A stretch of DNA of 54,654 nt, the filler included, from Jimgerdemannia flammicorona (Eukaryota): assembly GCA_003990765.1 (NCBI GenBank). It is 3 parts of 3 records of this genome, joined end to end, with 100 filler letters (N's around TTAATTAATTAA, not from the genome) between each part and the next. Parts side by side here need not be neighbours in the genome. Positions count along the whole stretch, not along the records: positions 1 to 18,153 come from RBNJ01002284.1; 2 more parts are not named here. One strand, written 5' to 3'. This document shows, one piece after another, positions 1-54,654 of this stretch. The notes under the pieces are model-generated. The model was not told the DNA's origin. It saw only the letters and a program-made list of their open reading frames with translations, and did no database searches. Numbering within the stretch: position 1 is the first letter of the stretch; each line of letters begins with the position of its first letter. The position numbers and the translations under genes were made by a program.

Positions 1-92
1 CCTCTGATTGCTCGTTCGCGTCTTCCTTCTATTTCTTCTTCAATCCATCGCTCTCGTTTTGCGTTTTCGTCACCTTCTGGTGCCTCCGGTTC
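1..92 (-). CDS. Possible coding exon running off the left edge of the window (unidentified)
   Basis: The minus strand reads ...ttttttaatcctctccggcag (pyrimidine-rich, AG acceptor-like). It is followed by an open frame EPEAPEGDENAKRERWIEEEIEGRRERAIR to the window end. CpGs are intact, unlike most of the window. Confidence 0.3.
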
Positions 93-102
93 TGCCGGAG
101 AG

Positions 103-283
103 GATTAAAAAACATCCTTGCCCCCTCTGGGGTCTCGCGCTCGCTCCGGGGTCTTGGCCTTACTCCGCTCCCCTCCGCTGCCTTCGGCCCCTCGCTTCGC
201 TCGGGCTCGCTGCGGCTCGCTCTGTTTCGGCCTCACCCCTCGCTCACGCTCACCCCTCCGGGGTCTGCGGATGTTTTTTAATC
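103..283. repeat. 181-bp GC-rich segment bounded by a perfect 15-bp inverted repeat
   Basis: gattaaaaaacatcc (103-117) is the exact reverse complement of ggatgttttttaatc (269-283). The interior is rich in gctc/ctcgc repeats and has cccc-tcN-gggg mini-hairpins near both ends. Confidence 0.8.
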
Positions 284-350
284 TCGATTTGGATTTGTTT
301 TGTTTGTGTTTGTTTGTGATTTTTATCCTGCAACTGGGATTGGCTCCCCT

Positions 351-470
351 CTTATCTCCGCTTATCTCCGGCGGTCATGTGGTTCCTAATTCGGTTCGCC
401 CCAAGTTGTGGCGCGTCCTCCCTTTTGGGACGTCGTATTTTGTATATAAGGACCGCGTTTTTACGTGGCA
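351..470. promoter_or_regulatory. Putative promoter motifs (tandem GATA sites, TATA-like box)
   Basis: cttatctccg is duplicated at 351-370 (GATAAG on the minus strand), with tatataa at 443-449, in a CpG-rich segment. Confidence 0.3.
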
Positions 471-604
471 ATAAACGGCTGATGCAAATTCGGTTACGTT
501 CTTTGTTCGTCCCCCTTATACACGCTTTTCCACATGTCTTCCGTTCGCTTTGACACTGGCTCTGGGTTCGCTCCCTTGGCTCCCGTTGGGCCTTCTTCCT
601 CCTC

Positions 605-807
605 TGCACTTTAAAAAACTCAGGTCGATTATGGGTTGACTCTTCAAACAGCAATCAACCCAAGTTTTTTTAAAGTGCAATAGCTCTATAAAAACACATC
701 CGATTTCATCAAAATAAAATATATCTGAAAGCCAATATTCATAGCTTTCAAACAAGATCAAGGTCATTAAGACTAGGTGTAGTTTTATAAAGTTATTAAA
801 TTTTAAA
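605..807. repeat. Overlapping imperfect palindromes, of the kind seen near DNA-transposon ends
   Basis: tgcactttaaaaaact (605-620) pairs with agtttttttaaagtgca (663-679). A second ~140-bp palindrome at 669-807 is centred on tgaaagc...gctttca. Confidence 0.55.
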
Positions 808-1399
808 CATTCAGATCAAATGGCAGACATCTTGCAGATTGTACTTTTTGTCGAAAGAGACTGAGTTCTTTTACTGTATCAAGTCAAGTAGCCAATTCTG
901 AATATATAAACTCATATAGGAAGTATTTATATGATTTATTCTTATGTAAATAAGAAATAAAGATACAAATCATTTTGAAACTACTGACCGAATCAAACCA
1001 AACTGAAGCAGTTCAAACCATTTAACAGCCCTAGATGAGGAGAAGGATGCCTCACTCACTCCTCCCCTAGTTCTCAATTTTCAAATTAATACAGATATTG
1101 ACTTTTAAAAGAGAAAGAATATAATAGAATGAGTGAATAAATAGGATGAACAGATGAGATATAACATGCAACCAACAATCATATGACTTAGTGATGATAT
1201 TACAATTGAGTATAATATATGACAAATGTAACAAACTTAATAAATGAGATATGAATAATACAAATAATGTAAATAAATAATATCCAGCTTACTCTCAGAA
1301 ACTGATGCTGCAGCAAATACTATAGCAACTGATCATTATCTAACAATAGACCTTTCTCTAGTAATATTCAGATTATATAAACTTCTGGCAATACTCAAG

Positions 1400-2765
1400 A
1401 CATTATTTTTAGAGGATAGATACTAGTAATATAGCAATTGATGAGAATTTTGAGGTATATACTGAGCAGGGCAGCCCTAGTGCATTTGACTAGAGAGGAG
1501 TCATGGCTTGGGGAGAAGCATGCAGGGCTTGCTAGCTGGAGGATATAGAAGGAGAAGGCAGTACTGGGGAACAGGAGACTGAGAGAATAAGCTTTATAGA
1601 TAAGGTGAAGGAGGGTTGTCTGATGACTGGACTGGAGGGCTAGCTGAGAAAGGACAAGGAGACAGCAAGGGCTATAGGGTCTGATGGAGCAGCCCATAGT
1701 AGTGAGGGCAGCAGAGCTAGAAGAGTAGTGGCTAGAAAGAGTGGGACTGTTAATGGCAAGGAGACTGCTAATCTGAAAAGAAATCCAGATATAATAGTTG
1801 ATGGGAGATCTAGATAGGGGGTGGGCATAAGGTCTAGAGATCTGACAGATAGTGTGACAGGTCTAGTAGTGACACCATTACTTAATAAATCAAGGTCAGA
1901 TTTTACTATTATGATATATTTCTGAGGCTTAGCAGTAATAGTGAGAATGATTCTGAGGCTTCTGACCCAGGAGGTAAAGGGAGCAGCATTGGTGAAGTTT
2001 TTGAAAGATCTGGAAGGGATAGAGGTAGGCTTTGAGAAGGAGAATGTACTGTTGGAAGTAATGGAGAAGAGAGTGGTAGTGGGGGAGATGGTAATCTCTA
2101 TGATCTAATACTTATACTGGGATCCCTAAGTGATATAGCTAGCAGTACTGGACATTTCTATAGTATTGAAGGAAATGATCAGAAGGTTGATTGTAGAGGC
2201 CATCAAGGAGTATGGGAATATCATAGATATTGGGTTTCAGGTCTGAGAAGGTACAGAATTCAGAACAAGAGATATGTATAGATATTAGGATATAACTAAT
2301 AGGCAAGGAGAATACAGGGAAGGTAAGAGACTGGCCAGCAGCTCTCAAATAGGGACCTATGGAGTATAAGGTCTCAAGAGTGAGTGAAAGGAATGCTGGA
2401 GGAAGAAGTAGACCTGCTGGAGATATTAGAAGATCTGGCTACAGCTGTAGAGAGGAGAAAATTGATCTGGAAGAAGTTGAGGCCCAGATGGTTGTGAAGA
2501 TCATGAATAGCAAGAAGGTGCAGCTGGATTGGGTAACCTGAGAGAGGTCACAGGGGAAACATATTCAGAAGGATCTGTTGGCTTGTGGGTGGGGTGGGGG
2601 AAGCCAGGGGGACTACTACTGAAGAAGCTGGATCAAGAGTAAGTACCTGAGCAGGAGAGAAGGAAGCAGTGCCAGAGGGGACCCCAGGAGAGGGGAAAGA
2701 TATAGGACTGAGTGTCATTGTAGAGGATACAGAGATGGTAGAGGAGGAATGCCCTCAGTATAGAT
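1400..2765 (+). pseudogene. Decayed LINE ORF1 fragment (same family as 10290-12887)
   Basis: Conceptual translation matches the 11519-12802 ORF (NPDI/V, PLLNKSRSDF, EVGFEKE, WDP, WPA.L.WGP.E.KV, PQYS), with many TAG/TGA/TAA stops. Confidence 0.85.
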
Positions 2766-2769
2766 TATA

Positions 2770-5430
2770 AATAAGACTTCTTAGCAACTTTTTTAGAAAT
2801 AAAGCAAGTGACCAGTATTCTCAACATAATATATACAAACATCTGTAGCTCTATGTGAATGGCAATATACTTCAGGAAGAAGTATTTTATTACTTTTATT
2901 AATGATTATACTTGAAAGCCTACATATACTTTCTTATAGTAAAGAATAAGATATTTGAAAAATTCTAAGAATTCAAGGCAATCATGGAGAATGAAATGGA
3001 ATAGAATATATAGACTCTATACTCAGATAATGGTAAAGAATATATCAACAAAGTCTTCAGATACTTCTTGAAGAAGTATAGCATTCAATACTCTATAATA
3101 GCCCTCTATATATCTGTACAGAATAGTATAGTAAAGTGCTTCAATTAAACAGTAGTAGAGATAGCTTAAATGATGATAAATATGGTTAGCTTACTATACT
3201 TCTTTTGGGCTAAAGTAATGAATATAGTAGTATATACTCAAAATTGTTGTATTTCTCAAGCTTTAAGTAAATATTCTAGTAGATCTGGTAAATTTAATAA
3301 TAATAATCAATGATCCAGGAATGATAGTGATCTTATCTCTAAAGAATTATAAAGTAGATCTAAGTCAGATATTTCATATCTACAAATATTCAGAAGCAAG
3401 ATTTATGTCTTAGATAAGAGTAACAATAGAGACAAATTTGAGCCTAAAGTAGATAAGTATATATTCCTTAGATATAACAGAGTGGCATATAGATTGTAGA
3501 ATCTGCAGAAATATTATATCATTATCTCATATAATATTTAATTCAAAAAAACTAAGTAGGAAATTTATATAGAAATTCTTATTCTGATCAATCCAACAGT
3601 ATAGCCAGTAACAACTATGCCAACTTTGAAGATGAGCAGAACAATGTCTATACTAGTACCAATACTAGTCCAACCTATATTCATATCAATAAGACTATTA
3701 GAGCCAAGAATTACAGAAATTACAGATAAGGATAATAATGAGAATACCTCTCTGAAAAGTAAGAAAAAATGTAAATCTAGATTATATAATGAGATAGAAG
3801 TAGATTTAAGAGATTATTGAGATCAACTTAAAAAATTCTATTATAATAACAAATATCATATGAGCTATGCTTATAAGTATACTTATATTATAACAACTGA
3901 TGAACCAGTAAACTATAATAAAGTTATACATTCAGATGATAAGAAAGAATAGAAAAAAACTATAGATGAGAAATATGATTTACTCATCAAGAATGATATC
4001 TAAGATCTAGTCTCTCTTCCAGAAAATTGACAAGTAATAGAATTCTGATAGGTATATAAGATTAAGTATAATAGTAATAGCAATATAGAACAGTATAAGG
4101 CCCAATTTGTAGTAAAGAAGTATTTATAAGAATATGACATAGATTATGATGAGACTTTTTTTTCAGTATTTAAGCTTACTTTACTTAGAATACTTTTTGT
4201 AATTAGAGCTAAATATAATTACAAAATTCATCAAATAGATATTAAGATAGCCTTCTTGAATAGTGATGTAGATATAGAGCTATATATCTATTAATTGTAA
4301 GAATATAAACTATACAATGATAAGCAAAAGAAGCTCATATATAAATTATATAAGAGTCTTTATGATATCAAACAAGCAGTAAGGCTATGAAATCAAAAAA
4401 TTAACAAGTATTTCTTAAGCAATGAATTTAAGTATTATAGGACCAATATATATATATATACTTAACATATATCCTCAGAAATAATATACTTAGAAATTTG
4501 AATTAATGATATTATTCTAGTAGGAATGACAAATGAGATTAATGATATAAAAGTGACACTATGCCAGAAATTCAAAATGATAGATATGGGAAATACATTA
4601 TATCTTTTTAGAATATCAATTATATATGATAGGCATATATCTATTACAAGTCATATATATTCAGACTATACTCAAATAATTTAGTATGAGCAAATATAAA
4701 TCTATTAGAATACTTATAGAGATATTTGTAAGGCTAAAGAAGTCCAATATTATACCTGAAGACAATAATATTCTCTATCAATAAGCTGTGAGATCCTTCA
4801 TACATCTTATGCTCAGAACAAGGTACAATATATTATATATAGTTAACAAAGTAGTACAGTACTTATTCTGCTATAATAATTTATATTAGATGGTAATTAA
4901 GTATATCTTCAGATACATTAAAGGTATAGTATACTATATAATATATTTAAGTGATGATAATAGATCAAGTGGAAGTATTATAAGATTATCTAGTATATAT
5001 GATACAGACTGGACTGGAGATTTTAACAATCAGCACTCTACAATCAGATATCTCTTTAAAACCAGCAAAAATAGAGTTATTTTATAGCAAACAAATAAAT
5101 AATCTTTAGTGGTAATGTTATCTATATAAGCAGGGTATTAAGTATTATCTATGGCAACAAAGGAAGCTATATAGCTTCAAGAACTACTAAAGGAATTGAG
5201 ATATGATCAACAGCACTCTACACTACTCCAATAAGATAATCAGTCTATAATTACTATAGTAAAGAACCCTATACATTATGCTAGAATGAAGCACATTAAT
5301 ATGTAATATTATTTTATATGAAAATGTATGAAAAATGATACTATATATCTACAGAATATATGATAGCAGATTTATTAACTAAAGTCCTTCCAAAGATAAA
5401 GTTTGACTTATATATATACTCATAAGCAAT
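2770..5430 (+). pseudogene. Heavily decayed Ty1/copia pol (integrase - RT - RNase H)
   Basis: Copia domain order, with remnants YFITFIND and TLYSDNGKEY (IN); YKAQFV, IDYDETF and IHQIDIKIAFLN (RT); YDTDWTGD, DNQSII, RMKHIN and IADLLTK (RNase H). Confidence 0.9.
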
Positions 5431-5760
5431 TCTGTAATAGGAAACTCTATACCAATAGAAACTATATACCAATAATCAATATTCAAGTATTTGGGAACTT
5501 TTCTGGCTTCTAAAAGCCTTCTACTATATTTTGTATTATATTTCTATATTTTAATATATTTTTTATATATTTCTCTCAATATTGCTTATATCTCTTCATT
5601 CTGAATCTATATTACTAGTCTTTTACTATATTTCTAATCTATTTTCATGCTTATAAGTAGGGAATTTTAATCTTTTCTAGTTATCTAGATATATAGTATC
5701 TAGTTGATTATATTAGTTAGTCTTTTATTTATATATTCTACATATTCTAGAATATATCTC

Positions 5761-5955
5761 ATTGAGCAGAAGTATTAAAATATCTTAGTTATAGCAACTT
5801 GATATATAGTGATACAGCCTGACCCTAACTATATTATTATATAAATATCATTAATATGTATAAAAGAGTATAAGTTAGCATTAATAAACAATACTCTCTT
5901 CTTTCAATTTTCCTCTCTACTCTTCCAAGTATTCTATAATACATATGATTTCAAC
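5761..5955 (+). mobile_element. Probable PPT and 3' LTR of the copia element
   Basis: ttgagcagaag (decayed PPT) is followed by tattaaaat (TGTT->TATT), an internal tataaaag and aataaa. The end position is approximate. Confidence 0.5.
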
Positions 5956-5959
5956 TATT

Positions 5960-7300
5960 TTCTATCTAGTATTGTATAGCAGAACCTTGATTTTACTTTT
6001 AAATTCTTGGTCTATAACTTCTTCAACTATATAGAGTCTCTCTTTCTTGATCAGACTACTTCTTTCTATAAGACAGATATAGATTTCTTTAGGAATTTTT
6101 ATTTCAACACCTATACTAATAGTTACTTACTTGTCTGGTTCAATGGTTATTTCTATGCTAAAGTAGAGATTATGGTTAATATTAGATTTATGTACTTTAT
6201 TTAAAATTTTTACAGTAATATAAAATTACTTAATTTTAATTTTTTCAGAGATTCCTTTAGAATTATCTCCTATTATAGTAATAGTATATAAAGAAGATAG
6301 TTCTTTATTCATGTTAGTCTTCTTATCAGAGCATTTTTGAGATATATGTCTCCTCTTTTTATAGTAATAATATGCTCTTTTCTTTATAAGTTCTTCTATT
6401 TCCTTATTTAAGTTATTCTGAGATTTATATTTCTTCTCAAATTGATATTACTTATCTTCTTTATTATTGTTTCTATTGTCTCTTGGTCTTTGAGCTACTA
6501 AGATAGTATATACTATAATAATAGCTTATACTAAGTACTATTGTTTGGTAGAGTCATCTTTGCTCTCAGATCTTTTTTGATAACTATCTAGAGATAGTAT
6601 TAAAGAAGAATACTACTCTAGTTCTATTCACAGTTTATTCTTATTAGCTATATTCTACTTCTATAATATTTAGGAGAATTTCTAATCTTATTGCAAATAT
6701 TTCTAAGTCTTCTTTTCTATTATTATAGAATCAAAGATTCTTGAGCTTTGTTCTGGTTTTGATAATATAAGTAGAGCTATAAAACTGTTAAATAATTAGC
6801 TCTTTTAGATTTATAGTAGCTGAATAGACTTTATAATTAGAACAATTATTATCTTCTTCACTTATATCAATTTTGATATAGATTTTCTAGATGAGAGAGT
6901 ATATTGATAGATTATACTACTACTGAGCAGCTGTATCTATAAAATGAGTAGTGACTTTCTCTATTTATAAGCCTACAGTTGTATAGAGATCATTAATCTC
7001 ATAGTACTTATTATTGTTAAGAGTACTATTTAGATTTTAATTATTATTCTATCTATTGACATAATAATTAGTATTAACTTATCTTATAAATATTATTACT
7101 TGATCTGCTTTGTCTTCAAATAGTGTGAGTTGGAGGCCTTTTATGGGTTTATTTGTTTTAATACTAAGATAGAGAGCTTGAGTAAGTATAACTACTTAGT
7201 TAGCTAGAGCTGTTATTTTATTTTTTATTTTTTTTTATATATATAGTTATTTAGACTCTCATATTTATTATCAAACTAATCTATATCTATATAATAGCAA
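5960..7300 (-). pseudogene. Decayed Ty3/gypsy gag remnant with zinc knuckle
   Basis: 6301-6420 on the minus strand reads EELIKKRAYYYYKKRRHISQKC, which becomes Cx2Cx4Hx4C after reverting G>A changes. Boundaries are approximate. Confidence 0.55.
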
Positions 7301-7544
7301 AGCCCTACTCTCTATCTAACCTCTCTATAGGGGTCACTTCTAATCTCTTCTCTATAGAAGATAACTATCTCTTTAATTATCTGAACTCTCTCTCTACTCT
7401 TTATACAAATCTGTTCTACTAGTCAGAACTACTATCTTTTTATCTACTAATATTATTATATTACTTATATAGTGAGATAGTGGTAGTCTTTCTTTAGGTA
7501 CTGTTATTTTGAGAGTAGTATGATATATATATAGTTGTTTTTTC

Positions 7545-7803
7545 TAATGTTCTCAAATAAATCAAATTGAATTGAATTTAAATTAAATTGAGAGTCTAAT
7601 TTAATTCCTATTTTTCAAAATATAATAACTCAATAAAATTATATCCAAATTTAACAAGCTAAAGATTATTAAATTTGAATATATTTTTGTCAAGTTATTA
7701 TATTTTAAAAAATAGAGTTTGAATTGAATCTTGAATTAAATTGAACCTTTGATTTGATTGAATCAAATTGAATTTGAGTCAATTTAATTTATTAAGAGTA
7801 CTA
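7545..7803. mobile_element. hAT-like fold-back MITE (259 bp)
   Basis: Imperfect TIRs taatgttctcaaataaatcaaattga / tcaatttaatttattaagagtacta, an inner inverted repeat and aattga subterminal repeats. 8-bp TSD gttttttc (7537-7544) / attttttc (7804-7811). Confidence 0.8.
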
Positions 7804-9349
7804 ATTTTTTCTATAATATCATCAAAATAGATAAACTTGATAACTAGTTCAAGAATTAATAGTTTTAATAGAGTTATTTCTAAGTCTTCTATAGTGATTT
7901 TTAATAGACTCAATATTCTTAGTAGTGAGTCTATAACAGTACTGAGATCACCAGTATTAGATTTAGGTGTTTTTCCAACTATTCTTCTAGATTGAGATGA
8001 TATAGTAGAGGCTTTACTAAGTTCAGTAGTTTGAAATCCTCACTATTAGATTATCTTTACTTATATATAGAGGACCTGATAATAGAGATGAGATTTTCTT
8101 TAGTTAGTATAATATCTCTTATAGTTTAGAAAGATTTTAACTTTATAGTAGTAATTATTATAAAAAAGATTCAGAAAATATTTACTTATAACTTTGATAA
8201 ATTCTCTTATATATTTTTCATAAAAGTAGCTGTTAATTAATCTTTTAAATTTTTTTTTAATTTCTTAAGTATGAGTAACTTCTTTATTAAGTATGATGAA
8301 TGTATTGAATACTTCTTAAATAGTTTTATTATTAAGTCTGTTAAATTTTTCTTAGCTAATATAGATCTTAGTCTACTTAGTAATAATTTTATTAACTTCT
8401 TTGACTTAGTTCTAGAGAGTAGCTAGAGTGAAGGTATTCTTTGATTATTACTGATGATATTGTAGATATTGACTAAGTTATCTATATTTGTAATAGGTTT
8501 TTTAAAAAAAGCATACTCATAAGTAAGTATAATAATTTCATAGTTATATTTTAGTCTTAGTATTTTTTCACATCTTTTTACTAATCTTTTCTTATCTTTT
8601 TTTAAATATTCTACTATATTCTAATATCTTCTGAATATCTAGAAATCTTCTCTTAGTACTAAGACACTACTAGAACATTTTTGTCTTTTCTTAATACTAA
8701 GTAGTACTAAGTATCTAGTTATAGAATCTTTTGGAACATTGTAGAATTCTATTAGTCATCTTTACTGAGAACTTATTTCTTGGCCTTTCTTTTCTTTTCC
8801 AAGATCCTTTCAGATCTTTCTTTATATAGATCTTATATAAATATTCTTATTCTCTACTTAAATAAAGCTTAAAATATTTTCTCTCAGAATTTCTATAAGA
8901 ATACTTAAACCTACAAGTATCTCTTTAAGCTACTTTAGACCTGCTAAAATTATCAGTCTTAGCTATTTCCTCTTAAAGAAACTAGAACCATTATACTTAA
9001 TAGTAGTGAGTGGTTATACTTTACTTTATTAAGAAATCTTATATAAATTTAGAAACCAGTCACAACTAGTTATATAAGCTCAAAATAAACTATGTATAAA
9101 GAACTAGTCTACTATCTAGACCCCCCTGCTACAGAAAAAGCAGATAGTGCAAAACTATAAGTTAATCTGGAGAAAATTATTACCTTTATAATCCATCAAA
9201 TCCAACTACTTCAGATATAAATAGACTATCAGAAAACAAGAACTATAGCTATATTATATCCTACTACTATATTAGTTAGCTTCAAACTACTCAAGCTAGA
9301 TATCTTTAATGATCACTAAGAAAGACTGACTACAGATATGTATATAGAT

Positions 9350-10289
9350 CTTATAGTTGGACCAATACTTTGAATGGAAGAAGAGAGAGTACATCACATT
9401 GAGCTATAGTAGTAGAGTAATAAGAGAGAGGTATATTGGGGGCCAGCAATGTGGCACTAAGATAGGTTCTTGCTTGAGAGCTCTCTTCTTGTTGAATTTG
9501 AGATTGGAGATGAGATTGAGCATTAGAGGGAGATGGGGTTGGACATATGGCTAGTGAGTTGGCAGGATGTTGATATAGGTAAGGAGTAGGACTAAGATGG
9601 TATTTAGTTCTGATATACTAAGGTCAAGTAGTGGCTTCCCCAAGTTCTGGGTGATATAGTAGTATATGCTAAGGAGAAATATCATGCTGAACTTCTGCTT
9701 TGGGCATTTGGTTGAGGGTAGAGAGTTTGAGTATGAAGAGTGCCTTAATGTGAGATAGAAAGAGAGTTTTGTATAATCACCTGAACATTGGTTGAGAGAG
9801 TGTGAGATGCTTGGTAATTTCTGGATCATAGTAAGAGAGTATCTAAAAGTCTATAGGAGGAGAGATGAGGTAAGGGATCATTGGGAGGATTTGAAGGAAT
9901 ATCTTATAGGAAGAGTGGGAAATGAGTAGATTATATATGACTGGGTCTTGGTGATTTGAATAGAGCTGGCTGGATATTGGCTCTTTATATTTAAGAGAGG
10001 AAAGCAGTTGAGTATTGCAGAGAGATTATTGAGGTAGAACAGGCTGATGGAGGATCTCTTGACTAGCTGGTGGGTGGGCTGATAGACCTCAGAGTAGCTA
10101 TCACTACCAGCTTATTGAGGAGATCTACATATAGAGTAGGGGTCAAATAGAGGTAATTGAGAGTCAAGTAGTCTTCAAATAAGTAGAAGTTAGTAGAGTC
10201 TCTCTTAGAGAGATTGGGTAGTGGGTTAGGTCAGATATTATATTTAATATAATATAGAATGTGATAATAAAGTAAGAAGTCCAAGTGAC
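9350..10289 (+). mobile_element. Decayed LINE 3' end (C-terminal Cys region of ORF2 plus 3' tail)
   Basis: EECLNVR...PEHWLRECEML matches CEECYNIG...PEHWLGECEIL at 18716-18922. It ends in the family terminal motif agtccaagtgac. Confidence 0.8.
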
Positions 10290-10858
10290 GTGTATACCTG
10301 CCGATCGGCCCAAAGGTGTCTTCCTGAGTCCACTAAAGAACACAATCTCTCTATTTCCAGCCAGTCCCCCAGCCCACCACTTTCGCCCCGCACACCTCTC
10401 CCACCATCAGTTCTATCCCTCTCCTTATCCCGTACCATGTTGAAGTCACCTCCCATACAATCCAGGCCAACTTCTCCCAATACCCCAGCCTCTTTCAATC
10501 GGCAAATCCAATCCACCCTCTCCCCTCTTTCAGCTGGGCAATAACAAGACCCAACCATCAACGAGCCCCATCCAGGCCTCTTCCACAAACCCCACACCAC
10601 CCAAGACCCCCAATGTCCAATATCCACAATGTCCCCCATCTCTTTCTGAATGAGAATACACACTTTTCCCCTCCATACTGCCACGCCCCCCCATTCCTTA
10701 GTCCAATCCTGTAAGTCCACATCTTCCTCATATCGAACATCCTGTAGCAAGAAGAGGTCCGCATCCAGTCCCTTAAGCCAACCAAATATGTACTTCCTCC
10801 TAGCTGCCCCCTGTAACCCATTAATGTTCAATGAGAATATCCTAGTTGTACTGTTCAT
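10290..10858 (-). CDS. LINE ORF2 N-terminal apurinic-type endonuclease domain (truncated)
   Basis: RIFSLNINGL, DLFLLQD, CYCP, GGDFN, LVD and YT motifs. Homology ends at ~10290. Confidence 0.9.
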
Positions 10859-10889
10859 ATTGAAGGAATGTTGAACTAACTACCCCAAC

Positions 10890-12802
10890 CTAGTACTCCA
10901 TGCTCATCTCATCTCCAGCCAGATCCAAGCACCATTCCGCCTCCAAGTCACCCTCCACAATAGCCTGAGCATCCAGTGTCTCCAAGATTTCCTGGCATTC
11001 CACCCCATCCACGACCTCCATATCTGACCGGTAGTCTAGGCAGACAGCACACCACTTCTCCAGTCCCTTCCTCAAATTCCACAAGAAAAGTGCCCTGTCA
11101 CTCGCAATCTTCCGAAGCTCCTCCTCCCGCTGATCATCTACTTGATATTCAACAGATTCCAAGAGAACAGCCAGGATCTCATTCCTCATCTTCCTCAGTA
11201 CCTCCTCCCCTCGCAGAATCTCCTCCCAATGCCTCTCCTCCATCACCTGGAAGTCCTCACCCCCCAGCTCTTCCGCCGCCACCCCTTCTAGGGTCTTCCA
11301 CATCCACTTTTCCTCGTCCACTGCCTCTGCCGCACCCTGAGCGATATGTCCCCCATCCACCTCCGGGTCCATCAGTGCGCTTCTCCTCACTGACTCATCC
11401 CACTCCTCATCTGGCACATCCATCAGCTCCTCCTCCCCCTCCGCCCCACCTGGGACACTATACTGAGGGTGCACACCCTCACTCATTTCAGCATCTACCA
11501 CCAACATACCTTCCTCCTCTACCCTCCCTCTAATCTGAGCCCCACCCTGTGCCATTTCACCCCCCTCAGCCCAAGCACTCTCCTGCAACCCTGCAACTCC
11601 TTCTTCGGAGCTTCCACCTGCCCTACCCTCGCCAGTAGCTCCTTCTGTATTTTCCTCCTCTGCATCTTCTCCCAAACCCCTTTCTCCATCTGGACCTTCT
11701 TCCCATCCACCTCCCCTACCACCATCCTGACCTCAAACTCCTTCCAGGCCAATCTCCTCCTTGCAACCGCCCCTTCCAGATCCTCCAGCGCCTCCAATAG
11801 ATTCTTCTCCTCCTCCTGGGTCCCCTTCACCCTCGCGACCTTACACTCCACTGGTCCCCACCTCAGCGTCGCCGGCCAGTCCCTCGACCTTCCCGTATTC
11901 TCCTTCCCAAACAGCCTCACCCTGACATCGATGTCCCCAGTCCTAAGCGTGGTGCCCTCCCAGACCTTGAACCCAACATCCACAATCTCGCCATACTCCT
12001 TGATCGCCTCCACAACCAGCTCTCTGGTCCTCTCCTTCGACACAGTGGGGAGATCCAACACTGTCAACTGCACCACCCGGGGGTCCCAGCGCATGCACCG
12101 GGCCATAGGAACCACAACTCCGCCAACCATCACCCCCTTTTTCATGGCTGCCAACAAGGCATCTTCCTCCTCAAACCCCACCTCAACCCCCTCCTTTCTC
12201 CTCAAAAACTTCACTGAGACTGCTCCCTTAGCCTCTTGCGCCACCAACCCCAAGATCATCCTCGCCATCACTGCCAAGCCCTGGAAGCTCATAGTGACTA
12301 CGAATTCCGACCTCGACTTCTTGAGTAATGGGGCCAACACCATGCCCGTCATGCCATCTGCCAGGTCCCCAGGCCTTGTGCCCCCTCCCAGTCCCGAATC
12401 GCCAACCGCCGTCACATCTGGATTTTTTGCCAGATCCCCAGTTACAGCCCTATCAGCAGTCACAGCCCCATCTCCAGCCCCTACTCCGGCTCCTACCCTA
12501 CCACCAGAGGCTCCCCTGGGCACACCTCCCTGTCCTTCAGCAGCAGCCGTCAAAGCCTTCCCCAGGCCCAGCCAACCATCAAGCCCAGAAGCCATCTTCC
12601 CCATTCTGACCATATCAGCAAAGGTCGACCTCTCCCCTCCTCTCTGCCTCAGACCGCCCCTCCCTCCACCGCCGGTGCCTCTGCTCACCCTCGAGGCCTC
12701 TGGCATCCCCAAACCATCACCCCTCCTCCCCACCTGCTGCCAGCCAAAGGCACTGTCACCCCTCTGGCCAGTACACTCACCGGTTCGATCAGTGCTGTCC
12801 AT
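10890..12802 (-). pseudogene. LINE ORF1 (Gly-rich N-terminus, RRM-like core, acidic C-terminus), one frameshift near 11560-11600
   Basis: ORFs 11519-12802 and 10890-11675 overlap in different frames. VQLTVLDLP...EAIKEYGEIVDV...RTGDIDVRV resembles the Tx1/L1-type ORF1 RRM. Confidence 0.75.
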
Positions 12803-12887
12803 GTTGCTAGTCGTCTGACACCAAAAATGTTGTAAAAAGTGTTGTCTGAGTCTTGTGTCGCCTGAATGATACTGGTGAAAGATGTGA

Positions 12888-14882
12888 TGTCAAAGATTTT
12901 GTCTAGAAATTACCTGCAAGATCACGAAGCTGAGTCAAACAGAAGTCACAGTGTATAAAGCTGAGTCAATATGAAGTCATGGAATACAAGAATTACACAA
13001 ACAGAATCTTATCAATTAGGACCAAATATATATATACCAAGTACTGAGACATGTCAAAACAGAGAACCAAAACAAACTAGATATACAACCACAACTCCTG
13101 AATATATACAAACATGAGTACCAAGATCTACAACTATATCTGTACTGACATTTGGAATACTATTGTCAACTGAGCCACACTCCCTCTGCCCCTCATGAAT
13201 ATTCATAGCTTAGCACCTCTCTACTTCATCAAAGCCTGATGGAATGCCCTGAACATACTTAGCAAGGTCTACCAAATTAGACAAATCTCAAGCTACTACC
13301 AGATTGGCTGCCTCCTGGAAGACATGGTCAAACACCATCATGACACAGACATTACCCAGATGTCTCAACACCAGAAACTCATTGTCCGCAAATACTGAGA
13401 ACTCTTTTATGAGTATAGCACCATTATTTCCCATCTCTGAGTTACTATCAGTAAAATGGTTACTACTCTATCCTATAGCCAAATCAATGATATGATATAA
13501 GAACTTAACCACAAGTATCTCAAATATATTCAGACCACAGACAGAACCTTCCTATAGCCTAACAACCATATTCTGCAAATGCCTCAAGTTGAATATACCA
13601 TGAAGGATATCTATGATATAATTCATTTTGACAAAGATGAAGTAGAAGACAATGACCCCTCTGATGCCAATATGACCTCAAGCCAAGGATCTCTGCCAAC
13701 CCTGATCATATCACCAACCTTGCCAATGAACTTATAACAGTTCATAACCATGTATGAGACTTATTGAGACAATGACCACTAGTATGAATATCAACCTATG
13801 TTTACCCCCAATTACTTCAACTACAATAAAGAGACCAGAAAACACAACCTATACCTCCAGACAACCCTCGAGATTGAACAAACAACTCTATCACCTGAGT
13901 ACAAGCAATATGAACCACAGCCACCAGCTTACTATAACCCAGCAACTCATAGTACTGTAATCTATAAAAGATATGCAGACAGCGAATCTGATGAAAGCAA
14001 AGATTATGCACCACTCCTTCACCCACCAATACCTTATCCAGCATATGAGACAGATGATGCTATCCTGTGGAACAGTGACAAAGTCCCAATGTATTATTAC
14101 CTCAGTGAATAAGGAGAGTTAATTCATGAATAACTCTTTCTAGATGACTACTTCATCAGAAATAATATCATCAAAGACTACCCAGACAGCATCTAAATCT
14201 ATAAATAGCTTAGCAGTTATAGTATAGTTAGATTAGCCTTGTATAATGTGACTGTGAGCTAACTCAGTAGTCAGACAATCTTCTGACATATCAGATTACA
14301 CTTGTACTATGTGACTGTATTCTGACTCAGTAAAGTACTAAGTACTATATCCATATTCAGCATAGCCCAGATAGCCCCTCACTAGTATAAATACCCCCTC
14401 TCCCAGACCTCAGAATCTCAGACTTGAACAGACTTGAACACACAAGAACATTTCTGAACACTTCCCCACAATATCTCTTTACATAACTACTCCTAGTATA
14501 GTAATACCATAAATAGTGAATAAATCTATTTAATAACCCACAAACCACTCTTAAGTAAATCTACTCTCCATTAGGTCCCACTTCTAACTCCATTATGAAA
14601 TTTCCTAATTGGATATTGTCTGCAGCGATACACCAATCCAACTAAGCTGGTCTTAGTTTCTTGAACTTCCTGAAATATGGAAAATCCTGAACATCCAGAA
14701 CTAGTCCAAAAAAGAACTTTGGTTGAGATGTTAATCTGAACTTGAAATCAATAAGCATAGAGGACATACTCCATATGAAATTGATCTTGACCATAAGAAA
14801 ACAGTTTTCCAGAATATCCAGAACTTCCAGAAAACCCTTCCAGAACTATGTAATAGTTACCCTAACAAGTAACCCTCTTACA
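12888..14882 (+). mobile_element. ~2-kb LTR (family C) containing an internal ORF
   Basis: Termini tgtcaaag...ctcttaca, gtataaatacccc at 14385, aataaa downstream. The last 255 bp are homologous to the insertion starting tgtaagag at 54401. The left end is inferred. Confidence 0.7.
13114..14196 (+). pseudogene. LTR-internal gene of family C (~360 codons, unknown function)
   Basis: One frame from ATG 13114 to TAA 14196 with no frameshift. Internal stops are all consistent with single C>T/G>A changes. TATA-like run at ~13027-13036. Confidence 0.7.
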
Positions 14883-16984
14883 GATACCAAGATGACTTAT
14901 ATAATTATAGTAAGATCTAAATATCTGAATAAGATATCTAATACTATAAGTGTTTTATCAGACTTATAGATAATTGTTAGATTGAAGGTTTAGAGCTTGA
15001 GACTCTACTTGACTTACAGATATAACAAAGTAGATTGGATATTGATATACTTAAGTACTTAATAATCAGTGATGACATTAAACTCAATACTTTCTAGATA
15101 GTATTATCAGTAGTTTAGTATATGAATTATTATTAGTAGCTTCTTCTCATAGGTGGCTAACTTTTGTTTAGCTAGGGCCAACTTATGAGACTTAAAAGCA
15201 ATAGGATGATATTCTTTGCCATCATCTTATAATAGGACTGCTCTAATGACAAAATTTGATACATTAGTGATAATATTGGATTTTAGACTTAGGTCTATAT
15301 TATATAAAACTGAAGCATGAGTTAGATAGTTCTTGAGTTCTTAGAAGGCTTATTGATAGAAGAGATCTCAGATATAGAGTACATAGTAATCAGAGTTAGG
15401 AGTCTTTCTTATAAGGTTAGTTAGTAGCTCAGTAATATCAGAGACATTTCTGATAAAGTAATAGTAGTAGCCAGCTAGACTAAGAAAGGACCAGAGTTCT
15501 GTGAGGTTTAATGGAATTGGTCATTCTTAAATTACCTCTATCTTATATAAGTCTACTTGAATTCCTTATATAGAGATAATATAGCTAAGATATTTAACTT
15601 GTTCTTTGAAGAATTCACACTTTTTGAGCTTTATATAAAGCTTGTATTTTTGCAAGATCTCCAGGACTACTCAGATATATTTGAGGTATTCTTTTTTAGT
15701 TATACTAAAGATCAGAATATTATTAAGATATACCAATAAGAAGATGAATAGTTAGTCTTTGAATATCTTATTTATGAGAGTCTAGAATATAATAGGTATA
15801 TTGGTAAGATCAAATATTAGGACTAGAAATTCATAGAGTCTAAAGGGAGTCATAAATATAGTCTTAGAGATATCTTCTAGCTTGATTCAGATTTAGTAGT
15901 AATCTGACATAAGGTCCAATTTAGTAAAGTACTTAGTATTCTTGAGAGTATCAAAAATTTGATCAATTAAGGATAGTAGATATCAGTTCTTAACTATAAG
16001 CTTATTGAGTACATAGTAGTCTATATATATTTGCAAAGTACTATTCTTTTTCTTGACAAATAGGACTGGTGAGCTATAGAGAGATTTACTTGATTAAATG
16101 ACTCTTTATATAAGTAGTTCTTCTAGTTCCTTCTTGACTGCTTCAATTTCAAGAGGTGATTATAGTATATATATTTCTTAGATAGTATAACTCCTATGGT
16201 TAGTTTAATTTTATGATCAGCTTCTCATATAGATGGTAGACCAAATAGTCTATCTGAGAAGATATTCTTGAATTCTTTAAGCAATAACTTAATGTTTTAT
16301 TAATTGACAGCTTTTTATTATATTTCTTAGAACAGACTATTGCAACAAAGGTATATATTACTTTTTTGAGTACTTTCTTATACTGTATTGCTGACAGTAT
16401 TACTACTGAAGTCATATTTACAGGCTTATCTGTCTTGATAGTGATATTGACTCTATTTTGAAGTAAAGTAACTTTATTCTTATACTAATTAATATTCATA
16501 AGCCAGGGTTTCTCTAAGATCAGATTATGATCTCCATAATATGATCTTAAAGTCTACTTATTTATAATATTTCTAGATCTTAATGGGTAGTTTGGCTATA
16601 ATTGACTTAATAGGATATAGTATACCATCTATAGTAACTATATCATCATTCTTGAATGTAGACTTGATGAGGATTTTGAGGTTTTCAATAAGGTTCTGAT
16701 TGATGAAGTTTTCTATAGCTCTATTGTCTATAAGTATTAAACTTCTTTTTCTTTGACTAGATCTTTGAAAATAAGTATAGCTTAAGCTCAATTTGCAGTA
16801 AAACTTACTACTTGATCAGTACTATCAAAATCTTTTTAGTCTCACTTGGTTTCAGATAGTTCTTAGACTTCTGTAATCTTAGGTTAACTGGCTTTTTCTA
16901 AGATTATTTGTATAACTTGATCTCCTTCTTTAACTATATATATAGTCTTGATTCTTCTGGTTAACAAGTAAGACTTGAACTTGG
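14883..16984 (-). pseudogene. Decayed Ty3/gypsy pol (protease - RT - RNase H)
   Basis: ILIDNRAIENFI (DSGA protease), SPVLFVKKKNSTL, FTKLDL, SFLSLAGYY and ITNVSNFVIRAVLL remnants. Cut after RNase H by the family C LTR. Confidence 0.85.
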
Positions 16985-18153
16985 CTCCTTTCTCTACTAC
17001 CTTACCAGTCACAAGGTTTGGTGGGCAACCTTCTGAGTCCCCTTTCCCCTATTATTACCCCCTCTACCTCAGATTGGTTTGCTGTGCCTGTAGGGGCATA
17101 GTGGGAGGAGGGCAATGGTGATGAGTTGCCCCTTTATCGGTGTCAGATCGGTGCTTCCTCCACTTTTTCGCGGATTCTAGTGCCTTTGGCTGTGTCTGGG
17201 GTATACCCATTTTGGTGCGGCACCTTCTTCCTTTTGCCGTCGCCAATAAGGAGTTGTTTCGGTATGTCTCAGGCTACGTAGGGAGTCGGCCGACCTTGGG
17301 TGTCAAGTGCTCAGTGTAGGTTACCTACAGGTCCTCGGTGCCTGTGGTGGGGCCCTCTGGCTTTGGCGAGCTTCCCAGCAAGTATGGTTCTGGCGTAGGT
17401 GACTGTTTTTCAGGTGTTGTCGGGATGGGAGGGGAGATGGCCATCACAGATAGGAGGAAGGGCGATAACGGTGGACCAGTGGGGTGCCAGGCTGGGGGCG
17501 GTCATCGGGGCTGGGGCAGGTGCTGCTTCAGTGGGGTCTTTTGATTGGTGTGGTGCGGTTAGGTGGTAGGTGTCACTATCAGCTTCTTTTGGCAGTCAGT
17601 GGGGTTGGGCCCCAGTTGTCAGGGGGGGTCAGGAGGCCCAAGGCTACCCATTTCAGGCATCTTGGCTGCACTCAACTGGAACCAGGAGCTGACATGGCAA
17701 TGTGATCGAGGCCCGCAAGCTTAAGTAGTGGGGTATTGGGGGTTTCCTTCTGCCTCACGTGTAAGTCCTTTACTCACCTCGACTGAGAGAACCAGGCCCT
17801 ACCCACCATGTTGTACTTTGATGAGGGTTTTTCTTTGCCTGTCATTCTCTTTGGGGTGGTAGGGGCTATTCTATTCGGCTCGGGCATGGCCTTGTACATA
17901 CGTTGGGTTCTCAGGCATGTGCTTTTGGTCGTTGGCATATGGTTGGGTTTCCCCTGGTGGTAGGGAGAGCATGGTGCACAGAATGAGGTGCGGGCCTACA
18001 TCAGCCCTGCTGCGCCTGGCATGGTCGAGCTGCTGGACAATAGCTAGCCTAGATTAATGGGGTGGCAGTGCTTGGTGGGTGGTGGGGGAGGGTTTTGGCC
18101 TATATAGTCTAGGTTCCCTTCCAATAAAAATCCACGGGACATGAGTCTGTTAA
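16985..18153 (+). mobile_element. Non-autonomous polyadenylated retroposon (SINE-like), copy 1, least decayed
   Basis: Collinear with 34052-35213 and 53597-54400. Starts ctcctttctc; aataaa at 18123; runs into a gap. Confidence 0.8.
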
Positions 18154-18253
18154 NNNNNNNNNNNNNNNNNNNNNNNNNNNNNNNNNNNNNNNNNNNNTTA
18201 ATTAATTAANNNNNNNNNNNNNNNNNNNNNNNNNNNNNNNNNNNNNNNNNNNN
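18154..18253. other. Assembly gap with artificial six-frame stop linker
   Basis: N44-TTAATTAATTAA-N44. Confidence 0.95.
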
Positions 18254-21200
18254 TTTTTTATAGTCACTTGGACTCTGACATTTATTACCTGTCTATTAAT
18301 AAGTTTACAATATACCCTCCCACTACCTGATCCCCATAGGGGTGCCACTCCCTCCACCTACATGAACAAAGACCACTTTCTCACCCACAACTCCAACACT
18401 CCCCCCACTCTGCCTATAGATTTTCTCTACCAAACAATGTCTTCAGCCCCCCTGCAACCCCTAACCAAGCCACCAGTCTGTCAAGGTGTCTTCTATAAGG
18501 CTACGCCATCTCAGCAGCCTGACCTCTGAGCCAAGCCTCCTCCCATCCTCAAAAACAAATAATCAGTGACTGGCCAGCCCCACCCAAATGGCTAAAGCCC
18601 AACCTAATGTCAGCCATTCCTTCTCCACCCCCCCCTCCAATCTATCCCTTAAATTCTCCCATCACCCCCTCATGCCAGCTCCCCTATATACTACCCCCAA
18701 ATGATTCCCAATGTTCTACCAAAAGGTGCTAAGTATCTCACACTCTCCTAGCCAATGTTCAGGCATCTGCACATATCCCCCTTCCTGCCCTATATTATAA
18801 CACTCTTCACAGTCGAAGCAACCTCCCTTGATAAGGTGATCTGAGCAGAAGTTTAGCATGACATTCCACCTCAGTATATGCCACCAGACCACCCAGTACT
18901 TTGGTTGCAGCCACCTCCTCACCTCAGCACTCTAGGCCCAAATGCTCAACCAGTCCTACTCCTCGCCGATTCCTACTTCTTACCAACTGGCTAGGCCACA
19001 GGTCCTGGCCTGGTCCTCATTGGCATTCGATCTCATCACCAATGTCAAACTCAATTAGAGGAATGCCACCCAGTAACACTCAGTCCCATCTCTACATCAC
19101 TGGGTCCCAAGCTACCCCTCCTTCATTTCACTGCCACCTAATTCCAATACAGTGCACTCCCTCTGCCACTCCCCACCAGAAGCCTTTGTATCACAATTGT
19201 TCAGTATTCTGAAGACCCACAAGTGCTAGAAGATCACCAGTTGAACCCCTTGGAGAGGACCTCATCTCCCAGACTTTCTGCAGTAGGGGGACCCAATCAC
19301 CCCCTCTCAACTCCACTACTCTCTTCAGTCACCATGCTCTCAAGCAGTGCAGCCTCTTAGGAAAGTCAACCAGCTCAAGTCCCCCACTCACCACCAGTAA
19401 GGACAAGACCTCCCAGCTGATCTGACTCCGCCTTCCAGCCCAGATTCACCCCTTGGCCAGCTTCATCAATTGCTTCACCACCCAAGCTGGGAAGTCCAGA
19501 TGATATGCCAGATATCACAACTTTGGCAGCCAATAGACGTTCAGAATCAAAATGCATCCTGCCAGAGACAATTGGCAGCCCCCCCAACTCCACAGGGCCT
19601 CCTCCCAGATACCAACCTGCTGCTCTCACCAAAGTCTGGGCAGAACTGGCCCATATCCTGACAGATAAATACTCAAGTACCATACCATCTCACCAGCAGG
19701 GACAATGGTACCAATAATCTCCCCTCTCACCAGACCATTGCCTAACACCATCGTTTCGCACTTATGCCAATTAAGCCTAGCCCTGGAGTTCACCTCATAC
19801 CACTCTACTGTTTCCTTGAGCTTCTCAACATCTGCAATTGATCCCAGGCTGACCACTATGTCATTGCAAATGCCTCTACTTTTCACCCAATGCCAAAGAT
19901 AGAGAGCCCCACTATCTTCTGCCTGATTCTGTCCATGAAGGGCTCCAGAGAAAGGGCATACAAAATGGGGGGCACCCCCCTACCCAGGGGAAATGCTACC
20001 CCTCTGTGTCTATTACACATGAGTGCAGCCCTACTTCCTTTCAGTAGGCTGACCATAGCTGTCCTGAACTGGTGCAGGACCCCAATCCTATCCAATACTT
20101 TTGCCAGCCAGACCCATCTCACTCAGTCATAAGCCTTCTCCTGGTCCAGAAAGACCAGACACCCATCCAGTCCACTGGCTCATACCCCTTCAATAACTCC
20201 ATACACTCATGCTGTGCCATCCCTGATGAGCCAGCCTCCCACAAAACTCCTCTGCTCATCACCCAAGACTTGCTGGGCCACCTTTTGCAACCTTGTGACC
20301 ACCACCTTGGTAACCAACTTTCTGTCCATATCTAGTAGCATAATCGGCCTCCAGTTCTTCCAGTCCTCTTGCCTTCCTTTGTTCTTATAAAGCAATGTCA
20401 CCAGCCCCAGATCCTGTTCCCCCACCCATCTCCCCATCTGTAGAATCCAATCACACAGTGCCATCATCTCTGAGACACCCACTATCTTTTTCCAGAAGTC
20501 CCAGAGCAGACCATCCTTCCCAGGTACCATACCCAAGGTTGTTGCAGCAAGAACCTGGTAGACCTCCTCCTCTTGTACTGGCAGTACTAAGTTACCCAGC
20601 TCATCTGCTTGTGTAGGGTTCCAATCCTCCAATACTCAGTCAATATCCTCAGTATCTGCCCCACCCTCCTCCTCACTCCACAATCCACTCCAATGCTCTT
20701 TTAATGATCCAAGAATGTCTTGTATACCATGCACCAATATACCATTAGCATTAAGCACCCCCTCCCACCTTTGTTATACACTTCTTGCCTGAAGGGCTCT
20801 TGTGAGAAACTTTGAGGGCTGCTCTCCTTCCTCCAACCCCTGCCAATGCAGCTGCACCACCAGACCCTGGACCCTTGCCTCTTCCTTGTTCCACAGCACC
20901 TGTTATAGTTCAACTATCTCCATTCATACCCTTATCAATCTCCAGTCCTCCTCCCCCTCCAATGTCACCAGTCTCACCCAGTCCTCCAAGAGTCTAGACA
21001 GTCTACTAGAAGCCCACCACATCTGCCACCTCCTCTGTTTCCCAGCCTCCTTACCAGTCTCACTCCAGAAGGTCCTGGCCATCTCCTTCATCCTCATCCA
21101 CTAAATACCAACTGGGGCACCTTCCTGCCTCCAGCACTTCACTCGCAGTTGAATGTCTTCAGCCCACTCATCTCACCAGATCTTATCATCTAGTAAGGAG

Positions 21201-24090
21201 GAATTGAGATGCCAATGTCCAGGCCCATCCCCACTCCCCCCAAAATGCCCCTGCTCTAAAAGCCCCCAATGATCCGACCAAGGACACCATTCCACCTCCA
21301 GTGACTTCCAAACATCCAAGCCCCAGTAGCTGGCTGTCAGAATCCAATCAATCCTCATCCCCAGGCCTCTGGCCCAGTGTGTGTACACCCTCCTATCCCC
21401 CCAACATTCTCTACCCACATCCACCAGAGCACTCAGTCTTTCCACTTCCTCCCATGCTGCCAGTCCTCCACTCTGACCCTCAGCTCCATGTCCTCCATCA
21501 GTTCTATCCCTCAATACATCTCAGACCATATTGAAGTCCCCACCAAGCATATCCACCCCAACCTCTACAAGAATTCCACTCTCCTATAGGCCCTTCACCC
21601 AATTCACCAGCTCACCCTGTACTGCAGGGCAGTAACAGGAGTCCACTGTGACAGGCTCCCAACCTGTATGTACCCACTCTCCCCAGACCAATCTATCCCC
21701 CCAGCTCTGCATATCCCTTATCTCCCCTCTGCCTTTCCGCACCAGATTCCCAACCTTGCTATTCCAGACTGCCTTACCTCCCCACTCCTTTATTCATTCC
21801 AGTCTATCCAAGTCATTCTTACACCTGACATCCTGTAAGAGAAAGAGATCAGCCTCCAATCTCTTCAGCCAAGTAAAAATGTTCTTACATCGATAAGTGC
21901 CCCATAACCCATTCATGTTCAAAGAAAAAATGTTGGTTATACTATTCTTAGTGAATAATGGTATGTTATCAAGCTTTCTCTACTGCTCTATGTTCATCTC
22001 CTCCTGTGCCAAGTCCAGATTATATTCTGCAGTCACCACCTCCTCTTCAGCCCTCTGAGCCTCCAGTTCAGCCAACAGCTCATTCATCTCCCCATCTGCC
22101 TTCTTCTTGAATTTCTCTTGGTACTCCAGGCAGGCCTCCTGTCAGAGCTGTTGTCTATGACACTTGGTCCAGCAGTATTCAGCCCTCTCTCTTGCAACTC
22201 CCATCATCTCTGCCTCCTGCTCCTTATCTACCTCATAGCCCTCCTCCTCCAGATACACCATAAGAATTTCTGCCTTCAATGTCATCACCACCCCCTCCCC
22301 CTGCAGGATCCTCACCTAATGCTTGTCACTCATTACCCTCAAATCTACCTCTCCCAGCTCCTCAGCCACCAGGTTGTTCATCATCCTGTACATCCAAAGT
22401 AGGTTCCCCACCTCCTTTCCTCCAGGGGTCACCAGCCTCTCACCATCCAGTATTGTGGTGTCAGCCCCAGCACTCACAGCCTCGTCTCACTCCTCTGGGA
22501 TATCCACCAGTTCCTCCTCACTGACTGCCACCACTTGTCCCCCTTTCGCCACCTCCGGAACTCCAAATTGCACTCGCTGGGCCCCCCACATTGGCACATT
22601 CTCCACCACCCTGCTTTGGGAAGCTGGGCCCTGCCTGATAAGGGGAGTAGGGGTAGGGGAGTCCTCCTATGTCTCATCCCAAACCTCCAGTATACCATCT
22701 ACAAACAGGTCCTTGCCAGTTGTCTCCCTGTTCTCACCAGTCCCCTTCCCAGCACTCCCACTTCCCTCACCTGCCCAGACACTCACTTTGGCCCCCCCTA
22801 TGTCCACCATCCTGCTCGTATCCTTCTGAGACCCACCCTTCATCTTTGCCAGCAGTTCCCTCTGTCTCTTACATCTCTGCTCTCATTCCCACTACTCCTT
22901 ACTCTCTCGAATCCACTTCCCATCCACCACCTCCAAGTGTGTCACCTCCTCAAAGGCCCTCCATGCCTTCTCCCACCATTCCACCACACTACTAAACTCT
23001 TTCAGCACTTCTAATAGGTCCTCTTTCTCCTTTTCAGTCCCCTTCACCCTCATCACCTTGCACATGATTGCCCCCCAGACCATACCAGAAGGCCAGTCAC
23101 TTGCCTTCTCAGTGGCCTCCTTTCCTGCTAGCCAAATCCTCACATCCACATCTTCAGTCCTGAGCAAGGTCCCCTCTCAAACTCTGAATCCAATATCCAC
23201 CACCTCTCCATACTCTGCAATGACCTCCTCAACTCTCCTTCTTGTCTCCATTGTCATCACTGTGGGCACCCCTTTCACCAGCAGTTGGACCACTCTGGGA
23301 TCCTATTTCAGACATCATGCCATTGGAACACACACCTCCCCAACTATCAATCCAACCTTCAACACTTCCTCCAAAGGCTCAGCCCCCTCAAAGCCCACCT
23401 CCACACCCTCCAGTCCCTTCAAAAACTTTATGGACACTGCTCCAGCCACCTGCTTGGCAATTAGCCCCAGTACCATTTTTGCTGTCACTGCTAGGCCCTG
23501 GAAGCACAGTGTTACTGCGAATGCCAAGATCAATTTCTTGAGTAATGGCACCACTGCTATGTCCATTACACCATCTGCCAAATCTCCTTGTCTCCCAAGC
23601 CCCAGTTGCTCAGCTGCATCATCCACAGTCACATCTGAATTTTTTTCCAGATTAGCAGTCCCATCTCCATCAGCCATTACACTCCCCCCAGCCAATACAC
23701 CTCCAGCCCCACTGCCCTCTCTACCAAGGGCTACTCCTTCATATACTGTTGCCTTCTTCGTTTTCTTGCCTTTTCTCAACCAACCCTCCAGCCCTGATGT
23801 CTGCCTTCTCCCCTTCACCATCTCAGCAAAGCTTGCCCTCCCAGATCTCTGTCCTCTACTACCACCTCCTCCCCTTCCACATCCACCTGCCAGCAGCCCA
23901 CTCATACCTCCCCCCAGGCCAGGGCCTCTCTCCACGTGCTGCCAGTTGAATGTGCTCAGGCTGCTCTGCCCAGTATACACCTCAGATTGCCTGTCAGTTG
24001 CCATGTTGCTAGTCTCTTTTCTCCAAAAACGATGTTATAGTTGCTTTCCAAATGTTGTGTAACCTGAGAGGTACCAGAGAGAGATGAGCT
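18254..24090 (-). mobile_element. Near full-length L1/Tx1-like LINE (~5.8 kb), inactivated
   Basis: ORF1 starts at 24004. ORF2 from ~21950 has EN (RIDWI, SDH), RT (PGKDG, NWRPIMLLDMDRK, LYALSLEPF) and a C-terminal Cys/His region. The 3' end is gtgactataaaaaa at the gap. Confidence 0.92.
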
Positions 24091-25345
24091 CCGGCCTTAG
24101 CCTGATCTCTACCATCTTCCCAAATTACTCTACCCTACTAGGTCTAATGTCTCTAATGTCTCTCTTCTTCTTCTGAACTAGAATATCTACTCTGCTCTTC
24201 TATATAGCCACATCCCCCTCATTCTCTCATCTAGTTTAAAATATTTAAGTCCTCATCATATGTACATATCTCATATCCTGAAGGAAGAACAGATCAGCAT
24301 CCAGTCTCCTCATCTAGCAGGAAAAGTTCTGATGCCTCACTACTTCTTATAATCTATTGACATTTAGAGAAAAATTCTAGTTATACTATTTATATTAAAT
24401 ATTGTTTAAAGAAAAACCATCTGCTTTACAAATCTATGCTCACTATATCACCAGCTACATCTAAGTTCCTTTCAGTCTCAATTTTACATATCTTTCTCTC
24501 CCTACCAAGTATCTAGAGCCTCTATATGTATCTCTAGATCATCCTCTCCATCTCACATCTCTATGGAAGATCTGTATTCCTCACATTGTATCTGCCATTT
24601 TGCCAACCCTTCCTCAGGCCCCATAGATAAGCTATATAGTTATTCACAATAGTCAGTAGTGCTATCTCTCTATTGATATCTATCTTATACTTTCCTGTCT
24701 CTAGTAGAGCTGCTATCAATTTATATCAGAGCTTTTGTAATACTTCCTCTCTCTATAAGATAGTACTCTAGTATATCTTGCTAATAACATAAAAATCAAC
24801 TCCTTCCAACTCATCAGATGCAATATTTGTTAGTGCCTTCACAACTATTTCTCATCTTCAATAGTCTACTTTACCCCTGGGGCTACCTCCTGCCCTCTAC
24901 TCCCTGACATCTAACAGCATTTGTCCTCACTGATCTATCTCAGTCCTCCTTTAGCATATTCTTTAGCTCTTCAGTCTCTCTCTCCCCTATAAGGACCTCA
25001 TACCAAACTTGAGCCCTCTCTACCATTACCTTATCCTCTGCCACCTTACTTCACTTCTGAACTCTACTCTTTTCCAGAGCCTCCTCCTAGCTATTATCTT
25101 CTCTTCTGCTCAGATATTAGCCTATGAACCAACTCTCTCAGTATTATTTACTCTCTCCAAACTACTGCCAAACTTATCTACAAATTCTTATATTATTGCT
25201 TTTCTTAAGTCCTCTTCCAGTTACCAAATATAGTTGCACCCATTTGCCATTAATAATCTCTATAACTTTCTTAGTCTCAAACTCCTTTCAGGTCAGCTGT
25301 CTTTCTCTCTACTACTTCAGTCAGATCCTTTAATATCTCTATTAA
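24091..25345 (-). mobile_element. Older LINE copy, segment 1 (ORF1 C-terminal half and EN start)
   Basis: ADLFFLQDMRY at ~24270-24298; continues at 28185-29225. Confidence 0.7.
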
Positions 25346-28147
25346 TAGGTGAGATTGAAGGAGGTTACTAGGAATTACTGGGGTGAGGCCAGTAAGATGG
25401 CTAGAAGATAGTGACAGAGGTGGGTGGCCTAGGCCTCTGCTAGATTAGTCTGGCTTCAGGTGAATTGGGCAGATATTTTGACCTTAGAGGGTGTAAGCAA
25501 GACTAGAGATTGCTGAGCTACAACAGGTGTTGAAGGAGGAGAAGAAGGCCCATATATAAGAAATAGCTTCACAGCTGTCCTGGCATGGGCTGGAGAAGGG
25601 AAAGAGGCCCTCTATATATCTTTCAAGACTCCTATGAGCAAGAAAGGTGAGGCAATGGTGGTAGGGGGTACTGGGTTCTGATGGTCTGTTAGTATATGAT
25701 TTACAAAACATTTTGGACTTACTGAAGGAGAGGTAGAGCAGTTTATAGAGTGGAGAGGAGGGTGGGGTTGATGTAGCCACCATTGAACATACTTTAGAGG
25801 AGTGGCACATACTATAAGTGGATGGGCTAGACAATTTGGTATTGTCAGTTCAGAGAAGGAGATACTTCAGATTCTTGCCATGACTTCACTGAGCACTACA
25901 CCTAGCAAAGATGGTCTGCTCTGGGACTTCTGGAAGAAAATGGTGGGAGTTTCTGAAGTGCTGGGAGAGATAACAGTACTTTGTAACTTGATATTACAGT
26001 TAGAGAAGTGGGTGGGAGAGCAGGATATGGAGTTGGTAGTACTGCTATATAATGATAAGGGTAGTAGAGAGGATGGGAAGAACTGGCACCCAATTATGCT
26101 CCTGGATATGGACAGAAAGATAGTCACCCAGGTATTTGTGGCAAGGCTGCAGAAGGTGGCCCAGCAAGCTCTGGCTTATCAGAGATAGTATAGCTTGGAT
26201 TTATGATATTATTGAAGGAGCTCAAGCCTGTAGGCTGAATGGGAGATTGGTCTTTCTATATCAGGAGAAGATCTATGACTGAGTCCAGCAGCTTTGATTG
26301 GTAAGGGTACTGGATAGGATTAGAGTCCCCCAGTAGTTTCAAGTATCAATGATCAGTCTACTGGAAGGAAGTAGGGTGATACTCATGTGCAATAGTTATT
26401 AGGGGGTAGCATTCTCTCTAGATAGAGGTGTTCTCCAGAGGAACCCAATGTCCCCTATTTTGTATACTCTGTCCTTAGAGCTATTGATGGATAGAATTTG
26501 GTACAAGGTGGTGGAGCTCTCCATGTTTGGAATTGTCTGGAAGGTTGGGGCCTTTGCAGATGATATAGTGGTGGACCTTAGGTCAATTACTATTATAGGA
26601 GCCCTTCAGGAAACAGTGGAGTGGTATGAGGTACACTCTGGGGTGAAACCCAACTGACACAGTGTGAAACAATGATGTTAGACAATGGTCTGATGAGAGG
26701 GGATGTTATTGGAACAATTGTACCTACTGGAGATGCTGTGTAGTACTTGGGCATTTTCCTCTCTGTCTATGCCTAGAATTTGGTAGGAGCAGAGGGTGAC
26801 TAATTGGGGAGAGGCCCTGTAGAGCTAGAGAGACCACTATATCTTTTATGGGCTGGGTTTCAATCCTGAATATTTACTGGCTTCCAAAGCTGTGGTATTT
26901 GATATATTACTTAGGCTTTCCTCTCTGGGTGGTAAAGAGGCTTTTGAAGCTGGCCAAAGACTAGATCTGGGCTGGAAGAAGGAGTCAGATTAGCTGGGAG
27001 ATTCTGTCATTACCAGTGGAAAGAGAGGGTCTTAGGCTAGTTGACTTCCCAAAGAGGCTTTATTATCTATGAGCATAGTAGCTGAAGAGAGCTGTGGAAC
27101 TGAGGGGGAGTAGCTGAGTTCCTCTGATGCAAAAGGTCTGAGAGATGAGGTTTTCACCAAGGAGCTTGTCTGGGGATCTATTATCATTAGCTGAGCTCAG
27201 GAGTAGTGAATGCATGCAGTATAAGGGCTTCTGGTTGGGGATAGTTAATGGGGTACACTGTATTGATATTTGCTGACAGAGGGCTGAGAGAGAGATACCT
27301 TGGGGTCTAGCAATATAGAGATGAGATCATGTGTTGTTGGGGGGTACTCTGCTGATTGACTTCAATATTGATAATAGAGTTGAGTATTAGACAGGATACA
27401 TGGTCTAGTGACTGGCAGATGGCAGGTATTGGAAAGGAGTAAGACTGGAATGGAATCTGGACCTAGAGTGCAGAGATATAGTATTAGATATTATCTAAGT
27501 TCTGGGTGGTATAGTGGTACTTGCTGAGGAGAAATATCATGCTTAACTTTTGCTCTGACCACCTTGTGGAGGGGAGACAATTTGAGAGTGAGGAGTGCTA
27601 CAATATAGGTCAGAAAGAGGGTTTGTACAGATATCAGAATATTGGCTTGTGGAGTGTGAGATTCTTGGAGGCTTTTGGTTAGCAGTTAGAGCTTGACTGA
27701 AAGTTGTGAGAAGGGGGGTTGATGAGCAAGGTAGATAGGGAGACTTGAGAGATAAATTGGTGGGAAGAATTGGAAATAAGTAACTCATGGTTATATTGGC
27801 TTTAGCTATACAGGTGGGGCTGGCTGGACACTAGTTGTGTGTTTTTGAGGAGGGGAGATAATTGAGTTTAGGGGAGTAACTGACAAGATAATAAGGGTTG
27901 ATAGTAGATATCTTAATGGATTGGTGACTGGGATGGAGTCTGCAGAAGAGTCATCAGCAATACTTAGTAGAGAAGATTTTTGAGCAGAGTAGGGGGAGAA
28001 TTGTAGTAGCTGATGGTAAAGTAGTCTTCAAGTATGAGGGTGTGGAGGGGGGGGCCTCTAGGGGGATCAGGTTGGGGGCTGGATAGTGGGCTAGAGTACT
28101 GTATTTAAATTTGATAGACTAGTAATAAATAGTAAAGTCTAAGAGAC

Positions 28148-28184
<37 letters not shown>
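25346..28184 (+). mobile_element. 5'-truncated LINE (RT to 3' end) with (TA)n tail, inserted into the older minus-strand copy
   Basis: KNWHPIMLLDMDRK, LYTLSLE and KVGAFADDIVV motifs. Ends agtctaagagactata plus (ta)n. The host ORF1 sequence resumes in register after the tail. Confidence 0.85.
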
Positions 28185-28186
<2 letters not shown>

Positions 28187-29225
28187 AATTCTCTTTCTCC
28201 CCAGGCATCCTTTTTACTCTTAAGACCTTGTATTCTATCAGGTCCCACTTTAGCATTACTGGTCAGTTCTTCTCTTTCTCAGTATTCTCCTTTTCTATCA
28301 GCATCACCCTGATATTAACATTCTATATCCTGAACTCTATACCCTGTCAGACCAAGAAACTGACATCTACAATATCTCTATACTTTCTGATAGCATTAAC
28401 AACCAACCTCCTGGCCTTCTCTTTCTTTACTGTTAGCACAATAGCCTTCACTGGCTAAACTATCTGAGAGTTCTAGTATAAGCATTAAGCTATAGAGATT
28501 ACTATCTCCCTGACTATCACTCCTTTCTCCAATTCTCTCAGCATTAAATCCTCCTTCTCAAAGTCTACCTCCACTCTCTCCAGCCTCTTCAGAAACTTCA
28601 CTGATACTTCTCTCTTCACCTTTTGGGTCAGAAGCCTCAGAACCATTTTTGTATAACTACTAAGCCCCAGAAGTTCATATTGACTGTGAATTTAAATATC
28701 AATTTCTTGAGTAATGATAACACCACCAGGCCCACTATATCATCAGCTAAGTCTGCAGACCACATATCTCTCACTGTCTTAACCCTTTGTTAGCCATCAC
28801 ATCTGGATTTTTTTCCAGATTAGTAGATATTCCTCTATCAGGAGTCCCCCTCTCTCTCCCAGCTGCTACTCCCACAGCCCTTCCACTACTACTACTCTTA
28901 GCAGCCCCTCTCAGCCCTATAGTCCTCACTCTAACCTTGACCTTATCAGTGAAGCTTAATCTCCCAGTCTCTAATCTACCAGTGCCTTGTCTCCCATAAT
29001 TGTCAACCCCACATTCATCTGAATAAGAGTCCTACAGATTTTCCCCCAATTCATGGCTCCCCTTTACATACTATCATCCAAATACACCAGGGTCAAAAGT
29101 CTAGTACACTCATTTAATTGCTCATTAATTGCTTTGTTACTATCATCTTTTCTCTAAAAACAGTATTGAAAGTTTTGCCAGAAGTTTGTATAATCAGAAT
29201 AATACTAGAGAAATGTCTGCTTCTT
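28185..29225 (-). mobile_element. Older LINE copy, segment 2 (5' UTR and ORF1 N-terminal half)
   Basis: Homologous to 11800-12880 (NLEKNPDV, LLKK, FLKRLE). Confidence 0.75.
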
Positions 29226-29229
29226 ATAC

Positions 29230-32217
29230 TTCAATATCTTTCTACTTGATAAGTCTTCATTGTGGGCTTCCTGGATTACAGACATTGGGCCCAAGATTAT
29301 TACTTAAAGAGAGGGGGGTTTTACTATTAGAGATCAGTAACAAAGGCTGAAGTCTGATACTCAGTACTTTTGTAGAGAAGCTGAAATATTCAGAAGTCCT
29401 CAGTAGAGACAATATATGAGGTTGGCCTCACATAGATTGAAAAGGCTCTTGAAGGAGTAGGCCAGTCTACTGTAGGTTAAGAAAGTGGAGAACTGCTGAG
29501 TTCAGTATCCCAGGATAGAGGTAAAGCAACTCTAATTATTTCTGAAAGCAGAAGAAGGTGAATATGTGTAGGATATAGTGGCCAGGCTGAGATGGCAAGG
29601 TCTGGAGAAAGAGGATAGGTGACAAAGGTTCTGTTATGACTTCTTAGGGTCAGGAGAGTGAGGTAGTGCTGAAATAGTATAGATGAGAGTATGGAGTTGA
29701 TGGTAGAGACTTAGGATATCTTGGATCAGCTGAGTAAGTAGTAGAGAATACTGTAAAGTGAGGAGAAAGGTGGGGCAGATGTATCAGACATTGAGCAGTA
29801 TCTGGAAGACTGGTACCCAAGTTCAGTAGAGGGGCTGGGGGGCTGGCAGAGTTGGTTCAGAGGGATAAGATTCTTAAGGTCTTGGTGGAGACTAGTCTAG
29901 AGACATCACTAAAAGAGGATTAACTGCCCTGGAATTTCTGAAGATAGATGGCAAGAGTAGAGATAGGTTAGAGAGATATGATACATATGTGTGATCAGGT
30001 TATTGATTCAGAGAGATGGATAGGTGAACAGAAACTGGGTCTGGTGGCTCTGCTATTTAAGAATAAGGGTAGGAGAGAAGAGTAGAAGAATTGAAGACCA
30101 ATAATACTTCTAGATATAAATTGTAAGCTTATTATAAAGAACATTATCACCCAGTTACAGGGGGTGGCTCATAGAGGGCTGAGAGAGGAATAAAGGTGCC
30201 ATGTTGGAGGCTGCCTAATTTAGAATAGAATAGTATTAGTCTATAATATCATTGAAGGAACTGAGGCTATAAGAGTATATAGTAGACTGGTTTTTCTAGA
30301 CCAGAAGAGGGTGTATGATAGGGTATAGAGAGTGTGGTTGGATAAGGTACTAGAATATATTTGAGTTTCTTTAGGCTTTTGATTGTCTCTTATCAGTCTA
30401 TTGGAGGGGAGTCAGGTGGTAATCTATGTTAATAAATATAGGTAGGCATTATTTTCTCTAGGAAAAAGAGTGCTTCAGAGTGACTCATTGTTACCTATTC
30501 TTTATGCTCTCTCCTTGGAGCCCTTGCTGAACAGAATTAGGTGCAAGGTGAGAGAACTGATAATTCACAATATAAATTTAGAAGATGGCAGCCTTTGCAG
30601 ATTGTATGGTAGTTGGGCTGGACTTGGTAGGGAATGTAACTATCATAATAGAGCTGTAAAATAGTATGAAGGGTACTCAGAAGCCAAGCTCAACTGAAAT
30701 AAGTATGAGACTCTGGCTTTGTAGTAGATTGATTAGTGGGGACATAATCAGATCAATCATCTTAGTCAGAGAAGTAGTCCAGTATCAGGGAATTTATTTC
30801 TTGATATATAGCTCCTTATTGTTCAGACAGTAGAGAAAGCAAAAGCTAACAGAGTGGAAAAATACTCTCCTGGGCTGGAGAGGATGACATATCTTATTGA
30901 TAGGATGAGTGATGATACTGAATATATACTGGATGCCTAAGCTGTAATATCTGAGATATTATCTGAACTTTTCTATATAAGTAATAAAGAGACTTCAGAA
31001 GATGATCAGGTCTTAGATCTGGATCAGAAGGTGTGATAAGGTGGACTGAGATATTTTAATACTACTGGTGGTCAGGAGAGGACTTAGTCTGGTAGACTTC
31101 TCAAAATATTTGTTTTTTTTAAAAGTGTGGTAGTTGAGGAGGACTAGGGAGCTGAGAGGAAGAAATTAGATATCTCTTATACAAAAGATATAGGAGGCAT
31201 AATTCTCCTCCAGTGGAATATATGGTGACTTGCTTTTCTTAGTTATATAAGAGGGGAGCCATCATATGAGATATATGAGTTTCTTGTAGAGAGTGATGAA
31301 TAGGGTCCATTGGATAAGAATTTACTGATATAAAGAGAAAGGTGAGATAGTTTGAAGACCAGAGATGTGGAATTGCCTTCTATTGAGAGACTCTACAGTA
31401 GTTGACTTTAGGGTAGAGAATGGAGTAAAGTACTAATATAGAAAGAGAGGAGACTGGTGGCCAGAGAGTTGATAAGAGATAGATATTAGTAAGTTATAGA
31501 ACTGGGCAGATATCTGATCAAAGAGTATAATAGTATTGAGATAACTGTCATCTAAGTACTGTGTGATATAGTGGAAGCTGCTGTGGTAGAATATACTGCC
31601 AAACTTTATGTCAGGGCATTTGATTGGAGGAGGGTTGTTTGACTGTGAGGAGTGCTTTGATATAGGGCAGGAGAGTGGAGTAGTATAGACCCCTAAACAC
31701 TAGCTAAGCAATTGTAAGATACTGTCAGATTTCGGATTGGTAATTGAGAGCTAACCTGGAATATAGCCTGCAGAGGTAGAGGGGGTGGAAATGGGGGGGT
31801 CCTTTGGTTATATCTGGTGTGAGAGATTGGAAATAAATAACTTTTGATAAAGTGAGCCCTTACTGTTTGAGTTAAACTAACTAGATATTTACTATATATC
31901 TTTGAGAGTAGTCAGTAATTATTGTTAGAGATTAAGATAGTATAGTAGGAGTGATTTCTTTTAGAATTGTTAAATAGATGGTAGGTTGGGTGGAGACATA
32001 TTGGAGTCTTTACCAAGAGTTAGTAGAAAGGATATACATATATGAAGAGTAGAGTGAGGATTCAGATTTTTAGAGAGATATTTCATGAGAAAGTAGAGAG
32101 TAGATCCCCCAGGAGAATTAGATAAGAGTGAGGCATCTAATTATTAGAGATATATATATTGATAATAAATAATAGAGTCTATATAACTATATAAAAAAAA
32201 TTAAAAAAAAAAAAAAA
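29230..32217 (+). mobile_element. Decayed 5'-truncated LINE (ORF2) with poly(A) tail
   Basis: FLDQKRVYDRV and LYALSLEPLL motifs, C-terminal DCEECFDIGQE, A-tail at ~32192-32217. Confidence 0.8.
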
Positions 32218-35200
32218 TACTATCAATATGACAATATACAATAGTTCTGATAGACATACCAAATTAGATGTCCTAGAGCCTTTGGTTGCAGTTTGTCAGA
32301 AGGGGCTACAGTATAGAGATGGGTTTTTTCTGTAGTAAGAGTGGGCTGATCAGGTCTGATAAGAGTTTGCTATAGGATATAGGTGGTAGAGAACAGAGGC
32401 TTATGAGCTTTCCTGACAAAGTGATGGCTGGAAGTTGGGCTGAGAGTGCTTAGAGAAGCAAGTCTAGAGAGAGGGAAATAGTGAGCACTGTGAGAACTGG
32501 AGAGTTGGTACCTATCAGAGTGAGTGTAGGGGCTGATAGAGTAGTTAACTGAGGGTAGAGGTATATCTGCTGATGATCGTATGATATAGAACCTGGAAAA
32601 AAATTCAGATATAACTGCTAATAGCAGGGCTGAGTAAATGGAGTATGCTGGGAAGGTAGATCAGATATATAGATAATATAATAGGACTGGTAGTAACCCC
32701 ATTACTCAAGAAATCTATCTCTAAATTTGCTATTACTTTATATAATAGTAATGACTAAGATAGTCTTGGCCTTAATTATAAAGCAAATAACTGGTATAGC
32801 TTCAGTAAAGTTCATACAGAAGTTAGAGAGAGTTGAGGTGAATTATAAAGAGATAGGACTATTGGAGGAGGTCTTGAGGACTGGGTTAGTGGTTTGAGAA
32901 GTAGTGGTACTAATGGCTTAGTATTTGAGATGAGACCCTAGGATGGTTCACCTCCTAGTAAAAGGGGTATTCACTGTAACAGTAGTTGAGATAAGGAGGA
33001 GAGTGGAGGGGATTATAGTAGAGATGATATAGTAGATATTGGATTTCAGGTGTGAGAGGAGATCTTATTCAGAACTAGAGATGTGGTTGTCTGAATCCAG
33101 AAGAGATCTTTAGGAAGTCTCAAGTCAGGTCTTTAGTATTTATGCAAGATACTTTTATTTATAAGGTAGTAGGGTGAAGGAGAGTGAGGAGGAGGAGGAT
33201 GATCTGTTGAAGACTCTAGAGAAACTCAGTGGGATGATAGAGTGAAGAGCAGTAATATAGAGGACTTATAAAAGACTTGAAAGTTGTAAATAGAAAGAGG
33301 ATTCATATAGATAATATAATGTGAGAGAAGATACAAAGATAGAAGAGGCAGAGACGTTTATTGATAGATATGAAGAAGAGACCAGCAACTGGATTGAAGG
33401 GGATTTAGATAAGTTGAAGACCACTGATTGAGCTGGAGATAGAGCAGGAAAGAGGATTGTAAGTGTGGCAGAGAACAGAATTACAAGGAGTCAGCAACTC
33501 TATGTTGATGGTATGCTCAAGATTTAAGAAGAGAAAGAGGTATATAAGATAAGAGATATATAGTACTTGAGAGAGAAAGGGTCAGGAGAATGTAGAGATA
33601 AGAGGCATATAGAGGGTCTAGTTTGGGATATCTGATATGATGAAGATTGGGTAGGTGGTCAGAGTTGAGAAGGATGAGGTACAGAATATTCTATGGGAAA
33701 GATAATATATGTCTGCTAGACTGAGATAGATATCACCATCCTGAAGGAGAGGAGGCCTACAATTCTGGGGAGAAAAATTATTAGTAATTTGCACTAGATG
33801 AGTACCATAATAAATAAGTTGAATGCAGAGAAGCTAAGGAAGGTAGACTAATATATTATTATATAGAATATTGAGCAAGAGCATTGAGAGAAGATTAAGT
33901 AATTGAGAAATAGATAGTAGAGATTTTGATAGTATTTTAGGAGAAGAAAGGATATGAGATAGATATTATAAGAGATACTCAACTAGCAGTATCTGCTAGA
34001 GAGCATACTATATTCTAGTAGTGGTAGTATTATTAATTACAGCTCTAATAGCTCCTTTCTCTACTATCATACTCACAAGATTGGTAGATAATCTTCTGAG
34101 TCTCTTTTCCCTTATTCTACCTGCTCTATCTCAGATTGATTTGCTGAACCTACAAGGGCATAGTGGGAGGAAGACAATGGTAATGAGTTGTCCCTCTATT
34201 AGTGCTTTTTCTACTATTTCTGGTACCTCTGAATATATCTAGTATATACTCATTTTGGAATAGTGTCTTCTTCCTTTTGCTGTTATTAATAAGATATCAT
34301 CTGGATATATCATAAGATATATAGAGTATCAGCTGACCTTAGGTCTAAAGTACCAGTATAGTTACCTATAGGTTCTTGGTGTCTATGGTGGAGCTCTCTG
34401 AGCTTTGGTGAGCTTCTCAGCAAATATAGTACTGGTATAGGTAACTGCTTTTCAGGTAAGAGTAGGATGAGAGGAGAGATGGCCATTACAGATAAGAGTA
34501 AGAGTTACTATGGTAAATCAGTGAGGTATTAGACTGCAGGCAGTCATTAGGGTTGAGATGAGTACTATATCAGTAGGGCCTTCTAATTGGTACAGAGTGG
34601 TTAAGTGATAGGTATCACTCTTAACTACTTTTGATAATATATAGAATTGGACCCTGGTTGTTGGAGTAGTCAGAGGGCCCAAGGCTATCCAGATCAGATA
34701 TCTCAGCTATATTCAACTGAAATCAGAATCTGAGATAACAATATAATCAAGACCTGTAGACTTGAGTAGTAGAGTATTGGGGGTCTTCTCTCATCTTATA
34801 TATGAGTTCTCTACTTATCTTACTTGAGAGAACTAGGTCCTATTTACTGTTCTGTACTTTGATGGAGATTTTTCTTTATCTGTTACTTCACTTGAGATAG
34901 AAGGAGCTATATAAATCAGCTTTGATATAGCCTTATACATATGTTAGGATTTGAATATATATCTTTAATCATGGGCATATAGTTGTTTACTCTTTAGTGA
35001 TAGAAAGATCATGGTGTATAGATTAAAGTATGTGCTTTTATAAGATCTACTATACCTAATATAATTGAGCTGCTGAATAATAACTAGTTTAAATTAATGG
35101 AAGTATAGTACTTGTGTGGTGGTGGGGGAGGGTTTTGGCCTATATTATATAGATTCTCTTCTAATAAAAATCCACAGGACTTTGAGTCTAAAAAAAAAAA

Positions 35201-36140
35201 AAAAAAAAAAAAATTAATTATAGCTCTGATAGATAGCATATGAGAAATATAAGAAGAAAATAAAGAATAAAAATGATGAGACTTTTACTGAAATTCTGGC
35301 AGGATTAAATACTAAGGAGATTAAGGAGGAGGAGGCAATTGTCAAATATTGTCTAGACTTAACTTAAGAGGAGGTAAGTATGGAATTATAATAAAATTAT
35401 ACTACAATATACTAATATTTTCTCACTGAATATAAATTAACTGAGTGGCTCTGGAGAGTATCAAAACATTATTACTTAGCTTAAGGGTTTGGATGTGAAT
35501 CTTTTTTTATTATAGGATGTATATTGTAAGAAAGAGTTAAATAGACAGAAGTAGACAAGAGAATGGGGTGGTATGACTATTTCTTGAGACAAGATTGGGA
35601 TTCAGATATTGGGTGGCAAAGACAAATTTTGGATGATCAGAGATAGGAATAATCACTTGGTTTAGAGGGAGTATATTAGGCCAGTGTGGAAGCTAGTAGT
35701 AGTCAGCTCTTGTTATTATACAGTAATTAGGAGAAACTGAGTAGAGTAGATAGGGAGACTTTATAAGTATGATATGCTTGCTGAGACTAGTGTAGATATA
35801 TATACTTAGTGGAGACTTTAATATAGTAAGAATTGTACTCTTGAATAGAATAGGTAGAGAGAGATATATTGAAAGCTATAGTTGCAGTCTAGATATCTGG
35901 TAAGAAGTAGAGTATTTTAGTTATTTGATAAATACTGACAGAATAGTATAGAGAGATCAGATAGTCTATACCCATTAGATGAATAGACTTGGGACAAGAA
36001 TTGACTAGATGTTTTCTATCAACTATTGGGAAATAAATATTGAGCAACTTTGGAGATAAGGTAGTGCCCAAGGTCTGATTATTGGAGACTATTAGACTAT
36101 GGCTAGTTTGAAGAGAGTGAAGATGGATCTGAATATTGGC
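32218..36140 (+). mobile_element. Decayed LINE 5' half (ORF1 plus EN), interrupted by SINE-like copy 2
   Basis: ORF1 motifs (AFG, NLEKNSDI, PLLKK), then EN remnants from ~35390 (LFLL*DV, GDFN, IDEI, SD). Confidence 0.75.
34052..35213 (+). mobile_element. SINE-like retroposon, copy 2, complete with A24 tail and 19-bp TSD
   Basis: TSD ttaattacagctctaatag (34033-34051) / ttaattatagctctgatag (35214-35232). aataaa lies about 27 nt before the tail. Confidence 0.9.
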
Positions 36141-36235
36141 AACACACTTTCAAGTCGTTTATTGGAGAAAGGTACTAAGGCAATGGCAAACAGCAAGCTC
36201 GCCAACAACTCCCTCTGCCACGAGGGGTGATGCAC

Positions 36236-36404
36236 CCAGACGGGCAACACGGGCAACACGGGCAACACGGGCAACACGGGCAACACGGGCGGGCAAGACG
36301 GGCAAGACGGGCAAGACGGCAAGACGGGCGACATGGGCAAGACGGGCAGACGGCAAGACAGGCGACATGGGCAAAATGGGCAAAACGGGCAACAAGACGG
36401 GCAA
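36236..36404. repeat. CpG-rich 9-bp tandem repeat (acgggcaac/acgggcaag)n running into a gap
   Basis: Seen directly. Preceded by ~95 bp of undecayed non-LINE sequence. Confidence 0.9.
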
Positions 36405-36504
36405 NNNNNNNNNNNNNNNNNNNNNNNNNNNNNNNNNNNNNNNNNNNNTTAATTAATTAANNNNNNNNNNNNNNNNNNNNNNNNNNNNNNNNNNNNNNNN
36501 NNNN
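36405..36504. other. Assembly gap with artificial six-frame stop linker
   Basis: N44-TTAATTAATTAA-N44. Confidence 0.95.

Positions 36505-36542
<38 letters not shown>
36505..36542 (+). repeat. Poly(A) tract, probably the tail of a retroposon hidden in the gap
   Basis: A38 directly abuts gypsy integrase sequence. Confidence 0.6.
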
Positions 36543-36544
<2 letters not shown>

Positions 36545-38123
36545 GCACAGAATTTGTCAATAGATTCTATGAGATAATATATCAGAAATACAAGATTTAG
36601 CATATAAAGACCACTGTATACCACTCTCAAGGAAATGGACAGATAGAGAGAATCAATAAGACCCTCAAGAACATCTTGGTGAAGATCTCAGGCATATATG
36701 ACAATTGGGATAACTATCTCCCAACTGCCCTCTCTGTTCTATGAGATATATAGTCACAGAGTACACACTTTACCCCAAGAGAACTGCTCTTCAGAGAAGA
36801 AGATTCTGATGTAATCTCAGTTATAAATCTAGATCTAACTTGGAGACAGGTTGACTCAGAAATCTGGAGACTACACCAAATCAGGAAGAAGGCTGAAGAT
36901 TACAACATCAAGTCACAAATACTGATAAGGAAGAATGCAGAAAAGAATTACAAGACCCTAGAACTCATCCAAATCAGAGAAAAAGTCCTACTATATCAAA
37001 ATATGGTAGAAGCCTCATGGTCACAAAAACTGGAGCCCAAATAGAAAGGACCCTTTTATATGCAAGATATCAAGAGAATTACCTTCTGGCTTAGAAAACT
37101 CTCAGGGACTATACTGCCTACTATGGTATATAGGAACAGACTCAAGAAGTACTATGAACCTATATAAGAGAAGTAAAATGTGATGACTGCCCATGAGGTT
37201 CTAGTCTGTGAATTATAACAGCATGTCCCATGACCAGTAGGCAATCTGTCTAGACCATTCTCTAAGGGATATAATATCAGCAACTACTCATTTATGAGAC
37301 TTTCAAAGCCAGAGTAGTTTGAACTGTCAACTGATTGATCAAGATCAGAATCAGGCCCTTGCTCTTTATGAAGGAAGTGACCCTTCACTATCATGCCAAA
37401 ATATATAGAGAAGATACCAGCCCATAAATACCACTTTTCAACCTCCTGAAAATTAGTAAATTTTTCAGACTAGACCAATAAATAAGGATATTTAAGAGAA
37501 GATCCTTATTCAGGAGGAAGATGTAATGGTGACCTCAGAATGATGACATCAGCACAGGAGACAGTCTTTCCTTACAAGTTACTAGATTGGAGTACAGAAA
37601 GATTATACTGCATAACTCACTTAGACTATAAGATGAGCAATGATGACCAACCATGAGTTATTGTGATCACAAGACAGACATCTTGAGGAATATAAAAGAA
37701 GGATCAAGAAACTATAGTAGTAGTAATCCAAACAAGGCTCACAGAAATAGTTCTAAAGACTTACTACAAACAAAATATCTGCTACTTGCCAAACCTCAAG
37801 GTCCAGGAACCACCAAGACCCCTCAGTCTAGGAAAGGATATTCTAAGACATCTGGAGAGCCATGAGGACTCACATAAGAAGGACTCCTAGCCTTAACCTG
37901 AATACTGGTGATCCTTATCATTATATTCTCTATCACAACAAAATGGAAACAAGGATCACCATTGCTACCAAATACCTCTAGATATAACAGGAGTATGAAA
38001 TAAGAAACCTCCTCTGCTAGAAATTTCCTCAGGCCAGTCACCAAGAAATACAAGATGTCACTCTCATGGATATATATATATGAAATAAGAATAGCCAAGA
38101 AGATTTATCAGGTCTTTAGATAT
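36543..38123 (+). mobile_element. Older family A gypsy copy: integrase C-terminus, ORF3 region, PPT and first part of the 3' LTR (LTR starts 37522)
   Basis: Collinear with 44435-46010. PPT caggaggaaga is followed by tgtaatggtgacc. Confidence 0.9.
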
Positions 38124-38365
38124 TGTAATGGTGACCCCAGAATGATGACATCAGTATAGGAGACAGTCTTTCTTTGCAAGCCACCAGATCAGAGCACAAG
38201 AAGATCATACAGCATATGAGATGAGCAATGATGATCAACTGTAAGTCATTGTGACCACAGTACAAGCATCCTGAAGAATATAAAAGAAGGATCAAGGAAC
38301 TATAGTAGCAGCAATCAACAAGACCCACCAATCCCAAAATAGCTCAAAGACTCACTACAAAAAAA

Positions 38366-39178
38366 ATACCTACTGCCCATCAAACCTCAAGGTCAAGGAA
38401 CCACCAAGGCACCTTGGTTGAAGAAAGAATGTTCCAAGACATCAGAAGAGCCATGAGGACCCACTCAGGAAGGACTCCTAGTGTCAACCTGGGTACTGGT
38501 AACCCCTATTACTATATTCTCTACTATCGCAAAATGGAAACAAGGATCATTATTACCACTGAATGCCTCCAAATGTGGCAGGAGTATGAAATAGAAAACC
38601 TCCTCTGCCAGGAGTTCCCACAGGCCAGCCCTCAAGAGCTACAAGATGCCACTCCTATGGACATATATGAGGCAAGAATGGCTAAGAAGATCCATCAGAT
38701 ATTCAGGCATATACCATGGTTAATCCCCAACTTGGAGTATATTAGAGTCTCAGATTTCAGAGATCTGACATCCTGCTGTATCAATGCACTAGAAGCCAGG
38801 GTGGCTACAGAAGCCCAGTCTACTATCACTCTCAATAGTGATGAAGTAGAAGACTTCTGGTATTCCATCCTTCAGGACAACCCAGACCAATTCCTGCAAG
38901 GATTGATCTCAGTATTCCAAGGCCCAAGCATCCAGGTTAGACCTACCCAAGACCCCACATTTGTTCTCTATTTTGTAGAAGAGAACCTTATAGACTAGAG
39001 AGCTCCAGATCTCCTTATTCCCACCACTGCCAAATGTGATGATGTCATCAGCAATGACATCATTCTGCATGACCTATGTGACCTTGATGAAATGTTCGTG
39101 GACCTTATCTCCTTTGAAGATATCCTGACCTCTGACAAAAAGGATGAAGCCTCTATAGTCCTGAACATTCTGCTCTAA
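38366..39178 (+). pseudogene. LTR-internal gene of family A (~270 aa, unknown function)
   Basis: Open over 38366-38995. ATA at 38366 is ATG in the 3' LTR (45665), and TAG at 38996 is TGG in the 3' LTR. The terminal CTGCTCTAA is conserved in all three LTR copies. Confidence 0.8.
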
Positions 39179-39195
39179 GTCCCTTATTATACTAA

Positions 39196-39335
39196 ATAAT
39201 ACCAGCACCAGTATTCTGAGGTAACACTGAATAATGCTAGCACTGACATTCTGAGGTAACACTGAATAATACCAGCACCAGCATTCTGAGGTAACACTGA
39301 ATAATGCTAGCACCAGCATTTTGATGTGACACCAA
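39196..39335 (+). repeat. Four 35-bp tandem repeats in the LTR (also at ~46486-46625)
   Basis: Unit ataataccagcaccagcattctgaggtaacactga, starting at 39196, 39231, 39266 and 39301. Confidence 0.9.
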
Positions 39336-39715
39336 ATTATACCAGCATCTTGAACCTGTACAACCATCAGGATCAACCCTGGAACTTAGCAGTTTTTTCT
39401 GTCCTGGCATTTTATTATAGTTATTGGAATTTATATTTAGCTTTATATCTTAGCAACCATTAAATTATATTTTGTATAAATACCCCTCTTATTCCCTCTA
39501 AAATAAAGTCAGTTCTGGTTCACTTATATACAATCTCTTGTAAGCAATCTAAGAGATAATAAGACAGTTTAAAGATAAGAAGTTTGAGGACTATAAGATC
39601 TTGGGAAGGCACTCCAATAAGAACTTGCTTATAACAAACTTGAGTTAGTCTAAGAGATATATCTTGAAGAGAATCTGGTATATTTGAAGGACTCAGCAAC
39701 CACTATGTGACAACT

Positions 39716-39733
39716 TGGTGTCCATTGGCTGGT
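39716..39733 (+). promoter_or_regulatory. Probable primer-binding site
   Basis: tggtgtccattggctggt begins 3 nt after the LTR terminal CA. The cognate tRNA was not identified. Confidence 0.6.
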
Positions 39734-39789
39734 GATTCAAGATGAATCTCTCACTTTCAAGCTGAAAAACAAACAACCCCTACAACAAC

Positions 39790-41600
39790 TACCCTGACTA
39801 CAAGAGTTACTCCTGCAAGAATTCAAGACAAGATAGAAATTCATCTCCCCACATTCTATGGATATACTACTAAAGAGTCAATCCTGACCTTCATTGAAGA
39901 CTTTGAACAATTCGCTGCTATACAAGCCCTTAGTGTGGATGCATAATTGGCCCTTGTACTAGTCAGCCTCAGAGGACATGCCAGAGACAAGTTCAATGTA
40001 GCCACTATTGCTGATGCTGGTGCAGCCAAACTTACCAATATGAAGGCCTTTCTCAGAACAACATACTATACTGAAGAGATCAAGCAAGCTCTCAAGAATC
40101 AACTCAATACTATCTGCCAGGGACTTAGTGAAGATCCCAACTCATTCTATACCCAAATCTGCCACCAGATTGTCTTGGCTGGCTATGATGACTGCCTCAA
40201 GGAACAAATAGTGGATTCAACCTTCCTCAAAGAAGTTCACTCTGAAATTGCCCTAGTAATCCAGTCTATCCCAGCTATACTGACCCTTGATCAGAAAGTG
40301 GTCTTTGTACAGAGATATTGGACTGCCAGATACCCTGCTGAACACTCAATGGAGAAAATAACTGGCATCAAGATGGAGCCATCAAAACTAACTAATATTA
40401 TACCTGCTATAGTTGTGAACAGACAACCAATCCCACCTATCCCCAAGACAGCCAAAGCTGACCCAGTGGAGGAACTTGCCAAGTAGTTTACTGAGATGAC
40501 TGCACACCTTAGTAATGTTGTTAGAGAAGTCCGAAGTATCAACAGGAGACTAGTGCAGAGATTTGCAGCTACTATAGAAGAATGCAATATCACATGCTTC
40601 AGATGTGGAGAAGAAGGCCACTATGCAAAGAATTGCATGACTGAAACAAGACACAAAGCTCAACCAAGCAATACTAGCAGAACCAGAGAATAAACCAATG
40701 TAGTAGTCATCAAGGAGATTGGCAACACTGATGATGAAGAATACTACAAGGAGCTTGAATTCTACCCTGCTACTGAAGGTACCAGAACCTGGTCCAAGCC
40801 CTATGACAAGAAGAGCAACAGCAAGCCAGTTGGAAGACCAAAGAAGACCCCAGCTGTCACTATTCTAAGCAAGACTCAACCTGAGGAGATTGACCAAGAT
40901 ATGGAGTTAGATGAAGCTGTCTGCCAAATTATTGAAGGCACTACTCCAGTCTTAGGAGAAAGTGAAAGCAAGAAGAAACAGAAGCTGCACAAGACCAAGA
41001 TCCACCAGTATGATATTTACAAAGATCTCAAGGAACAGAAGATCAATGCTACTTTTGGACAGCTAGCTGAAGTCTCTGCCTTTGGACAGCAGTTGAGAGT
41101 AGGACTTGCAACTACTGCCAAGAATTAAGAGTACAAGATTGTAGAAGCTCACAATGTACAGGAAGAATCTGAGAACTTAGGTGAAGAATCCAAAGACCAG
41201 CGCAAGACATCAGCCTATACCCCATGTCAGATTGAAGACTATATCTTTGATACCATTATTGATACTAGTGCTGGAGGATGTCTCATGAGCAAGAAGGCAA
41301 TTGACTGCCTAGACTGAGAAATTGAAGAGTCCACTAAGATGGTCTATATCACAGCAGACAGTACATAAGCTACCCCCCTTGGCAAAATCCAAGAAGTCCC
41401 CATCAAGATAAGAGGAGCTACTATCCCAGTAGACATAATTGTTACAAGCACCACCAACTATGATATCCTCATTGGCAATCAATGGTTTCACAAGGCCAAG
41501 GCCATCATTGACCTCAATGCCCAGAAGATGCAGATCAACTATAGAGGAAGAAAGGTACAAGTCTCTATCAATGTCTACAAAGAAGTCCTACCAGATATGG
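39790..41600 (+). pseudogene. gag: gag (capsid-like, CCHC knuckle) and aspartic protease
   Basis: LPTFYG...FIEDFE; CFRCGEEGHYAKNC at ~40595-40636; IIDTSAGG and DILIGNQW in the same frame. Confidence 0.85.
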
Positions 41601-41934
41601 AGAAAGGAGATGAAGAAGACACAGAGGTCTTCATGCACTTGGTGAATAAGAACAAGAACAAGAACAAGAACAAGACACCTAAGCTTACAGATGAGCAGTA
41701 GTATAACAAGATCATTGATGGCTATGCCCCTCAAGGAAGATGCCCCCATAGTACTAGGATGTACTGCTCTGAACACCTGAATGACTGCTGGTCCTATATC
41801 AGAGAAGTCAGGAAAATCTGCCAACAGAAATATGAGTGAGAAGTCACCAAAGCAAAAAGGAAAGCTGAAGAAGATGACCAGCCCCCAGAGCTTCAAGCTG
41901 ACAGTGATGATGAGGAGAAACAAGAATCAGACAT

Positions 41935-42355
41935 CACCCTCAAGGTCAAGAAGTTTTACCCCAAAGTCAAGATCCCAGAATACAAGACCGAGGAGCCATA
42001 GGAATGGACCTTGTCAGCATTCAAGATGCTACCCTCGAACCACAGACCACCACTCTACTTGGCACTGGAATTGGAGTCAAGCTGCTAGAGAACTATGCCA
42101 GAATTATCAAGACCAGGAGCAGTCTGGCCAAAAGTGAAATCTCAGTTGAAGGAGGAGTAATTGACCCTGATTACACTGGTGAGATCTTCCTCATAGTCAG
42201 GAATCACAACCCCACCACCCCATTCGAAGTCAAGAAGCATGACAGAATTGGCTAGATGCTGATCTATGAAATCAAGAAGCCCAAGATCATAGAAGCCATC
42301 GAACTCATCAAGACCAAGAGAGGAGAACAAGGCTTTGAATCTACTGGAAGAGGAG
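41935..42355 (+). pseudogene. dut: dUTPase domain between protease and RT
   Basis: GMDL, TRSSLA, GGVIDPDYTGEI, DRIG(Q) and RGEQGFESTG correspond to the five dUTPase motifs. Confidence 0.93.
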
Positions 42356-42519
42356 CCTATGCTGCCACCAAGATTACTGAACTTGAGCACAAGAAAGACA
42401 AGGACTGGAACAAGCACACATATACCATCAGAGAAAACTTTCCTCTAGAAGAACAACTTCTCAAGATCTTGCATCAGAATGAAGGAGTACTTGCTACAGA
42501 CTTCAGAGATATCCACAAT

Positions 42520-45067
42520 CAAGAACCCAAGTACTACCATGAAGTTGACACTAGTGATATCAAGCCCATCTACCAGAAAGCCAGACCCATACCACCTGCC
42601 TACAGAGAGTGACTGTGAGCAGAACTCAAGGAAATGGAAGAAGCCAGAATCATCAAGCAAGCTATCAGCCCCTGGACCTCACCTATTGTCCTTGTCCTGA
42701 AGAAAGGAAGCAAATCTGGAGAGTTTGCACCAAGACTCTACATTGACTACAGGAAGCTCAATACCATCACCAAGAAGGATAGGCAGCCCTTACCAAATAT
42801 TCAAGAAATCCTTACTACTCTCAGAAGTGAAGCCAAATACTACACCACCTTGGATCTGTTCTCAAGCTTCCATCAGATTGGTCTCACTCAAGATACCAGT
42901 GAGAAATCAGCCTTCATCACACCTAATGCTACCTATATCTATCTGTGGATACCATTTGGAATGTGCAATACCCCAGCAAGTTTTCAGTGAATGATGAACA
43001 GAGTCTTCAGTAATGAGAGTGGAAAATGGCTCTTTGTCTATGTTGATAATGTGATCATCTTCAGCAACACTACACAGGAATATATCAATCACATACAGCT
43101 AGCCCTCAAGAAGCTCAAAGAGCATGGCCTCTACATTAAGTTCAAGAAATGCAAGTTTGTAGCTCAAGAAATTGCCTACCTAGGACACCTCATCAACCAG
43201 ACCGGAATCCACACAGACCCCATGAAGATCAAGGCTATTGCAGCCTACCCAAGACCCAGAACAACCACAGAAGTCCACGCCTTCTTTGGACTGGCCAGCT
43301 ACTACAGAAGATTCATCAAAGGATACTTCAACATTGCAGCACCTATCTATGAGCTACTGAAGAAGGAAACTAAATTTAAATGAACCAAGAAGTGCTAAGA
43401 AACCTTCAATGAACTCAAGACCAGGTTGACCCAAGCACCTATCCTTAGAAAACCAGATTGAAATCTAGAATTCATCCTGCAGACAGATGTAAGTGCTATA
43501 GGACTTGGAGCAGTCCTAGCTCAGAAGAAAGATGGACATGAATATGTCATCTCCTATGTAAGCCAAGGTACTTATAGAGCAGAATAAAACTATGAGTCAT
43601 ACAAGCTTAAATACTTAGCAGTAGTCTGGGCAGTAGATAAGTTCCACTACTACCTAGCTGGGAAACACTTCACTATTCAAACAGACCATTCTGCTCTTGC
43701 CTGGCTATTCCATACTATGAACCCCAAAGGAATATATACCAGATGGATCTACAGGCTGCAAGAGTATGACTGTACTATCAAGCACCACTCAGGAAGAACC
43801 AATATCAATACTGATGCACTCTTAAGAATACTCTGAAATACTCCCATCAAGACTATTCAACATGAATAAGGAGCTATACTATGGATTAATCAGCTACCTT
43901 GGGCAGCAGAAGATGCCCAACCACCTTGAACCCTGGACAATCACTATCATCAACTAGACTTGGAAACAGTTTGAACTAGACAACACTATACTCAGAAAAG
44001 GAGGAAAGCTAGTAATACCTGAATACAAGAAGTATCAAGTAATGAAGGAAGTATATGAGCAAGGACACCTAGGAGGAACCAACATATATGATAAGACAAG
44101 AAGAACCATGTGGTGGCTCAAGATGGAAGAAGACCTGTGCCAATTTGTCAAAGGGTATGATAAGTACCAAAAACAGAAACAAGATCAGTAAGACCAGGTA
44201 CCCAGTTTATCAAGAATTGAGTCTATCTCCTTCCACTACATTGCAATGAATATCATTGGGCCACTACCAGTAACACTATTAGGAAACTGCTATATTATAG
44301 TTATCATAGACCTCTTTACCAAATGGATAGAAGCAGGAGTATTACAAGAAGCCAATGCCCTCTCTATAGCTGACTTCCTGCACCAAGAAATTATCTGCTA
44401 CTACAAGACACTGAAGCAAATCACAACAGACCATGGTATGGAATTTGTCAATAGATTCCATGAGATAATGTATTAGAAATACAAGATCCAGCATATCAAG
44501 ACCACTGTATACCACCCTCAAGAAAATGGACAGATAGAGAGAATCAACAAGACCCTCAAGAACATCCTGGTGAAGATCTCAGAGACATATGAGAATTGGG
44601 ATAACCATCTCTCAACCACCCTCTCTGTCCTATGAGAAATATGATCACAGAGCACACACTTCACTCCAAGAGAGCTGCTCTTCAGAGAAGAAGATTCTGA
44701 TGGAACCTCAGCCACAAATCTAGACCTAACTTGGAGACAGGTTGATGCAGAAATCTCGGGGCTACACCAAATCAGAAAGAAGGCTGAAGATTACATCATC
44801 AAGTCACAAGCACTGATAAGGAACAATGTGGAAAAGAATCACAAGACCCTAGAACCCATCTGAATTGGAGAAAAAGTCCTACTGTATCAAAATATGGTAG
44901 AAGTCTCATAGTTGCAAAAACTGGAGCCCAAATGGAAAGGACCCTTTTACATACAAGATATCAAGGGAACTACCTTCTGGCTTAGAAAAATCTCAGGGAC
45001 CATACTGCTTATCACAGTACATAGGAACAGACTCAAGAAGTACCATGAACCTATACAAGAGAAGTAA
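42520..45067 (+). pseudogene. pol: pol: RT - RNase H - integrase (no chromodomain seen)
   Basis: SPWTSPIVLV, IDYRKLN, VYVDNVII, GLASYYRRFI, QTDVSAIGLGAVL, GHLG, NIIGPLP, TTDHGMEF, YHPQENGQIER and KWKGPF motifs. Confidence 0.95.
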
Positions 45068-45120
45068 AATATGATGACCACCCATGAGGTTCTAGTCTGT
45101 GAATCATAACAGCATGTCCC

Positions 45121-45444
45121 ATGACCAGCAGGCTATCTGTCTGAACCATTCTCTAAGAGATACAGCACCAGCAACTACTCATCTGTGAGACTTTCGAAGC
45201 CAGAGGAGTTTGAACCATCAACTGATTGGTCAAGATCAGAATCAGGCCCTTGCTCTATATGAAGGGAGCAACTCTTCACCATCATGCCAAAATACAAAGA
45301 GAATATGCCAGCTCATAAATACCACTTTTTGACCCCTTGCCAGAGGTTATGAGATCAGTAAATTTTTCAGAACTGGACCAATGAATAAGGATGCTCAAGA
45401 AGATTCTTATTCAGGAAAAAGATGTAACGGTGACCCCAGAATGA
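45121..45444 (+). pseudogene. Putative extra ORF3 between pol and the 3' LTR, reading through the PPT
   Basis: 108-codon frame ending 22 nt inside the LTR, with stops revertible to CGA/CAA. The core (IYETF.AR...RL.KIRIRPLL.MK) is also present in the older copy from 37230. Confidence 0.5.
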
Positions 45445-47001
45445 TGACATCAGTACAGGAGACAGTCTTTCCTTACAAGCCACCAGATTAGAGCACAAGA
45501 AGATCATATAGCATACAAGATCAGCAATGATAACCAACTGTGAGTCATTGCAACTACAGTATAAGCATTCTGAGAAATATAAAAGAAAGATCAAGGAACC
45601 ACAGTAGCAGCAACCAATAAGACCCACCAATCCCAAAATAGCTCAAAGACTCACTACAAACAAAATGCCTGCTACCTGCCAAACCTCAAGGTCAAGAAAC
45701 CACTAAGGCACCTCAGTTGAAGAAAGGATGTTCCAAGACATCAGAAGAGCCATGAGGACCCACTCAGAAAGGACTCCTAGTATCAACCTGGGTACTGGTG
45801 ACCTCTATCACTATATCCTCTACTGCCATGAAATGGAAACAAGGATCACCATTGCCACTGAATGCCTCCAAATGTGGTAGGAGTATGAAATAGGAAACCT
45901 TCTCTGCCAGGAGTTCCCACAGGCCAGCCCTCAAGAGCTACAAGATGCTACTCCCATGGATATATGTGAGGCAAGAACAGCTAAGAAGATCCATCAGATC
46001 TTCAGGCATGTATCATGGTCAATCCCTAACTTGGAGTATGTTAGAGTCTCAGATTTCAGAGATCTGTCATCTCACCATATCAATGCACTAGAAGCCAGGG
46101 TGGCTACAGAAGCCCAGTCCACTATCACTCTCAATAGTGATGAAGTAGAAGACTTCTGACATCCCATCCTTCAGAACAACTCAGACCAATTCCTGCAAGG
46201 ATTGATCTCAGTATTCCAAGGCCCAAGCATCCAGGTTAGACCTACCCAAGACCTCACATTTGTTCTCTATTTTGTAGAAAAGAATCTCATAGACTGGAGA
46301 GCTTTGTTCCTGCCACTGCTGAACATGATGACATCATCAGCAATGACATTATCTCGTGTGACCTACATGACCTTGACAAAACATTTGTAGACTTTATCTC
46401 CTTCAAAGATATCCTGACCTCTAACAACAAGGATGAAGCCCCCATAGTCCTGAACATTCTGCTCTAAGTCCCTTGTTATACTAAATAATACCAGCACCGG
46501 CATTCTGAGGTAACACTGAATAATGCCAGCACCAGCATTCTGAGGTAACACTGAATAATGCCAGCACCAGTATTCTGAGGTAACACTGAATAATGCTAGT
46601 ACTGGTATTTTGATGTGACACCAAATTATACTAGCATCTTGAACCTGTACAATCATCAGTACTGACTCTGAAACTTAGCAGTTTTTCCTGTCCTGGCATT
46701 TTATTATAGTTATTGGAATTTATATTTAGCTTTATATCTAAGCAACTATTGAATTATATTTTGTATAAATACCCCTCTTATTCTCTCTGAAATAAAGTCA
46801 GTTCTAGTTTACTTATATACAATCCCTAGCAAGTAATCTAAGAGATAACAAGACAGTTTAAAGATAAGAAGTTTGAGGACTATAAGACCTTGGAAAAGTA
46901 CTCCAATAAGAACTTGCTTATAACAAACTTGAGTTAGTCTAAGAGATATACCTTGAAGAGAATCTGGCATATTTGAAGGACTCAGCGACTACTACATAAC
47001 A
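45423..47001 (+). repeat. 3' LTR of family A element (1579 bp)
   Basis: tgtaacggtg...cataaca, preceded by the decayed PPT caggaaaaaga. Contains the second copy of the LTR gene from ATG 45665. Confidence 0.93.
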
Positions 47002-47005
47002 ATAT

Positions 47006-48027
47006 ATACTATGGTTAATCTCCAACTTGGAGTACACTAGGATCTCAGACTTCAAGAAACTGTCAGCCTGCCATACCAATGCACTAGAGGCCATAGTAGT
47101 CACAGAAGCCCAGTCTACTATTACCCTCAATAGTGATGAGGTAGGAACCCTATTCTTGAGGACAATTCTGATCAATTCCTACAAGAATTGATCTCAGCAT
47201 TCCAAGGCCCCAGCATCTAGATTAGATGTCTCCAAGACCCCACATTTGTCCCTTATTTTGTGGAAGAGAACCTCATATATTGGAGAGCCCCAGACCTCCT
47301 TGCTTTCTCTACTGCCAAATGAGATAATGTTACCTGCAATGATATCATTAGTGATGACATTATCCCACAAGATATGTGTGAAGTATACAAAATACATGAT
47401 ATATACAAAACAGATGAAATGTTCATGGACTTCATCTCCTTTGAAGTCATCCTGTCTCTGATCTCTGGCCTTGATAATGGTGACAAAGATGAAGCCCCCA
47501 TAGTTTTGAACTTTCTGCTCTAAGTTCTTAGTAATACTGAATTCTACCAGCATCCTTTTTCTGTATAACTGTTATTCTTCTGGTATTCTGATCTTGTATA
47601 ACTCAGAAATTCTTCTGGTATCCTTTTTCTATATCACTAAAATTCTACCGGCATTCTGAACTTGTGCAACTATTTATACAGATACTTGAACTTATACTTA
47701 TAACTGTAGTTTTCTGTATTCCAGTATTTATTTGGTATTGGAATTTATATTTAGCTTTATAACTTTGCAACCATTGAGTTACATTTTGTATAAATACCCC
47801 TCTTATTTCCTTTGAAATAAAGTCAGTTCTAGTTCACTTACTCTCAATTCTATACAAGCAATCTAAGAAATAACAAGATAGTTTAAAGATAAGAAGTTTG
47901 AGGACTATAAGACCTTGGGAAGGCACTCTAATAAGAACTTGCTTATAACAAACTTATGGTTAGTCTAAGAGATACATTTTGAAGAAAATCTGTTATATTT
48001 GAAGGACTCAGTGACCACTATATGACA
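47006..48027 (+). repeat. Remainder of the 3' LTR of the older family A copy
   Basis: Joins 37522-38123 exactly once the ATAT TSD is removed; ends tatgaca. Confidence 0.9.
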
Positions 48028-50950
48028 ATGTATACCAGGATACAGATATTGAGCAATAATCTAAAAATATTATTTATTTAGTATTCAAAAGTTGCTGGTA
48101 TATTTTTTAAGTCAAAAGATATAACTTAGAACTGATAGTATTCAAAACACATTTAGAATTCTGTATTTTCAATATCTTTTTCATTAATGAGGATCTGGTA
48201 GTATCCATTTTACAAATCTAATAAAGAGAAAGTCTTGGTCTTGAAGATTTGATACAATAACTCATCAATCCTAAGCAAGGTATACTAGTTCTTAATAGTG
48301 ATTTTATTGAGAGCTCTGTAGTTAATATATATTTACAGAGAGCTATTCTTCTTCTTAACAAATAGAATGAGGCTCTAAATGAGAAATGGCTGAGTTTAAT
48401 GTATTCTTAGATCATTAATTTGATCAGCTCATTCTTTAGGATCTTGAGTTTGGATTGAGCCAGCTAGTAGATACTCTGATATAGTAGTTCAGATCCTGAG
48501 ATGAGGTCAATCCATATTGGATTTGGTGTTTTAGTAGGAGTCCTCTGAGTTTCTGAAATATATCTTAGAATTTCTTAAATAGTTCTTAGTCTTATAGTAA
48601 TACTGAGTTACTTGGGGCTTCAGTGATTTCTTATACTGTGCAGATATGGCAGATATTTCCCTTTTTGTATTAAAGTCTCTTCATCTGAAAGATAGAAATT
48701 ATCTCAATTTCTTAGTAAGTGTTGCTCTTTTAAGAAATTAGAGTGATATTTCTTCTTTATAAGTTGGATTGACCTTATTGATTCTCTAGTTGATATCTCA
48801 ATTATACTGGGTCAATCATACTTTTTCTAAGATAATATCTGTCCTGAGAGATCTATAATACTGAAGTCTAACTTTTCTTAATATTTGTCAATTTTGAATA
48901 ATAGGTTTTTCCAAATTCAGGTCAATAGTATAGTCTTGCTATTATAAAAAGTGATACTTCTCTTTTCAGTAGTTGGCTTGCTTTGGGCTCTAATCTTTTT
49001 AGCAGTCTTAAGTCTAATATAGTTTTCTATAGCACTACTGTTCAGTAGACCATTGATATCTTATTATAAACTTAGCAAATAAAATTGATACAACTGTCCT
49101 TCTTCTTGATAGTATTGAGCTCTTTATCATTATTGCTCCATTTGTCCCAATTACTATTAGTCTCCACAAAGTCAGTTTCTCTCTATCCTTTAGAGGAAAT
49201 GTGGTCTGATTTAGGTTCCTCAGTTAGTAGAGCTTGATATCTCTCAGATGGAATTTTGAAAACCTTGAAGAGGTATATATAGTATTCACTAATATATTTC
49301 TTATAGTATATTCTGATAGAATAAGAGTATTATACATATAGTGTATAATTATCTGCAATTCTCTTATACTAGCTTTCATCATTGTTATCTTTCATAATAG
49401 TGATCTTTTGACTAGTAGATTTATTAGTAGATCTAAACTCTTTTTTGCTCTGATCTGTCTGGGTGAGTTTAGAGACTTCTTTGATGATAAAATCTTAAGA
49501 ATTACTTCAATAATAGTCAGAGCAATTCTTTGGCCTACTTTGACTTCAAATGATATATCACCAAAATTTTGCAAGATTACACAGATTTCTCCAATAAAGT
49601 CTTGATCAACTCCTCCTCCTCCTAGACCAATGTTGAATTCTTTCACCAGACTGCTTCATTTGATAAGATAGATATATATTCCATTAGAGGCTTGTATTGA
49701 AATTACAGTATATATTATAGCATTATTACTAGGTAGAATAGTGAGATCCTGACTACAATAGAGATCATATCTAGCATCAGTAAAATGAGCCTTAGTGGGG
49801 ATATTAGCCTTGAATAATATTTTCTATACTTTGATAATATTCTTGAAGTTCTTTTCTCTAAAGACTTCTCTAATAAGAGTGATGGTCTGGTTACTATATT
49901 CATCTGAGGGATTTCTGTTTCTTTTCTCAAAGTATCTAAAGGAAATATATTCTGCCTTTGTAGATAAAGTATAATTTTTTTTTTCAGAGCTGTTTCTTCT
50001 CATCCTTATTGAGCAGTTTGAGTTCTCTATAATTTAACTGATTTCTCTGGTCTCTTTAATCATTTCTCCTGAGAGAGTTTCTCTTTTCTAGTTAGTTTTT
50101 TTGTGTTTCTAATTTTATGGAGTCTAAGTAGTAAGGATTTTAAAGTACTTAAACAAAGTACTATAAGTAGTATGAGTATCTTTGGAAAAGACCCTATCCC
50201 TTGATCTTCTGAGTGAGTCAGTCTGAAAGGGCTGCAAAAAGGTAATTAGCCCTGGTACTATTGATAGTCAGATTGTTTTTCTAGTTAGTAAGTCCTATAG
50301 TCTTGAGATAGACATCTGTTCTAGTAGTAAAGATTTCTAGATCCTCCTCCTCATTCTTATAGAACTTCAACTGGGCTAGTTTATTTTAGATTTTTTATAT
50401 ATAGGTCACATTTCAGAATATATTCAGTAGTAAGATCTTGAGTTCTAGACCTACTGTATAGTTATCTCAATCTGGTCTATTTGATATAACTATCTGTCTA
50501 TTTACTTAAGAATAGTTTTTCTAGGTTACTAGATATTCTTCTAAGATATGCCAGAACTCAGCTACTATTCTAGTAAAGAATGTTACCACTATTTCTACTT
50601 GGGCCACTGATATAGCAAAAAATTATTAAAGGGTCTATTAAATTTGTTATTAAGTATTCTTGTAAAGACTTAGTTATCTTTTCATTAGTTTGCTTGATAT
50701 CCTATAACTACTATATTGATAAATGTTTTAATATCACTATTCTTTCTACTGAATATTGAAACTCTCAAGATCTTGGTAGATTTGCTCTATATAATAATTT
50801 ATTCTACTATTTCTACTAGAGTGGCTAGCTAGGTAGTTAGGGTTAGAATATTTATATCTATTATTGTATTAGTTACTGGTAATAGGTCTATAGAGATGAA
50901 TTCTCCTAAAGATTGTTCTGTCTACTATAGTTGTAGTATAGAGTAACTTG
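48028..50950 (-). pseudogene. Decayed Ty3/gypsy element family B: gag - dUTPase - Cys/His module - protease - RT (cut at VYI|DD)
   Basis: dUTPase DARYDL...SSL...GVDQDFIGEI...QRIA (~49400-49830); protease GLLNSSAIENY (~49020-49055); RT LFVKKKNSSL..INYRALNKITIKN, ending LVYI at 48028. The gag boundary is approximate. Confidence 0.85.
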
Positions 50951-52242
50951 GAGTAGCTTAGTTTTCAGAGATTAGATTAAAAAATCCTATAAGAGTGAAT
51001 AAACCAAACTATAGTATGGGTGCTTGATTTAGTTCTGGGATCTAGTAGGTGTAATTTTCTTGGTCTGTGGATCCTTGCAAACTTCCTAGGTCTGCTATTC
51101 CTTATTAGCTATCATTAGACTGATATTCTATAGAATCTTCATCTGAATCCCTTCTCTGATGAGATAGTATATCCTTATACTGACTAAGTTCTTCAAAAAA
51201 GTCTAGTATCTAATTGAGTAAATAGATCTGCTTCTTGATCAGAGGTTTGAGATAGGAGATCTGACTGCTCATTCTTATATCTAATAATAGTGTTGGCATG
51301 ATATATAGCTAACCAATTATAGAGAGATGTTTAGATAGGAGTATGGTGGTATAGTGGTATATATTAGATATAATTCACTCTTTTGCTACTATTCTTGCTA
51401 TAGTAGAGACTGAGGTGATATAGACTAGAAATTCCTGAGTAACTGCAGTAGTAGATTCTAGAGTCTCAGTAGCTCTAATATAGTTATGAATAAGGGTGTT
51501 TAACCTATAATAACTACTTATATTCTTAAGGTCTAGGTGATAGTTCCTAAAGGTCTCATATAGGTCTTGATATATATATATATTTAATTAACTAGTAGCT
51601 GGTATATTCTTTGGTCTGTATTATCCTAGTACTATCTAACCCTAGTGACTATTACTAGAATGGCTTTATTTTATAGATCTATTTCTTAGTAATCTATAGG
51701 TGATACTGGGTTTACTCCTCTCTAAGATTGGTCTTGAATTTAACTTTACAGAAGTATATTCTTGATACTATTTTAGCTCAATAATCTACTGCTAATAGGT
51801 TATAATAATACTTATTTCTACCTCTTTCTTATCCTAGATAATTAGAAAAACAAAATATTACTTAGAAACTTAGTATATAAGTATACCAAGAAGCCTTCAG
51901 TATGAGGAAGTACTTACTTAAAAGTAGTTATAGCAGCAATGTCCTTCTTGATAACTGAAGTTATAAGAGACTTATTCTTTATTTATATATAGACTAAATT
52001 TGCTTAGAATTTAGGTTTAATAAGGGGTTTTCTTAAGTTTTTGGATTTATATATCTCTTACTCTATAATATAGCTAAATTTGGCTATAAAAAAAAACTGC
52101 TATAAAAATATTATATAAATCAAAAATAATAAAATAATTTCAACTTTTCTAATTTTTTTTTTATAATATATATCAAGTCAAAAAAAAAAAAATTAAAAAT
52201 TTAAAATTTAAAATTTTTTTACAGACAAATTTGGCTACATCT

Positions 52243-52720
52243 TATTACAGAATAAGATATATACTTATCTTTAGTTTTGAGAGAAGTTAGGCTTCTAGAG
52301 TTTAGTCAGAAATACTAGAGTTATTTAAGTATCATTACTAAGATACAGGAGAATATGTATATGTAATAGGAACTTGATTCTTATATTAAAGACTGAACTA
52401 AAACTGCTTTATTTCAGATAGAATGCTGGGAATATTTATAAAGTTGGTTTGTAATTTCTGACTAAGTATGAGCTACAAATTTAGTAACTATAGATGACCT
52501 TATAATCAGGATCTTTGTAATCAGGACTTTTATAATCAAGACCTTTATAATATTAGTTGTTAGGTAATAATTAGTTACTATAGTGATTATTACAGTATTG
52601 GTTATAGGGGATAAGCTGAATTATCTATAATATTTATACTATTTGTATCTTATTCATATTATTCAGAATAAGCTACTTGATCATAATATCATTATCATTA
52701 GATTATGTAATTACATGTCA
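52243..52720 (-). mobile_element. Solo LTR (478 bp)
   Basis: Termini tattaca (TG->TA)...tgtca; 5-bp TSD catct/cacct. The minus strand has tataaata then aataaa. 15-bp tandem repeats at 52496-52550. Confidence 0.65.
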
Positions 52721-53596
52721 CACCTTTCTTCATTATTATGTTTCTTCTATTTACTTATTTGTTTATTATATATCTTGAGAAGGAATGTTATATTGAACTT
52801 TTAGTTAGAATATGTACTTAATAGAAGATTGGCATTTTGAGTATAAGAATTGTTTTAATATAGAGCAGGAGAGAGGAATTATACAGATATCTGAATATTT
52901 ACTAAGTGAGTATAAGATACTTAGTAAATTCTAGATAATAGTTAAGAGCTATATAAGAGTGAGATAGTAAGACAATAGAGAGGGGGGTAGATGGAATAGC
53001 TTAAGAGAGTAGCTGATAGAGTATATTGATAATGAGTAACTTACTAATAGATGGATATTGATAGTATAGATAGAGTTGACTGAATACTAGCTATATATAT
53101 TTGAAAATAGAAGACAGATAGTATTAGAGAAAAAGATATTAAGAGTTGATGGTAGATATTCTGTCAAGCTAGTAGAGAGGGTGAGATCCTCAGAGAGGTC
53201 ACTATTAGTATCTGATAGAAGAGATATATAAGAAAAGTGATGGGCAGATTGAGGTGGTTAATGATATGACTATTTTTAAAAAAGTGAGAGTGGGGGGAAG
53301 AGAGAGTGTTAGATTGGAAAAATTGGAGTATGTGGGTCAGGGCTATTAGTATAATATAAGAACCATATATTTATTATAGATAAGTTAATAAAAGAAACCT
53401 AGTATTCATAATAAAATAAAAAATAAAATAAACTATATAAGCTATACTAAAGTATATATATATATATTTATTATAATATCTTCTAGCAAGCTAAATATAT
53501 ATGACAAAGCCATAACTAATTTTGATAGTAGAAAATAAAAATATAATATAGATCAGAAATATAATTCTCTTATAGAAAATAGTAAATAGGCATTGA

Positions 53597-54400
53597 CCTT
53601 TCTCTGCTATCTTACCAGTTACAATGGTTTGGTAGGCAATCTTCTGAGTCTACTTTCCACAATTACTACCCCCTCTACCTTGGGTTAATTTGCTATACTT
53701 ATTGTAGGGCAGTGGGAGGGAGGCAATGGTGATGAGTTGCTCTTTTATCAGTGTCTGATCAGTATTTGCTCCACTTTTTTACAGATTCTGATGTCTTCAG
53801 CTGTATCTAGAGTGCATCTGTTTTGGTACAGTGCCTTCTTCCTTTTGCTGTTACCAATAAGGGGTTGTCTTAATGTATCATGGGTTATGTAGAGAGTTAG
53901 TCAACCTTGGACATCAAGTGCCCAGTATAGATTATCTATAGGTTCTTGGTGCCTATAGTAAGGCCCTCTGGCTTTAGCAAGCTTCCTGGCAAGCATAGTT
54001 CTGGTGTAGGTGACTGTTTTTCAGATGTTGTTGGGATGGGAGGAGAGATGGTCATCACAGATAGAAGGAAGGGTGATTATGGTGAACCAGTAGAGTACTA
54101 GGCTGGAGGTAGTCATCAGGGCTGGGGCAGATACTGCTTCAGTGGGGCCTTTTGATTGGTGCAGAGTGGTTAGGTGAGAGGTATCACTCTTAGCTTCTTT
54201 TGATAATTCAGCAGGTTGGATTCTGGTCATTGGGGGGGGTCAGGGGGCCTGAGGCTACCTATTTCAGACATCTTAGCTATACTTAACTAGAACCAAAAGC
54301 TGATATAGAAATGTGATCAAGGCCCACAGGCTTGAGTAGTGGAGTATTGGGGGTCTTCTCCCACCTCACATATAAGTTCTTTATTCATCTTGACTGGGAG
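53597..54400 (+). mobile_element. SINE-like retroposon, copy 3, interrupted by an LTR insertion
   Basis: Collinear with 16987-17790; same 5' start. Confidence 0.85.
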
Positions 54401-54654
54401 TGTAAGAGGGTTACTTTTTAGGGTGACCGTTACGTAGTTCTAGAAGGGTTTTCTGGAAGTTCTGGCTATTCTTGGAAGACCGTTTTCTTATGGTCAAGAT
54501 CAATTTCGTATGGAGTACGTCCTCTACGCTTATTGATTTCAAGATCGGGTTGACGTCTCAACCAAAGTCCTTCTTCGGACTAGTTCTGGATGTTCAGGAT
54601 TTTCCGTATTTCAGGAAGTTCGAGAAACTAAGACCAGCTTAGTTGAATTGGCGT
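54401..54654 (-). mobile_element. Young family C LTR (3' end), continuing beyond the window
   Basis: Its reverse complement aligns with 14628-14882 and retains its CpGs. Begins tgtaagag. Confidence 0.85.

Follow-up and report, generated by a model that had tools for sequence, protein, structure and literature searches.

An accessory gene in the probable U3 region of a chromovirus LTR from Jimgerdemannia flammicorona and its likely relatives at the 3′ end of other Gypsy families

Introduction

The stretch of DNA considered here (the window, 54,654 nucleotides, filler included) consists of three joined contigs from the 231-Mb assembly of the fungus Jimgerdemannia flammicorona. The fungal transcription-factor family PF04082 gave 44 matches here, against none in 14 prokaryote controls, in keeping with a fungal host. 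It contains a long reading frame situated within the long terminal repeat (LTR) of a retrotransposon family, termed family C. LTRs are "ordinarily non-coding" in the words of one passage of PMC4667437, and an LTR-borne protein gene is unusual because terminal repeats normally do not code. The locus raises two questions: whether the frame is or was a gene, and whether it is related to the gene found in the LTR of a second family, A, in the same window. A preliminary description of this DNA proposed that it is both, i.e. that the two LTRs carry members of one old, selected gene family.

Family C and its LTR

The family C LTR is found at positions 12902–14882 (+). It ends in CTTACA, lacks about 85 bp of its head and has no internal region attached. 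The preliminary description had the LTR start at 12888, which is not correct: the match begins at 12902 in 53 of 61 LTR-side hits, and the TGT at 12888 is not an LTR start. A LINE (ORF1 and 5′ end, 11519–12881, −) adjoins the clipped LTR, its 5′ end reaching 12881; it is a neighbor outside the element. An old, AT-rich Gypsy RT-RNase H region (14883–16200, −) is where the 3′ end of the LTR has inserted. A second copy (54401–54654, −), previously regarded as a young one, is merely the last 254 bp of an LTR; the contig ends at 54654, so this copy cannot be extended, and the gene is not reached.

A genome search with 12888–14882 gave 6072 candidates, of which 40 were scored and show 82–86% identity over the whole length. 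For the window copy, identity to other copies is 84–86%. The full LTR is approximately 2.07 kb (2.03–2.08 kb across 30 loci). Among these 30 loci, a TGTAAG-type start is present in 28 and the end is CTTACA-like; a polypurine tract (PPT) precedes the LTR in 13, a primer binding site (PBS) follows it in 11, and an exact 5-bp target site duplication is found in three. The window copy has neither a target site duplication nor a 5′ end. CpG is almost absent from the repeats of this genome, and copies thus decay by C-to-T change. A GC-rich repeat of about 1.1 kb, found at 16984–18148, 34051–35189 and 53597–54400, shows milder CpG depletion than its surroundings and matches the 3′ ends of LINE-like insertions beside many LTR copies.

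Locus L066 is a full family C element. It displays, in order, an LTR, PBS, gag with a zinc knuckle (zf-CCHC found), dUTPase, protease, RT, RNase H, integrase, chromodomain (Chromo, E-value = 7e-16), PPT and LTR. The domain order PR-RT-RH-INT with a C-terminal chromodomain makes family C a Ty3/Gypsy chromovirus. At L066:1022–1960 there is also an open frame of about 310 codons, in line with gag and upstream of the first gag Met seen, which lacks both a Pfam match and a clear start codon. The idea of a gag start within U5 was rejected, as in all seven copies examined the frame is closed or shifted on its way through the PBS.

The layout given in the preliminary description, with the frame between a TATA-like run (13027–13036, +) and GTATAAATACCCC at 14385, is confirmed. 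The upstream run is a putative internal promoter: TATATA or TATAAA is found no more than 110 bp upstream of the gene start in all 30 C copies, mostly at −74 to −83, and in most of them is preceded by CCAAT. The main LTR TATA motif GTATAAATACCCC (14385–14397, +) has 5070 exact matches in the genome, against none for the reversed control, and is common to the LTRs of families C, A and D. An AATAAA at 14519–14524 (+), at the same place in three copies compared, is a putative polyadenylation signal in R. With the gene ending at 14196, the main TATA at 14385, AATAAA at 14519 and the U3/R boundary placed from motifs just downstream of the main TATA, the gene would lie in U3. We infer that each C LTR may be a full transcription unit.

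The reading frame in U3

The frame (13114–14196, +) extends from ATG to TAA over 360–361 codons. As previously described, its 361 codons are free of frameshifts, yet the window copy has 11 internal stops. Each of these recurs in 0–14 of the other 29 copies, never in a majority, and in most C copies the gene is 365 codons long. None of the 359 internal columns has a stop in at least 80% of 30 C copies; the other two forward frames have 13 and 20 such columns. The start Met is kept in 29 of the 30 copies and the common stop in all of them, and five indel events are found in the 1098 columns inside the frame vs 34 in the 919 columns outside. A protein search of the genome gave 5922 candidates; 52 of the best 112, which are the best-scoring copies and not a random sample, are stop-free by a hand tally.

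The preliminary description asked for dN/dS among copies. It was estimated from transversions only, to avoid deamination bias, in 52 C copies. Transversion omega is 0.25 in the gene frame (S51/N72, p = 9e-13) and 0.13 for changes common to at least three copies, as compared with 1.16 and 1.41 in the other forward frames, 0.47 in the antisense shadow frame and 0.8–1.4 in the part of the LTR downstream of the gene. Selection is most evident in the tail of the protein (0.10–0.25). In codons 1–135 it appears in private transversions (0.38) and in transitions, and shared transversions there show no selection (S1/N6). In addition, two metagenome proteins span the C gene with 67% and 88% identity.

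The substitution pattern thus shows a gene that, judged by its codons, was translated and under selection while family C replicated. It is copied into both LTRs and into solo LTRs. The earlier proposal of a selected gene inside the LTR is supported by the copy-wide open frame and the frame-specific purifying selection, and the window copy, as its sequence reads, is a decayed chromovirus LTR whose U3 carries a formerly selected accessory gene. That the frame is an env-like membrane protein, whose place 3′ of pol in the genomic RNA it shares, or a frame open by chance, is extremely improbable: no transmembrane segment is predicted, the highest 19-residue hydropathy being 0.86 in C and lower in the other families, and 365 open codons have a chance probability of about 2e-7, to which the selection confined to this frame is added.

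Relation to genes of other Gypsy families

Family A is represented in the window by a 5′ LTR at 38124–39713 (+), with its gene at 38366–39178, and a second LTR at 45423–47002. Partial A LTRs at 37522–38119 and 47004–48035 flank this full element at both ends and represent nested insertion of the A element into an older A LTR. The preliminary description compared the C and A proteins directly. Its gap-free alignment of a 36-aa core is reproduced, with 7 of 36 residues identical, and, as stated there, the LTRs share no extended DNA similarity (longest matches, 13–19 bp). However, the direct protein match is at chance level, with a Smith-Waterman score of 37 that is reached by 532 of 2000 shuffles. 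The DEVED match also offered in its favor is unsupported, as most other C copies differ there and it lies outside every profile alignment.

Further families, D, E and F, came from 30 of the 5070 TATA-motif matches and from profile searches of genome DNA. The family D gene has 275 codons and a GTATAAATACCC of its own some 75 bp upstream; its stop touches the PPT, outside a 790-bp LTR. Family F has a 329-codon homologue inside the LTR. The family E gene (153 codons) has no tail and overlaps the end of pol, outside a 460-bp LTR. A TATA-like motif is found upstream of the gene in C, D and F. D and A are homologous with E = 2e-31, A and F as well as D and F with 1e-17, and E matches an A+D+F profile with 9e-7. 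Decayed pieces of family D are present in the window at 1040–1350 (+; 3′ end of the gene and start of the LTR) and at 48019–52621 (−; LTR with gag-pol). All five families carry a dUTPase, which in C and D follows gag and precedes protease, and in A and E separates protease from RT (sites compared: window positions 41974–42351 and loci L066, L199, L201 and L204).

Membership of C was assessed with a profile that contains no C sequence and was built from families A, D, E and F together with relatives from metagenomes. Four open C frames score 15.9–20.1 bits, a metagenome homologue 21.4 and the window copy 11.1. Full shuffles reach none of the C scores in 3000 trials, local shuffles likewise (0 of 3000) except for one that reaches the window copy, and reversed C sequences score approximately zero. 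It was contact with both profiles that first drew attention to family E. With E left out, the open C frames still give 15.2–19.8 bits, but only 5.2 remain for the window copy, a score reached by 11 and 9 of 3000 shuffles. In a six-frame scan of 844 kb, the C hits rank directly behind A, D, E and F (best E-value 6.6e-5; median 0.071 of 58), and the unlabelled hits are headed by two fragments of family A (0.014 and 0.096), followed by one at 0.18. The alignment spans C residues ~1–130 (profile positions ~5–150) with small indels, in the register of the 36-aa core. The N-terminal domain of about 135 codons (13114–13518, +) is the sole part of the C gene that matches the shared accessory family.

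Other comparisons are weaker. Profile-profile alignment by hhalign of C with A, D, E, AD and ADF gives E-values of 0.02–0.19, and the alignment with F is out of register. A phmmer search with C over 1.84 billion proteins recovered no A/D/E/F-type protein. The match of C to the profile is a targeted result that would fail a database-scale threshold. These weak pairwise and profile-profile scores, the 17–22% identity of the C protein to those of A, D, E and F, and the unrelated tails favor a real C gene with no relation to the others, in which an amphipathic-helix pattern arose by convergence and the position coincides. This is quite improbable, as the match is colinear from end to end over about 130 residues, beats all shuffles and disappears on reversal, and unrelated frames in 844 kb all score below the best C copies. 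C residues ~1–130 very probably belong, with the A, D, E and F proteins, to one unnamed family, here called X, which five Gypsy families carry at their 3′ end. The proposed homology to the family A gene is supported only by way of the intermediate families and profiles, the direct hhalign comparison of C with A giving E = 0.19.

Protein features and database searches

The 36-aa core (13387–13494, +) has the strongest amphipathic-helix signal of the family. The N-terminal domain of the C protein is neutral. It is followed by an acidic tail rich in proline and aromatic residues (13519–14193, +), for which no similarity to the tails of other families was found. The tail has a net charge of −45 over 230 aa in an open C copy, and of −16 to −34 in A, D and F. 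Family E is without an acidic tail, and the tail is therefore not general in X.

Database searches yielded no known family. At E ≤ 10, Pfam gave none for the C and A proteins, sag included, and alignments A3 and A5 gave sub-threshold hits only. A hit to a Mu HTH is weak (E = 0.03, in 3 of 21 members). For a possible DUF3102-like HTH DNA-binding domain, the family model (PF11300) gave no candidates in the genome. The best PHROGs match (E = 0.008, 2 of 21 members) is to a family of unknown function, and the best match among PDB sequences has E = 0.14. The ESM Atlas gave no usable hit for C residues 1–180 and, with the E protein, only hypothetical clusters and leads below the 170-feature mark. 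Phage genomes searched by tblastn gave a best E-value of 2, and viral contigs gave 0 of 267 candidates. One match in the C protein search, P0012 (E = 6e-4), is a repeat protein and was discarded as spurious.

Position of the gene relative to U3

The earlier description of an LTR-resident gene family holds for A, C and F, where the gene is inside the LTR; in D and E it is found between pol and the PPT. An unrooted RT tree gives (C,D) and (A,E) as sister pairs, each with support of 100/99, and F apart. Each pair has one member with the gene in the LTR and one with the gene outside, so the position has changed at least twice. On this distribution, X is a mobile 3′ accessory gene that appears to have crossed the U3 boundary at least twice. 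With 35% against 22%, the D gene resembles that of A more than that of C, the sister of D in the RT tree, and this points to an exchange of 3′ modules; the gene tree itself is poorly resolved, with long branches. A gene with its own TATA promoter beside the PPT could enter or leave U3 through a shift in the position of the PPT, or alternatively by recombination of 3′ ends.

C2 is a derivative of C without pol; four copies, all with one and the same deletion, were found. It keeps the C LTR ends and promoter, but the place of the gene in its U3 is taken by F-like DNA of 3′ internal origin (about 520 bp, 71%). This layout shows that U3 can take up 3′ internal DNA and that an element can be amplified without having the gene in cis. 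The C2 loci L212:155–4864, L213:104–6475 and L214:2312–8699 (G000 C5, C7) contain a PBS, gag, dUTPase and a 1.48-kb LTR; they are non-autonomous, with most of pol deleted and F/D-like 3′ internal DNA in U3. A segment of 300–550 bp, e.g. L111:7697–8006, is found in the 3′ internal DNA of D and F and in the C2 LTR with 71–80% identity. It is common to elements with unrelated pol, shows fixed stops in its C2 frames, and may be a cis-acting RNA or DNA element.

Comparison with known systems

Foamy-virus Tas/Bel1 is a 3′ accessory gene with an internal promoter, encoding a DNA-binding activator with an acidic domain, and lentiviral nef is a 3′ accessory gene that overlaps U3. The C gene resembles both by analogy only. 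The product of MMTV sag, a superantigen gene lying in the U3 of betaretrovirus LTRs, is a membrane protein, whereas the C protein has no hydrophobic segment; sag also comes from a mammalian retrovirus and has an immune function, and no sequence link to it was found. The likeness lies in the arrangement. In the relevant passages of PMC4667437, sag lies mostly in U3, is kept in solo LTRs and is under purifying selection, as is the case for the C gene.

Additional open reading frames (aORFs) are described, in sections of PMC7264820, for plant elements (the env-like genes of Athila/Bagy2, Grande gene23, RIRE2, Retand) and for fungal Boty, as extra 3′ genes conserved across a family, of unknown function and sometimes with their own promoter. 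Families D and E share that layout. However, those sections place aORFs internally, many of them antisense or with transmembrane segments (PMC7264820), whereas the X gene is in sense orientation, has a product predicted to be soluble, and in families C, A and F lies within the LTR. In bdelloids, parts of PMC5408684 describe ORF3s (GDSL, DEDDy, env-like) in which one accessory gene occurs across unrelated lineages with a dUTPase-bearing pol. X is also common to unrelated, dUTPase-bearing lineages, but the ORF3s are recognizable enzymes and lie outside short LTRs of 159–551 bp (PMC5408684).

Fungal dUTPase chromoviruses (Postia, Phanerochaete, Tuber Tmt1) display a chromodomain and a dUTPase at a variable place according to passages of PMC2864245, where a figure legend also gives an additional ORF of unknown function. 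Family C shares with them the Gypsy domain order with chromodomain and dUTPase; an LTR-borne gene is not mentioned in those passages. Searches of the open-licence PMC and bioRxiv literature listed no account of protein-coding genes within the LTRs of fungal retrotransposons. Extra 3′ genes and U3 genes are already known, and what appears new is an accessory gene in the U3 of a fungal Gypsy element. LTR annotation assumes that the repeats are non-coding, and a gene copied in thousands of LTRs therefore escapes notice.

Possible function and significance

The overall reading, a U3 accessory gene of family X that forms part of an LTR transcription unit and is transactivator-like, has somewhat better than an even chance of being correct. 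The gene in U3 would make each LTR a complete transcription unit, with an upstream TATA, the gene and a polyadenylation signal in R. The helical N-terminal domain would bind element DNA or chromatin and, by analogy with a retroviral transactivator, the acidic tail would activate LTR transcription. That the X protein is a trans-acting nuclear regulator built from these two parts is a tentative proposal. It is the reading best suited by a neutral N-terminal domain with one strong amphipathic helix, combined with an acidic tail and no membrane segment, and it was checked by protein composition only.

The protein could instead act on RNA or particles, in export, packaging, as a Gag partner or in copy-number control of related elements. 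In E the gene has no tail and runs over the last part of pol, an arrangement that would fit translational coupling of the two, and one Atlas lead, to be read as a lead only, is a phage translation repressor (0.92, at most 145 shared features). Such a role is improbable, since the upstream TATA-like motif in C, D and F suggests a separate transcript and long acidic tails are more typical of activators.

A further alternative accepts the same gene family, with a protein that works against silencing by the host, whether through methylation or RNAi, or that directs integration. The near absence of CpG from the repeats indicates heavy silencing pressure; however, no similarity to known anti-silencing proteins was found in the Pfam searches, and copies are heavily deaminated although the gene is present. 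Accessory proteins of transposable elements can modulate integration or counter silencing, as noted in part of PMC13547354, which lends this alternative some plausibility; it is nonetheless unlikely.

The transactivator reading can be extended to an unnamed transactivator family, a promoter-plus-gene module that moves between unrelated Gypsy lineages and repeatedly enters U3. This extension is speculative, and at present doubtful.

That sister lineages have the same gene family on opposite sides of the PPT provides a testable model for LTR growth, which also bears on how genes such as sag reach U3. The X gene is a protein marker of LTR history where the DNA no longer aligns, and the X protein is a candidate for a regulator underlying the growth of a fungal genome that is rich in repeats. 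If the transactivator module is real, thousands of solo LTRs in one fungal genome would be self-contained genes that activate other elements in trans, and regulation of the complex-retrovirus type would have arisen independently in fungal retrotransposons.

Follow-up and report, generated by a model that had tools for sequence, protein, structure and literature searches.

A conserved open reading frame, predicted to be a gene, within the long terminal repeats of a Ty3/gypsy element of Jimgerdemannia flammicorona

The long terminal repeats (LTRs) of a Ty3/gypsy element in Jimgerdemannia flammicorona carry a frame of about 270 codons in their U3 part, and sequence comparison indicates that this frame is a genuine protein-coding gene, which purifying selection keeps intact in active relatives of the element. 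U3-borne accessory genes are a kind otherwise known in a few retroviruses, and the present case is in Metaviridae. The window, that is, the whole stretch of DNA analyzed (54,654 nucleotides, filler included, from GenBank assembly GCA_003990765.1), contains three copies of the LTR, and all three copies of the open reading frame (ORF) in it are pseudogenes. The copies belong to a younger element and to an older relative into which it is nested, with the following parts.

36527-37521, + strand: integrase tail and purine tract of the older element, whose upstream end is cut by an assembly gap
37522-38123, + strand: left half of the older, related 3' LTR, split by the younger element within its own copy of the ORF
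38120-38123 and 47002-47005, no strand assigned: 4-bp target-site duplication ATAT and its second copy, read directly in the sequence
38124-39712, + strand: 5' LTR of the younger Ty3/gypsy element, 1589 bp, TG...CA
39713-45422, + strand: internal region of the younger element, with gag, protease, dUTPase, RT, RNase H, and integrase, now split among several frames
about 45413-45422, + strand: purine tract just 5' of the 3' LTR, read in the sequence
45423-47001, + strand: 3' LTR of the younger Ty3/gypsy element, 1579 bp, TG...CA
47006-48027, + strand: right half of the older LTR, with the decayed remainder of the ORF, repeat motifs, TATAAA at 47789, and AATAAA at 47816

The younger element is a dead Ty3/gypsy element (Metaviridae) with the order PR-dUTPase-RT-RNaseH-INT. 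Pfam matches to RVP_2, dUTPase, RVT_1, RT_RNaseH, and rve were found in this order on successive ORFs between 41369 and 44476, gag was without a Pfam match, and a PBS-like TGG stretch directly follows the 5' LTR. The 5' and 3' LTRs were identical in 1422 of 1579 aligned columns, with 157 differences plus one 10-bp indel. When one ATAT is left out, the halves of the older LTR line up collinearly along the young one, and positions 36527-36826 of the older element are 86% identical to positions 44418-44717 of the younger one. The third LTR copy in the window is the 3' LTR of the older element and not a solo LTR. The nearest named relatives of the RT come from plants, a pseudoscorpion, and Rhizopus and share no more than 47% identity with it; the two closest relatives are metagenome proteins with 88% and 62% identity. 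In the window, Rfam gave no matches and a tRNA search found no genes.

Two copies of the ORF lie in the LTRs of the younger element.

38366-39178, + strand: LTR-borne ORF, 5' LTR copy; 271 triplets (270 aa), TAA at 39176-39178
45665-46467, + strand: LTR-borne ORF, 3' LTR copy; start codon present, TAA at 46465-46467

The TAA end is common to all three LTRs, being found at 39176-39178, at 46465-46467, and, in the older LTR, at 47520-47522. The original prediction held that the two LTRs of the younger element are damaged at different places, and this proved correct: in the 5' LTR copy, the start position (38366-38368) is not a start codon and an in-frame stop lies at 38996-38998, whereas the 3' LTR copy is interrupted by three stops (45704-45706, 45878-45880, and 46157-46159) and has lost 10 bp near 46305. 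Between the LTRs of the pair, differences in the ORF were distributed over the three codon positions as 21/15/21, and the decay of the ORF since insertion looks neutral by this comparison. The LTR pair differs by 149 transitions and 8 transversions, and the observed/expected ratio of CpG is 0.04. The stop at 45878 is private to the 3' LTR copy. In related assembled contigs from the sequencing runs X1, X2, and X4, a letter other than that of the stop was found in 295.1 of 301, 70.9 of 70.9, and 15.9 of 15.9 depth units, respectively. In run X11, whose nature as RNA is only a guess and whose pieces are mostly less than 90% alike, only 3.67 of 66.7 depth units differ from the stop letter. None of 13 listed runs is recorded as RNA, and the assembled contigs of these four display neither starts nor ends of RNA. 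A tblastn search with the protein matched the window in the three LTR copies only and nowhere in the internal region, and the 5' LTR ORF showed 68.6% identity over 274 columns to an intact 271-aa database protein (P0003).

The ORF is surrounded by putative control signals, which are listed below with their counterparts.

38279-38285, + strand: first TATA box, TATAAAA; counterparts at 45578 (3' LTR), 37691 (older LTR), and position 4 (contig L001)
39191-39347, + strand: array of 35-bp repeats, 4.5 copies, between the ORF stop and the second TATA box
46480-46613, + strand: counterpart of the repeat array in the 3' LTR
39475-39482, + strand: second TATA box; the sole AATAAA in the LTR is at 39502-39507

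All the landmarks named in the original prediction are present, namely, the TATA box at 38279, an A-rich leader, a frame of about 270 codons, its TAA, the 35-bp repeats, the TATA box at 39475, and AATAAA. Each LTR has the order TATAAA, ATG-free leader, frame of about 270 codons, TAA, 35-bp repeats, second TATAAA, and AATAAA, so that the ORF (38366-39178) lies wholly within the LTR, 5' of the second TATA box (39475) and AATAAA (39502). The same order (TATA, leader, ORF, spacer, TATA, AATAAA, and a U5-like end) was found in L001, a divergent metagenome contig of 1345 bp with an intact frame of 323 codons. Among the homologues, an LTR context is known for the window family and for L001 only, and L001 was recovered as a lone contig, not at the two ends of a complete element. 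In all four LTR copies (three in the window and L001), TATAAA occurs exactly twice and AATAAA once, the leader from the first TATA box to the start codon contains no ATG (in 80, 80, 88, and 58 nt), the 16-mer TGTATAAATACCCCTC around the second TATA box is the same, and the second TATA box is spaced from AATAAA by 27, 27, 27, and 26 nt. The core motif of the repeats, CYRGYATTCTGA, occurs 13 times in the window, with a mean of 3.05 in shuffled sequences, none of 100 shuffles reaching 13; 10 of the 13 occurrences are within the spacers of the three LTRs. This motif is absent from the spacer of L001, which fits co-evolution of the protein with its putative sites and ordinary enhancer turnover equally well. 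We also observed that the 80-nt leader of the 5' LTR is A-rich, and that the 155 nt upstream of the first TATA box of this LTR contain seven ATG.

We compared the frame with shuffled sequences and with L001. Of 2000 dinucleotide-preserving shuffles, one attained the open run of the 5' LTR (229 codons); that of L001 (343 codons) was attained in 0 of 2000. Over 195 aligned codons, the 5' LTR ORF and L001 gave a pN of 0.238, a pS of 0.636, and a dN/dS of 0.20, a value that is only approximate because dS (1.4) is saturated; pN/pS was 0.37. The two shifted frames gave dN/dS values of 0.87 and 1.75, with 9 to 12 stops per sequence. Differences from L001 by codon position were 66/36/85. In addition, the 570-nt core of the ORF was 68% identical to L001 without any gap, whereas the ORF tail and the noncoding segments showed 42 to 67% identity with 2 to 110 gap columns, and open frames were intact in clades with just 27 to 33% protein identity. 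The claim that the LTR encodes a protein of about 270 aa is thus borne out by the shuffles, by a dN/dS that is about 0.2 against L001 and not near 1, and by the intact homologues. These comparisons indicate that the frame is a genuine gene and that purifying selection maintains it in active relatives.

Six proteins among 148 candidates were members of the family, and a profile search gave 11 family proteins. In a HMMER search of 1.84 billion proteins, five representatives of 138 to 342 aa were found at E ≤ 0.001, none of them fused to another part. Six sequences of 175 to 342 aa begin with MP(A/P), namely, P0003, P0010, P0011, P0013 (from L001), P0014, and P0015, and intact homologues of 214 to 342 aa occur in at least four clades. 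A metagenome scan with P0002 found one locus, which is L001. None of the 281 pattern matches from a metagenome scan with the family alignment, the 35 matches in IMG/VR, and the 34 matches in GTDB genome contigs was confirmed. Matches to the 16-mer at 91 and 20 loci were rejected as relatives and attributed to chance; in these 111 loci, tblastn gave nothing and blastn a single 21-nt match.

The encoded protein is a soluble orphan made up of a basic N terminus, a helical core, and a strongly acidic tail. The N-terminal part has a pI of 7.9 to 11.5, and its arginine-rich stretch is not conserved in distant clades. The core comprises 142 aa in four of six members. The tail has a net charge of −15 to −25 in the five members that have one; it is variable in length and has a short conserved hydrophobic motif at its end. 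No membrane-type segment was found in five members (19-residue Kyte-Doolittle maxima of 0.47 to 1.07). The model of the core is helical (pLDDT 68, pTM 0.64), and AlphaFold modeled the full-length protein poorly (pLDDT 49). Pfam gave no family at its cut-off for the window protein or any of the 11 members; its sole match, ATG5_HBR, was rejected because its E-value of 0.088 to 0.15 fell short of the cut-off. No match was found among the sequences of solved structures at E ≤ 10, in the PDB by Foldseek with the poor full-length model at E ≤ 0.001, or in BFVD by a fold search with the core model at E ≤ 0.001. Among 48,161 chains compared with the core model by VIA-align, none reached Z ≥ 5, the highest Z being 4.4, and in the ESM Atlas all feature scores were at most 0.83 and all structure TM scores by query at most 0.33. 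No DNA-binding domain was detected by Pfam, solved-structure sequences, or VIA-align. A kinship with the gag of the element was also rejected, hhalign against its two gag ORFs giving a probability of 0.1%. Within these searches, the protein has no known relative (Pfam family, solved-structure sequence, or fold) and is unrelated to the gag pieces of the element. In keeping with the original prediction, it is not a fragment of a longer host or transposable-element protein, to the extent that HMMER (1.84 billion) can reveal one.

On the basis of its anatomy, each LTR may be a self-contained transcription unit, for and against which we see about equal chances. The first TATA box would start an mRNA of about 1.2 kb, in which the ORF start would be the first AUG and which would end at the single AATAAA of the LTR. 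The second TATA box would be the genomic promoter, with transcripts starting approximately at AATAAA, 26 to 27 nt downstream; because AATAAA would lie at about this start site, the genomic RNA would be free of it at its 5' end. The gene would have come to be part of the LTR through its place downstream of the polypurine tract, from where reverse transcription copies it to both ends of the element. Its location also means that every insertion duplicates it, as had been proposed. As to function, our best guess, with the odds somewhat against it, is that the protein regulates the LTRs of its own element family; the assignment to this class is a guess from charge layout and position only. Such a protein would either switch on the second TATA box as the genomic promoter or relieve it of silencing, with the repeats that separate this promoter from the ORF as the probable target.

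It is extremely improbable that there is no gene at all and that the frame is open by chance or conserved purely by cis-acting DNA or RNA signals in U3. Such a view would suit the broken state of all window copies, the lack of a known domain, and the full-length pLDDT of 49, but it conflicts with the shuffle test, the codon-position pattern, the dN/dS of 0.20 versus 0.87 and 1.75 in the shifted frames, the 570 nt without a gap next to gap-rich flanks, and the intact frames in clades 27 to 33% identical. Gene fragments are known within retroelements, and the LTR might have captured a piece of a host gene, as in gene-transducing plant retrotransposons. We regard this origin as very improbable: the HMMER search of 1.84 billion representatives found only five relatives (138-342 aa), all of one build, and no longer parent protein, and a start, a stop, and a leader of its own accompany the frame and are kept across clades.

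The two remaining alternatives accept a real gene. In one of them, which appears unlikely, there is no two-promoter cassette; the ORF would be translated after splicing of the genomic RNA or from a subgenomic form of it, or the first TATA box would be the genomic promoter, with an R of about 1.2 kb and the ORF as first cistron upstream of gag. Every genomic RNA includes the U3 of the 3' LTR, retroviral 3' accessory genes are read from spliced or subgenomic RNA, and both TATA motifs are equally conserved (four of four copies each). By contrast, the leader after the first TATA box is ATG-free in all four copies, as for a dedicated mRNA, the fixed 26 to 27 nt from the second TATA box to AATAAA in all four has the look of a U3/R border, and 1.2 kb would be an unusual length for R. 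An upstream cistron has parallels in plant gypsy elements such as Retrosat2, for which extra ORFs upstream of gag are described (PMC3485330). In the other alternative, which we judge rather unlikely, the product is not an LTR regulator; it would instead assist replication or the particle as a cofactor, oppose a host defence (RNA silencing, DNA methylation, or deaminases), or repress copy number in a dose-dependent way. This would agree with the absence of a detected DNA-binding domain and with the heavy C-to-T type mutation of the element family (the transition excess and CpG depletion given above), under which a counter-defence would pay, and a gene dose that grows with LTR number would suit a copy-number sensor. 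Nothing specific speaks against a nonregulator product; however, a regulator is in slightly better accord with the acidic tail and its short hydrophobic motifs, the basic N terminus, and the site beside the repeats and promoter.

The explanation that we consider best as a whole, combining an LTR-borne gene, a two-promoter cassette, and a regulator, has in our estimation slightly less than an even chance of being right. In its furthest form, which we think unlikely to hold, the LTR would be an autonomous gene, with its own promoter and terminator upstream of the genomic promoter, whose orphan product acts in trans on the repeats of its own family, switching on or de-silencing the genomic promoter; every LTR, including solo LTRs that recombination leaves behind, would feed a pool of the factor shared by the family, and protein and motif would co-evolve by clade.

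Mouse mammary tumor virus (MMTV) sag is an ORF of about 300 codons in an LTR of about 1.3 to 1.6 kb, present twice per provirus, with a short R and a poly(A) signal at the end of U3. The present ORF likewise lies wholly in the LTR, 5' of the presumed genomic promoter and poly(A) signal. It differs from sag in belonging to Metaviridae rather than Retroviridae and in the lack of a sequence or family match (Pfam), and, unlike Sag, a membrane glycoprotein, its product has no membrane-type segment. Tas/Bel1 of foamy viruses is encoded by a 3'-end regulator gene with an internal promoter, and Tax of HTLV acts on 21-bp repeats in U3. By analogy, the LTR-borne gene may resemble these in lying at or in U3, in having a promoter separate from that of the LTR, in a putative acidic activating part of its product, and in tandem U3 repeats as likely targets. 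No homology to either was detected (Pfam; BFVD), and here the whole gene with its own TATA box is inside the LTR.

Among retrotransposons, the barley Ty1/copia element BARE has two TATA boxes in one long LTR that give distinct RNA pools (PMC3735527; PMC3485330). The present LTR contains two TATA motifs that may be promoters, but has an ORF between them, where BARE is not known to have one, and it belongs to a Ty3/gypsy element. Lineage-specific orphan ORFs beside gag-pol are described for grass Retrosat2, RIRE3, and RIRE8 (ORF0) and for bdelloid rotifers (ORF3), as is a dUTPase between PR and RT in rotifer families and a basidiomycete family (PMC3485330, PMC5408684, PMC2864245). Unlike the present ORF, ORF0 and ORF3 are internal, being upstream of gag or downstream of pol. 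VANC of Arabidopsis VANDAL transposons is described as a family-specific anti-silencing protein that targets short motifs in the noncoding repeats of its own element (PMC5735166, PMC10398659). VANDAL is a DNA transposon without homology to the present system, and a likeness of function would be a guess. A paper on the Podospora element crapaud reports U3 variation without an ORF. As the original prediction had supposed, exact-phrase searches of open-access full text found no described retrotransposon, Ty3/gypsy elements included, with an ORF in its LTR, although such searches are weak evidence of absence. Phrases for protein-coding LTRs matched MMTV papers and no retrotransposon LTR in the same kind of text.

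Retrotransposon LTRs are treated as noncoding control regions and are masked by annotation pipelines. With a conserved gene in U3, solo LTRs might be expressed as genes, the amount of a factor encoded by the transposable element would scale with LTR number, insertion dates derived from LTR divergence would rest in part on constrained sequence, and "complex" regulatory genomes would extend beyond retroviruses. Were the LTR indeed an autonomous gene, a regulatory circuit in the style of retroviruses would exist in a retrotransposon of a nonvertebrate host. As a family without a known relative, the protein is a clean target in the search for a new mode of element self-control or of resistance to silencing.

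The ORF was carried by the LTRs of a Ty3/gypsy element that is full-length but dead. Both LTRs run TG...CA, a purine tract lies directly 5' of the 3' LTR, and ATAT stands on either side of the element as a 4-bp target-site duplication (38120–38123 and 47002–47005). A Pfam search gave the order of the internal region as gag, protease (RVP_2), dUTPase, RT, RNase H, and integrase core, spread over several broken frames; the gag itself had no Pfam match. The dUTPase domain (41914–42255; E 1.2e-16) lies between the protease and RT, a position reported for a basidiomycete family (PMC2864245) and bdelloid rotifer elements (PMC5408684). In the pol frame between the protease and dUTPase, a (GAACAA)5 microsatellite (41644–41675) reads as an Asn-Lys repeat. 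The closest RT relatives of the element were metagenome proteins.

The element had been inserted into an older related LTR (37522–38123 and 47006–48027), where the target duplication falls within the ORF copy carried by that LTR, and the window therefore carries three copies; a tblastn search of the window located matches to the ORF in these three copies, all within LTRs, and nowhere else. The older LTR served as the 3' LTR of an older element. The integrase tail of that element occupies 36527–37521, and the element is cut at 36405–36543 by two N runs around a linker (TTAATTAATTAA) followed by approximately 38 A, read as an assembly gap. Remains of non-LTR retrotransposons, with weak Exo_endo_phos and RVT_1 matches, lie on the minus strand at 10244–12889 and 19600–24100; they lie in GC-rich stretches (~50% GC) whose strands are strongly skewed (GC skew to −0.49), and long ORFs overlap there on both strands.

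The LTR anatomy described in the original prediction proved exact, and the 5' LTR (38124–39712) contains the following features:
38279, first TATAAA
80 nt between the first TATA and the ORF, leader without ATG
38366 to the TAA at 39176–39178, plus strand, ORF of 271 triplets
39191–39347, array of 4.5 copies of a 35-bp repeat
39475, second TATAAA
39502, AATAAA, the only one in this LTR

The same layout recurred in the 3' LTR (45423–47001) and in the older LTR. The layout is not confined to the window: L001, a divergent metagenome contig of 1345 bp whose 323-codon frame is intact, begins at the first TATA motif and continues with an ATG-free leader, the ORF, a spacer, the second TATA, AATAAA, and a U5-like end. 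This contig is too short to show the terminal repeat of a full element; the LTR context of homologues is that seen in L001 and the window copies. The three LTR copies of the window and L001 had exactly two TATAAA and one AATAAA each, an identical 16-mer around the second TATA, a distance of 27, 27, 27, and 26 nt from this TATA to AATAAA, and ATG-free leaders of 80, 80, 88, and 58 nt. By contrast with the leader, seven ATG occur in the 5' LTR within the 155 nt that precede the first TATA. Each young LTR has four occurrences, 35 bp apart, of a 12-nt motif from the repeat array, and the older LTR has two or more; of the 13 matches in the window (3.05 expected), 10 fell within LTR spacers. The motif was missing from the L001 spacer, where other short repeats were present instead; protein-site co-evolution and ordinary enhancer turnover fit this absence equally well. 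A 103-aa open frame on the minus strand across the 35-bp repeats of both young LTRs (39074–39385 and 46363–46674) probably results from the lack of stops in these repeats.

The open run of the 5' LTR, 229 codons long, was matched in only 1 of 2000 dinucleotide-preserving shuffles. Using the 5' copy as it stands as the query, with its single stop read as X and without consensus or repair, we obtained 6 family proteins among 148 candidates in a word-indexed search; of these, P0002 (247 aa) was 75% identical over the full length, and P0003 had 271 aa. A profile search gave 11 family proteins. The family, present in soil-metagenome runs and two organisms, formed at least four clades by identity, 27–58% identical to the window copy. 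Exhaustive HMMER against 1.84 billion representatives gave five proteins at E ≤ 0.001, all of 138–342 aa, and no longer protein containing the ORF product; as far as HMMER reaches, the product is therefore not a fragment of any host or TE gene. MP(A/P) opens P0003, P0010, P0011, P0014, P0015, and the L001 product P0013, and on this evidence the frame of the 5' copy truly starts 21 codons before its first ATG and comes to 270 codons, as originally predicted.

Over the 195-codon conserved part, the window ORF and L001 gave pN 0.238, pS 0.636, and a dN/dS of 0.20, not near 1, although dS is saturated and the value approximate (pN/pS 0.37). Shifted frames of the same nucleotide alignment gave 0.87 and 1.75, with 9–12 stops per sequence. 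The differences were distributed 66/36/85 by codon position, and the 570-nt core was 68% identical with zero gaps; the acidic tail, spacer, leader, and U5 were 42–67% identical with 2–110 gap columns. The shuffles, the intact relatives, this ratio, and the gap-free core show that the LTR harbors a gene under selection, followed downstream by a conserved TATA/AATAAA pair. The original interpretation, an accessory gene with two promoters, is partly supported, in that selection acts on a genuine gene carried by the LTR; its promoters and function are putative.

The window copies have decayed. The 5' copy has lost its start and has one stop (38996–38998), and the 3' copy keeps its start but has stops at 45704, 45878, and 46157 and a 10-bp deletion near 46305, bearing out the prediction that the lesions of the two LTRs lie at different sites. 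The copy in the older LTR is more decayed, with many lesions (75–90% identical by segment). Between the young LTRs, 157 of the 1579 aligned columns are different, with one 10-bp indel in addition, and the even spread by codon position (21/15/21) is as expected of neutral decay after insertion. The stop at 45878 is private to the 3' copy: related contigs carried a different letter in 295.1 of 301 depth units in sequencing run X1, 15.9 of 15.9 (X4), and 70.9 of 70.9 (X2), the exception among the four runs being X11 (3.67 of 66.7). Transitions outnumbered transversions by 149 to 8 in the LTR pair, with only 48 of the 149 at sites compatible with former CpG; observed/expected CpG was 0.04 for the element, 0.116 for the window, and 0.007 for 24501–36000. 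The transition bias is extreme and is shared by thousands of related contigs from metagenomes; together with the loss of CpG, it points to strong cytosine deamination in the host, methylation-driven or RIP-like. Decayed P0015 and P0001 have Cys, Trp, or His where intact relatives keep Arg, substitutions that record, in the protein, the decay of CpG in CGN codons; a dN/dS that includes a decayed copy is, if anything, overestimated.

The protein has a basic N-terminal part (pI 7.9–11.5), a core of 142 aa in four of six members (140 and 150 aa in the other two), and, in five members, an acidic tail of 47–126 aa (net charge −15 to −25) in which short hydrophobic motifs and the C-terminal end are conserved. 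No membrane-type segment was seen in it. AlphaFold modeled the full-length protein poorly (pLDDT 49.4) and the core alone as an all-helical domain (pLDDT 68.4, pTM 0.64). No known relative was detected in Pfam, solved-structure sequences, the ESM Atlas, the PDB and BFVD by Foldseek, or 48,161 chains by VIA-align (best Z 4.4). A comparison with the element's own gag found the two unrelated.

MMTV sag is the closest in layout, its ORF reportedly lying inside the U3 of a long LTR, but, unlike sag, the window protein lacks a membrane anchor, and the two have no sequence match. In supposed logic, the closest would be foamy-virus Tas, which has its own internal promoter, and HTLV Tax, which acts on its own U3 repeats. 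VANC of VANDAL transposons (PMC5735166 and PMC10398659) would be likewise close. Two TATA boxes in one LTR are described for BARE (PMC3735527 and PMC3485330). No ORF lies between those of BARE, whereas the window LTR has one. Orphan extra ORFs of gypsy elements, ORF0 upstream of gag in Retrosat2 (PMC3485330) and bdelloid ORF3 (PMC5408684), lie in the internal region, in contrast to the ORF inside the LTR here. Phrase matching in open-access text found no description of a retrotransposon with an ORF in its LTR.

The position of the ORF downstream of the polypurine tract would account for its place inside the LTR, since reverse transcription, following established retroelement replication, would copy it to both ends. 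Transcripts from the first TATA would contain AATAAA and end within the same LTR, yielding an mRNA of ~1.2 kb whose first AUG would be the ORF start. Since transcription commonly starts ~30 nt beyond a TATA box, RNAs initiated from the second one would begin at or just past AATAAA and so would not carry that signal at their 5' ends, an arrangement typical of elements whose R is short. From sequence features, we regard this putative two-transcript model as having an even chance of being right. More tentatively, the basic, helical, and acidic build of the protein and the 12-nt motif array directly 5' of the putative second promoter suggest a possible regulator, specific to the family, that would act back on its own LTR; a role in counter-defence or copy number is about as likely.
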